The notes under the pieces: model-generated
Databases searched by the model: none
The model's input: only the letters and a program-made list of their open reading frames with translations
What the model was told of the DNA's origin: nothing
Made by a program: the position numbers and the translations under genes
Source: Candidatus Acidiferrum sp.
Lineage (GTDB): Bacteria; Acidobacteriota; Terriglobia; Acidiferrales; UBA7541
DNA: 64,000 nucleotides
Reading direction: 5' to 3'
Assembly: GCA_041485085.1 (NCBI GenBank)
Contig: JBGPIX010000001.1
Location: 8,564 to 72,563 of the forward strand
In this document: positions 1-64,000 of the stretch, piece after piece
Position numbering within the stretch: position 1 is the stretch's first letter
Layout of the letters: every line of letters begins with the position of its first letter

Positions 1-355
1 CGAAGACAACCATGGCGCGCAGGAAGGTGATGTGAGTACAACTTCCTGCGAGACACAAGAGAGCGAGGAGGGCCGACAAACCCGGGGGCTGGTTGGCCTC
101 GGGCCGGCCGTTGATGCCGTAATAATGGGACTGGATGAGGGAGCGCGCAGCATCGGCATAGAACACGTCATCCTGCGTGAAATCGACGGTCCGTTCCGTT
201 GAGAAAAAGTGGAATGCACCGAAAGTCAAGAGCAGGGCAAAAATCGCGATATCAGTCCGGCGCAATGAAGAAGACACCTCTAGCATTTGTGCCCAAAGGT
301 CTGTCTTGCGAGGGCTCACGGACTCCACAGTGATGGGGTCGCTAGGCAGCATCAT
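1..355 (-). CDS. 5' part of a GT-C-fold (ArnT/PMT-like) membrane glycosyltransferase, running off the window start
   Basis: Not in the ORF track. Manual translation: MMLPSDPITVESVSPRKTDLWAQMLEVSSSLRRTDIAIFALLLTFGAFHFFSTERTVDFTQDDVFYADAARSLIQSHYYGINGRPEANQPPGLSALLALL... A TM helix is followed by the DD-x2-Y and PPG loop motifs typical of GT-C enzymes. GAGGA lies upstream; an alternative ATG is at 286. Confidence 0.65.
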   Translation of the reverse strand, partial: MMLPSDPITVESVSPRKTDLWAQMLEVSSSLRRTDIAIFALLLTFGAFHFFSTERTVDFTQDDVFYADAARSLIQSHYYGINGRPEANQPPGLSALLALLCLAGSCTHITFLRAMVVF

Positions 356-676
356 CCCGGATGTTAGTCCTCTTGCGGCTCCGCGAGGGAAAGTTTGGAC
401 CTAAGTGCTGCAAAAGATATCGACGAAAAGTTAATCCGTCGTTCTCCCACAGCGCTCCAGCTCTTCGAAAAGCTGGAAGGGGTATACTCGACGGGAAAAG
501 AGTCTGAGCCGTGCATAGTTCGTGACTGTTCGCGCCCGAAGAATTAGCATGACGTATTAGACCAACAGAGCGGACTGCGATAGAGTGAAAATTCTCCTGA
601 AACAGCTGCAATCCACGGTGTTCAAGAGCAATGAAAATTCCTCAGACGCGGGGAAATGAGGGGTAGGCGCCCATCG

Positions 677-2173
677 ATGAAACTGAAATATCTGACAGCG
701 TATGCCCTTTTCTTTCTGACTTTAGCCTGCTCGAAAAATCTGCCGAACAGGGCTTCTCTCAGTCCGGCAGAGAATCCGATAAAAGCGGCCCCCATTTGGG
801 TTGGGTCTTCACCACACGCAGCGGCCACGGCGGGAGCTTTCGCTTATCCGCTTAAGGTATCGGTGAATGGCAGATATCTGATTGACCAAAACAACAAGCC
901 ATTTCGAATTCAAGGCGACTCTGCACAATCGCTCATTACCAATCTCACTTATGAGGAAGCCGCAGCTTACCTCTCAGATAGGCAGGCCAAAGGCTTCAAC
1001 ACCGTTAACGTCAATCTGCTCGAACACAAATTCGCGGTCAAAGCTCCTGCCAACAGGAGGGGCGATGAACCGTTCTCCACACCTGGCAACTTTTCCACAC
1101 CCAACGAAGCCTACTTTGCGTTCGCGGATTCCATCATCGATTTGGCCGCCTCGAAAGGGATGCTCGTCAGTCTTGCGGCGATATATCTCGGCTACGAGGG
1201 AAGAGACGAAGGATGGTGGGCCACGCTAAATAGCAGTGTCAATACGCAAGCCGTTTGTTACAAATTCGGCTTGTACATCGGAAAACGATACAAGGATCGG
1301 AAGAACATACTCTGGGTCATCGGGGGAGATTATCTACCGCCCACGGGCTCGGAAGGAGAAACGCGACTACACAGATTCATGGAAGGCGTGAAGGCGGCCG
1401 GCGCCAATCAGTTATGGGCGGGCGACTGGAACGCCCCGTGCATATCGACCGACGAAAAGGCGTTCGCGTCCGCAATGGACATTAACGCGGTCTATACATG
1501 GGGCATATCGGGGCACACCGGCAGCACTTATGGCGAAGCGCGCAAGGCTTACAATGATTCGCCGTCGCGCCCAGCCTACCTAAAGGAAACAGGCTACGAA
1601 AACGAAAACTGGATACCCGGGGATGCGGCTTCTGTTCGTATGTACGAATACTGGGCGTTCCTGGGCGGGGCGACAGCCGGCGGTTTTTTCGGCAATCGCG
1701 ACATCTGGGAGTTTGCTACGACCAGGTGGTGGTCAAGTCTCGCCTTCGGCCATAGTCGGTGGCAAGAGGCGTTGAACTCCAACGGATCGCTGGACATGAT
1801 GCGCCTCGGACAACTGCTGGATTCGGTGCCATGGTACAGCCTGGTTCCTTCTGGCCAGGCCGGGATGAAGAATCTCGTGACCGAAGGAGGCGGCACGTAC
1901 GGACGACTCGACTACGTCACGGCAGCAGCGACAGCCGACGGAAAAGTGCTGCTCGCCTACGTTCCCCCAACAGTGAAAGGATCGTCCAGCGTGACCGTGG
2001 ATATGACCCAGCTCCGTGGTAATGTGCGTGAGCGCTGGTTCGACCCAACGTCTGGAAGCTACAAAGAGGCAGCAAGTTCCCTCCTTAAGAAGGGAACGAA
2101 GAGCTTTCGGACACCCGGGAAAAACTCGGGTGGCACAACAGATTGGATCCTCGTTCTCCAGGTGAGCGAGTGA
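677..2173 (+). CDS. Lipoprotein, DUF4038/GH140 (apiosidase-like) glycoside hydrolase with C-terminal collagen-binding-like domain
   Basis: Lipobox (LTLAC) after MKLKYLTAYALFF; motifs GRYLIDQNNKPF..GDS, WVIGGD, ETGYE; C-terminal WFDPTSG...DWILVL. Start moved to ATG 677. Confidence 0.8.
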   Translation: MKLKYLTAYALFFLTLACSKNLPNRASLSPAENPIKAAPIWVGSSPHAAATAGAFAYPLKVSVNGRYLIDQNNKPFRIQGDSAQSLITNLTYEEAAAYLSDRQAKGFNTVNVNLLEHKFAVKAPANRRGDEPFSTPGNFSTPNEAYFAFADSIIDLAASKGMLVSLAAIYLGYEGRDEGWWATLNSSVNTQAVCYKFGLYIGKRYKDRKNILWVIGGDYLPPTGSEGETRLHRFMEGVKAAGANQLWAGDWNAPCISTDEKAFASAMDINAVYTWGISGHTGSTYGEARKAYNDSPSRPAYLKETGYENENWIPGDAASVRMYEYWAFLGGATAGGFFGNRDIWEFATTRWWSSLAFGHSRWQEALNSNGSLDMMRLGQLLDSVPWYSLVPSGQAGMKNLVTEGGGTYGRLDYVTAAATADGKVLLAYVPPTVKGSSSVTVDMTQLRGNVRERWFDPTSGSYKEAASSLLKKGTKSFRTPGKNSGGTTDWILVLQVSE

Positions 2174-2324
2174 AAATGAAGTGTAATTGGACCTTCGGCC
2201 TGAACGTGGAAACGGGAGCGCTCATCAAGCTGCGGCGTGATGGGAGCAGCCGGCACGCGTTGAGGACGTAAAACGGCCAGCGCACCGTTCCCCGAAGAGA
2301 TGGGCTCAGGATGGCTCGCCTCAT

Positions 2325-5300
2325 CTATGGGAGCAGTCCGAATACCGTAATCACGCCCTGGCCTCCCACGTAGACTTTCCCGTTGGCAACCGTGGGCACG
2401 GTGAATTTAACAGCGGGACCCGCGACACCAGAGCCGGTGGTCGGACTGCTGAAGAGCAGGTTAGATACGTTGGAAGCGTCGTATGCATTCAAGACAGCGT
2501 TGCCACCAGTAGGCCAGCCGGAGAGATCAAGGACCCAGACAATACCATTAGTAGTGCCGCTGGCAGAGACGGCTGGAATTGCGCCACGGGCAGGATACGT
2601 GTTGGTCGAGACGGCGAACTGCGGAGCCGAGATATTGCCGTTCGCTATTTTGAACTGGCTAAGAGGATAGTTTTGCCCCGTGGTATATATGTTTCCGTTC
2701 CAGTAAGCGGGCACGCCATAATTGCCGCCGTCCAACTGGGTGGTATTGGGCGGTGGGACAGGGATTACTTCTTGAACGTCCAGGTTACTCCCGGAATTGA
2801 ATCTGCCCATATTAGTTTGATCCAAAAGGAAAAGGACCGCGATCTTGCCTGTCGCGAGCGCAAGATGAGGATGCGCGGCAGATCCGACAGAGTCCGGAAG
2901 AATGACGACACCTGCAGAGCCCAAGTCGACGTCGTTAGCATCCAAAGTGGAACGATTGAAAGGAGTGAACCAATCAAGCAATAACCCTGTGGGACTAATC
3001 TTCAGGGTGGATTCGGAGAAGTTCTTGGTTCCGTCGTAAGCACCGTTGCCAGTTGAGGCGTAGAGATTTCCACTGGCATCCGCCGCAGGACCTGCGCCAC
3101 CATCCCAAATCGAGGCACCATTGTTTCCATTGGTGGGATCCGAGGTAGAGAAGACAAACTTCCGCGCCAGTGTGGTTGGATCATACCCGAACAACCAGCC
3201 AAACCAAGGGGAAATGTCACCGTGAGAGCCAAAGGCAATGTAAATGGTGCCGTTGACGAACAATAGCCCCGGCCGGTTGAAATGGCGAAGTGAGACAAAG
3301 TTGGGAGCGGAGATAACGACGGGGCCACCAAATTTATCCAACCCCGTCAGAAGATCCAGGGCATGTAGCCGGCTAATGTAGCATGGCGAACCCGTAGAAC
3401 AGCCTGAACCCACTGTCTCCTTGGTCTTGGCCACAAGATAGATCGTATTGGTCGCCAAATCAATTACGGGCGTGGAAGTAATGCCGATCTCGGGAAATAC
3501 GTCGTCAGTGGCAGCACTAGAAGTCCCCGCGGACGTATCTTGCCAAGACATGGTGGTGACGCCGGACTTGAGGAAAGAGGTCTTCCAAAGTTGAGTACAA
3601 GAAGGAGAATCGGCGTCAAAAGCGTAAACGCTGTCATGCTCGGTGGCCAGGAACACCACATTGCGTGTCGTCGAGGCCACGGTCAGATTGGCTACATACA
3701 GCGGTTGAGCGTAGACGTAGCCATCCACTGGGCAGGAGAACAGCCGCCCGAACGTCGATGAGCTCAGGGTCGAGGGTAACAGGGCGTACTCTTTCAAGGT
3801 CTGGCCGGTCCGCGCATTATCGTAGTGATAAGTCAAGATACCAGAGAGATCCGTAACGGCGATCGTCACGGAGGCGTTCACAGATGCGTTTGAGACACTC
3901 GCTGCAGTGACAGTGTGCTGTCCTGCTTGAGTTCCGGGGGTGAACAACCCGGAGGTGGAGACGGTTCCAGTGGTGCTGTTGCCGCCATTATTGCCGTCAA
4001 CCATCCAGTTGACGCCAAGGTTTTGAGAATCGTTAAAGACCGTCGCTGTGAACTGCTGGGATTGGGAGAACGTTACGGCGGCACGTGCCGGCGCAACCGC
4101 CACACTCAAGGTGCCTTGGGTAACGGTGATAGTGGAGGTGGCAGACTTCGTGTTATCAGCCACTGAAGTGGCTTTGAGCGTAACGGTCGGAGGACTTGGC
4201 AAGGTCGCAGGCGCCGAGTAGCTGACAGTCGTCGCGGTAACGGCGGAAAGCATGCCGCAAGCAGTTCCAGTGCAACCAGCGCCCGAGAGAGACCATGTTA
4301 CGCCCTTGTTCTGGGTGTCATTTTGCAGCGTTGCCGTGAAGCCCTGACTTGCACCGCCGCTGGTAACACTGGCCGTTGGCGGTGCCACGCTTACCGATAT
4401 GGGTGGAGGGGGCGCGCTGCCCGCGGCTCGGAAGGCGACCGCTTGCATGATCCAAGAGCCGGCTGGGGAATCAGGCGCGGTGGCAACGTAGCTCCCCGCC
4501 GAGGCCGCCGCGCGGTCCTCCAAAATGTCGCCGTCCGGGCTGGTGATTACGCGACTTGTGAAGCCAACACCAGGCCCTGTCGTGGTGGTCTGCACCAGAT
4601 TTACGCCGACAATGAGATCGTTGGCGCTAGTGGTTGTGACGGCTCCGCTGCTGGACAGCACGCTGCTTCCTTGCGCCGCCGCAGACGCATCCAAGGCATT
4701 AACGGGATCGACGTTGCTGTATTCAGCGATACGAATGTCAGGGGCATTCGCAGCAGTATTGAAGGTGACCGAGACCACGTTGGCATTTGCCACAGCGGAA
4801 GCAATGTTCTTGGCATAGTAGATGGACTGCGTCGCGATACCGACTTGCACGGTCGGTCCGACCGCGAGGGTGTAAGCATTCCCAGCGGAATCCGTTACCG
4901 AGCTAATTTGGGCTGCTGAGTCGTTCCAGCCCACAGCCACTACGTTTAAGTCACCAGCGTTCTGCGGAGCGGAGAACGGAATTGTAATGGTCGTGGCGCT
5001 TGGGTGTGGTACGGCAAAGTTGCTCTGTATGAAGCCAATTGGAGCCCCCGACGAGGTGACCGTGAAATTCACGCCGTTACTTGCCAAACCTCCCACCGTC
5101 ACGACGACGTTCCCGGTTGATGCTCCTGCCGGCACTGGTGCAGAGATGTTCGTGTCGTTCCAAATCGTGGGAGTTGCGGCTATACCGTTAAAGGTGACCG
5201 TGCTGGTGCCCTGACTCGACCCAAAGTTACTGCCGCTGATGGTGACGGAAGTGCCGGCAGGACCGCCAGTTGGGTTCACCGTGGTAATAGCCGGTGGGGC

Positions 5301-8300
5301 CGTGACGGTGAAGAGAACACCGTTACTGGCGACACCGCTGATGGACACAACGACATTTCCAGTCGTCGCCCCTGCGGGCACAGGAAGGATGATCTGCGTA
5401 TCGCTCCAACTGGTGGTTCTCGCAGAGACGCCGTTGAAGGTCACGCCACTCACTCTGGTGCCGACCGTGGGGCCAAAGTTTGTGCCGTTGATGGTGACGA
5501 CGGCTCCGATTGGCCCTGATACCGGATTAAGGCTGGTGATGTTCGGGGGCGGCGTAACCGTGAAGGGCAAGCCGTTGCTGGCGATTCCGCCGACGCTAAC
5601 CACGACGTTTCCTGTTGTTGCGCCAACGGGAACGGGCACGTCAATGCTCGTATCGCTCCAAGTGTTAGCAGTTCCTACCGTGCCATTAAACGTGACCGTG
5701 CTTGTGCCCTGAGTCGCGCCGAAGTTCGTGCCGACGATGGTTACAACGGCACCCACGGGACCCTGAGTCAAGCCGAGGGAGGTCAGGCTCGGACCGGGTG
5801 AAGTTACCGTAAATGAAACGCCGTTACTGGCCACGCCGCTGACTGTCACGACGACGTTGCCGGTGGTCGCGCCGTTCGGAACCGGTGCGGCAATGCTCGT
5901 CGCACTCCAGCTTGTAGGAGTTGCCGTGATGCCATTGAAAGTGACGGTGCTGCTTCCTTGGCTCGCGCCGAAGTTTGCTCCGGCGATCACTACGGACGCA
6001 CCGACCGTTCCGGAATTTGGCGTCAAGCTGGTGATACTCGGTGGAATAACGACGGTGAAATTCAGGCCATTGCTCGCGAGACCGCCGACAGTGACGACAA
6101 CGTTCCCGGTTGTCGCTCCGGCAGGCACCGGTACCGCGATGCTCGTGGCGCTCCAACTCGTGGGTGGTGCCGCGGTGCCATTGAATGTAACCGTGCTGGT
6201 TCCTTGTGACGCGCCGAAGTTCGCCCCGGCAACTATTATTGACGTGCCCACTATTCCGGAGTTCGGAGTCAGGCTAGTAATGCTCGGTGGAACGAGAACT
6301 GTAAAGCTTATTCCGTTGCTCGCAACGCCGCCGACAGTAACCACAACGTTGCCGGTGGTCGCTCCTGTGGGAACAGGCGCAGTAATGCTGGTCGCACTCC
6401 AGGCAGTTGGGGTGGCAGTGGTCCCGTTGAATTTTACCGTGCTGGTGCCCTGAGAAGCGCCGAAATTTGTGCCTGTGATGATGACCGAGGCGCCTACAAG
6501 TCCTGACGTGGGATTAAGGTTGGTGATGCTCGGCGGAGGAACAGTGACGGTGAAGGTCACACCATTGCTGGCGGTGCCGCCGACAGTGACAACGACATTG
6601 CCGGTGATCGCGCCCGTCGGCACGGGAACGGCGATGCTGGTCGCGCTCCAGCTCGTGGGAGTTGCTGCTGTGCCATTGAAAGTAACGGTGCTGGTGCCTT
6701 GAGAAGCGCCAAAGTTTGTGCCGGTGATCGTTACTGATGTGCCGACGACGCCTGAAGTCGGATTCAAACTGGTGATCGATGGGCCCGTTGTACCGCCGCC
6801 ACTGGCAGCCTTGAATGCGGCAAGTCCCGCGCCCCAGCTATCCGATGCGCTAAACGTGACTCCTGCAGAAACGGTTCCGGCGGTGGCTTGAATCTGGTCT
6901 TCTTCGGCTAGTTTGGTGTTCGGAGCCGCGGGAACGGTCTCTTCAATCTTGTATCCGGTTGCCGCGGTGTAGGTTGCGGGATTCCCCGTCAGAATCGCGC
7001 CGATGAGCAGGTCACCGTTGGCGGTCATAAGCGCATTGCCAGTATTGGCAGTGGCGCTGGTGCCCTGCGCGGTAGCAACCACGTCCAAGGAATTGGAGAG
7101 GGCGACCCCCGAGTATTCGAGAATGGCGAAGCGCAGCGTATTGTTGGAAATGCTCTCGGCTACCGTAACGGTGTTGGCGCCACCAGCGATGTTCTCGGCG
7201 TAGAAAATCCCGAGCGTGTCACCGTTGGGAGTGTCCGTCGTAACATTATATTGAATCGCAGTGTGGTACGCATTTCCCCGCGTGTCCGAGACGGTCAAGA
7301 CTTGTCCCGCCTTGCCTGCACGAATGATTACAGCGATCCAGTTCCCCGCGGTATTGTTGGAATTAAATGCCAGAGTCGAAGAGGCAGTGATGCCAGCATC
7401 CTTGCTGCGGTGCTGGACAAGGACGATCGCACCCGTTGTCAGAGTCACCGTAAAATTCGAACCATTGCTGGCCTGGCCGCCGACCGTCACAACCACGTTG
7501 CCCGTCGTGGTACCCGCAGGAACCGGCACGAGGATGGTTGTTGCATTCCAGCTTGTGGGCGTTGCGGCGATGCCATTGAATGTAACGGTGCTTGTCCCTT
7601 GCGTGGCGCCAAAATTTGCGCCCGTGATTGTGACCGGAGTACCAACAGATCCTGACGCCGGATTCAAACTCGTAATGCTCGGCGGCACGACGACAGTAAA
7701 GTTCGAGCCATTGCTTGCGACACCGCCAACGGTAACTACGACGTTGCCCGTGGTGGCGCCGGTCGGCACAGGGACGGTGATGCTGGTAGCCGTCCACGCC
7801 GTCGGCGTTCCGGTTGTTCCATTAAATGTGACCGTGCTGGTACCCTGAGTCGCTCCGAAGCTTGTACCTGTAATCGAAACGGAAGTGCCGACGACGCCGG
7901 AATTCGGGTTGAGGCTCGTGATATTTGGAGTGACCGAGAAGCTGATGCCATTGCTAACCTGACCGCCGACGGTGACGACGACGTTGCCGGCTGTGGCGCC
8001 CGTGGGCACTGGAACGGTGATGCTTGCCGCGCTCCATGCAGTCGGAATTCCCGCTGTTCCATTAAAGGTGACGGTGCTGGTGCCCTGGCTCGCGCCGAAG
8101 TTTGCTCCCACGACGATCACCGATGTACCAACCACGCCTGAAGTGGGATTGAGGCTGGTGATGCTCGGTGGAGGAATCGTTACAGTAAAGCTGATGCCGT
8201 TGCTGGGTTGCCCGCCGACCGTGACCACCACGTTGCCGGTCGTGGCACCCGTGGGCACTGGGACGGTGATGCTTGTCGCGCTCCATGCGGTCGGAATTCC

Positions 8301-10796
8301 CGCTGTTCCATTAAAGGTGACGGTGCTGGTGCCCTGACTCGCACCGAAGTTCACACCCGTGATTGTGACTGGAGTTCCGACCTGACCGGAAACAGGATTC
8401 AGGTTAGTGATGCTTGGAGCGGTCGAGGTGACCGTGAAGGCTACGCCGTTGCTGGCGACGCCGTTGACGGTGACGACCACGTTGCCCGTCGTTGCGCCGT
8501 TTGGCACAGGAGCGGCAATGCTCGTCGCGCTCCAACTAGTCGGTGTGGCGGCGATTCCGTTAAACGTGATTGTGCTCGTACCCTGGCTGGCGCCGAAATT
8601 GGTTCCAGTGACGGTTACGGGAGTAGCAATCGGACCGGAAGTTGGATTGACGAGAGTGATGGTTGGAGTCGGAAGAACGGTGAAGCTAATGCCGTTGCTG
8701 GCGACGCCACTGACAGTGACAACTACGTTGCCGGTCGTTGCGCCCGCGGGCACGGGAACGGCGATGCTGGTCGCCGACCAGCTCGTTGGAGATGCCGAGG
8801 TCCCGTTGAAAGTAACGGTGCTCGTTCCCTGACTGGCGCCGAAATTTGTACCGGTGATCGTCACGGACGCACCGGCCGGTCCCGAAGTCGGATTCAAGCT
8901 GGAAATCGTGGGGGTGGGAAGAACAGTAAAGGTCACGCCATTGCTGGCCACGCCGCTGACGGTGACAACCACGCTGCCGGTTGTCGCGCCTGCAGGAACT
9001 GGGACCACAATGCTGGTAGCTGTCCAACTTGTAGGCGCGGCGGTCGTTCCGTTGAACCTTACTGTGCTGGTCCCTTGCGATGCGCCAAAATTGGAGCCTG
9101 TAATCGTGACTGGAGTGCCTGCCGGGCCCGTGGTCGGATTTAGGCTCGCGATATTAGGCACGGAGCTGCCGCCGCTGACCGCGGCGCGGAAAGCGGCCAT
9201 CTGCATGATCCACAACTGAACTTTGTCCAAAACGGCCGTGGCGTTATAGCTGCCCGTGGCGGAGACGACATGGTCTTCGAGAATGTCGCCATCAACGGTA
9301 ATTCCGCGGCTGGTGTAGCCGGTTCCTGGACCCGTGGAGGTCGATTGCACAACATTCGCGCCAATCAGGATATCGTTGGCATTAATCGTGGTGACCGGGC
9401 CGCTGTCGCTGGTCGCTGTGTTGCCCTGCGCGCCCACTGAAGTGTCCAGAGCATTCAGCGGGTCGACGCCGCTGTATTCGGCGATACGGATGTCAGGATG
9501 GCGCGCGGCCACGTTGAAGTTCACCGTAACCGTGTTCGCGCCCGCCGCAGCCGCAGCGATATTCTTCGCGTAATAGATAGCCTGCGAAGCCGTACTGGCT
9601 TGCACAATTGGAGCCGCCGCCACAGCGTACGTATTGCCGATGGAGTCCGTGACGGAACTGATGGTCGCGGTTGAATCATTCCAACTGACGATGACGACGT
9701 TCAGGTTGCCCGCTGCCTGCGCGCCGGTGTATGTAACCGTCACGGGAGTTTGCGTGGCCTGGGGGCTCGCGGAATTGGTTTGCACAAAGAGGATGGGAGA
9801 GACGATTCCAACGGTAAAGTTGACGCCATTGCTGGGCTGAGCGCCGACCGTGACGACGACATTGCCAGTGGTCGCACCCGTCGGAACGGGAGCCGTGATG
9901 CTCGTGGCGCTCCATGCCGTTGGTGTCGCTGCTGTGCCATTGAAAGTGACCGTGCTCGTACCCTGCGTCGCTCCGAAATTTGCCCCAGCAATTGTCACCG
10001 AGGTGCCCGCAGGCCCGGATATGGGATTCAGGCTGCTGATCGTCGGCACGGCGCTGGTACTGGCGGAGCGAAAAGCCACCATCTGCATGATCCAGCCACC
10101 AGCCGGAGAATCTGGAGCCGTGGCACTGTAACTTCCCGTGGTCGTAACAGCTCGATCTTCCAAAATGTCGCCGTCCGGGCTGGTGATAACCCGGTTGGTG
10201 AATCCGGTTCCGGGTCCCGTCGTGACAGTCTGCACCAGGTTCGCGCCAACCAACAGATCGTTGGCATTTGTGGTTGTAACCGTACCGCTGCTGCTCAATG
10301 CGCTGTTCCCCTGTGCTGCCGCGACCACGTCGAGCGGATTCACCGTGTCCAGCCCGTCATATTCCGCGATACGAATGTCCGGGGATATTGCCGCGGTCGT
10401 GAAAGTTACGGTGACAACATTAGCGTTTGGTGCTGCAGAGAGAATATTCTTTGCGTAATAGATGGTCTGCGTCGCCAAGCCGGTCTGAACCGTTGGGCCC
10501 ACAGCCACGGAGTAGCTGTTGCCAATGGAGTCCGCCACGGAACTCACCTGTGCGGTCGAATCGTTCCAACCTACAACAACGATGTTCAAGTTGCCGAGGC
10601 TCTGCGCGGACGTGTAGGGGATCGCTACCGTCGTTGCGCTGGGATGTGGTTCGGCGACGTTGGTTTGAACAAAGGCGATGGAGGAGGTCTGTGCATGTCC
10701 AGAAATTTCAACGAGCAGCAGGAGGCTCAACGCCAATGTTCTACCGAGCAGAGCTCGAAGCGTCAAGGACCAGTAATGCCCGGCACGAATCAGCAT
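2325..10796 (-). CDS. Giant secreted surface protein (2823 aa): 4 unnamed ~200-aa beta domains, 15 IPT/TIG repeats, 2 Ig-like domains, C-terminal PQQ-like beta-propeller
   Basis: Signal peptide (...GHA|Q); GGAGG RBS; repeated PxITSLNPxSGxxGxxVTIxGxNFG...SNGxxFTV units; C-terminal TYHYDNARTG...FTVPTVANGKVYVG. Confidence 0.9.
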   Translation of the reverse strand: MLIRAGHYWSLTLRALLGRTLALSLLLLVEISGHAQTSSIAFVQTNVAEPHPSATTVAIPYTSAQSLGNLNIVVVGWNDSTAQVSSVADSIGNSYSVAVGPTVQTGLATQTIYYAKNILSAAPNANVVTVTFTTAAISPDIRIAEYDGLDTVNPLDVVAAAQGNSALSSSGTVTTTNANDLLVGANLVQTVTTGPGTGFTNRVITSPDGDILEDRAVTTTGSYSATAPDSPAGGWIMQMVAFRSASTSAVPTISSLNPISGPAGTSVTIAGANFGATQGTSTVTFNGTAATPTAWSATSITAPVPTGATTGNVVVTVGAQPSNGVNFTVGIVSPILFVQTNSASPQATQTPVTVTYTGAQAAGNLNVVIVSWNDSTATISSVTDSIGNTYAVAAAPIVQASTASQAIYYAKNIAAAAAGANTVTVNFNVAARHPDIRIAEYSGVDPLNALDTSVGAQGNTATSDSGPVTTINANDILIGANVVQSTSTGPGTGYTSRGITVDGDILEDHVVSATGSYNATAVLDKVQLWIMQMAAFRAAVSGGSSVPNIASLNPTTGPAGTPVTITGSNFGASQGTSTVRFNGTTAAPTSWTATSIVVPVPAGATTGSVVVTVSGVASNGVTFTVLPTPTISSLNPTSGPAGASVTITGTNFGASQGTSTVTFNGTSASPTSWSATSIAVPVPAGATTGNVVVTVSGVASNGISFTVLPTPTITLVNPTSGPIATPVTVTGTNFGASQGTSTITFNGIAATPTSWSATSIAAPVPNGATTGNVVVTVNGVASNGVAFTVTSTAPSITNLNPVSGQVGTPVTITGVNFGASQGTSTVTFNGTAGIPTAWSATSITVPVPTGATTGNVVVTVGGQPSNGISFTVTIPPPSITSLNPTSGVVGTSVIVVGANFGASQGTSTVTFNGTAGIPTAWSAASITVPVPTGATAGNVVVTVGGQVSNGISFSVTPNITSLNPNSGVVGTSVSITGTSFGATQGTSTVTFNGTTGTPTAWTATSITVPVPTGATTGNVVVTVGGVASNGSNFTVVVPPSITSLNPASGSVGTPVTITGANFGATQGTSTVTFNGIAATPTSWNATTILVPVPAGTTTGNVVVTVGGQASNGSNFTVTLTTGAIVLVQHRSKDAGITASSTLAFNSNNTAGNWIAVIIRAGKAGQVLTVSDTRGNAYHTAIQYNVTTDTPNGDTLGIFYAENIAGGANTVTVAESISNNTLRFAILEYSGVALSNSLDVVATAQGTSATANTGNALMTANGDLLIGAILTGNPATYTAATGYKIEETVPAAPNTKLAEEDQIQATAGTVSAGVTFSASDSWGAGLAAFKAASGGGTTGPSITSLNPTSGVVGTSVTITGTNFGASQGTSTVTFNGTAATPTSWSATSIAVPVPTGAITGNVVVTVGGTASNGVTFTVTVPPPSITNLNPTSGLVGASVIITGTNFGASQGTSTVKFNGTTATPTAWSATSITAPVPTGATTGNVVVTVGGVASNGISFTVLVPPSITSLTPNSGIVGTSIIVAGANFGASQGTSTVTFNGTAAPPTSWSATSIAVPVPAGATTGNVVVTVGGLASNGLNFTVVIPPSITSLTPNSGTVGASVVIAGANFGASQGSSTVTFNGITATPTSWSATSIAAPVPNGATTGNVVVTVSGVASNGVSFTVTSPGPSLTSLGLTQGPVGAVVTIVGTNFGATQGTSTVTFNGTVGTANTWSDTSIDVPVPVGATTGNVVVSVGGIASNGLPFTVTPPPNITSLNPVSGPIGAVVTINGTNFGPTVGTRVSGVTFNGVSARTTSWSDTQIILPVPAGATTGNVVVSISGVASNGVLFTVTAPPAITTVNPTGGPAGTSVTISGSNFGSSQGTSTVTFNGIAATPTIWNDTNISAPVPAGASTGNVVVTVGGLASNGVNFTVTSSGAPIGFIQSNFAVPHPSATTITIPFSAPQNAGDLNVVAVGWNDSAAQISSVTDSAGNAYTLAVGPTVQVGIATQSIYYAKNIASAVANANVVSVTFNTAANAPDIRIAEYSNVDPVNALDASAAAQGSSVLSSSGAVTTTSANDLIVGVNLVQTTTTGPGVGFTSRVITSPDGDILEDRAAASAGSYVATAPDSPAGSWIMQAVAFRAAGSAPPPPISVSVAPPTASVTSGGASQGFTATLQNDTQNKGVTWSLSGAGCTGTACGMLSAVTATTVSYSAPATLPSPPTVTLKATSVADNTKSATSTITVTQGTLSVAVAPARAAVTFSQSQQFTATVFNDSQNLGVNWMVDGNNGGNSTTGTVSTSGLFTPGTQAGQHTVTAASVSNASVNASVTIAVTDLSGILTYHYDNARTGQTLKEYALLPSTLSSSTFGRLFSCPVDGYVYAQPLYVANLTVASTTRNVVFLATEHDSVYAFDADSPSCTQLWKTSFLKSGVTTMSWQDTSAGTSSAATDDVFPEIGITSTPVIDLATNTIYLVAKTKETVGSGCSTGSPCYISRLHALDLLTGLDKFGGPVVISAPNFVSLRHFNRPGLLFVNGTIYIAFGSHGDISPWFGWLFGYDPTTLARKFVFSTSDPTNGNNGASIWDGGAGPAADASGNLYASTGNGAYDGTKNFSESTLKISPTGLLLDWFTPFNRSTLDANDVDLGSAGVVILPDSVGSAAHPHLALATGKIAVLFLLDQTNMGRFNSGSNLDVQEVIPVPPPNTTQLDGGNYGVPAYWNGNIYTTGQNYPLSQFKIANGNISAPQFAVSTNTYPARGAIPAVSASGTTNGIVWVLDLSGWPTGGNAVLNAYDASNVSNLLFSSPTTGSGVAGPAVKFTVPTVANGKVYVGGQGVITVFGLLP
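8041..8336. repeat. Exact 47-bp direct repeat in adjacent IPT/TIG units (8041-8087 and 8290-8336; period 249 bp)
   Basis: GTCGGAATTCCCGCTGTTCCATTAAAGGTGACGGTGCTGGTGCCCTG occurs twice. Confidence 0.9.
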
Positions 10797-11089
10797 GAAA
10801 CTTCCTCCGCGGGAAACCAGATGAGCCAGTCAATTCGGAAAATAAAAGTGCCTCCAACAAGCGAACCACCGTAAGTTGGTGGCGATAAAAATAGGGGCGG
10901 CACCGTTTTGCCAGATTCCTTCGAAACCAAAAACTCGGATTTTGAAAGCACCATTGAGCCTGTCGGGAAGCCCATAATCAACTCTTGTCACCCAAGGCGC
11001 TGCCACGGGCTCGGAAACGTCATTCCTGTTCATTCTTTGGTTGATGGTTTCGAGGCAGTCTTCCACGGGCAAGTCACTTGGAGACGTTG

Positions 11090-11105
11090 AGCACTCTGCC
11101 TTCCA
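11090..11105 (-). promoter_or_regulatory. sigma54 -24/-12 promoter candidate for the giant surface protein gene
   Basis: TGGAAGGCAGAGTGCT (GG-N10-GC); a perfect IHF consensus lies just upstream. Confidence 0.55.
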
Positions 11106-11118
11106 AACCGAGGTATGT

Positions 11119-11144
11119 CAAACCATTGATTTAAAAAGAGTTTA
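11119..11144. promoter_or_regulatory. IHF-like site / ~25-bp dyad
   Basis: CAAACCATTGATTTAAAAAGAGTTTA; the reverse complement of 11119-11131 is AATCAATGGTTTG, matching WATCAANNNNTTR. Confidence 0.6.
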
Positions 11145-11390
11145 ATGGACTCCAAGGTGCCCATGTAATGGCTTTGGGAACGTCAATGGTATCATTGTGC
11201 AGTTCGCTTCCCACAGGAACACGCGGTCTCAGGGTAGCAATCGCTTGAAGTAGTCCATGATGAGGAACGGCCCACACTCCAAAGCTTTGAGAGAATCTGC
11301 CAAGAGACAAATGGACAGGCAAGGGGAGGGGAACAACGATTTGAAACACTGCTCGATAAACACTTCCCCAATAGCGGTGAGTAGGGAACC

Positions 11391-11558
11391 CTACTTTATC
11401 GCTTGTTCGTTCGGGTCTACGCTCTGGCTGGAAGCAGGGACGGTGCCTCGCAGTACCACAAGTACTCGACGCAGCAGCACACCAGTCAGGATCAGCACTA
11501 GGCCGACGAGCAAGAGTCCCGAGGTCTCGGGAAGTCTTGATATAGATGTGAGAATCAT
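11391..11558 (-). CDS. 55-aa microprotein consisting mostly of a PEP-CTERM-like sorting signal
   Basis: Below the ORF-track cutoff. MILTSISRLPETSGLLLVGLVLILTGVLLRRVLVVLRGTVPASSQSVDPNEQAIK*: LPE motif, TM helix, RR. A sigma54 promoter lies immediately upstream. In-frame GTG at 11564; no SD sequence. Confidence 0.65.
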   Translation of the reverse strand: MILTSISRLPETSGLLLVGLVLILTGVLLRRVLVVLRGTVPASSQSVDPNEQAIK

Positions 11559-11575
11559 ATGCACACAGGAGCTAG

Positions 11576-11591
11576 TGCAACTGGGCGACCA
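11576..11591 (-). promoter_or_regulatory. sigma54 -24/-12 promoter candidate for the microprotein
   Basis: TGGTCGCCCAGTTGCA; 25-bp dyad TAAACCACTTAAAATGAATAAGTTA at 11607-11631. Confidence 0.6.
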
Positions 11592-11791
11592 AAAGCAAGT
11601 ATGAGGTAAACCACTTAAAATGAATAAGTTAACTCGGCATTAAACTCTGAAACTGGAGGGGATTGGGAAACAGAGTAGTGTAATCATGCAGTATTTTTCC
11701 AAGACTCGCACATTGTTCTCTACGCTTTCACAGACAGGGGGCAGACACTCTGCCCTCAACGCCAGGCCACCCCGTATGGGTGCCTCTCGAG

Positions 11792-12847
11792 TTATTCGAC
11801 TCTCCGGAGCCAACCCTCTCTCCAATAGTGGTAAATGGCCCTGGGGCAGAGCTTGTGATAGTCCGCGGCGCAGGCCGAGCCATCCAAGATGATGCAGGAA
11901 GACTTCATACGCAGCATCTTGCCGGTTTTTTCATCCACGATTTGGTTGACCCGCTTCAAAACACGGTAGGTCCCCCCGCAATACTTGAGCATTTCGGAGT
12001 CGAAGAGAAGGCCGCGGTTACGGTTCCTCTTGTCCAGAGTCGCGAAAATTTCCTGCCTGGATTTGACCCGAACGAATTCGCCGGGCTGGAAGTTCAACTC
12101 GCCGGAGGGAGATGCGGCCGGCAAGGCCTGGACGTGTGGATATTGCACGCCCTTTCGAATGGATTGAAACTTGTTGAACACCTCGACGAGCAAGACGCGA
12201 AACACATCGAACGTGCCCAGAAGGGCCTCCAGGAGTTTCTCGCCTTTCGAGTCGCCGAGTCCGCGGTTCAGATTTCTGGAGCGAATGTCGAGGACGTATT
12301 GCCAGAGATTCCAGGACGGGAGATCCGCGCTAAATTCACGTAGCTCGGTGGCTTGGCAGGAATAGATATCTTCTCCGGTGGCTGGGTCCTTGCCTTTTTC
12401 GCTGGCACGCTGGAGTATCTCTAAGAGTGGAAGTGTCGCTCCACTTGCCAACGCGACAGAAGTCTTCGGCGCGGCCGAACCGGACTCACCGATTCGAGAG
12501 TCCGCAACAAATGCAGAGTCAACTCTCTTCAACCAGGCTTCATGCCAAAAAATCAGGCAGCCAGCATCGCATCCACCATGCGCCTGGCCGTCGCATCGAA
12601 CACCAGTCAGATGCACGGCATTTTTTACGGTGCGCATGTTCCAGGCCTGAATGTTGTCGCAGGTTTTGTGCGCCACTTTGTACACACGAAATCGTTTTCC
12701 GCAGTACTGGAGCATCTCCGGCATGAACGGCATGGCATTCCGCCTGCCGTGCTCATCCAGCGTGGCGAGGACCTCCTCCTGCGAACGCACTTCAACAGCT
12801 TCGCCTGCCAGCAAATTAAGCTGATACTCCGGATTCTTCGACCCCAT
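11792..12847 (-). CDS. Hypothetical protein with an internally duplicated Cys-rich domain
   Basis: Two copies of GE.V.V.S..E..ATLD....F..EML.YCG...RV.K...G..C...H..C......W.E.WL.RV. Confidence 0.85.
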   Translation of the reverse strand: MGSKNPEYQLNLLAGEAVEVRSQEEVLATLDEHGRRNAMPFMPEMLQYCGKRFRVYKVAHKTCDNIQAWNMRTVKNAVHLTGVRCDGQAHGGCDAGCLIFWHEAWLKRVDSAFVADSRIGESGSAAPKTSVALASGATLPLLEILQRASEKGKDPATGEDIYSCQATELREFSADLPSWNLWQYVLDIRSRNLNRGLGDSKGEKLLEALLGTFDVFRVLLVEVFNKFQSIRKGVQYPHVQALPAASPSGELNFQPGEFVRVKSRQEIFATLDKRNRNRGLLFDSEMLKYCGGTYRVLKRVNQIVDEKTGKMLRMKSSCIILDGSACAADYHKLCPRAIYHYWREGWLRRVE

Positions 12848-12979
12848 GTTCTGTCTATCTCACTTTCCCGAATTTGCTGTGAGTCAGTACTTCACAATGT
12901 ATCTTGGCACTAGGTTTCGATTCATCTTGACTTCCGGCGGCAACTCCTGACTAAACAACGCGCGACCGCCGCGTCCCTA

Positions 12980-14344
12980 TCAGGTTCTGGAAGCGTCAGG
13001 CGAAGTATCGACTTCGCGGGCCGGCTCGCGAGTAATCCGGCTGGAATACTCGGGGCCTAAGCGCGAGGCCATGGTTTCCGCGATCCGCCGCGCGAGAATT
13101 TCCCAGTCATATTTCTTCGCCAGAGCTTGGCGGATCATGCGCTGCTCGCCAGAGTTGGCGGCGGGGCCAAGGGACTCGGCAATGGCCGCGGACCATTGAT
13201 CCCGAGTTTCAGGCAACCGCACCACATCACGAAATGCTTCCAAGGAGGCGATGGGTGTGCCGACCGCAGGTCGCCCGCTCGCTAGGTACTCATGCAGTTT
13301 GAGCGGATAAATATACTTGGTGTAGTCATCGCGGAGATAAGGCATCACGCAAACATCGAAGTGCTGAGGATAAGTGGCCAGCTCCTGGGCAGTCTTGCTG
13401 CCGAGGAAACGCACATTGGGACGGCGTGAGAGTTGGTCGATGTAGGCGGCTATTTCAGGATGCGGGTTGACGGCCCCGACAAAAACGAAAAACCATTCGG
13501 GATGGCGGGTAGCCAGATCGAGAAGCAAGGCCCAATCGAGCTGCTTCTTGAGGCGGCCGCTGTAGCCTATGCGGGGATGCGGAATTCCGGCAATATCCGC
13601 GGGTTCGGGAACAGGTCGGGCATAAGCAAGGAAATCGACGCCATTCGGTGCAAAAGCGGTCTGAAGATTAATTTGGCCCTTCTTTTCAAGCAAAGCAGGC
13701 GAATGGATGAACACCTGGTCTGCTCGGGCGATCAAACAAGATTCCGCTTCCGAGTTGGGGATATCTACCGAAGAAAAAGAGTACTCGTCGTCGATGTGGT
13801 AACAGCTGAGATCGAAAGAAATGAGATCAAGAGCTGAGGCAAAATCCGGACGCCACAGATACAAGACAATCTTCTTGCAACCTCGACTGAGCAAGACTTG
13901 GCGGGCATTTTCCAGGCGTTTCCGGAGGAATGACTGGGCCAGCCACCGCGGTGAGAAGAGTGCGGGTAAAAACGGGGATGACGTGTGTATTGCAAAGCCG
14001 GGCTCGGGAATTGGCATTTCCTCGCGGGGCGCCAGGAATTTGTTTGGCCGAAATGAGTCCCGCCAATACTCGGCGGGATTCATCCACACGACAGTAAAGT
14101 AACGCGCCAGGCGTGTCATAACTTGATGGCGCGGCTGCCATTGCCAATGCCATCGGTCCGGGACAAGGGCAAGGACGCCGACATCGGGAAGTAGAGGGGC
14201 AGCCGCGAGAAAGGATTGCTCCATGCTGCGGGCCCGCGACTTACTTCCGACTGCGGCCAATTTGGAATCGATTAATTTCATGAAATAGGATGAGTAGGCA
14301 ATATCATCGCTCAGCCCATATGACAGTGAAAAGTGGAAATTCAC
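12980..14344 (-). CDS. GT-B glycosyltransferase (TuaH-like, GT4-related)
   Basis: QPRHQ, APNGVD, PLKLHEYLASGRP; GTGA overlap with the upstream stop codon. Confidence 0.85.
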   Translation of the reverse strand: MNFHFSLSYGLSDDIAYSSYFMKLIDSKLAAVGSKSRARSMEQSFLAAAPLLPDVGVLALVPDRWHWQWQPRHQVMTRLARYFTVVWMNPAEYWRDSFRPNKFLAPREEMPIPEPGFAIHTSSPFLPALFSPRWLAQSFLRKRLENARQVLLSRGCKKIVLYLWRPDFASALDLISFDLSCYHIDDEYSFSSVDIPNSEAESCLIARADQVFIHSPALLEKKGQINLQTAFAPNGVDFLAYARPVPEPADIAGIPHPRIGYSGRLKKQLDWALLLDLATRHPEWFFVFVGAVNPHPEIAAYIDQLSRRPNVRFLGSKTAQELATYPQHFDVCVMPYLRDDYTKYIYPLKLHEYLASGRPAVGTPIASLEAFRDVVRLPETRDQWSAAIAESLGPAANSGEQRMIRQALAKKYDWEILARRIAETMASRLGPEYSSRITREPAREVDTSPDASRT

Positions 14345-15264
14345 TTGCCACTGGATGCGCTATTCCTTGACTCGATAATCTGGCCCCAATTCTCATAGAC
14401 TTGCAATTTGTGATAGAAGCGTATCTTTGAACTCACGGAGAATACCGATTTCAACAGGTTTCTGAATAACATGGCGTAGAGATATCTCGGTACTCCGAAA
14501 TACCGAATCGCGTTAGATGGTATTCCGGCTTCACGCACAGAAGCGCGGCCACGGCCAACGTACCAAGCTTTGAAGTAATCCTTTTCCGTTCGGTGCTTCT
14601 CGACGGGATGGTAAACGATAGCCCCCGGAACATACATCAACCGTTCTCCCGCTTTTATGAGTCTGCGGCAAAACTCCGAGTCTTCTCCTCGTATCTCACT
14701 TCCCACCGTTGGACCGAGATCAGCTCTGAATTCACCATACTTTTGGAACATCTCCTTCTTGAAAGCGAAATTAGCGCCGAGGGCCGCGGTTTCAATCGGG
14801 CAGGGCTGCTCTCCTAGGTCGAAGCTGACAACAGCGTTCATAAGCCGGTACGGACCGTCCATTTCGAGCCAGTCTGGTTTCGGAATATTCCATACCGGGA
14901 CGACTCTTCCTCCCACACCCGCGCAACCGAATGTTTCGATCGTGTCCATCAAGCGATTCAGCCAATGCGAGTCCACCGTAACGTCGTCATCGGTGAAGAC
15001 AACAATCTCGCCTTTCGCTTCCTTGATTCCCCTGTTCAGGGCGAACGACTTGCCTTGCCGTCCCTCAAAAATATATCGGAATCGCCGGGGACACTTGTCC
15101 GAGAACGACTTGGTCACATCCTTCGTGGAGTCGCTGGAATTGTTATCGACTATTAGCACTTCCCACTCCAATTCAGGCGGGACGACCAACTGAAGAAGGC
15201 TCTCCAAGGCTACCTCCAACAGCTTCGCGCGATTGTAAGTGCAAAGGATGATGCTAGCTTTCAT
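14341..15264 (-). CDS. GT2 glycosyltransferase
   Basis: SIILCTYNR, IVDNNSSD, FTDDD, GED. Confidence 0.9.
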   Translation of the reverse strand: MKASIILCTYNRAKLLEVALESLLQLVVPPELEWEVLIVDNNSSDSTKDVTKSFSDKCPRRFRYIFEGRQGKSFALNRGIKEAKGEIVVFTDDDVTVDSHWLNRLMDTIETFGCAGVGGRVVPVWNIPKPDWLEMDGPYRLMNAVVSFDLGEQPCPIETAALGANFAFKKEMFQKYGEFRADLGPTVGSEIRGEDSEFCRRLIKAGERLMYVPGAIVYHPVEKHRTEKDYFKAWYVGRGRASVREAGIPSNAIRYFGVPRYLYAMLFRNLLKSVFSVSSKIRFYHKLQVYENWGQIIESRNSASSGK

Positions 15265-15296
15265 GCGATTCGGTAGAAATCGATTTCTCTCTTGAG

Positions 15297-16394
15297 CTAG
15301 TCCCGTCCCTGTCTCTTCTCAGACCGGGAGAGAGCGGTCGGCCACCAGTTTCGAACCCCGTCCAGCGCGTCCAGCGGGTGGACCACTCTTGTCAGGAATT
15401 CACGCACAATCGCCCGCGCAAGCCTGATGCGGTCCAGCGGATGTCCAACCTTTTCAAGGCGCTCGCGGTGGAATTGCCAGAAGTTCTTGTCGCGTAGACG
15501 CAAAAAACTCTTGGCCAGCACGCGATAGTACTGTTTGGTCCGTTGCTCCAGGCGGCGATCATATTCTTCCCGCGTGAGATAGACCGGGCCGTGCGAAATG
15601 ATCGCGCTCAGAGTTCCCAGGATGTAGCTTTCGAGAGCTCGCGCGGTCTCGGCGTTGGAACCTGGTCGGGGCCGGGAAAAAGTCAGAACCTGGTGAACGA
15701 AGCCGAAATCAGAATCCTGGAGTACCTCAAAACACGCTTCGTAATCAGCATGTGGGTTTGCCTCGTTGTAAAACGAGTTTCGCGAACGAACCAGTTCCGA
15801 ACGAAGCAGTAGAGAGGCCGGCGTGCCAAACACATATGGACCACCGAGGAGCGTTTGCCGGCAGATCTCGCGTCCATGCACGTATTCGCCCGGGTATGGC
15901 AAGCCGGACCAAAGTACCTGAATTCCGTCCAGCCCATAGGCACCGACAATTCCTACCGAAGGATGGGCTTCCGCAACCCGCACCATCTCCTCGACGCATC
16001 GCGGAAAGAGCCAATCGTCGGCGAATACGACTTTGCAGTACTTGCTCGCAGAGGAGACTTGGCGGAGAGCGATGTTGTGATTTTCGATGACGGGTGCGAA
16101 GCGGTCGTTCGTCACAAGGCGAATGCGCCTATCGCGAGAAGCAAACGACTGCGCGATCTTGAGGGTGCGATCCGTACTGCAATTGTTGACGATGGTATAG
16201 TCCCAATTCTGGTAGGTTTGCGCCAGCACGCTTTCAATACACTCGGCCAGGTACTCTTCGCCGTTGTAGACGGGCGTGATCACGCTTACGAGCGGCTCAT
16301 CCTGGGGCTTCGGTTCCCGCACTTGAAAGTCGGATGGGCGATAAGAAGACATCGGTTCTTTCCTGGATGAACGGCCTTCAGTTCCCGCACTCAC
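15297..16394 (-). CDS. GT2 glycosyltransferase
   Basis: VSVITPVYN, NNCSTD, FADD. Confidence 0.9.
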   Translation of the reverse strand: MSAGTEGRSSRKEPMSSYRPSDFQVREPKPQDEPLVSVITPVYNGEEYLAECIESVLAQTYQNWDYTIVNNCSTDRTLKIAQSFASRDRRIRLVTNDRFAPVIENHNIALRQVSSASKYCKVVFADDWLFPRCVEEMVRVAEAHPSVGIVGAYGLDGIQVLWSGLPYPGEYVHGREICRQTLLGGPYVFGTPASLLLRSELVRSRNSFYNEANPHADYEACFEVLQDSDFGFVHQVLTFSRPRPGSNAETARALESYILGTLSAIISHGPVYLTREEYDRRLEQRTKQYYRVLAKSFLRLRDKNFWQFHRERLEKVGHPLDRIRLARAIVREFLTRVVHPLDALDGVRNWWPTALSRSEKRQGRD

Positions 16395-17701
16395 TTTTCA
16401 TCTCCGCCGAGGGCGCCCACCGGCTGTTCGCCTGCTCGGGATATCCGCTCAGAATGCAACCCCGGAAGCACCCACCTCTGAGGAAAGTAGACAATCCCGC
16501 TCCTCGAGTCGATGTTCTTCCCCGAACGGTAGATATTGGCGAGCTCGACTTCAAGTTTCGCGCAGTGTTCGACGCCATCGTAAACGATCCGACTAAGACC
16601 AGTTATCCAAAGTGAAAGGTCATACCTGCCCGGCAAGAGATTCAAGAAATCGATTTCCAAATCGAGATAACCGTCACCCGGTGCGATTTCGGGAATGTCC
16701 AGGCTGTGATGCCAGGTACTGGTGTCTGTCACCAGCGTTCCCATCTCGGTCAATAGCCGGAAGCCAAAGCTTGGATGCGGAATCGTTTTTTTTGCGTGAT
16801 AGTGGAAGCGCAGGCGGATGCTGTCGCCGCTTCGAGTAACCAACTGCGGCTGGCCGTCCAAGGTTAGAAAAGAAACGCCAGTGTAGTGAATGTCACCGTT
16901 CCCGTGGCGGCTTTCCATGCCGCTAAGATCGGAAGCGTTCTGCTGCGTTTCAGCAAAGGAAGCCAAATACGATGCGATGACCTCGTGGGTCGGCCCATCC
17001 TGACGGGCACTGCCGCTGTCAATCCAGATGCCCCGTGAACAGAGATTTTCAACGGCGGCCATGTTGTGAGAGACAAACAAAACAGTTCTTCCACCCTTGC
17101 GCAAATCTTCCATGACGCTCAAGCACTTTTTCTGGAAGCCCGCGTCGCCGACGGCCAACACCTCGTCGACGATCAAAACGTCAGGATCCAAGTGCGCTGC
17201 AACTGCGAAACCCAGCCGCAATCGCATACCCGAGGAATAGCGTTTGATAGGGGTGTCGATGAAGCGTTCCACCCCGGCAAACTCAATGATCTGATCGAGC
17301 TTTTCTTCGACCTCCCGGCGCTTCATTCCGAGGATGGAACCGTTTAGATAAATATTTTCTCTCCCCGTCAACTCCTCGTGAAATCCAGTGCCAACCTCGA
17401 GCAAAGAAGCCACCCGGCCACGAACGACCACACGTCCCGAAGTAGGGTAGGTAATCTTGCTGAGAACTTTCAATAAAGTGCTCTTGCCGGCGCCGTTCCG
17501 GCCGATGATGCCGACGACTTCGCCCTCTTTGACGGAGAAAGAAACATCCCGCAGTGCCCATAAAGTTTCGGGGGTGACCGAATTCCTGGCAAACGGGTTT
17601 TTCAGAAGACTGGTCAGACGCTCGCGAAGCATCGTCTCCTGGCTCATTTTTCCTAGGAGATATTGCTTCGAAAGATGGTCGATATGGATCGAATCGCTCA
17701 T
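16391..17701 (-). CDS. wzt: Polysaccharide ABC transporter ATPase with C-terminal Wzt_C carbohydrate-binding domain
   Basis: GRNGAGKS, YSSGM, LIVDEVLAVGD; C-terminal Ig-like extension. Confidence 0.92.
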   Translation of the reverse strand: MSDSIHIDHLSKQYLLGKMSQETMLRERLTSLLKNPFARNSVTPETLWALRDVSFSVKEGEVVGIIGRNGAGKSTLLKVLSKITYPTSGRVVVRGRVASLLEVGTGFHEELTGRENIYLNGSILGMKRREVEEKLDQIIEFAGVERFIDTPIKRYSSGMRLRLGFAVAAHLDPDVLIVDEVLAVGDAGFQKKCLSVMEDLRKGGRTVLFVSHNMAAVENLCSRGIWIDSGSARQDGPTHEVIASYLASFAETQQNASDLSGMESRHGNGDIHYTGVSFLTLDGQPQLVTRSGDSIRLRFHYHAKKTIPHPSFGFRLLTEMGTLVTDTSTWHHSLDIPEIAPGDGYLDLEIDFLNLLPGRYDLSLWITGLSRIVYDGVEHCAKLEVELANIYRSGKNIDSRSGIVYFPQRWVLPGLHSERISRAGEQPVGALGGDEK

Positions 17702-17809
17702 GCGACTCCCTTTATCATTTTGCCAGTAGGCAGTTCTCGTCTGCCTCTTCCGATTGCCGGGTGTGCGCCTTGAATTATCATCAGCCTTTTTTCTTTCTCC
17801 AAAACCACT

Positions 17810-18651
<842 letters not shown>

Positions 18652-18658
<7 letters not shown>

Positions 18659-19305
18659 ACTAGTTTCCGGCAATGAAAACCCTCCGCAAATCCGCCAGAG
18701 CTATTTGCTTCAATGCCCCGGATTCGCTGCAAACCCATGAAAGTGTCCGCAGTGAACCATTGCTTCGACCGCTGCGATGCAAACGCATCGAGAATATGCC
18801 TGGCCTTGCGCTCGCACGTGGCGCGGTCCAACCCGACAAAGAAATTGGGTGCGCCCAGGTCACCATCGTACTTGGGAATCTCGTACTCCAGGATCAGGTG
18901 GCTGCGAAACGTGTTCCGGGTCAGTTCACAGATCACTCGATGATCCTGATGCAAATCGTGACGGTAGTGCGTCAGAATCAGATCCGGCGCAAACGTTTTC
19001 TTCAGCTTTTCAAATTCGGCCTTGATCTGCGCTTGTTGCGAAGGGAAAAGAGTGTCGCGATAATTGCGAATCACCACTTTCTTCATCTTCGCCGCCGCTA
19101 AAAACAAACTCGCCGCCCGCACTGCTTCTTTCCTTCGAACCGGAGTCGAGCTGAACACGACCCAGTAGATTTCGACCTCCGGATGCTCCCGCAACAGGCG
19201 CAGAATCGTTCCGCCGCACCCAATCTCAATATCGTCGCAGTGTGAACCCAGGCACAGAATCCGGCGCAGGGGACGCTCCGCGGAGCCTAGGCACAAATCA
19301 ACCAT
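18652..19305 (-). CDS. PIG-L/LmbE family deacetylase
   Basis: SHCDDIEIGCGG and DLHQDH metal motifs. Confidence 0.88.
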
Positions 19306-20164
19306 CGCGACGGCTCGCCACGTAGTCGGTAGGCTCGCCAGCCTTTGATTTCGCGGGCTCCACCGCCGGAGCCGCTCCTTGGGCTACCTTGGAGTTCCAA
19401 ACCACCCAGGGCGCATCACCGCGCGCGTACAAATCGTCCAATTGCTGTTTGTCTTTAAACGTGTCCATCGAAGCGTAAAAGCCGTTATGCTCGTAAGCCA
19501 TCAACTGCTTTTCCTGAATCAGCCGGCGGAATGGCTCGAGAACCAGCTCTTCCCCCTCGCGCATGTACTTGAAAATGTCCTGCTTGAGCACAAAGTACCC
19601 ACTGTTGATCCGCAGTTCGGCATCTCGAATCGACTGAATATCTTTCACGACGCCATCGGGCCCGGCGGAAACCATGTGATAGGTCAAGTTCGGCTTCGCA
19701 GAAACGAACGTCGCAATTTTGTCGTGGTGTTCCGCGAAATCCACCAGCTTCGGCAGCTCCAGGTCGGTCAAGCCGTCGGCATAGTTTGCGAGGAATGCCT
19801 TTTCGCCAACCAAGTATTTCTCCACAGCCCTTAGCCGTTGACCGATGTTCGAATGCATGCCCGTCTCGGCAAAAGTGATGTTCCAGTCGTGTATGTCGCT
19901 GTTGAAAAGTTGCAGATCCTTGCCGCCTTTCGAAAGCGAAAAATCATTGGACACGCATTCGTCGTAATGCAGGAAATATTGCTTGATGGCGTCCGCGCGA
20001 TAGCCCAGGCACAACACAAAATCCTTATGGCCGAAGTGCGCGTAGTACTTCATTACGTGCCACAACACTGGCCGATATCCAATCGGCACCATCGGCTTCG
20101 GGACGTTGTCTGCGTATTCTCGCAACCGCATTCCTAATCCGCCACAAAATATGACGACTTTCAT
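19298..20164 (-). CDS. rfbF: Glucose-1-phosphate cytidylyltransferase-like nucleotidyltransferase
   Basis: GGLGMRL...PKPMV, CLGY, YADG, INSGYFV, MDTFKD. Confidence 0.85.
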   Translation of the reverse strand: MKVVIFCGGLGMRLREYADNVPKPMVPIGYRPVLWHVMKYYAHFGHKDFVLCLGYRADAIKQYFLHYDECVSNDFSLSKGGKDLQLFNSDIHDWNITFAETGMHSNIGQRLRAVEKYLVGEKAFLANYADGLTDLELPKLVDFAEHHDKIATFVSAKPNLTYHMVSAGPDGVVKDIQSIRDAELRINSGYFVLKQDIFKYMREGEELVLEPFRRLIQEKQLMAYEHNGFYASMDTFKDKQQLDDLYARGDAPWVVWNSKVAQGAAPAVEPAKSKAGEPTDYVASRRDG

Positions 20165-20307
20165 CTCCGAGACTCCTTCACTCTTAGCCTAATCGGCAAA
20201 ACGCCGGACATGCTGGCTTTATCCGCACCGCAATTCCTCATTCGGCAGACTGTATCTCAATGCATCGCACGGCGTTCTTCCACTTGACGGGGCTCCTCCA
20301 CGATGCA

Positions 20308-21597
20308 TCACGCATACACTTGCACCTCCGGAATCGGCACAACGAACTTCCCGCCCCATTCGCGAATAAACGCGTTCTGCTTGATGATTTCGTCTTTCAA
20401 ATTCCACGGAAGGATCAGCAGATAGTCCGGTTTCGTCTCCTGGATGCGCTCCGGAGAAAAAATCGGAACATGCGTCCCCGGCAGGAATCTGCCGTGCTTG
20501 TAGGGATTGCGGTCCACGGTGTAATCGAGGAAATCCGTTCGAATCGCGCAGTAATTCAGCAGCGTATTTCCCTTTCCCGGCGCCCCGTACCCTGCGATCT
20601 TTTTTCCGCTTCGTTTCGCGGTAATCAAAAACTCCAGCAGCTTCCGTTTCGTTTCCTTCACCTGCTCCGCAAAACGCGAATAAGTTTCCAGCCGCGTCGT
20701 TCCAGCCGCTTCTTCGCGCGCTCGCAATTCCGTGGCGCGCAGCGTCACCGGCTTTGATGAATCTTCCGCATGCCGCCCGTAAATTCGCAGCGAGCCTCCA
20801 TGCGTCGGCAGTTCTTCCACGTCAAAAAGCGTGATCCCGTGGGCCGCGAAAATCTTTTCCGCGGTTACAAACGAGAAGTACGAAAAATGCTCGTGATAAA
20901 TCGTGTCGAACTGGTTTTCTTCCGTCAGCCGCTGCAGGTGCGGAAACTCCATGGTGATCACGCCCGTCGGCTTCAGCAGGATTTTCATACCAACCACAAA
21001 ATCATTCAGGTCCGGCACCTGCGCCAGCACATTGTTGCCGAGCAGCAAATCCGCTTGCTTGCCCTGTGCAACAAGCTCGCGCGCCGTCTCTCGTCCGAAA
21101 AATTTAACCAGCGACGGCACGCCCTTCTTCACCGCCACTGCCGCAACATTCGCTGCTGGCTCAATTCCCAACACCGGCACTTTCTTCTCGACGAAATACT
21201 GCAGCAGATATCCATCATTGCTGGCCAATTCGACAACGAAGCTTTTCTCCCCGATCCCAAAGCGCTCCACCATCCGGTCCGTGTACTTCTTCGCGTGCGC
21301 CAGCCACGAATCCGAATACGACGAAAAATACGCATAGTCGCTGAAGATATGCTCCGGCGTGACGTACGCCTCCAGTTGCACCAGAAAGCACTTCCCGCAA
21401 ACATAGGCGTGCAGCGGATAAAACGCTTCCATCTGATTCAACTGATCACCTGGAAGAAAGCTCTCGCACAAGGGCGACATTCCCAGATCCACGAATGTGT
21501 GTTCGAGTTTCGTCCCGCAGAATCGGCAGCCGGCTTGTTTCGTCGCGGTCATCAATATTCCTGTTCGAGCTTGAGTAGGTTCTCCAACACCTTGCAT
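20308..21597 (-). CDS. NDP-hexose C-methyltransferase (Zn-binding N-domain, Methyltransf_13/14-like)
   Basis: CRFC...CGKC, ASNDG, DTIYHEH, THGGS, GYGAPGKG, LPWN. Confidence 0.9.
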   Translation of the reverse strand: MQGVGEPTQARTGILMTATKQAGCRFCGTKLEHTFVDLGMSPLCESFLPGDQLNQMEAFYPLHAYVCGKCFLVQLEAYVTPEHIFSDYAYFSSYSDSWLAHAKKYTDRMVERFGIGEKSFVVELASNDGYLLQYFVEKKVPVLGIEPAANVAAVAVKKGVPSLVKFFGRETARELVAQGKQADLLLGNNVLAQVPDLNDFVVGMKILLKPTGVITMEFPHLQRLTEENQFDTIYHEHFSYFSFVTAEKIFAAHGITLFDVEELPTHGGSLRIYGRHAEDSSKPVTLRATELRAREEAAGTTRLETYSRFAEQVKETKRKLLEFLITAKRSGKKIAGYGAPGKGNTLLNYCAIRTDFLDYTVDRNPYKHGRFLPGTHVPIFSPERIQETKPDYLLILPWNLKDEIIKQNAFIREWGGKFVVPIPEVQVYA

Positions 21598-22520
21598 TAC
21601 GCTTTTGTCGCTGTCTCCAACTCTGCCGGCTTTGCAATCGGCGGCTGCGTTTCATACATTTCAAAGTATTTCTCTGGCAGGTGCATCAGGTCCGTCCCGC
21701 GCAGATAATCTCCCATGGTGGTCCCGGTGCAAGCCGAGTCCACGTTCGAAGCTCCGCGCCGCGCCGCCACATCGTCCACATTGACTGTCCGGAAATCGAT
21801 GCTGAACCGCGTCTTCCCGGAATTGTTGGGCACGCTCGAATGCATTTGCGCGGCAGAAAAAAGCAGTACACCTCCCGGCGGCGCAATCACCCGGATTTGC
21901 GGGTCGAGTTCCATCGGCTCTTCCGGCTTCGGTTGTTTCCGTGTGTCCTGCTTGATGAACTGCGCGGCGTTCTGCCGGCTCGTGCGGTTCCATTCCGCGT
22001 AGTTGTATTCCGCCGAGCCGTTGCGCACCGCCTGGCTCCAATACCGCGGGTGAAACGCCATCGCATTTTCCGGAACGATCGGGTAAATCGGCAGCCACCA
22101 ATTGATCTGGCACATCGGCGCGGAATACCACGTGTCGCGATGCGGGTGGAAGGCGTACGCAATCCCTGATGTCAAAAAATCATCGCTCGTTGAAGAACGC
22201 ATCCGCGGCACGTCAAAATACGTTTTCTCCAGGCTGAATCCCAGGTCGCTCAGCATTCCCTGGATGCACTTTTTCGATTCCGGCGCATGAATGAATTTTG
22301 GTTTCAATTCCGAAAGAATCGCCGCGTACTTCTCAACCGGCATGTGAAACTGCGCCGTCTCCGGATCGAGCGGATGAAACGCCGCCTCCACCATCTTCCT
22401 CGCAAAGTCCACCAGCGCCAGCGAGCTCGCCGTCGGCGAATACACCAGCAACTGTCCGCGATACAGCAGCTCTCGCTTCTTTTCCTCGGAGATTGGTGCA
22501 TCAATGATGATCGAGTTCAT
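21597..22520 (-). CDS. Putative non-heme Fe(II)/2OG-type (DSBH) oxygenase
   Basis: HRD (HPHRDTWY), INWWLPI, distal H (QMHS), RFSIDFR. Confidence 0.65.
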   Translation of the reverse strand: MNSIIIDAPISEEKKRELLYRGQLLVYSPTASSLALVDFARKMVEAAFHPLDPETAQFHMPVEKYAAILSELKPKFIHAPESKKCIQGMLSDLGFSLEKTYFDVPRMRSSTSDDFLTSGIAYAFHPHRDTWYSAPMCQINWWLPIYPIVPENAMAFHPRYWSQAVRNGSAEYNYAEWNRTSRQNAAQFIKQDTRKQPKPEEPMELDPQIRVIAPPGGVLLFSAAQMHSSVPNNSGKTRFSIDFRTVNVDDVAARRGASNVDSACTGTTMGDYLRGTDLMHLPEKYFEMYETQPPIAKPAELETATKA

Positions 22521-22541
22521 GCCTTATTCCTTTCTGCTGCT

Positions 22542-23879
22542 TCAGTGCGCCGCCAGCGGCACGGCCTTCAAATCTTTCCGTAATAACTTGTGTTCCTCGA
22601 GAGCCTCCGCGGCCTTGCGTATGGCCTCAAAACGCACGCTCGAACGCTCCGCGATGTCCAGCAACGAATTCTTCCCATCCGATTGATTCAGCACCCACAA
22701 CATCGCCATCTCGCTGACGCCCGCGTCCGCCGTTCCGCCGACCGTGCGGTACAACCCGCGCTTCCCCAGTTGCGGTTCGCACTTCGGATTCAGATTTACG
22801 AACGTGCCGTTGTTTTCCAGCACCGAGAGAATTTCCAGGCTGACCGCCAGCGCTTCCCCCAGTTTATCCGCATGCACGAACTCCAGGTTGTCCGCTGACG
22901 TGTGATATTCCGGAAAGGTACCGTGCGGCGTCCTCGACAACCTTCCCACGGAAAGATTAATCCCCGGTGAACAGTACTGCCGCTCGTCGTAGCCATAAGG
23001 CGAGAATTCCAGAATCTCATGCGGTTGCCCGGAATGCTTCAACACGTGCGCTGCGGCTCGGTCGATTTCCGCAGTACCCTTCCGGCTTTTTTTGTAGTGC
23101 AGCGCCCCCGCATCACCAACGCCGGTTAGCACCAATCCGTGCTTGATGTTTGCGACCCTGTCCTCGTTCCTCGCCAGCCAGGTGATCGCACCGATCGTCC
23201 CAGGAATGAAAAGAAACCGGTACGAATACCGCCGCGTGGCAGACTGCAGCGATCGCGCCATCGAAACCGCCAGCGCAATGCCCGAAAGATTGTCGTTGCA
23301 GAGCGAGGGATGGCACGCATGGCAAGAAATCAGCACTTCGTCCCGCGTCTCCCCCGGCAGGTAATACTCTCCGTACGTCAAATGCCCGTCTTCCAGCGTC
23401 GAATCAATGTGGACTTCGTATTCTTCGTCCTTCATTCCAGTGAGCTGTTTTTCGCTCAGGCAAAATCCCCAGCTCTCGTTGTAGTAGGACGTCCGGTAAG
23501 GGATCCAATCCGGATGCTTGGGCAGCGTGAAGAGGTGTTCCCTCAATTCCGCCAGCCTCATCCGCCGCCTCACTGGCACGCTGTAATTCACCACATGCAG
23601 ATTCGACTTCTGAAAATCAATCACCCGCTCGCCGTTCGCGTTTTTCACGTAAGCGTCGCGGATGTTCCATTCCTTTGGCACCGTCCAGTCGAAAACCTGC
23701 GTGCCCGTCGGGACTTCCCGAAGTTCCAGCGGAATCTGCCGTTGCAGCAGCCGCAGCGTCTCTCGCAATCCGTCGCCCGTGATGCTGCGGCAAATCGGAT
23801 AGAGCTCGGCGATCAAACGTAGCATCGCTTGACCCTCAGCCAAGGGATCGAAACCGTTTTGTAGTTCTAACGCGCTCAA
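22542..23879 (-). CDS. DUF4910 / M28 aminopeptidase-like protein with C-terminal winged helix
   Basis: PICRSITGDG, DWTVPKEW, CHPSLCNDNLSG, DERQYCSPG, YHTSAD, EPQLGKRGLY. Start is TTG 23879 or ATG 23825; the ORF-track extension overlaps rfbC. Confidence 0.88.
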   Translation of the reverse strand: MSALELQNGFDPLAEGQAMLRLIAELYPICRSITGDGLRETLRLLQRQIPLELREVPTGTQVFDWTVPKEWNIRDAYVKNANGERVIDFQKSNLHVVNYSVPVRRRMRLAELREHLFTLPKHPDWIPYRTSYYNESWGFCLSEKQLTGMKDEEYEVHIDSTLEDGHLTYGEYYLPGETRDEVLISCHACHPSLCNDNLSGIALAVSMARSLQSATRRYSYRFLFIPGTIGAITWLARNEDRVANIKHGLVLTGVGDAGALHYKKSRKGTAEIDRAAAHVLKHSGQPHEILEFSPYGYDERQYCSPGINLSVGRLSRTPHGTFPEYHTSADNLEFVHADKLGEALAVSLEILSVLENNGTFVNLNPKCEPQLGKRGLYRTVGGTADAGVSEMAMLWVLNQSDGKNSLLDIAERSSVRFEAIRKAAEALEEHKLLRKDLKAVPLAAH

Positions 23880-23895
23880 GGCTGTCTTGCCGTTC

Positions 23896-24426
23896 TCACG
23901 ATACAAAGTCGGGATAATTCTGGTCGCGCTCGATGATGATTCGCTCGCCTTCAGGCCATTTAATGCCAAAAGCGGGATCGTTCCAGCGCACGCCTCGCGC
24001 GTGTTCCGCCGAATAGCGCTGCGCCATCTGGTAGAAAATCTCGGTGTCATCCTGCAGCGTCTGGAACCCATGCGCGAAATCTTCCGGGATGTACAGCATT
24101 CTGCGGTTTTCCGCGGAGAGCTCCACCGCGAAGTACTGCCTGAACGTCGCTGACGCCGGCCGCAAGTCGATGATGACGTCATAAATCGATCCCGAAGTGC
24201 ACCGCGCCAGCTTGGCTTCCGCGAACGGCGCTGCCTGGTAATGCATTCCTCGCAGTGTCCCTTTCCTCTTGTTGAAGGAAACGTTGCACTGCACCACTTG
24301 AGGATTTAGACCGTGCGCCTCGAATTCCTGCTGGCAGAACGTCCGGGCAAAGAAGCCGCGCTCGTCCGAGCGTCGTTCCAGTTCGATGACGAATGCGCCG
24401 GCCAGCTTAGTCTCCGTAAAGATCAA
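23896..24426 (-). CDS. rfbC: NDP-4-keto-sugar 3,5-epimerase (RmlC/RfbC family)
   Basis: DERGFF, GTLRGMHYQ, FAHGFQTL, RWNDP. Confidence 0.92.
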   Translation of the reverse strand: MIFTETKLAGAFVIELERRSDERGFFARTFCQQEFEAHGLNPQVVQCNVSFNKRKGTLRGMHYQAAPFAEAKLARCTSGSIYDVIIDLRPASATFRQYFAVELSAENRRMLYIPEDFAHGFQTLQDDTEIFYQMAQRYSAEHARGVRWNDPAFGIKWPEGERIIIERDQNYPDFVS

Positions 24427-24454
24427 ATCTCACCAGCCGCCCACCAAGAGCACT

Positions 24455-25516
24455 TCAGGAATTCTTCGCTTGCAGTACGTGCTCGGATTCCACGGCTTGC
24501 CAGCGCAGGTCGGAATTCAAGCGGCCTGATGCCAGCAATCCCTGGATGTGATCGATGCGCTTGTAGCGCGGGCCTTCAAAGTCCTCGACGCGCAGGTCCA
24601 CCTTTTTGTACGCTTCGTAAAGTTCGCGCGCGCCGCGCCGCGCATCCCACTTTGGCTGAAATGCCGGAAGCACCTTCGCAATGCGGGAAAAATCCGCGCG
24701 GTAGCACCGTTTGTCGGGACCCGCATCAGCCGCAAACTCAATCTCGCAACCGGGAACCGTTTCCTTCACGATCTCCGCCAGGTCACGAATCCGGTAATTC
24801 TCTTCGCTGCGGCCCACGTTGAACGCCTGATTGTGAATCAGCTCGCGCGGCGCTTCGAGCGCTGCCAGAAAGGCGCGCGAGATGTCTTCGATATGCACGA
24901 TCGGCCGCCACGGCGTGCCGTCGCTCTTGATGAACACGCGGCCCGTCGTCAGCGCCCAGGCCGTCAGGTTGTTCAGCACCAGGTCAAATCGCAGCCGCGG
25001 CGAAACGCCATAAGCTGTCGCATTGCGCAGAAACACTGGGCTGAATTCCGGGCTGGCCAGTTGTGACACTTCCTGTTCCACCAGCACCTTCGAGCGCCCG
25101 TAAGGGGTAACCGGATTAAATTCTGCAGTTTCATCCAGAATCTTGTCGCCTGCCGCACCGTACGTGCTGCAGGAGGACGAAAACAAGTAACGCTTGACCC
25201 CAACTTCTTTGGCAAGCCGCGCCAGCTGCACCGAGGCATGGTGGTTGATGTCGTACGTCAGATTCGGATTTAGATTGCCCAGCGGATCATTGGAAAGCCC
25301 TGCCAGGTGAATCACTGCATCAAAGCCCTTCAGGTCGGCAGCGTCCACATCGCGCAGGTCCTTGCGAATCGAGGGAAACTCTCGCGGCGCGTCCCCAAAC
25401 GTGCACTGTTCAAAGAGATCGCTGTCCAGCCCAACAACTTCGTGCCCGGCATCCGCCAAAAGGGGTGCCATTACCGTCCCGATGTAGCCTTTATGTCCTG
25501 TAATCAGTATCCGCAT
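24455..25516 (-). CDS. Extended SDR NAD-dependent nucleotide-sugar epimerase/dehydratase family protein
   Basis: TGHKGYIG, HLAGLSNDP, SSCSTYG, YGRSK; start moved to ATG 25516. Confidence 0.9.
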   Translation of the reverse strand: MRILITGHKGYIGTVMAPLLADAGHEVVGLDSDLFEQCTFGDAPREFPSIRKDLRDVDAADLKGFDAVIHLAGLSNDPLGNLNPNLTYDINHHASVQLARLAKEVGVKRYLFSSSCSTYGAAGDKILDETAEFNPVTPYGRSKVLVEQEVSQLASPEFSPVFLRNATAYGVSPRLRFDLVLNNLTAWALTTGRVFIKSDGTPWRPIVHIEDISRAFLAALEAPRELIHNQAFNVGRSEENYRIRDLAEIVKETVPGCEIEFAADAGPDKRCYRADFSRIAKVLPAFQPKWDARRGARELYEAYKKVDLRVEDFEGPRYKRIDHIQGLLASGRLNSDLRWQAVESEHVLQAKNS

Positions 25517-25591
25517 TCCACCGTTCCTTAGAGAGGCCGAGGGCTGCCCTTCGCTGTGGACAGACTGACACCCGCACTCCAGGTAGAAGTA

Positions 25592-25607
25592 TGCATGCCG
25601 CATGCCA
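25592..25607 (-). promoter_or_regulatory. sigma54 promoter candidate for the SDR-rfbC-DUF4910...wzm/wzt-GT operon
   Basis: TGGCATGCGGCATGCA; dyad TAACGTATTGTAAAGTAATGGTTTA at 25631-25655. Confidence 0.65.
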
Positions 25608-25842
25608 GTACCATCTCACCCTCCACATTCTAACGTATTGTAAAGTAATGGTTTATGGAAGATCATTCGTGAGGCTAGAAGCTCTGAAGAGGGCTACGAC
25701 TATGCTTTTCCCGGAAGCGGTACTCATTTTCACTTGATCGGCAGGCCCCCAGTGGATGCTTGGAGCGGTTGCCTCAACTCCTGTAAATACAGAGCCTTAC
25801 GTCCTAGTCTGATCTTGCTCGAGAGCGCGGAACAAAAGGACC

Positions 25843-25871
25843 TTGACTTTTCCTCTGGTTCCGTGTATCTT
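25843..25871 (+). promoter_or_regulatory. sigma70-like promoter with no downstream + strand gene
   Basis: TTGACT-N17-TATCTT. Confidence 0.4.
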
Positions 25872-25916
25872 TATATTTTAGAGAAAATTACGTCTTCTCC
25901 ATTTTTGTTCCCAATT

Positions 25917-26057
25917 TAAGTTATTTAGAATCAACAGTTATGAGAAGAAAGGCGGAATTGCGCCTCTAACTAACTCTAGGATCAGCACTTACAGAAGTGT
26001 TGATTCTAAATGACTTTATCCCCCTTTAGAATCAACACTTATCAAAATGCCGGGGGA
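25917..26057. repeat. Intergenic direct/inverted repeat element (TAGAATCAACACTTA core)
   Basis: Direct copies at 25926, 25977 and 26027; perfect 16-bp inverted repeat 25995-26010 / 26025-26040; ends in CCGGGGGA. Confidence 0.85.
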
Positions 26058-26059
26058 CC

Positions 26060-26917
26060 CTATATGGCATGCTGTACCTCCACAGGCCCCATCTCTGAGA
26101 TTAAGGAACCGAGAGGGCAAAACTCGAGGTCGCTTAGCAGCCTTCCGAGCTTAGCTTCTGTCCCTCGCAGGCCGAAGTAGTGCCGGGCTCGCGCCGAGAA
26201 GCTTCCACCCATCCGTGGTTGCTCCGGATCCAGCTCCCAAGGGTGAATGTAGACGCAAACCGGGAAATTCTCGTGCTGGTTCAGGTGTCGGATCGCCCAG
26301 CGTGTGTAGCTGTAAGGTAAAAACCGCAGGTAAGCTCCGCCGCCGATCGGCGACCGCCTCGATCCGATCGTGAGCGTCGGCATGGGAAATTCCAGGATTC
26401 GTCCGCTCGCCGTATTGACCCAAAAGGGAGTCCGCGGCGCATCCGGAATCCCGTAAGAAGGATGTTCCACCGGGAAAACGCTCGAATCGTACTGAAATCC
26501 TTCCTCGGCCAAAATCTCCAGCGCCCAGGAGGATTTCTTGGTGACTGAAAAGCTGGGCGCGCGGTAGCCCAGCACTTTTTTTCCAGTCGCGTGCTCAATC
26601 ACGGCTTTTGCGCGGTGCGTGTCTTCGCGAAACTCTTGCGGTGTCAAATCGAAGATTTTCCGGTGCAGCAGGCTGTGGCACGCGATTTCGTGCCCCGCGG
26701 CCGCAACCCGCGCCACAATTTCTGGCTTCTTCTCTGCTACCCAGCCGAGAACAAAAAAAGTTGCCAGGCAATTGTGTTCCGCAAGCAAGGCCAGTAATCG
26801 ATCGGTGTTCGCCGCAACACGACTTGGATACGAATCCCACTCCTCCAGGCGCACTTTTCCCGCATAGGCGCTGACGTGGAAATAATCCTCAAGGTCCACC
26901 GTAAGAGCGTTTTTCAT
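26060..26917 (-). CDS. XrtA/PEP-CTERM-system-type polysaccharide deacetylase (DUF3473; TIGR03006-like)
   Basis: TVDLEDYF, ATFFVLG, HEIACH, GYRAPSFS, GGGAYLR, YIHPWELD. Confidence 0.92.
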   Translation of the reverse strand: MKNALTVDLEDYFHVSAYAGKVRLEEWDSYPSRVAANTDRLLALLAEHNCLATFFVLGWVAEKKPEIVARVAAAGHEIACHSLLHRKIFDLTPQEFREDTHRAKAVIEHATGKKVLGYRAPSFSVTKKSSWALEILAEEGFQYDSSVFPVEHPSYGIPDAPRTPFWVNTASGRILEFPMPTLTIGSRRSPIGGGAYLRFLPYSYTRWAIRHLNQHENFPVCVYIHPWELDPEQPRMGGSFSARARHYFGLRGTEAKLGRLLSDLEFCPLGSLISEMGPVEVQHAI

Positions 26918-27102
26918 TCACCATCCCAGAGAGCTGAGGCGCGACCGCTTCCTCAATTGTACACACAAACTTTTGTCAGTTGATGTCATGCTAATTTTAA
27001 GCACACTCAGTATTCCACCGGGAACATTCGCTGGGATGGGCGCAAATTGTTCAGCCCTAGTGTGCTAGTCTCGCCAGTGCGGCACGAAAACGATTCGATG
27101 GA

Positions 27103-28293
27103 TTGCGCTTGCGAGTTCTGACGTTTACAGCTCTCTATCCCAATAAAGTCAATCCCCTCCAGGGAATTTTCATCCACCAACGCGTGAAGCACCTCGCGCG
27201 CCGCCCCGGCAATTCCGTGGAAGTTATCGCTCCGGTTCCCTACTTTCCGTCCTGGCTGCCCGTCGAGCGCTGGCGGCAGTTCAGCCAAATCCCGCGCGAA
27301 GAAATAATCGAAGGCGTGCGCATCCACCATCCGCGCTATCCGCTCATTCCGGGAATCAGCATGCCCGCGCATGGAATGTTGATGTATCTGGCGTCTCTTT
27401 CTCTCGCACCGCGCTTGCACCGCGAAAATCAGTTCCACTGCATCGATGCGCACTTCGTTTATCCGGACGGCTTCGCCGCCGTCCGCCTCGGCAGAAAATT
27501 AGGTCTACCTGTAATTGTGTCCGCGCGCGGCACGGACATCAATCTCTATCCATCATTTCGATTGATTCGCCCGATGGTGCGGTGGACGCTGAAGCACGCT
27601 GCCGGCGTCATCGCCGTTTCCATCGACTTAAGAAATAAAATGATTGCTCTCGGCATTCCCGAAACAAAGATTCAAGTCGTTTCCAACGGCGTGGACACCG
27701 AACGCTTTCAGCCGTGCGACGCAAAATCAGCACGCAAACAATTGGGACTTCCCGAGGAAGGATTCCTCCTCGTTTCTGTCGGCTCGTTGATCGAATCAAA
27801 GGGACATCACCTGCTCATCGCCGCCGTCGCCGAACTCGCACGGTCTTTCCCGCAACTCCGCCTGTATATCCTCGGCGAGGGGGTCTACCGCTCCACTCTC
27901 GAACAATTGGTGCGCCAAAAGAAAATGCAAGATCGCATTTTTCTTTTCGGTACCAGGCCGAATGAAGAATTGAATCTATGGTTCAGCGCGGCGGATCTAA
28001 GTTGCCTGATGAGTTCGCGCGAAGGCTGGCCCAACGTGGTTTCGGAAGCGCTCGCCTGCGGCACACCGGTCTTGGCCACGCGTGCCGGAGGAATCCCTGA
28101 AATTATCAGCTCTCCCGAACTTGGCATGTTGGTCGAGCGTACTGTCGAGTCGATTGCGGTGGGACTGGAACGGGCGCTTACCAAACCATGGAATCGAGCG
28201 GAGATTGCGCGGCACTCGCGTTCGCGAAGCTGGGATGCAGTTGCCGGGGAAGTCCAAACTTTCCTCCAATCGAAAATTCCTCCCAAGTCGTAG
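27103..28293 (+). CDS. GT4 glycosyltransferase (TuaC-like)
   Basis: IDAHFVYPDG, ARGTD, EGWPNVVSEALACG. Confidence 0.9.
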   Translation: MRLRVLTFTALYPNKVNPLQGIFIHQRVKHLARRPGNSVEVIAPVPYFPSWLPVERWRQFSQIPREEIIEGVRIHHPRYPLIPGISMPAHGMLMYLASLSLAPRLHRENQFHCIDAHFVYPDGFAAVRLGRKLGLPVIVSARGTDINLYPSFRLIRPMVRWTLKHAAGVIAVSIDLRNKMIALGIPETKIQVVSNGVDTERFQPCDAKSARKQLGLPEEGFLLVSVGSLIESKGHHLLIAAVAELARSFPQLRLYILGEGVYRSTLEQLVRQKKMQDRIFLFGTRPNEELNLWFSAADLSCLMSSREGWPNVVSEALACGTPVLATRAGGIPEIISSPELGMLVERTVESIAVGLERALTKPWNRAEIARHSRSRSWDAVAGEVQTFLQSKIPPKS

Positions 28294-28305
28294 CGAGAGC
28301 TAAGG

Positions 28306-28917
28306 TCAGTTACCGTCCCTGGAGAAACGAATCCTCCAGCGCCACGGGCGAGCCAACTCCCAAAACGGAAGAAGCACCAGATAGCAAGCGATCTTGAAGC
28401 ATTCGAGCAAGATGGTCTTATGATTCGAGCCGTTGTTCCCGCTTTCCTCTGGTGTGGCCACGAACGAACATCTCACGTTTCGCCGCAGCAATCTTCGGCA
28501 GCACATCCGCAAGCGCCGCAAATGTGAGCTACTGCTGACGACGAGGAGCGACGAAATCTCAGGATGCGCGAGGAGCCAATCCGCAAGCGCATCGATTTCG
28601 CTGAGCGTGCCCAAAGTTTTCACCGGAATGCGCTGCACGGTGAATTGCTGATTCTCGAATAGTACGAAGAAATGTCGTTGAGGCGGCGGGATGCTCTGCG
28701 CTATTTGGAGCAGGTCGATGGTCTGCGGCAAGCCCAATTCCGGAAAGCGGCGAATCTCAAACCGGCCGACGCTGAACAAAACGCGCGGCGCAATTCCTTG
28801 TTCTAGCAGGCGAATTGCGAAAAGTTTGCGGCTTTTCTGACCGGCGAGAACAAAAATGGCATCGGCAGGCGCAACGGGATCGGCGCGGGCCAGCCAATCA
28901 AGAAGAAATTTGAGCAT
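28306..28917 (-). CDS. YdcF/ElyC/SanA (DUF218) family protein
   Basis: ADAIFVLAG, T..E, VVSSSSHLRR, E..K. Confidence 0.75.
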   Translation of the reverse strand: MLKFLLDWLARADPVAPADAIFVLAGQKSRKLFAIRLLEQGIAPRVLFSVGRFEIRRFPELGLPQTIDLLQIAQSIPPPQRHFFVLFENQQFTVQRIPVKTLGTLSEIDALADWLLAHPEISSLLVVSSSSHLRRLRMCCRRLLRRNVRCSFVATPEESGNNGSNHKTILLECFKIACYLVLLPFWELARPWRWRIRFSRDGN

Positions 28918-30206
28918 TAGCGATGGCGAATCGCGAAATCGTAAACGTCAATGTAGCGCTGCGCGAGAACTTTCCAGTCTTTTTCGCGCAAGATAAATTG
29001 CCGGGCTTCCTCGCCTAGTTTGCGTTGCAAGCTAGTTTGCGACAGCAGCCTTTGGGCCTGCACGCAGAAATCCTCAACACTATCAGCGCGATACAGGACG
29101 CCCGTCTTTTCCGGCTGCACCAGCTCGCGAATCCCGCCAACGTCGCTTCCGAGGATTGCTTTTCCAAGCGCCATCGCTTCCAGAGGTTTCAGCGGCGTGA
29201 CCAACTCCGTCAGCCGGATGCTGTGCCGCGGATATACGAGCACATCCACAACGGAATAGTAGCGTTGGATATCGTCGTGCGGCACCCTGCCCAAAACTTG
29301 AATGAACTCTCCCGCGTTCAACTCGCGAACCGCTTCGCGGACGGCGGGCATTTCCTCGCCGTCGCCCACGATCAGCAATTTGCAAGCAGTTCCGCGGCGG
29401 CGAAGCTCCGCGACAGCGCGCACCAGCCACGCAACGCCTTCCCAGCGATAGAGCGATCCGATGAAACCCAGAACGGGTTCGCTGCCAAGCCCAAGTTTGG
29501 CGGCAAGAGCTTCGTCACGGGAAATTGGAGAGAATTTCTCGACGTCGACTCCATTAGGAACGTGAAACAGTTTCGCGGGATCCGTTTTTCTTTTTTTGAG
29601 CTCGTCGAGAATTGATTGGGAAATGCCCACGACCGCATCGGCGCGATGCACGACGTAGTCTTCGAGCTTTTGGCTCAGTCGATAGCGCAAAGAACGCGTG
29701 CTGGTCTTGTTCTGATCGACAGCAGCGTCTTCCCAAAAAGCGCGCAATTCATAAACAAAAGGAATGCCTTTCGAACGAGCGGCTTGCAGGGCGCCAAGGC
29801 CACAGAGCGCCGGGGAGTGTGCGTGAATCAAATCGACGGGATCGTTCTCCACAAGCTCGAGAATTCTATTTCGAATCAACCGGACAACGGCAGCTTCACG
29901 CAATCCCGGCCAGCGTCTCGAAATGGCCAACTCGGAGAATTTGCCGCGGTACGGAGTCCGGCGGTAAGTGATATTTTCCACGACAGTTTCCGTGGCCTTC
30001 GGATCGTCGACGACCTGAAGCGGGCCAGTGAGGGCCTGCGGACGGAGTCCCAGCCGGTACTGCGCGGCGATGAGATGAAGACTGCGAATGCTGTAGCCGG
30101 TGTGCACGGGCCAGGAGTGATCGAGCACATGGAGGACGCGTAGCGGGCGCACAGTTCTGCCTGGCGTAATTTCACTCAGCGATTCGGTCTTCATTCCCGA
30201 TTCCAC
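28917..30206 (-). CDS. GT4 glycosyltransferase, exosortase-A-system type (TIGR04063-like)
   Basis: LHVLDHSWP..GY..R, HAHSP, YELRAFWEDAAVD, TELVTPLKPLEAMA. Confidence 0.9.
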   Translation of the reverse strand: MESGMKTESLSEITPGRTVRPLRVLHVLDHSWPVHTGYSIRSLHLIAAQYRLGLRPQALTGPLQVVDDPKATETVVENITYRRTPYRGKFSELAISRRWPGLREAAVVRLIRNRILELVENDPVDLIHAHSPALCGLGALQAARSKGIPFVYELRAFWEDAAVDQNKTSTRSLRYRLSQKLEDYVVHRADAVVGISQSILDELKKRKTDPAKLFHVPNGVDVEKFSPISRDEALAAKLGLGSEPVLGFIGSLYRWEGVAWLVRAVAELRRRGTACKLLIVGDGEEMPAVREAVRELNAGEFIQVLGRVPHDDIQRYYSVVDVLVYPRHSIRLTELVTPLKPLEAMALGKAILGSDVGGIRELVQPEKTGVLYRADSVEDFCVQAQRLLSQTSLQRKLGEEARQFILREKDWKVLAQRYIDVYDFAIRHR

Positions 30207-30281
30207 GAAATCTCCCCAAACTCTCGCAACCGCTATCTGGCTGCTTTGAACACGCCCGCCGGCTTCCCTAAGGACTTATTG

Positions 30282-31457
30282 CTACGCTTGATTCTGCGCT
30301 TTTTGCCTCGGCGGCGCCCACTTTCCCGAAAGATCACCGCGGAAGCATTTTACGCAGCCAACCAGCGATGCAAGATTGACCATGCAGAAATAGAATGTCA
30401 GAGAAAGAACCTTGCCGAATTTGTTCTCGGGGCGCCACTTCCAACCGATCAGCGCAAGGGCATAAAAAACAGCCTGCGAAATGGCGGCAAATTTGTAAAA
30501 CGGAACCCGCCAGAGTGCGAGGCTGGCCGCAAAACAGAACACCATGAAGAACGGCGCAAACCAGCGCAGAACTTTGTGTGAGACCAGCAAGAACCAATGG
30601 CGCGTGTTGCGCAAAGGATTCAACACCTCGGGAACGCGGCGCAACGCATTCAAGCTCCTGCTGATGATGCGGACTTTGCGGCGGTATTCCTGGCCGAAAT
30701 TCTCCGCGGCTTCTTCATAGCAAACCGCAGCCGGTTCGAACACGCCGGAGTAGCCCCGCGAGATAATCTGCAGCGGATTCAAGAAGTCATTGATGTCCGT
30801 GGGCAAGAGCGGCGAGTAGAGTTCGCGGCGGATGGCGTATATGGCGCCGTCGCCGCCAACCACGGAATCAAACATGGATTCCTTTTTTTTCAGATACGTT
30901 TCGAGCTTCCAGTACAGCCCCTCGGATTGCGCGGAGGACGATTCCGTTCCCTTTTCGTAGTACCGGGCATTTCCAACCACGTAACCAACCTTGGAATTGA
31001 AAAAATGGCGGACGAGGCGGCGAACGGCGTCAGGCTGGTACATCGCGTTGGCATCGGAGAAAACAAGGATTTGGCCTCGGGCTTCGGAAACCCCGAGATT
31101 GAGCCCAGCGGTCTTGCCCATTCGAGGCTCCTGACGGACCAACCGCACTCCCCTGGAAGAAAATTGCCGAACGATTTCGTCGGTGCCGTCATCGGAACAG
31201 TCGGATATAACGATAATCTCGATAAGCTCTCTAGGATAATCCGATGCCAAAGCGTTCTTAAGCTTTTCCTCGATCACACCTTTTTCGTTGTACGCGGAAA
31301 TAAGCAGGGTGACTGGCGGAAGATCAGCTAATGCGCGCGGCGGCACGCCAGCGCAAGTACGTGCTAGCAGAGCAAGCAAGAGAGGGTATCCGACAAAAAC
31401 ATAGGCAATTAGGGCAGCGGTCGTCCAAAATAGAGTCTGCAGTAATAGGGCGTTCAT
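30282..31457 (-). CDS. Membrane GT2 glycosyltransferase (CESA-like/PgaC-like)
   Basis: N-terminal TM helix, SAYNE, DCSDD, FSDAN, YWKLE, SHKVLRW, C-terminal TM helices. Confidence 0.9.
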   Translation of the reverse strand: MNALLLQTLFWTTAALIAYVFVGYPLLLALLARTCAGVPPRALADLPPVTLLISAYNEKGVIEEKLKNALASDYPRELIEIIVISDCSDDGTDEIVRQFSSRGVRLVRQEPRMGKTAGLNLGVSEARGQILVFSDANAMYQPDAVRRLVRHFFNSKVGYVVGNARYYEKGTESSSAQSEGLYWKLETYLKKKESMFDSVVGGDGAIYAIRRELYSPLLPTDINDFLNPLQIISRGYSGVFEPAAVCYEEAAENFGQEYRRKVRIISRSLNALRRVPEVLNPLRNTRHWFLLVSHKVLRWFAPFFMVFCFAASLALWRVPFYKFAAISQAVFYALALIGWKWRPENKFGKVLSLTFYFCMVNLASLVGCVKCFRGDLSGKWAPPRQKAQNQA

Positions 31458-31500
31458 GATGGACTTATTCGTTTGCCGCAGTCAGTGGGCCGCGCCAGGG

Positions 31501-32661
31501 CTAATTGTTCGGGTTTTGGTTCGCACCGGCTTCCGCGGTCTGCTTTGCCTGTGCCCGATGTCCGATCGCGAGCTTTAGAGCATGATCCACGGGATCTGTA
31601 TAAGAGAAATAGAGATTATCTTTCGAGTCTATCCCCATTGCGCCGTCGAAAGTTGTTCCAGCATGCGCCATAAGCAACTGTGTGCTCCAGCGTGAGCCGT
31701 CCCACCAGGCGTGTTTCAACCCCAGCGGGCTTTGGTAACCAATATGAGGATTCCCGCTCTGATCCAACACGATCGTGCTTCGAAAATACCTCCAGCCCCA
31801 TTGGTCGAGGGGCGGAAAGCTATCGACCACCGTGAATTTCCATCGGCCATCGACGAGATGTGCGAATTTCAGGGACTCAGTGTTGAAATAACTGATCATG
31901 GGATTCCCCTGGGGGTCGATGGCGATGGAATTCCCCATCCCGGCATCACCGCGGCTCCGCTCGATGCCCGAATTGGGGGCTTCCAGGACCGAACGAATCC
32001 AGCCCTTGCCGTCAAAACGAGCGTATTTTAGTTTTGTTCCATTGAGACCAATATATGCCACTTGCGGCTGGTCCGACTTGTCCAACGTCATGGAATTGAA
32101 TTTCCCAGGTGCATCTTGCGTATCGATGTTTTGGGCTATCCAGGTGCCGTCTTTTAGTATGGCGTGCCGCAAAATAAAGCCCGCCTCCACATACCAGCTC
32201 AATTGGGGTACTCCATTCTTGCCGACAAGTACGGAACAATAATAGCTAATCAATCCGCTTCCTGGATCAATCTGTTGCGTTTTCCATCGTTGACCGTCAA
32301 AAATTGCGACCTTGAGGATTCCCGGCGTGTAACAGACATAAGGATTTCCCTTAGGATCCACGGTGATCCGCGTGAGGAAATCCCCCAGCATCTGGTCGAG
32401 AGTCATTGTGAACCATCGCGAACCACCGGCGGGTAAAAAGGCATAATTGAGTTTGCTTCCCGTCGGATGGCGATAGCTGACATGAACGTTTCCTTCTTGA
32501 TCCAGGACCAGCCAGGAATCCGTTCCTTCAGAGTCGATTTGCATCGTGGTCCAAGTCCATTCCTGAGCGGCGGCCACGCCTGGCAAAAAAAACAGGCACG
32601 CCAGAAGCAACCCCGTCCAGAATGGGAAAGTCCAACGAATACTTATGCGATTCACCCACAT
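31501..32661 (-). CDS. Secreted beta-propeller repeat protein
   Basis: Signal peptide (...AAA|QEW); about 7 repeats of S.xxD..G.P.xxY...LKxA...G..W; GAGAGG RBS. Start moved to 32661. Confidence 0.8.
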   Translation of the reverse strand: MWVNRISIRWTFPFWTGLLLACLFFLPGVAAAQEWTWTTMQIDSEGTDSWLVLDQEGNVHVSYRHPTGSKLNYAFLPAGGSRWFTMTLDQMLGDFLTRITVDPKGNPYVCYTPGILKVAIFDGQRWKTQQIDPGSGLISYYCSVLVGKNGVPQLSWYVEAGFILRHAILKDGTWIAQNIDTQDAPGKFNSMTLDKSDQPQVAYIGLNGTKLKYARFDGKGWIRSVLEAPNSGIERSRGDAGMGNSIAIDPQGNPMISYFNTESLKFAHLVDGRWKFTVVDSFPPLDQWGWRYFRSTIVLDQSGNPHIGYQSPLGLKHAWWDGSRWSTQLLMAHAGTTFDGAMGIDSKDNLYFSYTDPVDHALKLAIGHRAQAKQTAEAGANQNPNN

Positions 32662-32696
32662 TGAAGTCTTACCTCTCAAATTTGGCGCCACGTGCC

Positions 32697-34040
32697 TCAT
32701 GTTAGGACAGCTACTTCCTCCAGAGGGGCCGTAGCGTTCTCTTCGGATGTCCTTGCTGCGCCGATGGAGTCCAACTCCTTGCGAAGAAGCATCTTTAAAA
32801 CAACCGTTATACCGATCATCTGGTAGATCAAATCGAGATACACGAAACCAAGAAAGGCGCCGCTGGTCATGAATCCCATCATGGCAATTTCCACCATGAG
32901 TGTGTAATCCACAAGCCATGCGGCCTCAGAAACCCGGCGCGCAGTACTGCGGACGCGAAGGAGACTCAAGAAACAACTCCCAATGAGGACCACAAACAAT
33001 CCGAGTCCTACGAATCCCTGGTCAGCAAGAAGTTGAAAATAAATGCTGTGAGGGCCCGAAGCAAGGAGACCGTCGGGCAAGGGCCTGGGTTGGTAGCGTT
33101 GAAAGATGAACTCGTCGGGCAAGACGTCAAAACTTCCGCCGGCGATAGGATAGTCGTGCGAGAAATTCCAGGCTGTTCCCCAGGACACGAGGCGTTGATT
33201 GGCAGTGGCATCCAAGTTCCCGTGCGCGAATTCGCTCATGCGATCCATCCAGGCCGGAGGGGCGCTTACCAGCAACACGCACAGGGCAGCGGCACCGATG
33301 AGGGCGGCAATGAACTTGTGACGGCTCCGCAAAGCGATCGCGGCAAGAACCACGGCAAGGCCAACTAAACCGCCGCGAGAGTAGGTCAGCAGAACAGTCA
33401 CAATGGCGCAAACGAAAAGAACATAAAGTGCGATCCTGAGCCACCGGCGCTTCTCGGCTCGGGCCAGGAAAAACAAGATCGGCAAGGTCACGTTCATGGC
33501 CAATCCGAAAGCGTTGTTGTCGGTGAGGAAGGAATCCGGGGGGCCAAACACGCGAGACTCGCCGGACGTTCGGATCCCAAAAATAGTGTCCTTCAGAGCG
33601 AGCAAGCCGAGGCTCGCACCGCTGATCAGCATGACGCCATGGAGCCTTTCCCGCAGGGTGACCACCACGATCATAACAAGCGTCATTAAAATAATTTTAC
33701 TGATGTGGTTCATCTGGTAATCGGCTACATCCATGTGCCCGGCAAACGCGGGTACGCCCTTTGCGTGAATGTAGCTGATGGCGTACCACGCCCAAAGACC
33801 GATCAAGAGCAACGATTCCGGCACAAGGAGAGACCGCAAGGATTTCTTTGCGAACACAGCGCCAATGAGCGTGGGGACAGCAACGAGAAATGCGACTGGC
33901 ATGTTGTACGCGAATCCCCAGGTGAAGCGATGCGGGTTGAAGTAGGAAACCCAATACCACATCAGCACGCCGTAGTAGGGGCTGACAAGAGAGATGGGCA
34001 CGGACCCGAGGATGATGAGGAGTAAGATGACGTCGCGCAT
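32697..34040 (-). CDS. O-antigen ligase/polymerase-family membrane protein, exosortase-A-system type (TIGR03097-like)
   Basis: W.S.FNPHRF.WGF, DNN, TYSRGG, HSIYFQ.L...G; multiple TM helices. Confidence 0.88.
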   Translation of the reverse strand: MRDVILLLIILGSVPISLVSPYYGVLMWYWVSYFNPHRFTWGFAYNMPVAFLVAVPTLIGAVFAKKSLRSLLVPESLLLIGLWAWYAISYIHAKGVPAFAGHMDVADYQMNHISKIILMTLVMIVVVTLRERLHGVMLISGASLGLLALKDTIFGIRTSGESRVFGPPDSFLTDNNAFGLAMNVTLPILFFLARAEKRRWLRIALYVLFVCAIVTVLLTYSRGGLVGLAVVLAAIALRSRHKFIAALIGAAALCVLLVSAPPAWMDRMSEFAHGNLDATANQRLVSWGTAWNFSHDYPIAGGSFDVLPDEFIFQRYQPRPLPDGLLASGPHSIYFQLLADQGFVGLGLFVVLIGSCFLSLLRVRSTARRVSEAAWLVDYTLMVEIAMMGFMTSGAFLGFVYLDLIYQMIGITVVLKMLLRKELDSIGAARTSEENATAPLEEVAVLT

Positions 34041-34049
34041 CGTGGGCCT

Positions 34050-35255
34050 CTAAGAATCGCTCCGCCGAGCCGCCATCTTGGCACTCCGCTGATCTTGGAG
34101 TGGCGCCTCATACCTGGAATACGAGTTGGCCGGGGCCTCCAGAAATAATCTGGTAACACCGAGCGCGAACCATGCCATCGATTGATCATCGCCAATCTGG
34201 AGGCGGTTGAGCATATACGGATCCCCGCCAGGAGAATTGAATCCCTCAATGGTGGTGACAGCCGATCGATAGCCCGAGCGCACCAGGAAATCACGCGCCT
34301 CAGAACTCACGTCGGCTGGTCTGCCGAAAGGATAAGCAAAGTCTTCAACCGGTGCATCGAGTCCGTCTTCGAGAATACGCTTGGTGACAACAAACTCTTC
34401 GTGGAAGGCCGCGGGATCCAGCCGGCTGACTGAAGGATGCGTCATCGTGTGCGCAGCGAAAGAGACGCCGCCACGTTGCATGGCTCGAACGTGGCCCCAA
34501 CTGAGCATGCGTCCTTCCAACTGGCCGACGGGCGGACTGATCCGCTGTTCAAACAACGAGCACCACTTCTGGCGCTGCAAATCCGGTATCGAACGAAGAT
34601 AGCAAACAATTTCCCAAGCGGCCGAGGCCCGCGACGTCGGGGTTGAGAGCGTAAATTGGCGCAGGCCGTCCATTTCCAGTTCTATCGTCGTAGCGCATGC
34701 ATGGGCGAGCGCGACAAATATTTTGTCATACCATGGCGCTTCACCAGTTTCCATGCAACGACCAATCAGATAAACGGTTGCACGAATTCTGTACTTCTCC
34801 AACACCGGGAAAGCGTATGTGTAGAGATCTCGATAACCGTCATCGAACGTAATGGCAAGCGTCGGCGTGACCTGACTCCCTTCCCTCAACTCGCGCCAAA
34901 GCTGACCCAGCGGGACAATCCTGTAATTCCTCTTGAGGTAGTACATCTGTGCCTCAAAGACCGCTGGCTCCAATCGCGAGAACAAAGGAACTCCCTCCGT
35001 GCCCACACGGTGATAGCAGAGGACGCCGAACTTCGAAACCGGCGTCCGTCGCAGCCGAGGCAAGCGCGAACCCGCGACCGAAAGTACTTGGTGAGTTCCC
35101 TCGATGCGTCTCGCCATGCGGAGAAGACCCGAGTGATAAAGACCGCTCGCGACCACCCTTTGCAATTTTTCCTTAAGGGCAACAACCGAAGCAGAATCGT
35201 CCCTAGAAATACCAGTCCGATCAGGGGCGGAGGCAGTCTTGGCTTCATGTTGCAT
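34050..35255 (-). CDS. CE4/NodB polysaccharide deacetylase
   Basis: LCYHRV, ITFDDGY, HTMTHP, FAYPFG. Confidence 0.9.
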   Translation of the reverse strand: MQHEAKTASAPDRTGISRDDSASVVALKEKLQRVVASGLYHSGLLRMARRIEGTHQVLSVAGSRLPRLRRTPVSKFGVLCYHRVGTEGVPLFSRLEPAVFEAQMYYLKRNYRIVPLGQLWRELREGSQVTPTLAITFDDGYRDLYTYAFPVLEKYRIRATVYLIGRCMETGEAPWYDKIFVALAHACATTIELEMDGLRQFTLSTPTSRASAAWEIVCYLRSIPDLQRQKWCSLFEQRISPPVGQLEGRMLSWGHVRAMQRGGVSFAAHTMTHPSVSRLDPAAFHEEFVVTKRILEDGLDAPVEDFAYPFGRPADVSSEARDFLVRSGYRSAVTTIEGFNSPGGDPYMLNRLQIGDDQSMAWFALGVTRLFLEAPANSYSRYEAPLQDQRSAKMAARRSDS

Positions 35256-37131
35256 GAAGGGCCTCTCGGGATCGCTCCAAATGTTGGCGGTGCCAGAGCT
35301 CGAGTGCGAGCAAATACCAGACGATCTCGCCGTAGTAGCTGGGAATTTGCTTGTGCAAATCCATCAATCGCTCGAAGAAACCCGTCCGGAAATAACCGCG
35401 GTGGCGAGTGCGTGAGTCGCGCATCAGATCTTGCATAAGCTCGTGCATACGAGGGTCCTGAAGGAGCCATTGCGCCAGGGGAACTCCGAAACCATGCTTC
35501 TTCTTGTAGAGTACGTTCGGCGGCAAGATGCCCTTCATCGCCTGCTTGAAGATGTAGCGCTTCTGAAATCCTTTAAGTTTAAGGGAAGCTGGAATGCGCC
35601 CCGAGAGTTCCGCGAGTCTGTCATCGAGCAACGGATAGCGAACTCTAACGCCAGCGAGTTCCGCGGTACCGGAAACTTTGCGGAGATCGTTATCGGCCAG
35701 AGTCATCTTGACGTCAAGATAGAGCATGCGGTTCAGCTCGCTGCTGGCTCTGGCCCGCGAAAAATGTCCCTCCGCGACGTCCAGCCAATCCGTCCGGCCA
35801 ACCAGCCGGAGGAATTCGTCTTCGAATATTTCTTCCGGTGGCATGCTGAGGAAAAATCCGTAAGACAGATATCGGCGAGGATTGGGCATATTTGCCCGGC
35901 GAACATAGCGGCGGGGAAGACTCAGTTTGCTGTCGTTGTCGGGTAGCAGGTTCACCCAAGGTTCAATGAGACCGCGACGCAGCCAGCGGGGGAGAAGATG
36001 ATAGATCGCAAAGCGCTTGTCGGCCGCGTAACGTTCATTGCCGCCGAAAAGTTCATCGCCCCCGTCTCCCGCCAGCAAGGTGTGGACACCCTGTTCTTTG
36101 GCAAGAACAGCACAATAGTAAGAGCCGATCGCCGAGGAATTGGCGAAAGGCTCGTCGTAGTACGTCAGTATCTTGTCCAGCGCATTCGTCGCGTCGGCGG
36201 GGGTGAGGAACTTTTCGTGGTGCCGCGTCTGAAAGAGGTTAGCAGTTGTACGAGCGAATTCAATCTCGCTGAACCGTGTTTCTTCAAAGGCTATTGAAAA
36301 GGACTGAGTGGGACGATGCTTTTCGCTTGCGAATGCAACCACGGAGCTGCTATCCGTGCCGCCGCTCAGGTAACAGCCCGTCGAAGGCTGCTCGCATCCA
36401 TCCAAGTGACGATGAACCGCGGCTCGCATCCCTTCACAAAGTTCACGCGACCAATGCGAAACGCTGTGATTCGTACTTTCAGGATACTCGATATCCCAAT
36501 ATTGCTTCTCGACAAGCCTTCCTCCTTCGAACATCAAAAAAGTTCCTGGACGAAGCTTCTCCATCCCAAGGTCACTCGTCATGGGGGCAGGGACAGAGGA
36601 ATAGAGAACGAATTGAAGAATCGCCTTCGGGTTTACTTCCGGAGGCGTATTTTGAACCATACGAATGGCGCCGGCGCGTGAGGCAAAAAGCAGCCGCTCC
36701 CCTTCACGTCGCCAGTAAAGGCTCTTAGCGCCGATGCGGTCAATCGCGAGGCAAAGTCGCTGCTCCTTTTCGTCCCAAAGGGAGAAGGAGAAGCTACCGC
36801 GCAATTGTTTGAATAGATCCATTCCTTGGCGAAGGTAAAGCCGGCCAATCAGTTCAGCGACTGACATGGACCTCGCCTCCTGAACTGGAATGGACAAGGT
36901 CTCGGCGGGCAAGTCGAAATCAACCAAATCCGCATCCGCCGCAACAGAGACACCGTTGACGACGGCCACTTGCTGGAAGCTCCAACGTCGCGCGACACCA
37001 AAGATAATCGAAGAACTGGAATGTACTTCACTATCGGATTCGCCGGGCAAGGCCAATGCGTCGAGCATGGATGCCAGAAGTCTGGCATCCAGTTCCCTTC
37101 CCGGCTCGCAAATTCCGCAGATTCCGCTCAT
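35245..37131 (-). CDS. Asparagine-synthetase-like protein lacking the glutaminase Cys (MSGICG)
   Basis: LSGGTDSS, DEPF, GDGGDELFGG are intact; N-terminal Cys is replaced by Ser and the Ntn domain is degenerate. Confidence 0.88.
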   Translation of the reverse strand: MSGICGICEPGRELDARLLASMLDALALPGESDSEVHSSSSIIFGVARRWSFQQVAVVNGVSVAADADLVDFDLPAETLSIPVQEARSMSVAELIGRLYLRQGMDLFKQLRGSFSFSLWDEKEQRLCLAIDRIGAKSLYWRREGERLLFASRAGAIRMVQNTPPEVNPKAILQFVLYSSVPAPMTSDLGMEKLRPGTFLMFEGGRLVEKQYWDIEYPESTNHSVSHWSRELCEGMRAAVHRHLDGCEQPSTGCYLSGGTDSSSVVAFASEKHRPTQSFSIAFEETRFSEIEFARTTANLFQTRHHEKFLTPADATNALDKILTYYDEPFANSSAIGSYYCAVLAKEQGVHTLLAGDGGDELFGGNERYAADKRFAIYHLLPRWLRRGLIEPWVNLLPDNDSKLSLPRRYVRRANMPNPRRYLSYGFFLSMPPEEIFEDEFLRLVGRTDWLDVAEGHFSRARASSELNRMLYLDVKMTLADNDLRKVSGTAELAGVRVRYPLLDDRLAELSGRIPASLKLKGFQKRYIFKQAMKGILPPNVLYKKKHGFGVPLAQWLLQDPRMHELMQDLMRDSRTRHRGYFRTGFFERLMDLHKQIPSYYGEIVWYLLALELWHRQHLERSREALHAT

Positions 37132-37140
37132 GTCAATCCT

Positions 37141-39015
37141 TCATGCATGGAACAACTGGCGCCACTTACGAAACATGAGCGTCGCCCAGAGCAAAGCCGA
37201 TCGATCGTAATATCCCTTTTGATGCTGGTCCCAGATGGTTTTCAGAAAGCGCTTGTCCAGGATGCCGTCGTCCGTCTCGAGAATGAACTGATGGGCCAAA
37301 TCCTTCAATTCACGCCTGAACCAAACGTCCAGGGGGACGGCAAATCCCTGCTTCGGCCTGTAGAGAATATTTCTGGGAAGAATGGGCTCCAGCGCCTTCT
37401 TCAAAATATACTTGCCCTCGCCGTTTTTGAGCTTGAGGCTGCTGGGTATGGATGCAACGCATTCCATAAAGCGATAGTCCAGCATGGGCGCGCGCACTTC
37501 CAGCGAAACCGCCATGCTGGCACGATCAACTTTGGTTAAGATGTCGTCCGTAAGATAGGTCTTGATATCAACATATTGAATCTTGGACAGGAGATCGTCG
37601 GTGTCAACGCGATCATAATAGCCGCGGAGAACTTCGATGGAATCGTAGTCTCCAAGGCGGCGGCGAAAATCCGGCGTGAGCAACCTTTTCTTGTCATCGG
37701 GGCGAAAGTAGGAGACAGAATTGAAGTAGCCGTCGAGCGGCGAACGCGAGAGGCTTTGAAAAGTCGCTTTGGCGCGGAAAACGCGCGGCGCCCAGGCCAG
37801 AGGCGGATACCAACGGCCGAGCGGACGAAAGACAGCGCTTCGTAACGACGCCGGAAAATAATTCCGGAAACGATTCTCGTAATAATCAAGCTTATACCGC
37901 CGATATCCGGCAAAGCTCTCATCACCTCCGTCACCGCCTAGAGCGACGGTCACCTGGCCGCGTGCTATCTTCGAAACATAGTACGTGGGTATCGCCGAAG
38001 AGTCTGCAAATGGCTCATCAAAGTGCCAGGTGAGTTTGTCCAGGACCTCGATGGCATTCGGGCGTATCGTCTGTTCATGATGATCCGTCGAGAAAAGTTT
38101 CGAAACCTGGCGCGCGTATTCGGCTTCGTCGTATTTTTCCTCTTCGAACCCGATGCTACAAGTTGTGACACTGCGCTTCATGAGGTGGCTCATCATTGCA
38201 ACAACGGAAGAAGAATCAATCCCTCCACTCAGAAAGGCGCCGAGCGGGACGTCACTCATCAGCCGCGCGCGCGTTGCATCGCACAACTCGTGGCGCAAGC
38301 GTTCGCCCCATTCGGATTCGCTGCGCTGCTCCACTTTGCTAAAGGAGAGATCCCAATAGCGGGTTTCTCGAACCCCCGCCGCCGTCGCGACGAGGTAATG
38401 GCCCGGCATGACCTTGCGGACGCTGCGATAGATCGTCTTGGGCGCGGGAATATAACCGAAGGAAAAGTAATCCGAGAGCGCCTGCTCGTCGATGTCGCGG
38501 GAGAGCATGCCTCCCGGCAGGAGCGCTTTCAACTCCGAGCCAAAAAGGAGCCGTTGGTGATCAGCCGCATAGAACAAGGGCTTTTTGCCGACGTGGTCCC
38601 GGGCAAGGACGAGCTTACGGTTGCGTGAATCCCAGAGGGCGATGGAAAACATGCCGCGAAGTCTTGCGAAGCAGCCTTCAGCGTAATCCTCGTAAAGGTG
38701 GACAATCGCTTCGGTGTCAGACTTCGTGGCGAACTTGTGACCTCGGCCGAGAAGCTCGGTTCGGAGTTCGGGATAGTTATAGATTTCACCGTTGAGCAAC
38801 ACCCAGACGGTGCCATCCTCGTTCGACATGGGCTGGTGGCCGCCGGCGAGATCCACAATGCTCAGACGCCTGTGGCCAAGCCCGATCCCCGAACCGACGA
38901 ATACACCGCCGTCATCCGGACCCCGATGAATCATCGTTTGATTCATCTGGTGCACGAGCTCAGCCGGAATGCTGGTCTGACGCTCGTATTCGAAGATCCC
39001 GCAAATGCCACACAT
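37141..39015 (-). CDS. asnB: Asparagine synthase (glutamine-hydrolysing) family amidotransferase (TIGR03108-like)
   Basis: MCGICG, HRGPD, RRLSI, NGEIYN, SDTE, LSGGIDSS, GDGGDE. Confidence 0.92.
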   Translation of the reverse strand: MCGICGIFEYERQTSIPAELVHQMNQTMIHRGPDDGGVFVGSGIGLGHRRLSIVDLAGGHQPMSNEDGTVWVLLNGEIYNYPELRTELLGRGHKFATKSDTEAIVHLYEDYAEGCFARLRGMFSIALWDSRNRKLVLARDHVGKKPLFYAADHQRLLFGSELKALLPGGMLSRDIDEQALSDYFSFGYIPAPKTIYRSVRKVMPGHYLVATAAGVRETRYWDLSFSKVEQRSESEWGERLRHELCDATRARLMSDVPLGAFLSGGIDSSSVVAMMSHLMKRSVTTCSIGFEEEKYDEAEYARQVSKLFSTDHHEQTIRPNAIEVLDKLTWHFDEPFADSSAIPTYYVSKIARGQVTVALGGDGGDESFAGYRRYKLDYYENRFRNYFPASLRSAVFRPLGRWYPPLAWAPRVFRAKATFQSLSRSPLDGYFNSVSYFRPDDKKRLLTPDFRRRLGDYDSIEVLRGYYDRVDTDDLLSKIQYVDIKTYLTDDILTKVDRASMAVSLEVRAPMLDYRFMECVASIPSSLKLKNGEGKYILKKALEPILPRNILYRPKQGFAVPLDVWFRRELKDLAHQFILETDDGILDKRFLKTIWDQHQKGYYDRSALLWATLMFRKWRQLFHA

Positions 39016-39026
39016 AGGAAGTTCGC

Positions 39027-40247
39027 CTAGTTCCCTTGTGGCAGCGCGTGGCGCGCCGCCAGCTCAAAATACAAATCACGATAACGCCGAATCATCTCGG
39101 CGAGACTGAACCGCTCAACTGCGCGACGCCGTGCTGCTTCGCCGAAACTTCGGCGCAGGTCGGCGTTTTCCACTAATCGCGCAAGATGCTGTGCGAGAGT
39201 TGGAACGTCGCGGGAAGGAAACAGCAAACCAACACTTTCGTGTTCAACCAGCTCCGGGTTACCGCCCGCGCGAGTTGCCACAACCGGAAGGCCAGAAGCC
39301 ATGGCCTCCAAAAGGGTGTTCGACATTCCTTCGCAAATCGAGGGCAGCACGAATACATCCATGGCGTTCATGGCTTGCGGAACGCAGTCGGAAGCTCCGA
39401 AAAAACTTACCCGCCCTGCAAGGTGCGGCGAATTTGCAACATACTCTTGTAGCTTCGCACGTTCCGGACCATCGCCCACCAAGAGAATATGGATCTCTTT
39501 ACCCCGCTGCAACAGTAGTTCCGCCGCGCGAATCAACGTAATGTGATCCTTGATCGGCACCAATCGGCCGACACTACCGATGACAGTGCGGCCGGGAGGC
39601 AGGTTCATCTCGCGCCGAATTCTCGGAGTCTCCTCGCGAAGAGGTGAAAACCGATCCGTACTGACTCCGTTATAGATCACACGAATTTTTGCCGCCGGAA
39701 GCCACGATTGGGTCGAGTGATAGGTCCGTAATTCCTCGGTAACGGCAAAAACTGCGTCGGCCATCGGGAAGAGCGTCCGGCAGAGAATACGCCGCCGGAG
39801 TGGCAACCCTTGGAGGATCTCCAGTTCATAGCCGTGTTCACTATGGATGGCCACTGGTACGCCCGCCAATCTCGCGGCCGGAATCGCTTCCAGAGCACCG
39901 AAGTTACGTGTATGTACAATGTGGGGCCGGAACTCGTTCATAATGCGCTTGAGGCGGAACAGCGGAAATTGGAACCCTAGTTCGGCGGTTCCTGCAGTGT
40001 ATGTCCTGGCAGCGACTTTCATGCGGCTGGCGAAACCTGAATCCACACCGCGCACCGCACAGATGCGGTGTTCAAACTGCTCGTCCCCGAGTCCGCCTAT
40101 CATTTTCAGCACGCCATGCTCGGTGCCCCCCAATCCCAGCCGAGCAACAACGTGCAGAACGCGAAGCCGTTCGAAGCGCACGTTGGCACCTCGAGGAATT
40201 GGTGAGGAGGCGAGAGTCGAATTTTCGGTTACAATCTGAGTTGACAT
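39027..40247 (-). CDS. GT4 sugar transferase (TIGR03088-like)
   Basis: GGTE, IVHTRN, HSEHG, EGMSNTLLEAMASG, GGNPE. Confidence 0.9.
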   Translation of the reverse strand: MSTQIVTENSTLASSPIPRGANVRFERLRVLHVVARLGLGGTEHGVLKMIGGLGDEQFEHRICAVRGVDSGFASRMKVAARTYTAGTAELGFQFPLFRLKRIMNEFRPHIVHTRNFGALEAIPAARLAGVPVAIHSEHGYELEILQGLPLRRRILCRTLFPMADAVFAVTEELRTYHSTQSWLPAAKIRVIYNGVSTDRFSPLREETPRIRREMNLPPGRTVIGSVGRLVPIKDHITLIRAAELLLQRGKEIHILLVGDGPERAKLQEYVANSPHLAGRVSFFGASDCVPQAMNAMDVFVLPSICEGMSNTLLEAMASGLPVVATRAGGNPELVEHESVGLLFPSRDVPTLAQHLARLVENADLRRSFGEAARRRAVERFSLAEMIRRYRDLYFELAARHALPQGN

Positions 40248-40308
40248 GTGCGTTCTTGGAAGCTCTCCGACGCCGAATCAACCAACTTTCTGGTTTAGAG
40301 AAATTCTC

Positions 40309-41403
40309 CTAGGGGTACCATCGCACCAGACGCGGCCCGATCATGCGGGTCAACCCGATTGGCAGTTTCTTCCAAACACTTGTTGCGAACTCAAACTTCG
40401 GGTTAGCAGGGGAAAAATTGGGCACTTCCGTTCGCCGAAACAACTTCACTTCGTAATCAAGGGACTCTATGCGAGGATTCCATTTTTTCTTGAAAGCGTA
40501 GTTTCCGGAATCTTTTTTACTGCGTCCGAAGTCAAACGTGGTGTGCCCAGTTCTCGCAGCGAGTTTAATCAATTCCCACCAAAGAAAATTGTTGGCGGCA
40601 AGAGCCTTTGCCTCTTCCTGCGAGCCGATGTAATACGGTTGCATCCACTCACGAAACAAAAAGGACATACCTCCGGCTACCGGGTTGCCGCCCGAATACA
40701 CAAGCGAAAGATCAATCTGCCCGGGATATTCGCGGATCAGATTCTTAAATAGCGCGCGTGGAAACATGGGGGTGCCCAACCTGCGCAGATTGACGGTCAT
40801 GAGACGGTAGAAATTATCCAATTGATCGAACCCGCGTTGCACACGCAAACCGGCTTTTTCGGCCTTCCGGATCATGTAACGAATGTCCTTTGGGAACGCT
40901 CCGTAGATCGCTTCAGTATCGGCCGTGATCGGCATCGTGAACGTCGCGTATCGTTCATTCGGATGATATCCAGTGCGGATGCGCCCCCGGCGGTTTCTCA
41001 GCTCGAGATAGTCCACATCGAGTTTGGATGCCAGCTGCTCAAGCTGGATTACCAACGCATGCTCGCTCTCCAGATCTTCCGCACAGACGCCACCGTAGAC
41101 AGCAAATGGAAGCGAGATTAAACGACGACCGCTGATCCAGCTGGAAACAAGAAATGTCGGCGCAATCCCGGTAATCCGTTCGCCCCGCCGGGCGCAAAAA
41201 TAATACGGCTGGTACCCGTAGGTCTTTTCCATCACGCGTCTCCACCCTAATTGATGGAAGAAGGTCCCTTGCGGGTGAAAAAGAACAAAGCGATCCCACT
41301 CCTCCGAGTCACGTTCCGCTAAGGGGAGCACGCGGACTGGAAGTGTACTTGTGACAACGGAAGGAAGTGTCTGCATCCCGCCTTGGGTCTTAAGCGTCGC
41401 CAT
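40309..41403 (-). CDS. FemAB-related GNAT-fold protein (TIGR03019-like)
   Basis: SLPFAVYGG, YLELR, LGTP, FDFGRSK, FKKKW, NPK. Confidence 0.9.
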   Translation of the reverse strand: MATLKTQGGMQTLPSVVTSTLPVRVLPLAERDSEEWDRFVLFHPQGTFFHQLGWRRVMEKTYGYQPYYFCARRGERITGIAPTFLVSSWISGRRLISLPFAVYGGVCAEDLESEHALVIQLEQLASKLDVDYLELRNRRGRIRTGYHPNERYATFTMPITADTEAIYGAFPKDIRYMIRKAEKAGLRVQRGFDQLDNFYRLMTVNLRRLGTPMFPRALFKNLIREYPGQIDLSLVYSGGNPVAGGMSFLFREWMQPYYIGSQEEAKALAANNFLWWELIKLAARTGHTTFDFGRSKKDSGNYAFKKKWNPRIESLDYEVKLFRRTEVPNFSPANPKFEFATSVWKKLPIGLTRMIGPRLVRWYP

Positions 41404-41659
41404 TCTCGTCCGCCTTGTGGTCCGCGGCGAGCCGCACAGGGTTCAGAACCGAGCGAGGCGGAGCGGCTTCAAACTGCTCGAATAACCAGGGCTCGTCGGC
41501 CTCAAGATAGCTCGCCAATAGCTTTCTCTGCGCGGCAGTCGGAGCGCGATAGCCGTTAATGATTTTGCTGAGGACGCTCTCGTCGATGCCCACGGCTTTA
41601 GCTAGCTTGTTTTGATGACTGCCGCACCGAAAAATTTGTAACTTCAGGTTCGGATACAT
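41390..41659 (-). CDS. Small XRE-family helix-turn-helix protein
   Basis: QNKLAKAVGIDESVLSKIING..P. Confidence 0.8.
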   Translation of the reverse strand: MYPNLKLQIFRCGSHQNKLAKAVGIDESVLSKIINGYRAPTAAQRKLLASYLEADEPWLFEQFEAAPPRSVLNPVRLAADHKADENGDA

Positions 41660-41720
41660 ATCTCTCTAGACTTATCCATGTTAGTTCGGCACACCTATGC
41701 CGGTTCAACTCAAAAGCGTC

Positions 41721-42578
41721 CTAACTCCGCAGCCCAGCTTTGTACGTACGGTAGGGATAACGGTTATGCAAGCCATTCTCCACCGCGTTGTACACCAAAC
41801 CGAGAAATTTTTTGGGGTTGAGCTGGGCAGCGGATTTATGCAGCAATTCCCGTTTTGTGTGGTGCGCTCTGACGACCATCAACACGCCATCACAGGCTGC
41901 TGCAATCAAATCAACATCAGCAAGCTCAAGCACGGGCGGAGAATCCACAAGGATCAGTTCAAAAAAACCCTTGCACCATCCCATGAATTCCTTCCAGCGG
42001 CTGCCAGCGAACAGTTCCGCCGGCGGCAGGGTCGTCGAACCCGCGCTAAGCAGATAGAAGTTCGGATTATCAGTTGCGACCATGGCCTGTTCGATTTCAC
42101 ATTGACCCGAGAGCACCTCTCCGAGCCCGGGACATGGAGGTAAGCTGAGTGCCCGGCTCAAACCACACGTGCGGATGTCCGCGTCCAGGAGTAGCACGCG
42201 CATACCATGAAGTTGAGCACAACTTTGCGCTAGATTAATCGAGGTGTGAGTTTTACCTTCCCCCTGGACCGAGCTGGTGACGACGATGCATCGCACGTCT
42301 CGCTCTGCCCGCAGGCGCATAAGCCGCGTTCGGAGAGCACGGTAGGATTCCTGAGCAGACTCAAGTGAATCACTTCCCGCAAACTGTTCCTCCACCAGCT
42401 TGGCAATTGGAACAACGATTTCTCGGCAATCTTTCAGCCGGCTGTTCTCCAGCCCGGGGTCAATGCCCACTGGAACAGAGGAAGCCGCGGGCGGCTCCGC
42501 CTCTTGGGTCAGGTTAAATCCATCCAGAGGCAGGGTTTCATTGCGCGCCTTCAGAGTTTCATTAAAAAACTTGCTCAT
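41721..42578 (-). CDS. BY-kinase (CpsD/CapB, Wzc C-domain)
   Basis: ESYRALRT, GEGKT, DADIR, DSPP, Tyr-rich tail RYPYRTY. Confidence 0.92.
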   Translation of the reverse strand: MSKFFNETLKARNETLPLDGFNLTQEAEPPAASSVPVGIDPGLENSRLKDCREIVVPIAKLVEEQFAGSDSLESAQESYRALRTRLMRLRAERDVRCIVVTSSVQGEGKTHTSINLAQSCAQLHGMRVLLLDADIRTCGLSRALSLPPCPGLGEVLSGQCEIEQAMVATDNPNFYLLSAGSTTLPPAELFAGSRWKEFMGWCKGFFELILVDSPPVLELADVDLIAAACDGVLMVVRAHHTKRELLHKSAAQLNPKKFLGLVYNAVENGLHNRYPYRTYKAGLRS

Positions 42579-42579
42579 T

Positions 42580-43533
42580 CTAGCTTACTCCCGGCGCCGC
42601 TGTGCGCTTGTTCTTCATGGCTTCGATCAGCACATCCACAATAGACTTCGGTGCCTCCGTTTTTGCCGGGGGTATAGGCATGACGGAAATCGCCTTCCTT
42701 TCCACAATCTGGACTTGCTTGACAAGCCCGAGCGAGACGGCGGCCTCCTCCACCACGTCCAACTGAATCGTGGTCCGCAGTGTCCGGAACCCGAGTGAGA
42801 GGCATCCTTCGCAGATCAAATTGATCAACCGAGGAACGCCACCCGAAAAATGATGAATGGCTTCGAGCGTGCTACCAGAAAATGGATTCGCGCCCTGCAA
42901 TCCGGCGGTTTGCAACCGCTCGCCTATGTAATCGCGCGTCTCGGGTTGGCTAAGAGGCCGGAGGTGAGCACGAGCCGCGATCCGCTGTTGAAGAGCGCTC
43001 AATTCGGGCCGATCCATGATCTCCAGAAGCTCTGGCTGGCCACTCACAACAATTTGCAAGAGCTTTTCCTGATGCGTATCGGCATTGCCAAGCAGACGGA
43101 TCTCTTCGAGTAATTCCGGAGTGAGCAGGTGCGCTTCATCGATAAACAGCACCGAGGTGCCTCCCCGACGCTGTGTTTCAAGCAACATGTGATGAAGAGC
43201 CATCAACCGCTTGGGCTTGCTGGTTGCCGTGCACGTCACCTCAAATTCGTCGAGCATCATTTCCAGAAATTCTTCGCGATTCAACGTGGGGTTAAATAGA
43301 AGTGCGCTCCTAACCGGCATTTTCTTATCTGTAAAGATCTGCAGCGCAGTATGAACCAGGGTAGTTTTTCCAGTCCCTATCGGGCCGGTGATCATCACAA
43401 GGCCCTTGCGGTAGAAAATGCTCTCCAAAAGGACTCTCAACGCATTCTTGTGCGGCTCTGAAAAGTGAAAAAAACGAGAGTCTGGTGTAAGACGGAATGG
43501 CTCATCTCTGAGCCCATAAAAAGAGCGATACAT
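42580..43533 (-). CDS. ExeA-like AAA ATPase (TIGR03015-like)
   Basis: MY..FYGL...PF..TPD, GPIGTGKT, IDEAH, GQPEL, GVPRLIN. Confidence 0.9.
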   Translation of the reverse strand: MYRSFYGLRDEPFRLTPDSRFFHFSEPHKNALRVLLESIFYRKGLVMITGPIGTGKTTLVHTALQIFTDKKMPVRSALLFNPTLNREEFLEMMLDEFEVTCTATSKPKRLMALHHMLLETQRRGGTSVLFIDEAHLLTPELLEEIRLLGNADTHQEKLLQIVVSGQPELLEIMDRPELSALQQRIAARAHLRPLSQPETRDYIGERLQTAGLQGANPFSGSTLEAIHHFSGGVPRLINLICEGCLSLGFRTLRTTIQLDVVEEAAVSLGLVKQVQIVERKAISVMPIPPAKTEAPKSIVDVLIEAMKNKRTAAPGVS

Positions 43534-45138
43534 TTAGAAAAGCCTTTTTGAGACAAATGAGAACAGAAGACCGATGGCGGCCGACCCAGCCAGCGTACCT
43601 GCAACCAAGCCTGCGGCGCGCCAGCGCGTCTTAAGCCGTTCTTGCTTTGACACGATTCTTGGGATTCCACCCAGGATGGGTTTCCCACAGATTCGGGCTG
43701 CTTCGGCTTCGCTGCGTACAGACTCTTCCTTGATCTCTGCCGCAGTCGCCAGAGCGATACCAAAAACCAAGCCCCCGGCCAATCCTGCTAAAGTGATCAG
43801 GATGCGATTTGGGGCGGCGGGCCGCAGCGGCGTTTGCGCGGCGTCAAGAACGACAAACCGTTCGGCTTTCTGGCGGATCTCCAAAGCATAAGACATCTCG
43901 GCGCCCTGTTTCTTTTCGAGCAGTCCGGTGTATTGCACCTTCAAGAACTCGTAATCCTGCTGCAGACGTGCAATCTGTTGTTCAAACACCGGCACCTGTG
44001 CAAGCTTTGAAGTATGAAATTCCATCCGCTCCTGCAGCGGCTGAAGCAACTTGGTTTGCTCCCGAATGTCTTGGTCAAGCTTATCGATCTGCGCCTGTAA
44101 TACAGGGTTACGAGGACTCGCCCGGTCAGTTTGGATCGCAGGTTTCGTGTCCACGGCCGGACCTGAAGCATTGTGAGGTGCGTCGGCAATACTCTTCCTA
44201 AGCCGATCGATTTCGTTTTGGGTCTTGCGCACGTCGGGATGAGCTGGTCCGTATCTAACGCGAAGCTCAGAGAGCTTGTTCTCGAGTTTTTGTATCCGAG
44301 CCTCCTCGGAGGACAATCCGGCCCCGCTCCCCTGGTCACCGTCTATGTCAACCGTGGGGGCGGGCCCCTCGGCAACGAGCATAGACTGTAGAATGGATTT
44401 ATCCCTTTGACACTGATTGATCTTGTCTTGAACTGCCTGCAGTTGGCCCCGAAGATTCGAGAGCGCCTCCATGTGATACGGCTTGGATTCTGGGAGATCC
44501 AGGATGTTACGGCTTTTGATGGCCCGAAGCTGCTCCTCTGTTTCGTCCAGCCGTCTCTTAGTATCCTTGAGCTGGTCATCCAAAAACTCAGCTGTGCCTT
44601 GGGTTTGATCCTCGCGTACCTTCAAGTTCTCTTCTATGAACATCTGCGCAAGGTGATTAGCAATCGGCGCCACTTCGTTGCGATTCCTGCTGCTATACGC
44701 AATCCGGAACGCAGCCATCTTGCCCGAGCCTGCATGGACGGTTTCGACGACAATCGATTTCTGGACGGAGCTTATGATCTCCTCCTCACTCCGTTTGGCA
44801 ATTGGGTCTGGATACAAACCTTCGGCCTCAACGAGTTTCTTTAGCCGAGTGGGTGACAAAACCTGCTGTTGCAGCGTCGTAAGGCGGCCTGCAATGTCGG
44901 AGGTAATAATCGTGGGCACGAATCTGTCGGGGACCTGTTGCGAGTCAACGAGTATGACTGTTTCAGCCTGGAAAATACTTGGCAATCGGTAGGCTACAAC
45001 TGCGCTGGCAACGAGCAAACCGAGAGGGCATAGAATGATCAACCATTTCCGAACGCGCCAGATCTCCAGCAGGTCGCTGAGAGTCAATTCGCCCAAAAGA
45101 CTGCTGTTTAGCGTTTGTTGTGTCAAGCCATTAACCAA
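43534..45138 (-). CDS. Polysaccharide co-polymerase / chain-length determinant (Wzc N-domain; TIGR03007-like)
   Basis: Two TM helices flanking coiled coils, RYGPAHPDV, P..PAAPNR, extra C-terminal TM helix; AAGGAGG RBS. Confidence 0.9.
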   Translation of the reverse strand: MVNGLTQQTLNSSLLGELTLSDLLEIWRVRKWLIILCPLGLLVASAVVAYRLPSIFQAETVILVDSQQVPDRFVPTIITSDIAGRLTTLQQQVLSPTRLKKLVEAEGLYPDPIAKRSEEEIISSVQKSIVVETVHAGSGKMAAFRIAYSSRNRNEVAPIANHLAQMFIEENLKVREDQTQGTAEFLDDQLKDTKRRLDETEEQLRAIKSRNILDLPESKPYHMEALSNLRGQLQAVQDKINQCQRDKSILQSMLVAEGPAPTVDIDGDQGSGAGLSSEEARIQKLENKLSELRVRYGPAHPDVRKTQNEIDRLRKSIADAPHNASGPAVDTKPAIQTDRASPRNPVLQAQIDKLDQDIREQTKLLQPLQERMEFHTSKLAQVPVFEQQIARLQQDYEFLKVQYTGLLEKKQGAEMSYALEIRQKAERFVVLDAAQTPLRPAAPNRILITLAGLAGGLVFGIALATAAEIKEESVRSEAEAARICGKPILGGIPRIVSKQERLKTRWRAAGLVAGTLAGSAAIGLLFSFVSKRLF

Positions 45139-45201
45139 GTCTTCCGGCCCTCCTTGTCAGGCCATTCTTCCGCATCAACAAAATGTTGCTATGCACTTTG
45201 G

Positions 45202-45217
45202 AGCACGTCTCTTGCCA
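45202..45217 (-). promoter_or_regulatory. sigma54 promoter candidate for the co-polymerase...GT operon
   Basis: TGGCAAGAGACGTGCT; dyad TAAGTATTTTATTTTCAATAGCTTA at 45252-45276. Confidence 0.65.
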
Positions 45218-45475
45218 GATTCCTAGAGATTAGACTCCTTAGTTTTACAATTAAGTATTTTATTTTCAATAGCTTAAAGACGGGAAGCGTTTCTCGCCCC
45301 TCTAAACTCTACCTGCTAGAAAGAAAACGGAAATCATTTCTATGTTTTCGCCCCTTAGTTCCTGAAGATCGCCCTGGACTCTTCATGCCCACTTCTTGAG
45401 GCGGCTCATTTAATATTCTCTCCAAAGTCTTATACTACCCGCTCCCGGCGGTCGACTCGTTTTTGTATTGCTGCC

Positions 45476-46888
45476 CTATAAATTGGATCGGAGCGGGGGA
45501 CGCCACCGGACTCCAAATACGATGGTCTTCCTTTGGCCTGCAAAGAGCTGTTGTGCGTTGGCGTTCTGGTACGTATAAGCGAAGGTTGTAAATAAACTGA
45601 AATTGTAAATCAAACGATAATCAAACTCGCTGGTGACATATTTTCCGTTCGTGCGCGGGGTGACCCCCAATTCGCGGAAATAACCAACGCTCGAATTCCA
45701 TGAGGCCTGCCGTGTGAATACAAGACCGACCGATCCGTCGACGCGATCCGATTCTTCCCGGCTCACGTAGTTGTTGAACGTAACGCCCCGCGTATAGGCG
45801 GCAGCCAAACTTATGTTCCTAGATGCATTTTCAAGCACTGAAAAACCGCCCGAATAGCCCCAATGATCCCCCTGGGGCAAATCGCTGAAACTCTGCAGCT
45901 CCGCTCCAATTTGTCCATTGACGAATAGGGAGCGAGCAAGCTGTTCGCTATAGAAAACTCCTGAGGTGTTGTAACGGGCCGACTGCGAAACGACGGCAGT
46001 GCTCTTTTCCCTCAGGAATTGGAAAGAATCGAAAAGTCCGATTGTTCTGCGCGCGGTGAGAGCGTGACTTACGGCAATCGTGCCGGAATAAGTTTGCCCA
46101 TCGGCAACATACAAAGAACCTGTCTGTCCGCTGGTCGTGCGGTCGTAACGGTACAACGGAGTAATCGTAACCGTCGTGCGGGGACTGAAAGCGTATTGAA
46201 TAGTCGCGGTTGCCGTATTCGCCAGAAAATTACCATCGGTCTCAAGAAAATTGTTCTGAGTTACGCTTCCTCCTCTGCTATCGGCCGCGAAAAAATTCTC
46301 AGGAATGAGCGGATTGCTATGCACCTGTAAGAAGCTGTCCTGCACGGCGATGCTCCACCTCGGCGAAACATTGAACTGCGTGCCAATGGAAAGGTTATTG
46401 TTTGCGCTGATGTTGGCGTGGACTTGGCCTCCTACAATCGCCATTTGAGGAAAGTACTGCAGGACAATCCGGCTCTTCGTCCGTGAGATGAGGTGGTCGA
46501 ACATCAGACCAGTGCGCAGAATAGAGAGTTTGGTCCAAGGCTCCTGGATTGCTCCTCCTGGCGGTTCGAACTGATCAAGAATTCCGAAATATTCGAATCT
46601 GCTAATGGAGAAGTCCCCCCAGCGCAAGGGCGTGCTAGAGGTGCCAAACAGGGGGAGACCCGTACCGGCGTCCCTTATTACTGCGGCATAAGGATTGGGA
46701 GGCTCAGGAGACGGAGGCGGTGTGTCATCGGGGACTCCTTGCGGTGTCCAGGGAGAGGTCTTGGCAGCCGGTTTTGGCATTTCATTCTTGGGGCGTTGCG
46801 ACGAGGAATCTTCTTGCGCCCGTAACGGGGATAAGAAGAGAAAGAGCGCTACCAGCAAGCCACCCGCCAGTTTTTTCGCATAACTCAT
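45476..46888 (-). CDS. Outer-membrane beta-barrel for polysaccharide export (TIGR03016/BBP2-like)
   Basis: Signal peptide, amphipathic beta-strands, aromatic terminal strand (VFGVRW); next to wza. Confidence 0.7.
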   Translation of the reverse strand: MSYAKKLAGGLLVALFLFLSPLRAQEDSSSQRPKNEMPKPAAKTSPWTPQGVPDDTPPPSPEPPNPYAAVIRDAGTGLPLFGTSSTPLRWGDFSISRFEYFGILDQFEPPGGAIQEPWTKLSILRTGLMFDHLISRTKSRIVLQYFPQMAIVGGQVHANISANNNLSIGTQFNVSPRWSIAVQDSFLQVHSNPLIPENFFAADSRGGSVTQNNFLETDGNFLANTATATIQYAFSPRTTVTITPLYRYDRTTSGQTGSLYVADGQTYSGTIAVSHALTARRTIGLFDSFQFLREKSTAVVSQSARYNTSGVFYSEQLARSLFVNGQIGAELQSFSDLPQGDHWGYSGGFSVLENASRNISLAAAYTRGVTFNNYVSREESDRVDGSVGLVFTRQASWNSSVGYFRELGVTPRTNGKYVTSEFDYRLIYNFSLFTTFAYTYQNANAQQLFAGQRKTIVFGVRWRPPLRSNL

Positions 46889-46923
46889 TGTTCACCTCCG
46901 ATGGCGGCTAATTTGACGCTCGC

Positions 46924-47595
46924 CTAGGGCACCACTACGATGTCGCCTGATTGAAGGATGGGATTGTCGCCGTTACCTTTTAGCGCCTTCTTGTAATTGA
47001 AACCAATCCGTATCTGCTTGCCGCCGACATTTCGCAAGATGTAGATCGAACCGGCCTTAGCAAACGGACTCAAGCCACCTGCCTCAGCAAGAAGATCCAC
47101 AACGGTGAGCCCGCCCGTCAACGGGTATATTCCTTGCTTGCCAACATACCCTACAAGTGACACTCTGAGGCTCTTAATACTTCTTACGATCACTGTCACC
47201 TGAGGATCGTTCACGAACGTCTTTAGCTTTTCCGTGAGGATTGCTTGCAGTTCCTCAGTCGTCAGTCCCACAACTTTGATGTCGTTGAGCAACGGCATTG
47301 TAATCATGCCGTCGGGGCGAACCACCACTCCCTGAGAAAATTCAGGCTCATGCCAAACCGAAATCGTCAACTCATCATCCAATCCCACTCGATACCCGAT
47401 AGGGGGCTGCACAGGAGCAGCAGTGTCGACAGCGTTTGTCTTCGTCGCCGGAGCGGCGTTCGCTTTGGGATCTGAATTGGGCGGCTTTCTATCTCCGTGA
47501 TTTGTGTCCTGCTCTTCTGCGATGGCACATGTCGACAGAGCTGTCAGCGTCAAAAGTACTGCGACGGTGAAGACGACTTTTAAGAGCCTCGGCAA
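46924..47595 (-). CDS. wza: Polysaccharide export protein (Wza/Poly_export + SLBB, short periplasmic type)
   Basis: YRVG.DD.L.ISVW, VRPDG.I.MPL, EAGG, LQSGDIVVVP. Start moved to TTG 47595 (GGGAGG RBS) because the track start overlaps a sigma54 promoter. Confidence 0.88.
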   Translation of the reverse strand: MPRLLKVVFTVAVLLTLTALSTCAIAEEQDTNHGDRKPPNSDPKANAAPATKTNAVDTAAPVQPPIGYRVGLDDELTISVWHEPEFSQGVVVRPDGMITMPLLNDIKVVGLTTEELQAILTEKLKTFVNDPQVTVIVRSIKSLRVSLVGYVGKQGIYPLTGGLTVVDLLAEAGGLSPFAKAGSIYILRNVGGKQIRIGFNYKKALKGNGDNPILQSGDIVVVP

Positions 47596-47641
47596 GAATG
47601 CCTCCCAGGACCGTTTCTCCCGTGAACTAGGGGAATGTAGC

Positions 47642-47657
47642 AGCAATGGTGGTGCCA
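47642..47657 (-). promoter_or_regulatory. Consensus sigma54 promoter for wza and the barrel gene
   Basis: TGGCACCACCATTGCT matches TGGCAC-N5-TTGCW; dyad TAAACCACTGTAAAATAATGGCTTA at 47672-47696. Confidence 0.8.
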
Positions 47658-47793
47658 TCTACGGCCCGCTGTAAACCACTGTAAAATAATGGCTTAGTCC
47701 CAATCTGCATCGAAACGGCGGGGGCACCGGAAACCATCTGCCCGAATTGAGAAAACTGCTTCCTGCAGCGATGAGGTAGACGTCAAGCCGGTT

Positions 47794-48036
47794 CTAACTC
47801 ATTCTCCTGCGAGGAGTTCGCCCCTCTTGGCTGCTCTTGAGTGCCCTGTCGCTTTCGAACTTCGTAATCAAGTTGAAAATCCAAAGGATGGCGGAATAAG
47901 AAAATAGCCAAGTAGTTAGCAAGATTCTGTCACGAAACTTGATAGGTAGGGACTTACCAGTGGGTGAGCCTTCGCCGCTGGCCGTAAAATGATTAAGGTC
48001 TACGTTCTCGTCGGGCTTGGAGTCTTCAGTGGCCAC
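47794..48036 (-). CDS. Possible 80-aa small membrane protein
   Basis: GTG abuts the upstream TAA; one hydrophobic stretch ILLTTWLFSYSAILWIFNLI; no recognisable family. Confidence 0.3.
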   Translation of the reverse strand: MATEDSKPDENVDLNHFTASGEGSPTGKSLPIKFRDRILLTTWLFSYSAILWIFNLITKFESDRALKSSQEGRTPRRRMS

Positions 48037-49440
48037 TTACTTTGCACCCCGGCCAGAAATCATAACCTTCGCCGTTTCAAATAACACCGCTAGATCAAGC
48101 ATTATGGAGAGGTGTTTGATATAAAAAAGATCGTACTCAAGTTTCGTTTTCGTTTCCTCAATGCTCGCCCCATACTGATACCTGACTTGGGCCCAACCCG
48201 TGATGCCTGGGCGAACCGAATGACGAAGACCGTAGTACGGAATCTGCTCTTCGAGTATGGCAACGAAATGAGGCCGCTCCGGCCGCGGACCCACAATGCT
48301 CATCTCGCCTCGCAAAACATTAATCACCTGGGGCAGTTCGTCAATCCGGAATTTGCGGATCCAATTCCCAACCCGAGTAACACGCTGGTCACCATCAGAC
48401 GCCCAGCGGGGTCCCTCCTTTTCCGCATTGTTGTACATTGAACGAAATTTAAGCATCTCAAACGGCCGCCCTCGAAGGCCTGTGCGTTCCTGTCGAAACA
48501 GGATTGGAAAACCAGACTCCAGGAAAATCGCCACAGCAACGGCGCCCAGCAGAGGCAGGCAAACAATCAGTGCAAAGAGGGAAACGATTATGTCCAGGGA
48601 CCGCTTTGCCCACACCAAGAAAGAGGACTTGCGAAATCCATCGGACAGAATCAACCAGCTGGGTGACAAGTACTCCAAAATGATCCGGCCAGTCATCCTC
48701 TCAAAAAAACTATGGGCGTCTTCGACACGGACCCCTGCAAATTTTAAGTGCAAGAGCTGCCGCACGGGCATACGGCCACGACGCTCCTGGAGCGAGATCA
48801 CAACATGATCGATCTTCTGTTCCTGGGCGATAGACTCAACGTCTACTGCTGCTCCGATGATCCCCGGATTCACCAGGGATTTCCCAATGTTCTCGCCTTT
48901 TTCATCAAGAAAGCCTACCACTTTCAATCGCAATTCGGGGCGGGAGACGATGTCACGTGCGAGAGAAATTCCGGTTGGCCCGGTTCCCATGATGAGCATG
49001 CGCTCGGTGTTGCCTGCAATTTGTCCGCTACCAAACCAAAGGAGTCGCCAGCCGAGTGTGAGTGCTACGATGACGGGAGCTGCTAGAGCAGCGATCCCAC
49101 GGCCAAACCCCACATCTGGATCAATAAAATAGCAAACCGCCAAGGCCAGGCATGCTACACCGAAAGCCTGGAAAAGCCTGACCAGAATTTCACTGTGACT
49201 GGCCGTAAGCCGAAAATCGTAGAGATCATTAAAGTAGAGGGACGTTTCGCAAATCACAATCACAAGAAGGGAACGAAAAAGCGTGCTCCAAGTCAGCAAA
49301 TAAGGAATAGCGGATCCAAAGCCGCCGACCGACGAGCGGGCAAATGTGGCCACTAGCAAGCCTATCCCGATCAACATGCAATCAGCGGCCACCAGGAGCA
49401 GAAGAGGAGTGGGAACTCTTTGACCACCAATCTTCAACAT
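48037..49440 (-). CDS. Priming polyprenyl-phosphate sugar phosphotransferase (WcaJ/EpsB type; TIGR03013-like)
   Basis: N-terminal TM helices, Rossmann-like domain, KFRSM, DELPQ, GPRPERP, RPGITGWAQ. Confidence 0.93.
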   Translation of the reverse strand: MLKIGGQRVPTPLLLLVAADCMLIGIGLLVATFARSSVGGFGSAIPYLLTWSTLFRSLLVIVICETSLYFNDLYDFRLTASHSEILVRLFQAFGVACLALAVCYFIDPDVGFGRGIAALAAPVIVALTLGWRLLWFGSGQIAGNTERMLIMGTGPTGISLARDIVSRPELRLKVVGFLDEKGENIGKSLVNPGIIGAAVDVESIAQEQKIDHVVISLQERRGRMPVRQLLHLKFAGVRVEDAHSFFERMTGRIILEYLSPSWLILSDGFRKSSFLVWAKRSLDIIVSLFALIVCLPLLGAVAVAIFLESGFPILFRQERTGLRGRPFEMLKFRSMYNNAEKEGPRWASDGDQRVTRVGNWIRKFRIDELPQVINVLRGEMSIVGPRPERPHFVAILEEQIPYYGLRHSVRPGITGWAQVRYQYGASIEETKTKLEYDLFYIKHLSIMLDLAVLFETAKVMISGRGAK

Positions 49441-49577
49441 TTCGAGACCTCTTGTATGGGCATCGCTCCAAGTCCCCTGAGGATTGTGAACTGGACCTTT
49501 TCGCTCTTGCCCAACTGGGCATCAGAGGAGGTAGCCAGCAGAAAGAAGCTCAAATAGCCAACCGGCCCGTAATGCAG

Positions 49578-49593
49578 TGCATTCGTCCGGCCA
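49578..49593 (-). promoter_or_regulatory. sigma54 promoter candidate for the priming transferase
   Basis: TGGCCGGACGAATGCA; dyad TAACCAATTGCAAGAGAATGATTTA at 49633-49657. Confidence 0.55.
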
Positions 49594-49847
49594 GATCCCC
49601 CACCAGTTCGTTTGCAAGGTTCTCGATGGTCCTAACCAATTGCAAGAGAATGATTTAGCTCCACTTCTAGCAGGAATTGCTCTGTGCGGAGATTTCCGTG
49701 CATTATCGATAACCTCAAATCGGACGCAGGCACTTAACCGATTGTTCGCGGTGCGGAGGCGTATCCCAGGGTGAAGCGCATGGTTCACTATGTCTGAGAC
49801 GAGACTAAATACTATCTTTTCAATATGTTATGAGATCGACTGACAGT

Positions 49848-49863
49848 TGGCACGTTTTGTGGG
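49848..49863 (+). promoter_or_regulatory. sigma54-like site with a deviant -12 element
   Basis: TGGCACGTTTTGTGGG (perfect -24, GG instead of GC at -12); dyad TAAATACTATCTTTTCAATATGTTA at 49806-49830. Confidence 0.4.
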
Positions 49864-50019
49864 TGAGTTCCCGCGACCAAGAAAACTTTTTCCATCTCTT
49901 GCCATGGGCGGTATCGAAGACAAGCGGAACTTAGGCCGGCATGCTGCAGAACCGTCGGAGAAGCAGGAAACCTATTGGTTTCCCCAGCTTGAGGACACAT
50001 CCCTGCCGTAGCGAGAGTC

Positions 50020-50035
50020 TGGCCACTATCTTGCT
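50020..50035 (+). promoter_or_regulatory. sigma54 promoter candidate for the GNAT-ACP-ligase operon
   Basis: TGGCCACTATCTTGCT (GG-N10-GC, TTGCT). Confidence 0.6.
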
Positions 50036-50217
50036 AGGATCATAGTGCGTCTCAAATATCGCGAATCGGAAGAGGGTGCTCCTCTATTGTGCAATCTTTG
50101 CAGTTTGTGTCGCACCCCCGGAATGCCCGGTTGCTAGGGAGCGTGTAGAACTTTGATTTCGCAGAGGAACATCCATTAGAGTTCGCAGTTATCGGAGGCC
50201 AGACCAATCTCAGGCAT

Positions 50218-51249
50218 ATGTCGATTCGCATTCGTTCTGCAGTCCTTGAGTCAGACAGCACGGATCTAATCGATCTATTTCGGCGGCATCTCACCGCGCT
50301 GTCCGATAGACATCGGTTCGACTGGCTCTACGTTCAAAATCCCTGCGGGGCGGCACGCGCCTGGGTGGCTTGCAATGGTGACAAGGGTGAAGTGGTGGGC
50401 GCTGCCGCAGCCTTTCCGCGAAAGATTCATCTCGCGGGGGTGGAAATGAGCGGATGGGTGCTAGGTGATTTTTGTTTGGAGGAAAAATTCCGGAGTCTAG
50501 GCCCCGCCGTGCAATTGCAACGTGCGTGTTTGGAAGCGGTCGCATCCCCTTTTGAGTTTTGTTACGACTTCCCGAGCCAAAGCATGCTGGCCGTGTATAA
50601 GAGATTAGGAGTTCAACAGACAGGATGTGTGGTGCGTTGGGCCAAACCTCTGCGCGTGGAGCAGAAGCTGGAACCAATAATTCGATCGCGAAAAATTGCA
50701 AAAACACTTGGGCTGATAGGTAATGCCGTTCTTGTCCGGCGGGGTTATAAGGGCGAGAAAAATGGTTGCGAAGTGACGCTCCACACGGGGCCCTGCGGAG
50801 AAGAATTTAGCGTGCTCGATCGGACACTAGCGGTGGGTCCAGGTGTGAGGCTTGCACGCACGGCCGAGTATTTGAACTGGCGTTACTTGGCTCACCCTTC
50901 TCAAGCACACGAAATCCTAACGGTACGCCGAGAAGGGATATTGGTCGGCTACGTTGTCCTAATCAGCGATCCGAATATCGCCAGTATTGTAGATATTCTT
51001 GCCGTGGAGGAACCTGCGATAATTGCGCTGCTCCTATCGGCGGCAGTCGAGAAAATACGGCGCCGGGGCGCCGCGGCGGCAAACCTGATCGCCGGCGATG
51101 GACATCCATTGAATGGCATTTTTGAACTAGCGGGATTCCGACGGCGGGAAGCATCGCCGTTCGTCGTCTGCACGGGAAGAAACCCGATGGTCGCAGAAAC
51201 TAGCTTTCAAAGAAACTGGTACTTGATGCATGGTGACCGCGATAGCTGA
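50218..51249 (+). CDS. Tandem-GNAT-fold acyltransferase
   Basis: WLY.QNP.G, D.....FRSLG, Y.FP, R..EYLNWRY..HP, C-terminal GD.D. Confidence 0.8.
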   Translation: MSIRIRSAVLESDSTDLIDLFRRHLTALSDRHRFDWLYVQNPCGAARAWVACNGDKGEVVGAAAAFPRKIHLAGVEMSGWVLGDFCLEEKFRSLGPAVQLQRACLEAVASPFEFCYDFPSQSMLAVYKRLGVQQTGCVVRWAKPLRVEQKLEPIIRSRKIAKTLGLIGNAVLVRRGYKGEKNGCEVTLHTGPCGEEFSVLDRTLAVGPGVRLARTAEYLNWRYLAHPSQAHEILTVRREGILVGYVVLISDPNIASIVDILAVEEPAIIALLLSAAVEKIRRRGAAAANLIAGDGHPLNGIFELAGFRRREASPFVVCTGRNPMVAETSFQRNWYLMHGDRDS

Positions 51250-51264
51250 CTTCTAGGAGCAAAG

Positions 51265-51528
51265 ATGAATCAGCCACAAACTGTAGAGGATCGGATTCGA
51301 GAGTTTATCTTGAAACAGTTTCCACTAGCCAGGAAAAACGGTCTCAGACCCGAAGAGAAATGGCTCGAAACCGGCATGATTGACTCTCTTGGAATTCTTG
51401 ATCTCGTGAATTTTCTCGAAGCGGAGTTTTCGTTGGGAGTTTCCGACGAGGAATTGCAGCCCGAGAACTTCAAATCCCTGGAAGCCGTTGCAGACTTTGT
51501 GCGCATTAAGGGCGAAAGCAAACGATGA
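51265..51528 (+). CDS. Acyl carrier protein
   Basis: GMIDSLG (phosphopantetheine Ser), E..PENF.S; acidic 87-aa protein. Confidence 0.92.
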   Translation: MNQPQTVEDRIREFILKQFPLARKNGLRPEEKWLETGMIDSLGILDLVNFLEAEFSLGVSDEELQPENFKSLEAVADFVRIKGESKR

Positions 51529-52646
51529 CGGGAGTTCGCCATTTCTCGAGGTTTGACGAACTGCCGCAGGAAAGCCGCTCGCTTTTCGAAAAAGCGGGAA
51601 GTCACTGTTTCTTCTTCGGCCTGCCCTGGTTCAGGGTGTTTATAAATCATGCTATGGATGAAGGCGACATCGTAAGGATCTACTGCTCTCGGTCACCCGA
51701 GGTTTCGGGAGATGCTGCGTTGGCTACAGTTCAGCGAGCAGCGGATTCCGGAGTTTTCAAACCAAGAAAACTCTCTTCCCTATCAAACTACTACACATCA
51801 CTCTTCAGTCCGGTATGGAACGGAGCCAGTGATCGTGAAGCAGCACAAGCGTTGGTCCGAGCTGTCGCCGCCGACTCACCGCCGTGGGATGAGATCGAAC
51901 TGAAGCCACTCGACGTCGACTGCCCCGCCTTTCACGCTCTGAAAGAGGGGTTGCAATCGGCGGGGTTTGTCGTACAGACCTACTTTTGCTTCGGGAACTG
52001 GTACCTCGAAGTTGACGGAAGGAGCTACCAACAATATGAAGCGGGCCTTCCCTCGATGCTCAGAAATACGCTGAAGCGTAGGGAGAAAAAACTGGAGAAA
52101 TCCGGACGAGCCAAAATTGCCATCGTCACTGGAGGCGACGAGTTGCAATCCGCCATCGACGCGTACAATCAGGTGTATTCAGCGAGTTGGAAAAAGCCTG
52201 AGCCATACCCGCGATTCGTGCCCCAATTGATTCAAACCTGTGCCCAACTGGGCGCACTGCGGCTTGGCGTGGTGCACGTTGACGGCGAGCCCGCCGCAGC
52301 GCAATTCTGGATTGTGCAGAACGGCGTCGCTCTGATTTACAAGCTTGCTTACGACGAACGCTTCACGGATTTGTCCGTCGGCACCATTCTGACCGCTACT
52401 CTAATGCGCCACGTGATCGACGTGGATAAGGTCCAAGAGGTGGATTACCTTACTGGAGATGATGCTTATAAGAGGGACTGGATGTCAGGCCGTCGGGAGC
52501 GCGGGGGTATACTTGCCATGAATCCTCGAACCGTGCGCGGAGCAGTTGCGATTGCAAGACATGTTGGCGGGCGTGCCGTGAAGCGTGCAGTTCAATCGCT
52601 AGGCAGACGCATGTTTAAACGACCGAACGCACCGGTGGGCTTCTGA
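51525..52646 (+). CDS. GNAT-fold protein (CelD/BcsL, Acetyltransf_6-like)
   Basis: LSNYYT, FGNWY, SWK.PE, YKLAYDE, DYLTGDD.YK.DWM. Confidence 0.85.
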   Translation: MTGVRHFSRFDELPQESRSLFEKAGSHCFFFGLPWFRVFINHAMDEGDIVRIYCSRSPEVSGDAALATVQRAADSGVFKPRKLSSLSNYYTSLFSPVWNGASDREAAQALVRAVAADSPPWDEIELKPLDVDCPAFHALKEGLQSAGFVVQTYFCFGNWYLEVDGRSYQQYEAGLPSMLRNTLKRREKKLEKSGRAKIAIVTGGDELQSAIDAYNQVYSASWKKPEPYPRFVPQLIQTCAQLGALRLGVVHVDGEPAAAQFWIVQNGVALIYKLAYDERFTDLSVGTILTATLMRHVIDVDKVQEVDYLTGDDAYKRDWMSGRRERGGILAMNPRTVRGAVAIARHVGGRAVKRAVQSLGRRMFKRPNAPVGF

Positions 52647-52700
52647 TCCAGTCAGGTCGTGACCTTAGAACGGTTCTTTCGAGAGAGTGCGGGAGACAGA

Positions 52701-54272
52701 ATGGATTTCTTGATCTGGCATCTGTTGCGGAATAGAGTGCGTCGCACGCCGGACAAGGAGGCTTTAGTCCATGGCGAGCAACGCCTAAGTTATCGCGAGG
52801 TGTACAAACAGGCTGCAAGTCTGGCGGCATCCTTGCGCACCACACATATCAAACGCGGTGATCGCATAGGTATTTATCTCGAAGCGTCCATCCCACAAGT
52901 CATCTCGATTTTTGGTATCTCGCAGGCGGGAGGCGTATACGTCCCCATAAACGCACTTTTGCACACCGAGCAGGTGATGCACATCGCGCTGGACTGCGGA
53001 ATGACAGGACTTGTAACGACGTCTTCAAAATTGGCATCGTTGGCCGACTTGATTCCTCAAATTCCTTCGCTTGAGTTTCTGGTTGTTACGGGTGAGGGCG
53101 AGATACCTGTCACGAGAATCCCTGTCTACCGGTTTGATGAACTTTGCTCTGCCGAGGCGCCATCTGTTTGGGCTGAGCCGGGGATCGAGAAGGATCTGGC
53201 CGCCATTCTGTACACGTCTGGTTCGACCGGAAAACCCAAGGGAGTCATGCTAAGTCATGCCAACATTGTCGCAGGTAGCCGAATCGTCTCGACGTACCTT
53301 GAGATCACGGAAGCGGAGAGAATTCTTGCCGTATTGCCTTTTAGCTTTGATGCGGGAATGAACCAGCTGATGACCGCCTTTGAAAAAGGCGGAACGCTGG
53401 TTTTGATTAACTTTGTTTTTGCGCGGGAAATTGTTCAGGCCCTATTAAGAGAGCGCATAACAGGCCTGGCAGGTGTGCCAACCCTTTGGAGTCTGCTCGC
53501 GCAGCCCAATTCGACACTGGATAGGCAGCCACTCCCCCATCTGCGATACATCACGAATACCGGCGGAGCAATGCCGCAAGCGGTCCTAAGGGTCCTCCAA
53601 CAAGTCCTGTCTACGACGAAGGTTTTCCTCATGTACGGCCTGACCGAGGCGTTTCGTTCGACTTATCTCCCGCCCGAGGAACTTGATCGGCGCCCCACAT
53701 CCATGGGTAAGGCTATTCCGGACACGGAGATCCTAGTCCTGAACGAGCAGGGCCAGGTCTGCAAACCCGGTGAGACTGGAGAATTAGTGCATCGCGGCCC
53801 CACGGTTTCGATGGGTTACTGGAATAGGCCAGAAGACACGGCCCGTGCACTGCGCGCGAATCCACTTTTGCCTCCGGAAATGGGCGATTGTGAAAGGGTC
53901 TGCTATTCCGGGGATTTAGTGAGAATGGATGAAGAGGGCTTCCTATATTTCCTCGGCCGGCGAGACGCCATGATCAAGTCTTCGGGCTTCCGTATCAGCC
54001 CGACAGAAGTCGAGGAAGTGCTATTCCAGACAGGAAAGCTGCGGGGCGCAGCAGTCATCGGAATCCCGGACGAGGTACTGGGCCAATCGATCAAAGCATT
54101 CGTTGTGTCGCGCGACGGCGATGCACTCGATGGAGACGCGCTCTTGGCCTTGTGCGCGGAGAAGATGCCGCGCTATATGGTACCGAAAGCGATCGAAGTC
54201 TTAACTGAACTGCCGAAGACAAGTAGCGGTAAAGTGGATTATCCGGCCTTGCGCCGGCGCGAAGGGTTGTGA
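52701..54272 (+). CDS. AMP-forming ligase, exosortase-A-system type (TIGR03098-like)
   Basis: YTSGSTGKPKG, PFSFDAG, MYGLTEAFRSTYL, SGD, PK.SSGK; start ATG 52701 with GGGAGA RBS. Confidence 0.92.
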   Translation: MDFLIWHLLRNRVRRTPDKEALVHGEQRLSYREVYKQAASLAASLRTTHIKRGDRIGIYLEASIPQVISIFGISQAGGVYVPINALLHTEQVMHIALDCGMTGLVTTSSKLASLADLIPQIPSLEFLVVTGEGEIPVTRIPVYRFDELCSAEAPSVWAEPGIEKDLAAILYTSGSTGKPKGVMLSHANIVAGSRIVSTYLEITEAERILAVLPFSFDAGMNQLMTAFEKGGTLVLINFVFAREIVQALLRERITGLAGVPTLWSLLAQPNSTLDRQPLPHLRYITNTGGAMPQAVLRVLQQVLSTTKVFLMYGLTEAFRSTYLPPEELDRRPTSMGKAIPDTEILVLNEQGQVCKPGETGELVHRGPTVSMGYWNRPEDTARALRANPLLPPEMGDCERVCYSGDLVRMDEEGFLYFLGRRDAMIKSSGFRISPTEVEEVLFQTGKLRGAAVIGIPDEVLGQSIKAFVVSRDGDALDGDALLALCAEKMPRYMVPKAIEVLTELPKTSSGKVDYPALRRREGL

Positions 54273-55597
54273 TGGACAACTTGGTCCGATCGCTAGTGCA
54301 GAAACGCTTCGGCACCCAGCATGGCGAATTGATTGTGGGTGGGGTTTCCGTCCGCGAGATGGCCGAGAAGTACGGGACGCCATACTTTGTTTACGACCGG
54401 AGAGTGTTCGACGAAAAACTCGATTTGCTGCAACGTTCTTTGCCCCACCGATTTAGGATTTTTTATTCGGTAAAAGCTAATCCGAACCAAGCGATATTGC
54501 GACATTTTTTGTCGCGCGGTTGCGGGCTTGAGATTGCTTCCTCAGGCGAGTTCCATCAAGCACTGCAAGCTGGGTGCGATCCCCGCCAGATGTTATTTGC
54601 GGGCCCGGGGAAAACTGAAGCAGAACTCGAACTCGTCCTCTCTCATGATATAGGGGAAATCCACTTGGAATCTGCGATCGAAGCCAGTCGCGTTGGTGCC
54701 ATTAGCCGACGCCTGGGTCGGCGCGCAAATGTGGCGATTCGAGTAAATCCCGCAGGCGAAGCAGAAGGGGGAGCCATGCGCATGGGCGGGCGTCCGGCAC
54801 CATTCGGGGTCGATGAAGAAGTGTTGGACGATCTGGTTGATCTGGTGACCAACGACCGGCAGCTTGATCTCCGCGGAATTCATTTGTTCACAGGCACGCA
54901 AATCCTGGACGCAAAAGTACTCTCAAATCAGTATCGCCACGGCCTTGAGGTCGCCAGCCGGGTGGCCAAGAAAATTGGCGGTCCACTACACACTGTGGAT
55001 TTTGGTGGCGGCCTTGGGATTCCCTACTTCTCACACGAACAAGAGTTGGATCTCGTGCAACTTCGCGCGGATCTCGCCGCGCTTTTTGCGGAAACTGAAA
55101 ATGATCCCTCATTCGAGGAGACAGAATTCCTGGTTGAGCCGGGCCGATATCTGGCGGGTGAGGCGGGCCTATACGTTGCGCGCGTCAACGATATCAAAGT
55201 TTCGCGCGGGAAAAAGTTCCTGATCCTCGATGGTGGGATGAACCATCATCTCGCCGCCTCCGGCAATTTAGGCCAAACAATCAAACGGAACTACCCCGTC
55301 GCTCTGATTAACAAGTTAGAGACTCAGGCCGATGACATTGTGGATGTCGTAGGGCCTCTCTGCACACCTCTCGACACCCTGGCTCGAAATGTCGCCCTGC
55401 CGAGCGCGGAGATCGGTGACTTGTTCGGAATCTTTCAGTCAGGCGCATACGCGCGTTCAGCAAGCCCTTTAGGTTTCTTGAGTCATGCTGCTCCTCCGGA
55501 AATATGGGTCGATGCTGGCAATGACACTCTGATCCGACGCAGGAGCGAATCTTGGGATACGCTCGTCAGCCAGTCGGCGGAATCGAACGTGGTTTAA
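54272..55597 (+). CDS. PLP-dependent decarboxylase, LysA/BtrK-like (TIGR03099-like)
   Basis: YSVKAN (Schiff-base Lys), DFGGG, EPGRY, DGGMNHHL, GPLCT, GAY; TGATG coupling with the ligase. Confidence 0.9.
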   Translation: MDNLVRSLVQKRFGTQHGELIVGGVSVREMAEKYGTPYFVYDRRVFDEKLDLLQRSLPHRFRIFYSVKANPNQAILRHFLSRGCGLEIASSGEFHQALQAGCDPRQMLFAGPGKTEAELELVLSHDIGEIHLESAIEASRVGAISRRLGRRANVAIRVNPAGEAEGGAMRMGGRPAPFGVDEEVLDDLVDLVTNDRQLDLRGIHLFTGTQILDAKVLSNQYRHGLEVASRVAKKIGGPLHTVDFGGGLGIPYFSHEQELDLVQLRADLAALFAETENDPSFEETEFLVEPGRYLAGEAGLYVARVNDIKVSRGKKFLILDGGMNHHLAASGNLGQTIKRNYPVALINKLETQADDIVDVVGPLCTPLDTLARNVALPSAEIGDLFGIFQSGAYARSASPLGFLSHAAPPEIWVDAGNDTLIRRRSESWDTLVSQSAESNVV

Positions 55598-55620
55598 CCG
55601 TCGAAGAACAGAAAGAATCC

Positions 55621-56901
55621 GTGGGACATGTCTTAATTATCGCGTATCACTTCCCACCGTGCGTGGGATCAAGCGGACTTCTTCGCTCGGAGAAATTCTC
55701 ACGGTACCTTCCGGAATTTGGCTGGCAGCCTATTGTCCTCACACTTCATCCGCGGGCATACGACTCGATTGATCTCCGGTCTAGTAAAAGGGTGCATGTG
55801 CCGGTGGTTCGGACGTTTGCACTCGATACAAAGAAGCATCTCAGCGTCTGGGGCTCCTACCTCGGCTGGATGGCGCTGCCGGATCGATGGGTGAGCTGGG
55901 TCCTTGGGGCGATTCCTACAGGCCTCTCAATCATCCGGAAATACCGTATCGAGGTAATTTTCTCCACATTTCCGATTTCGACCGCGATTCTCATCGGCCT
56001 CCTGCTCCATCGATTAACGGGAAAACCTTGGGTGGTCGATTTGCGTGACTCAATGACTGAGGAAGACTATCCAAAAGAAGCTAGGAGCAGACGAGTGCGG
56101 CGTTGGATTGAAGCTCAAGCCATGCGCCACGCATCGCGTGTGATCTTCACGGCCGCATCTACCCAGAGGATGTATCTCAATCGCTACCCGGTACTCTCGC
56201 GGGAGAAATGTCTCTTGATTCCAAATGGATACGATGAAGATGACTTTGCATCATTGAGCCTTCGTCGGCCACAACCCGTTCCCGCCTCCAGACCTTTGGT
56301 CCTGCTCCACACCGGTCTCGTTTATCCGGAAGAACGTGACCCGCGGCCATTTTTCCGTACCATCGGCCGGCTGAAACGGGAAAGAAGAATTAGTGCTGCG
56401 GATCTGGCTATCGTTTTTCGAGCGTCAGGATCCGAAGAGCTTTTCCAAAGAATGATCAATGAAGTCGATATCTCGGATATTATCCGGCTTCGGCCGCATA
56501 TCCCATATGAGCAGTCACTGCAGGAATGCGCGGACGCAGATGGATTGCTGTTGTTTCAGGCGGCGAATTGCGATCACCAGATTCCAGCCAAAGCGTATGA
56601 ATATCTTCGCATGGGCAGGCCGATTCTTGCGATGACGACGCATACTGGCGATACAGCCGCACTTCTCAACGAGGTAGGCGGAGCGACCATCGTCAAACTC
56701 GCGGAAGACGACGACATCTATGGCGGGCTGGCGGAATTTCTGGCGGCAATCCGGGCGGGAATTCACCCTCTGCCGCGGCTAGCCGATGTCCAACGGTACG
56801 CGCGGAAAAACCAAGCTAAAGAATTGGCCAAGTGTTTCACGGAGATTAGAAGGGAAACGTCGAATCCAGCAGAGCAACAAGCGGAAAGTCTGGCGCGTTA
56901 G
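55621..56901 (+). CDS. GT4-family glycosyltransferase
   Basis: LIIAYHFPP, PD...W, DLRD, IPNGYD, PAKAYEYL; start GTG 55621 is uncertain. Confidence 0.85.
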   Translation: MGHVLIIAYHFPPCVGSSGLLRSEKFSRYLPEFGWQPIVLTLHPRAYDSIDLRSSKRVHVPVVRTFALDTKKHLSVWGSYLGWMALPDRWVSWVLGAIPTGLSIIRKYRIEVIFSTFPISTAILIGLLLHRLTGKPWVVDLRDSMTEEDYPKEARSRRVRRWIEAQAMRHASRVIFTAASTQRMYLNRYPVLSREKCLLIPNGYDEDDFASLSLRRPQPVPASRPLVLLHTGLVYPEERDPRPFFRTIGRLKRERRISAADLAIVFRASGSEELFQRMINEVDISDIIRLRPHIPYEQSLQECADADGLLLFQAANCDHQIPAKAYEYLRMGRPILAMTTHTGDTAALLNEVGGATIVKLAEDDDIYGGLAEFLAAIRAGIHPLPRLADVQRYARKNQAKELAKCFTEIRRETSNPAEQQAESLAR

Positions 56902-56945
56902 CGGTTCTTGTTATTTTGCAATACTAGAAAGCAGAGTTGCCAATC

Positions 56946-58922
56946 ATGTGCGGAATTTATGGAGTGATGAACTTTAGAGAGCGCGAAACGCCACTCGCGC
57001 CACTCCTTGCTCGTATGGGAAGCGTCATCGAGCACAGAGGACCGAATGATAGCGGTACGTACCTCGGCCGCGGTATCGGACTTGGCATGAGGCGTCTCAG
57101 CATTATCGACGTTGCTGGTGGTCACCAGCCGATTTCCAACGAAGACGAAACTGTGTGGCTCGTTTTGAATGGTGAGATATATAACTTCGAGGAATTACGC
57201 GCAATCCTTGAGAAGAAGGGGCATCGCTTTCGGACGCACAGCGACACCGAAGTCATTGTGCATCTGTACGAAGAGGAAGGCCTGGCGTTTCTCAAACGGC
57301 TTCGGGGCATGTTTGCTCTTGCTCTATGGGACCTCAAACGCGAGCTTTTGATTCTCGGCCGCGATCGCATCGGAGAGAAACCCCTCTACGTCTGGCGGGA
57401 CGCAAACCGGTTGCTGTTTGCCTCGGAGTTGAAGTCCATCCTCCAGGTTGAAGACGTGCCAAGACGCTTGAATCTGGATGCACTGCAAGAATATCTTGCA
57501 CTCGGCTACGTGCCAGCCCCACTCACCATGTTGCGAGGAATCGAAAAGATCCTCCCCGGGCATTGCCTCGTTGTCGAAAAAGGCCGCATCCAGGAACATG
57601 AATATTGGGATGTGCCTTGCGGGCCCGTGGAGAATCATTCGGAATACGAATGGATTGAACGCATCCGCGATAAACTGCTCGAGACAGTCAAAATGCAGCT
57701 CGTAAGCGACGTGCCGCTTGGGGCTTTCTTGAGCGGCGGAATAGATTCAAGCACGATTGTCGCGGCAATGTCTCGCCTGACGGGTCAGCCCGTAAAAACG
57801 TACTCGATAGGATATGGGGACGAACAGAGTTACTACAATGAGCTTCCCTACGCAAAGATTGTCGCGCAAGCCTTCGGGACCGACCACCACGAGATCATTG
57901 TTCGCCCAGAAGTAAGCGAATTGCTGCCGAAGATGATGTGGCATTTGGATGAACCAATTGCGGACTCAGCCTGTCTGACAACGTACTTAGTGTCGCGGTT
58001 GGCGCGAGAGAGCGTGACCGTGATTTTGTCAGGCGTGGGCGGAGATGAGCTATTTGGAGGCTATCGGCGATACCTAGGGGACAGCCTGCATCGGTGGTAC
58101 CGTTTGCTACCTGGGCCAATCCGGCACAGTTGGCTGCCGACACTACTGCGGCAGGTCCCGCAAGACCGTGGGTCTGCCTGGAAAGACTACGCGCGTTACG
58201 CAGCAGCGTTCACAAAAACAGCAGAAGAAGATCCGGCGACTCGCTACATGAGCTACATAACGCTCTTTTCGCCCCGCGTCCAAGCAGACTTGCTGACGGA
58301 GGGAGCGCGCCAGAGCTTGAACGGAAACGAGACTGCGGCGGCGGCTTTGCGAAAGTACTTTGGGAGTCGCACTGAAGATGATTCCCTCAATCGCATTATT
58401 TATGCAGACTTGAAGACTTCACTGCCAGATGATTTGCTCGCCCTTACCGACCGGATGAGTATGGCCGCCTCGGTTGAATGCCGGGCGCCCTTCGTGGATT
58501 ATGAACTGGTCGAGTTAGCAAGCCGCATGCCTTCCTCTCTGAAAGTGCGCGGGCTCACCTTGAAGTACCTGTTGAAAAAAGCGGTGGCGCCGTGGCTGCC
58601 ACGTGAGGTCATTGAACGGAAGAAGCGCGGCTTTGGAGCCCCAGTCGGCGGATGGCTGCGGCAGGACTTGAAGCCGTTGATCCACGAGCTACTGTCTGAA
58701 ACACAAGTACAGCGGCGTGGCCTATTTCACTGGCCAGCCATCCGGCAACTTATCACCGCGCATGAGGAGCAGCGCAGCGATCATACCGATCATATCTTCG
58801 CGCTCCTTGCTCTTGAAACGTGGTGCCGAATCTACCTCGACGGCTCCGCGTGGAATGCCGAGGAATCTCGTTCGAGAAAACGGCCCGAAAGTGTTCCAGC
58901 TTCGGGATTAAGGACTGCGTAA
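56946..58922 (+). CDS. asnB: Asparagine synthase (glutamine-hydrolysing) family amidotransferase
   Basis: MCGIYG, HRGP, RRLSIID, NGEIYN, LSGGIDSS, GVGGDELFGGY. Confidence 0.92.
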   Translation: MCGIYGVMNFRERETPLAPLLARMGSVIEHRGPNDSGTYLGRGIGLGMRRLSIIDVAGGHQPISNEDETVWLVLNGEIYNFEELRAILEKKGHRFRTHSDTEVIVHLYEEEGLAFLKRLRGMFALALWDLKRELLILGRDRIGEKPLYVWRDANRLLFASELKSILQVEDVPRRLNLDALQEYLALGYVPAPLTMLRGIEKILPGHCLVVEKGRIQEHEYWDVPCGPVENHSEYEWIERIRDKLLETVKMQLVSDVPLGAFLSGGIDSSTIVAAMSRLTGQPVKTYSIGYGDEQSYYNELPYAKIVAQAFGTDHHEIIVRPEVSELLPKMMWHLDEPIADSACLTTYLVSRLARESVTVILSGVGGDELFGGYRRYLGDSLHRWYRLLPGPIRHSWLPTLLRQVPQDRGSAWKDYARYAAAFTKTAEEDPATRYMSYITLFSPRVQADLLTEGARQSLNGNETAAAALRKYFGSRTEDDSLNRIIYADLKTSLPDDLLALTDRMSMAASVECRAPFVDYELVELASRMPSSLKVRGLTLKYLLKKAVAPWLPREVIERKKRGFGAPVGGWLRQDLKPLIHELLSETQVQRRGLFHWPAIRQLITAHEEQRSDHTDHIFALLALETWCRIYLDGSAWNAEESRSRKRPESVPASGLRTA

Positions 58923-61172
58923 ATAGAAGAACGACACCCATGTACTTAGTCCTAGCCAACCAAACAAAGATAAGACTCTAAGCGCCGTGACGTACGCTCC
59001 GCCCATCCGCCGATAAAGAGTAAGAAAGAGTTCTTGAAAAGCAAGAATCATCAAGCCGAGTGCTGATGCTCGAAGCCGGTAGAGAAATAGATCTCTGAAG
59101 CGTGGATATCGCAATGCTGCCACCTCGTAATTTGCGTGAAGTGCCGCGATCTGGGCAGCCACATTCACTGGCGGAGCCTCCAAGACCCCTACGATCGGGC
59201 GGCGTGTGGCCGCGAACGTCTCGTCGATAGAGATCGTTTCGCCTTGGCGGGAAATAAGTTTTGAACCAGTCTTGAGCGGCAAAAGGATTTTCCAAGATCG
59301 GGCGTCGTTCCACTGAAGAACGCGGTCCTGCGATTGAGAAGAACCGGCAAGGGATGCGTTGTCATCCAACACCCATATCGTTACAGCCCATGCGCCTGCC
59401 GCAGACTGTTCTGTCACCACGGCTTCTGTCGGTTGAGGTTTCCCCCCCGCAAATGCCCAACCAGCAAATGGGTCACGATTCCCTCGGAGATTTCTAATCG
59501 TCAACGAAGCGGGGCCGAGAAAATAAGCTCGTAGTTGCCCAGGCACACCCTCAGCAAAGAGCCCGAACATGCCCGGTACCGTCCCAGGCTCCACGCGAAC
59601 ATTGGGAGCGGCAGTCCAAATTGTCTGTAAATTCTTCTTAGGAGCTCCGATGCATTCATCGACAAGCACCCAGATGGAAGTGGCCGCGTGAATCACCAAT
59701 CGTCGAACTACGAGAGCATCTGGTCCGCGACGCTCCATCTCGGCCGCCAATAGCCCGGGCAACTGCAGGGAGGTTAACAGGTTACTAGTTCGCGGTTGGG
59801 TGCACTCCTCTCCGACCAGGTGAGGTGCATTGGAGCCCTCCCAGCACTCTGCATGGCGGCGGTCGGGATCCTCGTAGGACCAGTAACCGGCATTCGTCCA
59901 CCATTCATGCCCTTTCGCCCATAGGAGAACACTCGTCTCGTCGGCGTGTTTGTGGCCATGCCCGGAATAGTACGACCAACTGAGGAGGGTCTGCGAAAGA
60001 GGAGGAAGAGAAGGCCAACTCTGGAGTCCATCCCAAAACACGGCATAACCTGCCACGGGATACAAACCAAATGATTCGCGAGGCTTTTCTTCTCTTTGTG
60101 ATGTCAGCGGACCGAATCGGCCGTTCTGGTCCGGCTGCGCAATCCGTACACCGCTCTTTTTCATTCCAATCCATGTGTCACCAAATGGAGGCAGAGAACC
60201 GTCGGGTCGTCGAATCTCGTCATAGAAACTCTCAGCTTTCTTATACTTACTGCTCCATTCAGGTGGAACATCCAAATGAAGGAGGGTCGCATAGCGGAGC
60301 ACGAGCCCGAAGAGGAAGAGCCCAGACTCGTGATATCCCGCGGAATGCTCAAGGATTACTCCATCGGGCCCGACAAAAAAAGAGAGCTGATCTCTAAGAC
60401 GAGAGAGCGCCGTCTGCTTGTATTCTTCAGCGCGCGGCAAAGAAGGAAAAGCGAGGCAGATTTGCCAAAGCGCGAGATTCTGCATGACTCCGTGGTTTGT
60501 GGCGAAGTTGTATTGCTCTGGCTTAGCCAAAAACGCCCCAGTGCGCGCCGCAAATCCCCATAACTCGGCTGCCACGTCAGAACGATAGTCTGGCCGGCGG
60601 CGGTAGATGTTCCAAAAGTCAGCCAGTGTGCGCGCGCGGGAAGCAACTGCATGATCGTTCCATAAGAATCCTTTATCTAACCATGCTTTTCTCTCGAACC
60701 TGGCCCAAGCCAAAATCGTATCTCGGGCCGCTTCATAGAACTCCTGTCTTCCCGTGTGCTCATAGGCGTCCAGGAAAGTTTCAGGAACGATGAGCCCAGC
60801 GAAATGCAACTGCCATTGGCCGGAACCGCGGTCAAGATCGGAAGGGGCAAATGGAAGTTGAATTTCAACGGGCTCAAAGCCGGGAATCTCCGCCCTCCCT
60901 CGTAAGAGCTTCTCGGCTGTGCCAATCAGTTGGACTTCACTCGGCCAATCGTACTCCAAAAGTCGGTGCGAGCGCATTTCTTCGAGCATCGCATCGGGAG
61001 GCTGCGTCCGGCCTTGCTCTATCATTCTTTGAGTGATGATCTCGCGGGGCACATAGTCGCGTTTGAATTCGGGATACCAAACAAGTTTTAGAAAGAATGT
61101 GAATAACAGAATCGTAAGTAAGTAGACTGCTCGTGATACTGCAAGCTTGTTCTGGCGCGAGTAGAGGGCCAC
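58908..61172 (-). CDS. Heparinase II/III-family protein with N-terminal and C-terminal TM helices
   Basis: W.DH...R, TNHGVMQ, EHSAGYH, P.FGD, GHKHAD; hydrophobic segments at both termini. Confidence 0.82.
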   Translation of the reverse strand: MALYSRQNKLAVSRAVYLLTILLFTFFLKLVWYPEFKRDYVPREIITQRMIEQGRTQPPDAMLEEMRSHRLLEYDWPSEVQLIGTAEKLLRGRAEIPGFEPVEIQLPFAPSDLDRGSGQWQLHFAGLIVPETFLDAYEHTGRQEFYEAARDTILAWARFERKAWLDKGFLWNDHAVASRARTLADFWNIYRRRPDYRSDVAAELWGFAARTGAFLAKPEQYNFATNHGVMQNLALWQICLAFPSLPRAEEYKQTALSRLRDQLSFFVGPDGVILEHSAGYHESGLFLFGLVLRYATLLHLDVPPEWSSKYKKAESFYDEIRRPDGSLPPFGDTWIGMKKSGVRIAQPDQNGRFGPLTSQREEKPRESFGLYPVAGYAVFWDGLQSWPSLPPLSQTLLSWSYYSGHGHKHADETSVLLWAKGHEWWTNAGYWSYEDPDRRHAECWEGSNAPHLVGEECTQPRTSNLLTSLQLPGLLAAEMERRGPDALVVRRLVIHAATSIWVLVDECIGAPKKNLQTIWTAAPNVRVEPGTVPGMFGLFAEGVPGQLRAYFLGPASLTIRNLRGNRDPFAGWAFAGGKPQPTEAVVTEQSAAGAWAVTIWVLDDNASLAGSSQSQDRVLQWNDARSWKILLPLKTGSKLISRQGETISIDETFAATRRPIVGVLEAPPVNVAAQIAALHANYEVAALRYPRFRDLFLYRLRASALGLMILAFQELFLTLYRRMGGAYVTALRVLSLFGWLGLSTWVSFFYLRSP

Positions 61173-61352
61173 GGAACGAGTTTATACCATGTACATTTAA
61201 ATAGAACATGGTCACTCTGAAGGGTAAAGAATTAGAACAACCGCTGCATTCCCGGACACTCCGTGGAGAGTAAAAAGGAGACGAGGCCAGCTCACCCGTT
61301 TCCTTGGACATTCTTGTGCGCCTCGTACTCCAATAGTGCGCTCGTTCAATAT

Positions 61353-62639
61353 CTACTTCGGAGGCCCATCGGGATTGTCAGGCGCAAGCAATTTATCGGG
61401 CCAAGTATTGGCCTGAACAATGGAGTTAGGCCCAGCGGCAGCTGCTTCAGTCAGACGAAGCGCATAAGCATCCTGGCTCCAGCCATTTACAATTGCAAAG
61501 ATATTGAGTGCTGGAAAGTATCGGAAGCGGCCGTAGCTTCCCTTTGGCTGAGCTATGGAAGGGCCGCCAGGGAAGGACTTCTCTGTGCAAGATTTTCGAT
61601 CAGGGTCGAAAAGATAAACGGAATCGCCGCCTGCCCAACCAACTATGACGTGTTGCATGGTGTCAAAAGCCAATCCCGGAGCGGGAACATTCAATAGCGG
61701 TTCACAACCTCGTACCAACTTTGACCAATCCTGGATGGTGTACGTGGAACGCGGACCAATATCAATCACCCAGAACTGGCGGGGATAGCCAATCATTAGG
61801 AAAATCTTTCGCTCCGGGTCAATTGCGCCAGTCTGATGGTAGTCAACTCCGTGCAATTCAGAGAGCCTTTTGACCGTATTTGAGGCAGGATTATATCGGA
61901 AGAAATGTTCGGTATCGGAAAAGAAGACGTCGTGCGTATTTGGATCATAGTCGGCCGATATCCCAGGCGAGTACGAAAAGGAGTCGCCACGATGGGGCTC
62001 CATCAGAGTCCATGTCAGATTGGATAGATTCAATTTCCAGATCTTGTCGCTCATCGAACCACAATTTGACTTTGAGCCCCCAAAAGAAAACATTGCATCC
62101 TCCTCGGGCACTTGCACCAAACCGTTATAGGTGTGTCGAGCGGAGGGACGTCCATCGGAATATGATTCCGGACAACTATTCACATTTGAGACTGGGCTCG
62201 GGTCGGTGAGGCGCTCCATCTTGAGCCGCCTCAAGTCGAGAGCGTAGATCTCGTTGCCAAAGTAGTCTGAGTGACCCCCTCCCCAGATAATTAGGCGATT
62301 GCGCTTGATATCAGCGACACCTCCATTCCACGCGATGATGACTGATTGGCATCCAGTATTGCCTTGAATCTCCGGATTTGAAGGACAATGTAGAGCCAAC
62401 TGAGTGTTTGGGATTTCATGCCAGCCGATGCCCCTGAAGAGATTCTCGGCGGCCCCAGGATGTGTACCAACGCTATCCGCCAACGGATGCCCAGCAGCCG
62501 AGGCGGGGAAAGCCTGTGGCACAGTTTGCTGCGTGGTACGAGGAATCCGTAAGAATTGCCAGAAGTCATCAGAGGAGCTTCTTACGTTTTGCGTGAGGAC
62601 CAGGAACAGGATGCCTAAGAGGAACGCAGCCCTCGACAT
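61353..62639 (-). CDS. Secreted kelch-like beta-propeller protein
   Basis: Signal peptide from ATG 62639; AWNGG, WGGGHSDYFGNE, PSARHTY, FGGS, GSYGRFRY. Confidence 0.72.
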   Translation of the reverse strand: MSRAAFLLGILFLVLTQNVRSSSDDFWQFLRIPRTTQQTVPQAFPASAAGHPLADSVGTHPGAAENLFRGIGWHEIPNTQLALHCPSNPEIQGNTGCQSVIIAWNGGVADIKRNRLIIWGGGHSDYFGNEIYALDLRRLKMERLTDPSPVSNVNSCPESYSDGRPSARHTYNGLVQVPEEDAMFSFGGSKSNCGSMSDKIWKLNLSNLTWTLMEPHRGDSFSYSPGISADYDPNTHDVFFSDTEHFFRYNPASNTVKRLSELHGVDYHQTGAIDPERKIFLMIGYPRQFWVIDIGPRSTYTIQDWSKLVRGCEPLLNVPAPGLAFDTMQHVIVGWAGGDSVYLFDPDRKSCTEKSFPGGPSIAQPKGSYGRFRYFPALNIFAIVNGWSQDAYALRLTEAAAAGPNSIVQANTWPDKLLAPDNPDGPPK

Positions 62640-63021
62640 GATTACGCGGCAGCATGACACTAGAACGAGACTAGTGATGAAAAACCTGCTCTGCCCGTCC
62701 GGCTTCCCAAACCAAAATGACATTTTCTATTTTCCAAGAAATACGTGAACATCAACGTCAACATTCTCGCACTTACTGCGTTCATGTCCAGCCCGCTGGT
62801 TCAGCGCAATTATCCCGTGACGGGGTTAGATTCACAGCCTCACCGACTTTCGACTCCAACTGCCACGGTCAAGCGAAAAACTAGTGGGCCGTGCGACCCA
62901 ACGCGAGATCCGCCTTTTGGGAATAAGGCCCGCAGGTATCGAGTCCTCGAACCATCGAACTGAGAACCATCTGAATGGACCTGCATCCTTGGCTGACTGA
63001 CTGGCCCGCAGTGGTACTGCT

Positions 63022-64000
63022 CTATGGTGTTGGACCGGCGGGAGCCTGAATGGATTGCGTCGAGACAATTAGTTCGTCATACCAGACGTGTGCCGTCGGG
63101 TGCGCGACCGACGATTGCTTTCCGGTCATGTACTGAGTCAGCGTCAAGGTGTCAAATCCCACGGAGTCTTTGTCCTGGTTCAGCGTATAGCCCATGACGT
63201 TGATAAACTTCCGCATGCTCTGCCCTTGAGGAGCAAACCAAGCCTCCAAGCTGCTGCTCGGCTGCCCCCAGTCTCCTACGTGAACTTTGAAATAAAGCGT
63301 GTACCACGTGTTCGGCTGAATCCTAAAACAGGTCCCTGTCGGCCGGTCGTCCTTCCACTGGCACTTCTCGCCGGTGAACGGCGCAGGCGCCGTAAATCCC
63401 TGTTGTAAGAGAAATTCTCCCGTGGATGTATACGTCACGCCATCTAGTTTGGCTATGAACTGTTTGTTCCCGCAATCGGAATAGCCGGTGGGTATCGTCC
63501 ATGAATTGTGATCATGAATCGTGATCTCTTCAGCAGCACACGTGGAATTGTGGTTGTGGAAGATGGAGAGTTTCGGTGCTGTATTGCCCCCGTTGGGACC
63601 CGTCTTAGTCCAGTCAATCGAAACCCAGTTAGGATCGGCTCGAAAGGCATATTGGACATAAAACGTAGAATTCCGACCGAAAGTCTGTCCGAAATTCTGT
63701 ACCCAATTCGCCTCGAAATTTTCCCCCGTGTTGCCATATATGTCCCACCGAGCAGAACTGGTACCAGAGAAGGAGACATCCATATCTTGCTGAACGCATG
63801 GTGTCGGCCATGTCGGGCATTCTTTCTTGTAGTAAAAGCCCGTGTTAGGCCACACAGGTTGGACGAACGCCGAAGCTGCATCGAAACCTTGGCAGACGAT
63901 CACGCCAGCGTGCTCGCAGCGCGCTTGGAAGTTCTGAAGAGCCGAACTTGATTGTTCTGACGTTGTGGTCGCGGCCATAAGCAACGTAACCTGATTGCCT
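63022..64000 (-). CDS. 3' part of a protein with a jelly-roll polysaccharide-lyase/ConA-like domain; the frame stays open past the window end
   Basis: FYVQY.FR, K, WYTLYFKVH, LEAW, VWYDELIVS; no in-frame stop between 63984 and 64000. Confidence 0.6.
   Translation of the reverse strand, partial: GNQVTLLMAATTTSEQSSSALQNFQARCEHAGVIVCQGFDAASAFVQPVWPNTGFYYKKECPTWPTPCVQQDMDVSFSGTSSARWDIYGNTGENFEANWVQNFGQTFGRNSTFYVQYAFRADPNWVSIDWTKTGPNGGNTAPKLSIFHNHNSTCAAEEITIHDHNSWTIPTGYSDCGNKQFIAKLDGVTYTSTGEFLLQQGFTAPAPFTGEKCQWKDDRPTGTCFRIQPNTWYTLYFKVHVGDWGQPSSSLEAWFAPQGQSMRKFINVMGYTLNQDKDSVGFDTLTLTQYMTGKQSSVAHPTAHVWYDELIVSTQSIQAPAGPTP

Follow-up and report, generated by a model that had tools for sequence, protein, structure and literature searches.

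What the locus asks is whether a short ORF that carries a protein-sorting signal with nothing attached to be sorted can be a gene and, if so, what such a signal would be for. The ORF was noticed in a 64,000-nt stretch of a Candidatus Acidoferrum genome (G000), which is referred to as the window throughout, on the minus strand between a gene for a Cys-rich protein of 351 aa and a gene for a giant protein with IPT/TIG repeats. The remainder of the window consists of a polysaccharide locus, which also has a Wzm/Wzt transporter and sugar-tailoring genes.

The Micro-protein Gene and Its Product

The ORF is a genuine, conserved, stand-alone gene for a membrane micro-protein (Table 1). It had been left without a gene call and was initially read as 55 codons; it proved real, with 57 codons from a GTG or 55 from the ATG at 11558 (codon 3) that the initial annotation had used. 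The GTG-CAT start is kept in G073, in the Acidoferrum contig L060 and in ten closely related copies of genus g37. GTG is the likelier start because it is conserved across orthologues, while the ATG codon of the window copy reads ATC in G073. Across the members of the family described below, the start codon is mostly GTG, with ATG in some.

The tripartite arrangement of motif, membrane helix and basic residues that had been proposed for the product is borne out by the LPET motif, the hydrophobic codons 15-31, the RR pair and the hydrophilic tail of 24 residues that closes the protein. The best 19-residue stretch of the helix has a mean Kyte-Doolittle hydropathy of 2.4 in the window protein, and the succession of a hydrophobic helix and a basic cluster is kept in all members. 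Neither a signal peptide nor a cargo domain was found in the window micro-protein, as had been stated before, and comparison with Pfam and NCBIfam gave no match even at an E-value of 10.

Table 1. Positions of the micro-protein gene, its promoter and neighbouring features in the window.
Feature	Positions	Strand	Remarks
Micro-protein gene	11391-11564	minus	57 codons plus stop, from GTG at 11564
N-tail	11535-11564	minus	10 residues
LPET motif	11523-11534	minus	begins at residue 11
Hydrophobic helix	11472-11522	minus	codons 15-31, 17 residues, central Gly
RR	11466-11471	minus
Hydrophilic tail	11394-11465	minus	24 residues
Promoter P1, predicted sigma-54 -24/-12 element	11576-11591	minus	TGG-N8-TTGCA, TGGTCGCCCAGTTGCA
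IHF-like element of P1	11606-11625	minus	A/T-rich, family pattern WWTNMA-N4-TTAC, between dyad and -24 box
Upstream dyad of P1	11663-11702	minus	TTGGAAA...N...TTTCCCAA, candidate enhancer-binding-protein site
Promoter P2, predicted second copy of the module	11090-11212	minus	nhmmer with family promoter profile, E 7.5e-10
P2 dyad	11176-11212	minus
P2 consensus IHF site	11117-11132	minus
P2 TGG	11103-11105	minus
P2 GC	11091-11092	minus
Giant IPT/TIG-repeat protein gene	2325-10796	minus	2823 aa, Pfam TIG in 15 stretches
351-aa Cys-rich protein gene	11792-12847	minus	upstream neighbour, synteny marker

Family, Conservation and Selection

A search of relatives with the window protein as single query gave no homologue. 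A DNA search of the genus led to one short conserved stretch, located in G073, which corresponds exactly to the first 34 codons; the ORF of G073 again has 57 codons from a GTG, and the orthologue of the 351-aa gene, immediately upstream of it, is 77% identical. A profile built from a 3-row alignment matched three loci, two of them already known, and with a three-sequence profile 21 members were detected in 301 genomes of the same GTDB family (a draw of 300 genomes plus G000). Further members came from a draw of 100 genomes of the genus. Syntenic orthologues have identical length and stop position, and the homologues that the initial annotation had suggested looking for thus exist in G073 and elsewhere. 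The idea that the ORF is the truncated 3' end of a longer gene is ruled out by the conserved start together with an in-frame stop located two codons 5' of the GTG in G073, with one codon between stop and start.

The members are stand-alone proteins of 50-58 aa in Candidatus Acidoferrum and its sister genera, and they share an N-tail of 10 residues, the motif [LI]P[ED][TP], one membrane helix, RR or RK and a tail of about 22 residues (20-24). Only one copy per genome was seen in the members examined, and no larger protein with the same signal was found. In a set of 5.8 billion proteins 31 called proteins belong to the family, all of them labelled "hypothetical", and a library of 1.84 billion proteins holds 103 representatives, about 100 of which are 36-119 aa long. 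In these short relatives the match begins at or near the true protein start and the stand-alone layout is common to them; those library relatives that were looked up have no assigned name. The ESM Atlas gave no usable match (score 0.78).

Purifying selection, for which a dN/dS estimate had also been suggested, is clear. In pairwise comparisons, dN/dS ranges over 0.09-0.33 across the whole gene, 0.02-0.27 in codons 1-34 and 0.14-0.56 in the tail, and one example pair differs by 12 synonymous changes and 1 non-synonymous change. Among the ten g37 copies, the variable sites at the first, second and third codon positions number 0/0/7, 7/1/20 and 16/10/22 in three parts of the gene. The micro-proteins form a family of about 100 unannotated clusters that is under purifying selection.

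Relation to PEP-CTERM Sorting Signals

When the family profile was searched across the class, the best matches outside the family were the C-termini of canonical PEP-CTERM proteins, in frames of 236-302 aa. An hhalign comparison with local PEP-CTERM tails gave a probability of 96.9% (E-value = 1.3e-10) with motif against motif, Gly against Gly and RR against RR, a score that has to be read with the caveat that these tails were chosen as matches of the same profile and that membrane helices raise such scores. Additionally, the top-ranked NCBIfam families across the members are PEP-CTERM families. The initial annotation had proposed scoring the ORF against the PEP-CTERM models, and here the outcome is divided: four orthologues which keep Pro-Glu-Pro (L094, L096, L045, and L049) pass TIGR02595 with 18.3-21.4 bits (cut-off 16), while the window copy, with Pro-Glu-Thr, stays below both curated models, TIGR02595 and PF07589, and does not match them at an E-value of 10. 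The in-register alignment and, as evidence independent of it, these four orthologues support the suggestion that the core is related to PEP-CTERM.

The near-invariant Pro-Glu-Pro of PEP-CTERM is not present in the window copy, and the family as a whole shows the variants PET, PDT, PEP, PES, AEP, TEP, and SES. Library-wide, Glu is the residue of the motif that stays constant (replaced by Asp in one clade), flanked by Pro on at least one side, and across the roughly 100 clusters the Gly nine residues past the motif and the basic cluster keep the register of PEP-CTERM. The Glu-centred Pro motif, the Gly-containing helix and the basic cluster, in equal register, are thus what both have in common, and genes of both kinds are single units preceded by a sigma-54 promoter in a long intergenic region. 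The differences are as follows. The micro-protein domain starts at residue 11, lacks signal peptide and cargo and is followed by 20-24 residues past the basic cluster; its signal is not C-terminal, as 24 residues follow RR in the window copy; most members read PET, PDT, PES or xEP in the motif; and the gene occurs once per genome, whereas PEP-CTERM proteins form a paralogous family. Judged by its sequence, the core of the micro-protein is a PEP-CTERM-type sorting signal in a nearly bare form. An LPXTG sortase signal was considered and rejected, as no Gly is conserved after the Thr and the LPXTG_anchor model matched only 3/22 members at an E-value of 0.07.

The ORF had also been called the only sequence of its kind in the locus. 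Whole-genome scans of the 85%-complete assembly agree with this, as no PEP-CTERM domain and no further PEP-CTERM-like signal was found in them.

A Conserved Sigma-54 Promoter Module

A sigma-54 promoter with a dyad had been described directly in front of the ORF, and both elements are conserved in the orthologues. The pattern TGG-N8-TTGCA occurs at 7 sites in the 64-kb window against 4.6 expected; because the site in the window is by itself not above chance, the sigma-54 assignment of P1 rests on conservation at a fixed distance in the orthologues, where an element TTTGG-N9-TGC lies 56-57 nt before the motif codons in 21/21 cases. The dyad has the family consensus GGAA-N27-TTCC, and its GGAA and TTCC columns are conserved among the 14 promoters aligned, which come from several genera; the predicted transcription start follows about 118 nt downstream of the dyad centre. 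The element initially described as IHF-type is present in the form of an A/T-rich site between dyad and -24 box, whose position and TTA(C) core are conserved in the promoter alignment. The consensus of IHF is WATCAA-N4-TTR, which this element resembles, though weakly in the window copy.

Transcription from sigma-54 promoters usually starts 12 nt after the C of the -12 element. In all members inspected the start codon lies 12-15 nt past the -12 GC, and no room is left between the two for a Shine-Dalgarno sequence. From these two distances a leader of 0-4 nt is predicted, so that the micro-protein mRNA would be leaderless or nearly so, with a start at about 11565 in the window; the near-leaderless start proposed earlier is upheld as a prediction. 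By this combination of elements, a conserved sigma-54 promoter module is assigned to the micro-protein gene.

Proteobacterial PEP-CTERM genes have been described as single-gene operons in which a long intergenic region carries a sigma-54 site together with a motif for the activator (PMC1569441), and an RpoN-dependent PEP-CTERM gene is reported from Aquincola (PMC9850573). The module presented here shares with the PrsR-PrsK module (Haft 2006, PMC1569441) an activator site, a spacer, the -24 GG/-12 GC element and a monocistronic gene of PEP-CTERM type. It differs in the activator motif, which is a 17-mer ending in TTTACA in the PrsR-PrsK module (PMC1569441) and a GGAA-N27-TTCC dyad here, and in the position of the start codon, which lies 12-15 nt past the GC here and on average 71 nt, with a minimum of 23 nt, past the 17-nt sigma-54 motif there (PMC1569441). 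Concerning the activator, no protein of the genome reached the cut-off for PrsR (best 432 bits against 502.6), and at least 20 NtrC-type activators are encoded in the genome.

A scan of the genome for the dyad combined with the -24/-12 pattern was unspecific, and an nhmmer profile was used for finding promoter copies. It led to a second copy of the module, P2, in the spacer that separates the micro-ORF from the giant gene, about 285 nt ahead of the giant gene's ATG. P2 is conserved also in G073 and L060, where the spacer sequence around it does not align. The giant gene had been noted as the next gene after the micro-ORF, which is correct, and its orthologues also follow the micro-ORF in G073, G338, and L060. 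It is probably driven by P2, which is paralogous to P1, and it would then form a unit separate from the micro-ORF, with which it is probably co-induced. No copy of the module was detected beside divergent exosortase genes (described below), and beside classical PEP-CTERM genes the matches are only weak.

Synteny and the Polysaccharide Locus

The locus had been assigned to the XrtA/PEP-CTERM type, and NCBIfam supports this, as the best matches include the XrtA/PEP-CTERM-associated families TIGR03013, 03027, 03007, 03015, 03018, and 03019 as well as 03088, 03108, 03097, 03098, 03099, and 03006; five of them (03013, 03019, 03097, 03098, and 03006) are above the curated cut-off and the other seven below it. 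The 351-aa protein has no Pfam or NCBIfam match, and G003, G113, G066, and G081 encode homologues of it 5-14 kb away from the micro-ORF. In Acidoferrum the micro-ORF keeps to this one glycan locus.

The immediate neighbours vary by clade. In Acidoferrum clade A (the window, G073, G338, and L060) the 351-aa gene lies upstream and the giant TIG gene downstream, while clade B (G003, G346, and G311) has a gene of DUF4910 type (by similarity) upstream and a multi-pass membrane protein without Pfam match downstream. In genus g37 a divergently oriented gene resembling radical-SAM methylthiotransferases is found upstream and a convergent TPR lipoprotein gene downstream, and with such neighbours the g37 gene is monocistronic. 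The conserved unit is the promoter with the micro-ORF and not any neighbour. The earlier suggestion that the micro-protein serves as membrane acceptor for the anchorless giant protein is weakened by this, since the giant gene adjoins it in only one Acidoferrum clade and the g37 gene stands alone.

Co-occurrence With a Divergent Exosortase

Classical exosortases are present in 191/301 genomes of the family; this total, that of the micro-protein carriers (22/301) and the class with neither gene given below rest partly on four genomes flagged as unpublished (G158, G263, G264, and G319), none of which is among the cited family members or the carriers of the divergent exosortase. What set the micro-protein carriers apart in the same search were weak exosortase matches. 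These belong to a distinct protein of 311-334 aa that passes only TIGR04178, the exosortase/archaeosortase signature, and no named subtype model matched it above cut-off; the copy of G073 was missed by the Pfam model Exosortase_EpsH. Cys, Arg, and His, which we take to be the catalytic residues of exosortases, are invariant in it. With the named exosortases (XrtA and others) it shares the TIGR04178 signature and these three residues, and it differs from them in the lack of an EpsI domain, in a location outside any EPS locus and in being nearly confined to one acidobacterial family. No conserved neighbour of its gene was found across genera.

Counted as genomes with both genes, with the micro-protein only, with the divergent exosortase only and with neither, the family draw gives 17/5/5/about 273 (Fisher p 3e-19), genus g37 11/1/0/7 (p 1.6e-4) and the Acidoferrum genus draw 5/5/4/87 (p 3e-4), all three being statistics that ignore phylogeny. 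Thus, 17/22 micro-protein carriers of the family draw have the divergent exosortase in the same genome, and in five genomes the exosortase is found without the micro-protein. Both are nearly limited to family f1, and the divergent exosortase was detected in 4/47 genomes inside this family against 1/243 in the rest of the class. G346 and G119 carry the micro-protein with a classical XrtA as their only exosortase. In three g37 genomes checked, which carry both micro-protein and divergent exosortase, no classical PEP-CTERM match was found. The link to an exosortase proposed in the initial annotation stands insofar as the co-occurrence is found within two genera separately, and it falls short insofar as the pairing is not obligatory. 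The micro-protein tends to co-occur with the divergent exosortase, a link which is statistical.

Deletion of the Exosortase Gene in This Genome

In G000 itself, an assembly that is 85% complete, there was no PF09721 match, no protein above the cut-off of TIGR04178 and no divergent exosortase. Contigs C466 and C227, which overlap end to end, are colinear with the region of G073 that holds the divergent exosortase. About 1.4 kb of G073 (L103 8914-10327) have no counterpart in the two contigs, and this segment contains the exosortase gene except for its last ~22 codons, where the remaining 3' stub still reads the C-terminal residues of the enzyme. Most of the sequence of the adjacent permease gene is without counterpart here as well. 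The absence of the divergent exosortase is a true loss by deletion in this genome. Concerning XrtA, the XrtA-EpsI gene of G073 lies in an island and has no counterpart at the syntenic site on contig C8; since the genome is 85% complete, an XrtA gene could be unassembled here. With the divergent exosortase deleted and no other exosortase found, the window micro-protein is an orphan.

Proposed Function and Alternatives

We lean toward the reading, which we hold somewhat better than even, that the micro-protein is a sigma-54-induced minimal substrate or modulator of an exosortase, orphaned in this genome. It would be a PEP-CTERM domain that has shed signal peptide and cargo and acquired a short tail. 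Following the positive-inside rule, the N-tail and LPET would lie at the outer face of the inner membrane and RR with the tail of ~24 residues in the cytoplasm, and this N-out/C-in orientation would equal that of a normal PEP-CTERM anchor after Sec export. The gene would be silent until an enhancer-binding protein at the GGAA-N27-TTCC dyad activates the sigma-54 RNA polymerase, with a bend at the IHF-like element aiding activation at TGG-N8-TTGCA; the transcript would begin ~0-4 nt from the start codon, and a GTG-initiated leaderless or near-leaderless translation is assumed. P2, being of the same type, would drive the giant TIG gene and so lead to its co-induction with the micro-protein. An exosortase-family transpeptidase, chiefly of the divergent subfamily, would recognise the product, which could then act in one of two ways: as a minimal substrate cut at the Glu motif, a peptide of ~12 residues being freed or transferred and a stub of helix and tail left behind, or as a pseudo-substrate whose competition modulates the exosortase. 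In this genome, any present role of the micro-protein would be exosortase-independent.

A narrower proposal, which we advance as speculative, is that the micro-protein and the unclassified exosortase form a dedicated two-part module of Acidoferrum and related acidobacteria, in which the micro-protein would be the only substrate of the enzyme and which would serve signalling or regulation under sigma-54 control. Cleavage at the Glu motif would release or transfer the N-terminal peptide of ~12 residues outside or leave the stub inside. If this were true, exosortase chemistry would serve signalling or regulation and not protein sorting.

To our knowledge, the chemistry of exosortases has yet to be proven, as the natural substrates of these enzymes are big, come in large numbers and resist easy handling. 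At ~55 residues, what is essentially a bare sorting signal, conserved and present once per genome, would be smaller than any other natural test substrate known for them, with the greatest value in those checked genomes that offer the co-occurring exosortase no alternative candidate substrate; mass spectrometry could then reveal the cleavage site, the acceptor and the rules of recognition. Apart from this, about 100 unannotated micro-protein clusters are added for soil Acidobacteria, together with a conserved sigma-54 promoter module, so assigned by alignment, that places the start codon at the predicted transcription start and whose duplication would connect the micro-protein with a polysaccharide locus and with a giant protein resembling adhesins.

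The main rival, to which we give a real though clearly minor chance, is an exosortase-independent small membrane protein of PEP-CTERM descent, for example one that modulates a sensor kinase or the machinery for polysaccharides; the co-occurrence would then reflect shared ancestry and a shared regulon and not a relation of enzyme and substrate. MgrB, MgtU, and similar proteins resemble the micro-protein in size, single helix, tight conditional expression and in being usually missed by gene callers, although a relation in sequence is lacking (MgtU at an E-value of 0.5 with one member) and a sorting signal is not the origin of those proteins. An intact micro-protein gene in four genomes in which no exosortase signature was found, namely G066, G081, and G338 (92-95% complete) and G000, argues for such a role; in G000 the start, the stop, the dyad, the IHF-like element and the -24/-12 element of the orphaned gene are all intact. 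The genes of micro-protein and divergent exosortase are never adjacent (in g37 they lie ~95 kb apart), the gene stays in one glycan locus in Acidoferrum, and selection acts on the tail and, with far lower dN/dS, on the N-tail, neither of which a mere cleavage signal would need. However, the Glu motif, the Gly nine residues on and the basic cluster are held in PEP-CTERM register in ~100 clusters, the co-occurrence is found independently within two genera, and for the exosortase of the three g37 genomes checked no other candidate substrate was found, which speaks for the exosortase substrate or modulator.

The initial annotation had also considered a relic, which is rejected for the family and possible for this copy. 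That the window copy was recently orphaned and is heading for decay, the family being functional elsewhere, we regard as unlikely. The deletion of the divergent exosortase with its recognisable 3' stub and the lack of XrtA and of PEP-CTERM proteins in the scans of G000 would fit, as would the substitutions of the window lineage, 14 of them synonymous and 19 non-synonymous, where its two sisters have 12:8 and 12:6. This non-synonymous excess is non-significant and poorly polarised, though, and the amino-acid changes are conservative, so that relaxed selection on the window copy is a weak hint; moreover, the ORF and every element of its promoter are unimpaired, and XrtA may merely be missing from the assembly.

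Lastly, that the ORF belongs to the giant TIG gene as a conserved 5' leader, an upstream ORF or an RNA element, or else encodes a type I toxin-like hydrophobic peptide, is very improbable. It is short and hydrophobic, a large gene lies downstream of it without a clear terminator in the interval, and one member has a weak match to Hok/Gef (E-value = 0.034), but no Rfam family matched, the giant gene has its own promoter, P2, the neighbours vary by clade down to the monocistronic g37 gene, tight control by sigma-54 and vertical inheritance with synteny are atypical of type I toxins, and the substitutions are three-periodic with a low dN/dS.

Divergent exosortase and its loss

The divergent exosortases that co-occur with the PEP-CTERM-like micro-protein form an unclassified subfamily of 311–334 aa proteins (L068–L072; L103, a sequence from Acidoferrum genome G073, at 9,396–10,394; alignment A4). 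The TIGR04178 signature is the only model that they pass, and Cys, Arg and His are invariant in the alignment. The EpsI domain is absent from these sequences. The subfamily is almost restricted to the acidobacterial family of the window's genome, being found in 4 of the 47 genomes within this family versus 1 of the 243 genomes in the remaining class.

In G000, the genome of the window, the divergent exosortase gene has been deleted. Comparison of contigs C466 (approximately 3,011–3,603) and C227 (its end) with L103 showed that about 1.4 kb of G073 (L103 8,914–10,327) has no counterpart in G000, including the whole gene except its last 22 or so codons. Most of the length of the neighboring amino-acid permease gene likewise lacks a counterpart. 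Since C466 and C227 overlap by approximately 100 nt, the deletion of the exosortase is not an assembly gap.

Micro-ORF, promoters and neighboring gene

The N-tail of the micro-ORF lies at window 11,535–11,564. Among the ten copies from genus g37 (orthologues L034–L044), seven third-position sites vary in codons 1–12 and no first- or second-position change occurs; the protein sequence of the N-tail is therefore strictly conserved.

Features located in the window and elsewhere in G000
Feature	Location	Strand	Remarks
Second sigma-54 module	Window 11,090–11,212	minus	Paralogous copy; dyad, consensus IHF site, -24/-12
Further IHF-like and sigma-54 site	G000 C5:28,302–28,400	minus	nhmmer E-value = 0.002
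Duplicated Cys-rich protein gene (351 aa)	Window 11,792–12,847	minus	

The second sigma-54 module lies approximately 285 nt 5′ of the giant TIG gene and is retained in G073 and in a further Acidoferrum contig (L060), within a spacer that is otherwise unalignable. At the C5 site, an ATG follows the -12 GC by about 10 nt and opens a gene whose product has a signal-peptide-like N-terminus. Sigma-54 promoters firing directly onto the start codon may be common in this organism.

The 351 aa Cys-rich protein had no match in Pfam or NCBIfam. Homologues occur in 16 of 100 Acidoferrum genomes, five of which carry the gene within approximately 14 kb of the micro-ORF.

The orthologous locus is also present on L059 (DATHIB010000164.1), publicly titled “Candidatus Limnocylindria bacterium”, which shares its GTDB genus with contigs titled Candidatus Acidoferrum. 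Shared genus and locus make that label doubtful, and the title is probably a mislabel.

Follow-up and report, generated by a model that had tools for sequence, protein, structure and literature searches.

Loading of glutamate or aspartate onto an ACP through the side-chain carboxyl, followed by PLP-dependent α-decarboxylation, is established for BtrJ/I/K, CtaD/E/F and FlvN/L/O (PMC11350588). In the vicenistatin (VinN/VinL/VinO) and fluvirucin B2 (FlvN/FlvL/FlvO) pathways, this chemistry is the work of an ANL adenylating enzyme and an ACP, each stand-alone, and of a PLP decarboxylase, with aspartate or 3-methylaspartate loaded by its side-chain carboxyl and α-decarboxylated on the carrier (PMC11350588, PMC10662134). 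The roles of VinN residues used here are taken from a review, in which D230, S299 and R331 are among the key residues that bind 3-methylaspartate or aspartate as a β-amino acid (PMC11253843). The decarboxylase studied here belongs by descent to the DAP-decarboxylase clade (PMC7857480). A different route, to the T9SS linking sugar of Porphyromonas and Tannerella, employs the deacetylase VimE, the FemAB-type VimA and the AsnB WbpS to make a 2-N-aminoacyl uronamide sugar, the WbpS product being a plain uronamide (PMC7468200).

The locus described here encodes the same trio of proteins as the Vin and Flv systems, but within an exopolysaccharide (EPS) locus rather than a polyketide cluster, and with a tandem GNAT positioned to take the product; VinM-type second adenylating enzymes and VinK-type acyltransferases are absent. 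We analyzed a stretch of 64,000 nucleotides (the window) from a soil Acidobacteriota MAG that is 85% complete. The cassette lies in an XrtA/PEP-CTERM-type EPS locus, and family annotation of the rest of the window reveals a complete Wzx/Wzy-type EPS locus whose families include pepcterm_polyde, pepcterm_femAB and TIGR03108. An ORF check recovers all seven plus-strand reading frames of the operon outlined by the original prediction, with matching families or folds, in the order tandem GNAT (GNAT1), ACP, PF13480 GNAT (GNAT2), TIGR03098 ligase, TIGR03099-like decarboxylase, GT4-fold glycosyltransferase and glutamine-dependent AsnB (Table 1). The genes are tightly packed, with a 15-nt gap between GNAT1 and ACP and 4-nt overlaps between ACP and GNAT2 and between ligase and decarboxylase. 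Promoter and terminator scans of positions 49300-59300 gave sites no commoner than in shuffled sequence.

On balance, and with somewhat better than an even chance of being right, we propose that GNAT1, ACP, GNAT2, the ligase and the decarboxylase make an omega-amino-acyl group that would decorate the exopolysaccharide of the surrounding locus.

Table 1. Features of the cassette and of the neighboring genes discussed in the text (positions within the window)
Feature	Coordinates	Strand	Basis
GNAT1, tandem GNAT, no named family	50218..51249	+	AF2 fold comparison
ACP, stand-alone, 87 aa	51265..51528	+	Weak ACP family matches; Ser41 predicted phosphopantetheine site
GNAT2, PF13480 Acetyltransf_6 (FemAB/CelD-type)	51525..52646	+	PF13480, 110 bits
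Ligase, ANL-superfamily adenylating enzyme	52659..54272	+	TIGR03098 ligase_PEP_1
Decarboxylase, Fold-III PLP, BtrK-like	54269..55597	+	TIGR03099 type; BtrK match
GT4-fold (GT-B) glycosyltransferase	55621..56901	+	PF13579/PF13439 on N-terminal half
AsnB3, glutamine-dependent	56937..58922 (start 56946 in feature list)	+	TIGR01536
AsnB2, no glutaminase Cys	35245..37131	-	MSGICG, no HRGPD
CE4 polysaccharide deacetylase, 401 aa	34050..35255	-	PF01522, 69 bits
Deacetylase	26060..26917		
LmbE-like deacetylase	18652..19305		
pepcterm_femAB protein	40309..41403		

Proposed loading and decarboxylation of a carrier-bound substrate

The ligase matches TIGR03098 over model positions 2-515 of 517 with 639.8 bits, above the cut-off of 592.35. 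Next among its NCBIfam matches come models of long-chain fatty-acid-CoA ligases, at 359.8 and 307.6 bits, and as an NRPS adenylation domain (TIGR01733) it scores 267.5 bits, below the cut-off of 317.4. It lies equally far from acyl-CoA synthetases and NRPS A domains, with 202 bits for a fatty-acyl-CoA synthase, 186 bits for VinN and 180 bits for LgrA A2, and its A5 motif reads YGLTE, the acyl-CoA type, rather than YGPTE. The FSFDAG motif (residues 228-233) had been predicted to carry Asp at the position where NRPS A domains bind an amino group, and the alignments bear this out: Asp231 falls on D230 of VinN and on the A4 Asp in each of the two LgrA A domains. A Stachelhaus-type code was derived with GrsA as anchor, and the positions used as evidence are those confirmed by the LgrA and VinN alignments. 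The ligase segment MYGLTEAFRSTYLPP pairs with VinN MYGQTECKRISIMPP without gaps from YG.TE to PP, an alignment that gives the ligase a β13-β14 loop of VinN length and places R333 at R331 and T301 at S299. D231 and R333 are invariant in 72 sequences, and all ten pocket residues (D231, A232, N235, A271, T299, T301, M325, R333, S334 and K525) vary little or not at all among 72 orthologues drawn from many phyla. Conversely, while S299 is conservatively kept as Thr, F231 and K330 of VinN are replaced by Ala (A232) and Phe (F332), such that the ligase lacks the VinN-type combination of a bulky F231/S299 and K330 in this alignment, and likeness to VinN thus does not fix the substrate.

From these features we propose that the ligase loads an amino-dicarboxylic acid onto the ACP by its side-chain carboxyl. 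In this first step, an acidic α-amino acid, with L-aspartate slightly favored and L-glutamate possible, would be adenylated at its side-chain carboxyl with the amino group bound by Asp231 and the α-carboxylate by Arg333, as in VinN. The ligase would then thioesterify the amino acid onto the phosphopantetheine of ACP Ser41. Family scores for the ACP are weak (PF00550, 19.1 bits; AmcB, E 2e-9); 71 sequences all keep G37, D40, S41 and G43 of its GxxDSLG motif.

The same logic might serve another amino-dicarboxylic acid, such as meso-diaminopimelate (giving lysyl-S-ACP), 2-aminoadipate or aminomalonate. The descent of the decarboxylase from the DAP-decarboxylase clade speaks for this, as does the ligase pocket, which is small and polar at A232, N235, A271, T299 and T301 and departs from VinN at two positions, so that a longer polar substrate could fit. 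We nevertheless judge it very unlikely, because the closest characterized relatives use Glu (BtrK) or Asp or 3-methyl-Asp (VinN), and because the ungapped match to the VinN loop suits a β-amino-acid binding mode.

The best family of the decarboxylase is TIGR03099 (446.9 bits, slightly below the cut-off of 478.45); the lysA model gives 283.5 bits, also below its cut-off. Its best solved relative is BtrK (7ru7/2j66), the L-glutamyl-[BtrI ACP] decarboxylase, matched end to end with 264 bits versus 180 bits for the best LysA, in a comparison that covered the Glu-type BtrK, as distinct from the Asp-type VinO, FlvO and CtaF. The enzyme shares HHLAAS and CTPLD with BtrK (as HH.AAS and CTP.D), whereas the aligned LysA reads DLIRPS..Y and CETGD. 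Both motifs are invariant in 81 sequences, and the lysine of SVKANP is likewise invariant. The enzyme therefore resembles BtrK more than it does DAP decarboxylases and is devoid of the LysA motifs. A true lysA elsewhere in the genome (contig C235; 435 bits, over its cut-off) rules out that this gene is the genome's lysA and makes it dispensable for lysine synthesis. Near homologues are very abundant in soil metagenomes, where they bear the JGI label "diaminopimelate decarboxylase".

We propose that this enzyme is a BtrK-type aminoacyl-S-ACP α-decarboxylase, which would strip the α-carboxyl from the amino acid held on the carrier to yield beta-alanyl-S-ACP or 4-aminobutyryl-S-ACP. A complex prediction for the decarboxylase dimer with the ACP scored 0.13 against a mark of 0.32, and weighs neither for nor against this assignment. 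Butirosin had been put forward as the precedent, and this holds for the decarboxylase, which is nearest to BtrK. For the ligase, the closest precedents are the ANL enzymes VinN and FlvN instead of BtrJ, an ATP-grasp enzyme. Both the butirosin system and the present one have an 87-aa carrier protein and, if our proposal is correct, share acylation of a sugar amine as the end use. However, equivalents of BtrO/V, BtrH and BtrG are absent here, and the substrate may be Asp instead of Glu.

It is quite unlikely that ligase and decarboxylase have no common carrier-bound substrate, with the former loading a fatty or other organic acid (as an ACP or CoA ester) and the latter using a free amino acid, for instance to supply a diamine for later acylation. 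Such a division of labor would suit the fatty-acid-CoA ligase scores and YGLTE motif of the ligase, and the LysA clade does include enzymes of free substrates, D-Orn/Lys decarboxylase being one. Yet the VinN residues that bind the amino and carboxylate groups have invariant counterparts here in Asp231 and Arg333, the decarboxylase is far nearer to BtrK, which depends on an ACP, than to any enzyme with a free substrate, and the two genes, besides overlapping in the window, are neighbors in 71 of 75 related loci, with the ligase directly 5′.

Proposed acyl transfer and the exopolysaccharide locus

If the carrier-bound product is formed as proposed, GNAT1 might pass it to an amine, a third step that is more weakly inferred than the first two. 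GNAT1 has no significant family match, with PF13527 as a sub-threshold Pfam hit only (E 0.013). Its AF2 model (pLDDT 93) is a tandem GNAT that most resembles MAB_4324 (VIA Z of 22.1), NMT (21.6), Eis2 (21.3) and glucosamine N-acetyltransferase (19.2). FemA and FemX lie well below, at Z of 13-14 (FemA 14.3), and the expected FemAB-like character of the first gene gives way to an Eis/NMT-like fold. An R92-x-x-G95 motif is invariant. On this structural comparison, GNAT1 is a candidate aminoacyl-ACP:acceptor N-acyltransferase.

GNAT2 matches PF13480 alone in Pfam, and neither GNAT matches TIGR03019 pepcterm_femAB (NCBIfam, 1e-5). The true pepcterm_femAB of the locus is encoded elsewhere in the window (Table 1) and has no similarity to GNAT2 by BLASTP, which rules out that GNAT2 is its duplicate. 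Among related loci the constant partner of the cassette is GNAT1 and not the PF13480 protein: GNAT1 stands beside the ACP in 64 of 71 loci, while GNAT2 occurs in only 15 of 71, being elsewhere absent or replaced by a GNAT1 paralogue. GNAT2 would thus be an optional extra transferase, whose role may be to cap the new amine, to lengthen it or to acylate another site.

Gene neighborhood is the source for the acceptor. All three predicted deacetylases are present in the window, and the CE4 enzyme is a candidate for freeing a sugar amine for later acylation. The likely acceptor of GNAT1 would be the amino sugar so exposed, on a lipid-linked repeat unit or a nucleotide sugar. GT4 and AsnB3 would act in the same decoration step, GT4 adding a sugar and AsnB3 turning a carboxylate into a carboxamide. 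The GT4 model (AF2, pLDDT 91.6) is similar to BshA (Z 31.2), PimB′ (30.7) and PimA (29.0). Homology sets in at about residue 24 of the long ORF, at a GTG (55621) that is probably the true start in place of 55552.

Because the acceptor is assigned from the neighborhood, the same carrier chemistry could instead supply a lipid, the LPS core, a protein or a small secreted molecule. The known Btr, Vin, Flv and Cta cassettes do supply small molecules, and at some related loci (e.g. L035, L042, L084 and L070) the 10-kb flanks hold few EPS genes. We consider a product of this kind unlikely, given that family searches of the 64-kb window found no PKS, NRPS or lipid-synthesis genes, the priming glycosyltransferase adjoins the cassette in 34 of the 57 loci with complete flanks, 48 of 75 loci have a GT4 downstream of the decarboxylase, and a CE4 deacetylase lies immediately 5′ of GNAT1 in several phyla (Eisenbacteria, Binatia, Nitrospirota and others). 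Decoration of the exopolysaccharide remains our preferred reading. A literature search on beta-alanyl or 4-aminobutyryl substituents of polysaccharides gave nothing useful.

The pepcterm_polyde, pepcterm_femAB and TIGR03108 families of the window recall the VimE/VimA/WbpS pathway. That pathway, however, operates without an ACP, ligase or decarboxylase and attaches seryl or glycyl groups, whereas the transferase here would draw an omega-amino acyl group from an ACP thioester.

Three AsnB-fold paralogues occur in the window, as predicted. AsnB3 scores 494.8 bits with TIGR01536, over the cut-off, and 600 bits with TIGR03108, below it; its N-terminal MCGIYG and HRGPN/D are kept in 18 orthologues. 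AsnB1 (MCGICG...HRGPD) likewise has the N-terminal nucleophile Cys and an intact glutaminase motif. Retention of the glutaminase Cys in both points to simple amidation, and by analogy with WbpS, AsnB3 probably amidates a sugar carboxylate. AsnB2 and 11 orthologues instead read MSGICG without HRGPD, and with neither the Cys nor HRGPD it does not qualify as a glutamine-dependent amidotransferase.

These features lend no support to the further proposal that the AsnB enzymes build amide cross-links, since AsnB1 and AsnB3 keep the Cys and HRGPD motif, the WbpS precedent is a uronamide, and AsnB2 alone lacks the Cys. It seems quite improbable that the terminal amine of a beta-alanyl or 4-aminobutyryl sugar is made in order to form, as nucleophile, covalent amide bonds within the matrix, whether through carboxylates adenylated by AsnB2 (glycan-glycan or glycan-peptide) or, in exosortase lineages, through the C-termini of sorted proteins as in the T9SS linking sugar. 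Apart from this cross-linking and the FemAB-like first gene, the core of the original prediction (an acidic amino acid on an ACP, BtrK-like decarboxylation and GNAT transfer) agrees with every sequence test that was run.

Distribution of the cassette and of exosortase genes

GNAT1, ACP, ligase and decarboxylase form a constant core across 80 loci in about nine phyla, none of them from a cultured organism; the ACP is found in 66 of 71 loci. The order AsnB2-deacetylase-GNAT1-ACP-ligase-decarboxylase-GT4-O-ligase recurs at L027, L040, L041, L044, L047, L073, L079 and L087, and AsnB2 is directly upstream of the cassette in other phyla. AsnB2 and pepcterm_femAB are also present in congeners without the cassette, so their tie to it is loose. 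One congener (G086; 95% complete, 2 contigs) has the same EPS locus with only a PF13480 gene, GT4 and AsnB3 at the site. Another (G071) carries an FkbH-like, 3-N-acetyltransferase-like and MaoC-SDR module there instead, and keeps GNAT2 without ACP, ligase and decarboxylase. Congener loci that lack the cassette or hold another acyl module mark it as a swappable decoration unit. The cassette would be an accessory unit of the locus, and the congener pattern is as expected for an interchangeable acyl-decoration slot.

As a catalogued pair, ligase and decarboxylase are of long standing (TIGR03098/TIGR03099); what we infer here from sequence is their chemistry. The original prediction was right that the pairing was known and its chemistry was not: a literature search on the family names found no mention of them. 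As in the exosortase A-associated set, the ligase passes TIGR03098, the best family of the decarboxylase is TIGR03099, and the genes adjoin one another among XrtA-type EPS families. The present locus differs in that its decarboxylase falls below the family cut-off and that exosortase PF09721 was not found in this 85% complete MAG. PF09721 was also not found in the cassette-bearing genomes G064, G065 and G066 (several relatives being near-complete), and is present in G061-G063, G078 and G084. A crude regular-expression scan found no PEP-CTERM-like C-terminus in the window. The proteobacterial set has two alpha/beta hydrolases in addition (TIGR03100 and TIGR03101); these are not among the cassette genes as annotated here, where tandem GNATs take their place.

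TIGR03098 and TIGR03099 are curated NCBIfam/TIGRFAM families without assigned chemistry, catalogued only as "exosortase A-associated", and our reading supplies them with a testable one. If it is correct, a natural-product strategy, the decarboxylation of a carrier-held amino acid, would have been co-opted for adding a flexible primary amine to the exopolysaccharides of uncultured soil phyla, including Acidobacteriota, Methylomirabilota, Eisenbacteria, Nitrospirota and others. Such an amine on the polymer would alter matrix charge, metal binding and adhesion, and could be a handle for covalent attachment.

The operon and its setting

The seven ORFs of the operon run in one direction with minimal spacing (see table). 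Gene 1 is followed by the ACP gene after 15 nt, and both ACP/GNAT2 and ligase/decarboxylase overlap by 4 nt. Every item observed for these genes in the original prediction is borne out by ORFs, family searches and structure prediction, and the window likewise contains the deacetylases and AsnB paralogues that it named, three of each. Family searches with gene 1 returned no significant family. Its predicted structure (pLDDT 93) is most similar to MAB_4324, Eis, N-myristoyltransferase and glucosamine N-acetyltransferase (Z 19-22), with FemA and FemX reaching only Z 13-14. Gene 6 is predicted to adopt the entire GT-B/GT4 fold (pLDDT 91.6), and comparison with BshA, PimB' and PimA gives Z values of 29-31.

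Features of the window and of the corresponding site in two congeners
Feature	Coordinates	Strand	Length	Assignment or content
Operon	50218-58922	+		seven ORFs
Gene 1 (GNAT1)		+	343 aa	tandem GNAT by predicted structure
Gene 2 (ACP)		+	87 aa	weak ACP signature
Gene 3 (GNAT2)		+		PF13480 (Acetyltransf_6)
Gene 4 (ligase)		+		TIGR03098 'acyl-CoA ligase, exosortase A system-associated', 639.8 bits, above cut-off
Gene 5 (decarboxylase)		+		best family TIGR03099, 446.9 bits, slightly below cut-off; lysA 283.5
Gene 6	GTG at 55621 (probable true start)	+		GT4-type N-terminal domains
Gene 7 (AsnB3)		+		glutamine-hydrolysing asparagine-synthase-type enzyme
EPS locus	26-49 kb	-		full XrtA/PEP-CTERM-type locus
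AsnB2	35245-37131	-		starts MSGICG
AsnB2, deacetylase, O-ligase	37131-32697	-		contiguous
Heparinase II/III gene	58908-61172	-	754 aa	N- and C-terminal Heparinase II/III domains, C-terminal membrane helices
Giant ORF	2325-10796	-	2823 aa	signal-peptide-like N-terminus, without PEP-CTERM-like tail
Second polysaccharide pathway	12980-20164	-		ABC-transporter type; GT2 and GT4 genes, glucose-1-phosphate cytidylyltransferase-like gene
Wzm/Wzt-like transporter of this pathway	16391-18673			
LmbE/BshB1-like deacetylase of this pathway	18652-19305			
DUF4910/DUF2172 protein	22542-24182	-		M28 peptidase-like, C-terminal winged helix, within glycan locus
L094, cassette site in G086 (G086:C2:5095000-5114900)	1674-6642			only PF13480 gene, GT4, AsnB3
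L095, cassette site in G071 (G071:C9:236400-256300)	12782-19602			GNAT2, then aminoglycoside-3-N-acetyltransferase-like, FkbH-like/HAD and MaoC-SDR genes

The EPS locus lies upstream of the operon. It encodes a TIGR03013 priming transferase, an exporter, a chain-length determinant, an ATPase and a tyrosine kinase, together with pepcterm_femAB, the stp2 and stp3 glycosyltransferases, two AsnBs, a CE4 deacetylase, a Wzy_C-type 'O-ligase' and pepcterm_polyde. On the other side, the Heparinase II/III gene runs towards the operon, with a 15-nt overlap at the AsnB3 end; its product may act on the EPS as a polysaccharide lyase or epimerase.

The full title of TIGR03099 is 'pyridoxal-dependent decarboxylase, exosortase A system-associated'. 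No exosortase (PF09721) was found in the source genome, an Acidobacteriota MAG (532 contigs, 85% complete) placed in that phylum by the names on its closest hits, or in the fairly complete cassette-bearing relatives G064, G065 and G066, and a crude regular-expression scan of the window revealed no PEP-CTERM-like tail. Thus, the 'exosortase-associated' label finds no support in this lineage, with genome incompleteness precluding a firm negative. The same search found no exosortase in the fairly complete relatives G071 and G086; an XrtA-type EPS locus is present in all of these genomes. Other cassette carriers do possess an exosortase, inside or near the EPS locus.

Predicted substrate recognition by the ligase and decarboxylase

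Over its full length the ligase is nearly equidistant from fatty-acyl or feruloyl-CoA synthetases (~200 bits), the adenylating enzyme VinN of vicenistatin biosynthesis (186) and NRPS A domains, represented by the LgrA A2 domain (180). It carries an acyl-CoA-type A5 motif, YGLTE, but its pocket is of another kind. The FSFDAG motif occupies residues 228-233, and its Asp231 matches VinN D230 as well as the A4 Asp in each of the two LgrA domains. When the pocket segment was searched alone, VinN and CmiS6 were among the best matches, alongside 4-chlorobenzoate ligase. The alignment with VinN is free of gaps from MYG.TE to PP and pairs Arg333 with VinN R331 and Thr301 with S299, while VinN F231 and K330 are replaced by A232 and F332. 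In VinN, D230, F231, S299, K330 and R331 let 3-methylaspartate or aspartate bind as a beta-amino acid (review PMC11253843). Across 72 orthologues spanning many phyla, the ten pocket positions of the ligase show little or no variation, which argues for a single conserved substrate.

The simplest reading of this pocket is that the substrate carries both an amino group and a carboxylate. Among the amino-dicarboxylic acids we lean to aspartate because the ligase loop matches that of VinN, and because the minimal cassette is without a protecting step. A 4-aminobutyryl thioester cyclises readily, and butirosin synthesis needs such a step.

Butirosin synthesis also provides the closest relative of known structure for the decarboxylase, BtrK, which decarboxylates L-glutamyl-S-BtrI. 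Among all solved structures BtrK is the best match by a wide margin, with an end-to-end alignment of 264 bits, compared with 180 bits for the best genuine diaminopimelate decarboxylase. The window enzyme has the BtrK-like segments NHHLAAS and CTPLD where the aligned LysA has NDLIRPS..Y and CETGD; in LysA, these stretches include the residues that bind diaminopimelate at its distal end. No variation was seen among 81 family members in either BtrK-like motif, in the PLP lysine (SVKANP) or in the EPGR motif. A function in the lysine pathway was ruled out, since the genome has its own lysA on contig C235 that scores above the curated cut-off; this separate gene marks the decarboxylase as a specialised paralogue.

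Conservation and exchange of the cassette

Searching with a profile built from close homologues yielded 80 loci, none from a culture, in Acidobacteriota, Methylomirabilota, Eisenbacteria, Binatia, Nitrospirota, Gemmatimonadota, Planctomycetota, Verrucomicrobiota and 'delta-proteobacterial' MAGs. The ligase lies immediately 5' of the decarboxylase in 71 of 75 loci, and a GT4 gene follows the decarboxylase in 48 of 75. An ACP is present in 66/71 loci and a GNAT1-type gene in 64/71, compared with only 15/71 for the PF13480 GNAT2, such that GNAT1 is the constant transferase candidate. Loci without GNAT2 have a GNAT1 paralogue or nothing between ACP and ligase. Some Acidobacteriaceae loci (L048, L064, L081 and L085) carry a second, divergent ligase/decarboxylase pair on the opposite strand downstream of GT4, scoring ~335 and ~295 bits against the window ligase and decarboxylase.

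In several phyla the operon order is AsnB2-CE4 deacetylase-GNAT1-ACP-ligase-decarboxylase-GT4-O-ligase. In the window, the opposite strand carries AsnB2, the deacetylase and the O-ligase side by side, and the cassette and GT4 instead adjoin the priming transferase, as if this block had been relocated as one unit.

Judged by AsnB2 plus pepcterm_femAB, the EPS locus is present in 8 of 61 sampled genomes of the genus, the window's own included. Two of these eight (G086 and G071), both good assemblies, are without the cassette. In G071, GNAT2 is followed by an aminoglycoside-3-N-acetyltransferase-like gene, an FkbH-like/HAD gene and a MaoC-SDR fusion; its presence there without the cassette shows that GNAT2 is independent of the ACP system. 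Given the contents of the site in these two congeners, it behaves as a variable slot for alternative acyl-decoration modules, a behavior that fits decoration of a polymer.

The original prediction also held that AsnB-type enzymes might cross-link the polymer through amides. AsnB1 and AsnB3 retain the N-terminal Cys and HRGPD motif of glutamine amidotransferases, as do 18 AsnB3 orthologues, and the product of the precedent WbpS is a simple carboxamide (PMC7468200), so these two are unlikely cross-linkers. Only AsnB2 leaves room for the proposal. Beginning with MSGICG instead of MCG, and thus missing the Cys, and without HRGPD (likewise in 11 orthologues), it is a glutaminase-dead, AsnB-like adenylating enzyme for which joining a carboxylate to some amine besides ammonia is conceivable. 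In other phyla it is often the first gene of the cassette operon, which keeps a cross-linking or attachment role in view; its occurrence in congeners without the cassette counts against one, and we give such a role only a slim chance.

A putative route to aminoacylated polysaccharide

We infer a route in which aspartate (or glutamate) would be adenylated at its side chain and loaded on the ACP, and alpha-decarboxylation on the carrier would then yield beta-alanyl- (or 4-aminobutyryl-)S-ACP. The tandem GNAT might N-acylate a sugar amine exposed by the CE4 deacetylase, and in the same decoration step GT4 could add a sugar and AsnB3 could amidate. The first two reactions would follow a scheme established for BtrJ/I/K, CtaD/E/F, FlvN/L/O and VinN/L/O (PMC11350588; PMC10662134). 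The acyl transfer has an analogue in the VimE/VimA/WbpS pathway, which makes the linking sugar of T9SS cargo, a uronamide bearing a 2-N-seryl or 2-N-glycyl group; the authors of that work already flagged pepcterm_femAB, TIGR03108 and the deacetylase in PEP-CTERM loci (PMC7468200).

Curated families already record the ligase/decarboxylase pairing, and carrier-bound decarboxylation is textbook chemistry in natural-product work. The literature searched yielded no mention of TIGR03098 or TIGR03099; the route proposed here gives this family a candidate function in polysaccharide loci. The window adds a variant with tandem GNATs as candidate transferases, a role presumably taken by two alpha/beta hydrolases in the proteobacterial set, and a natural comparison among congeners with and without the cassette.
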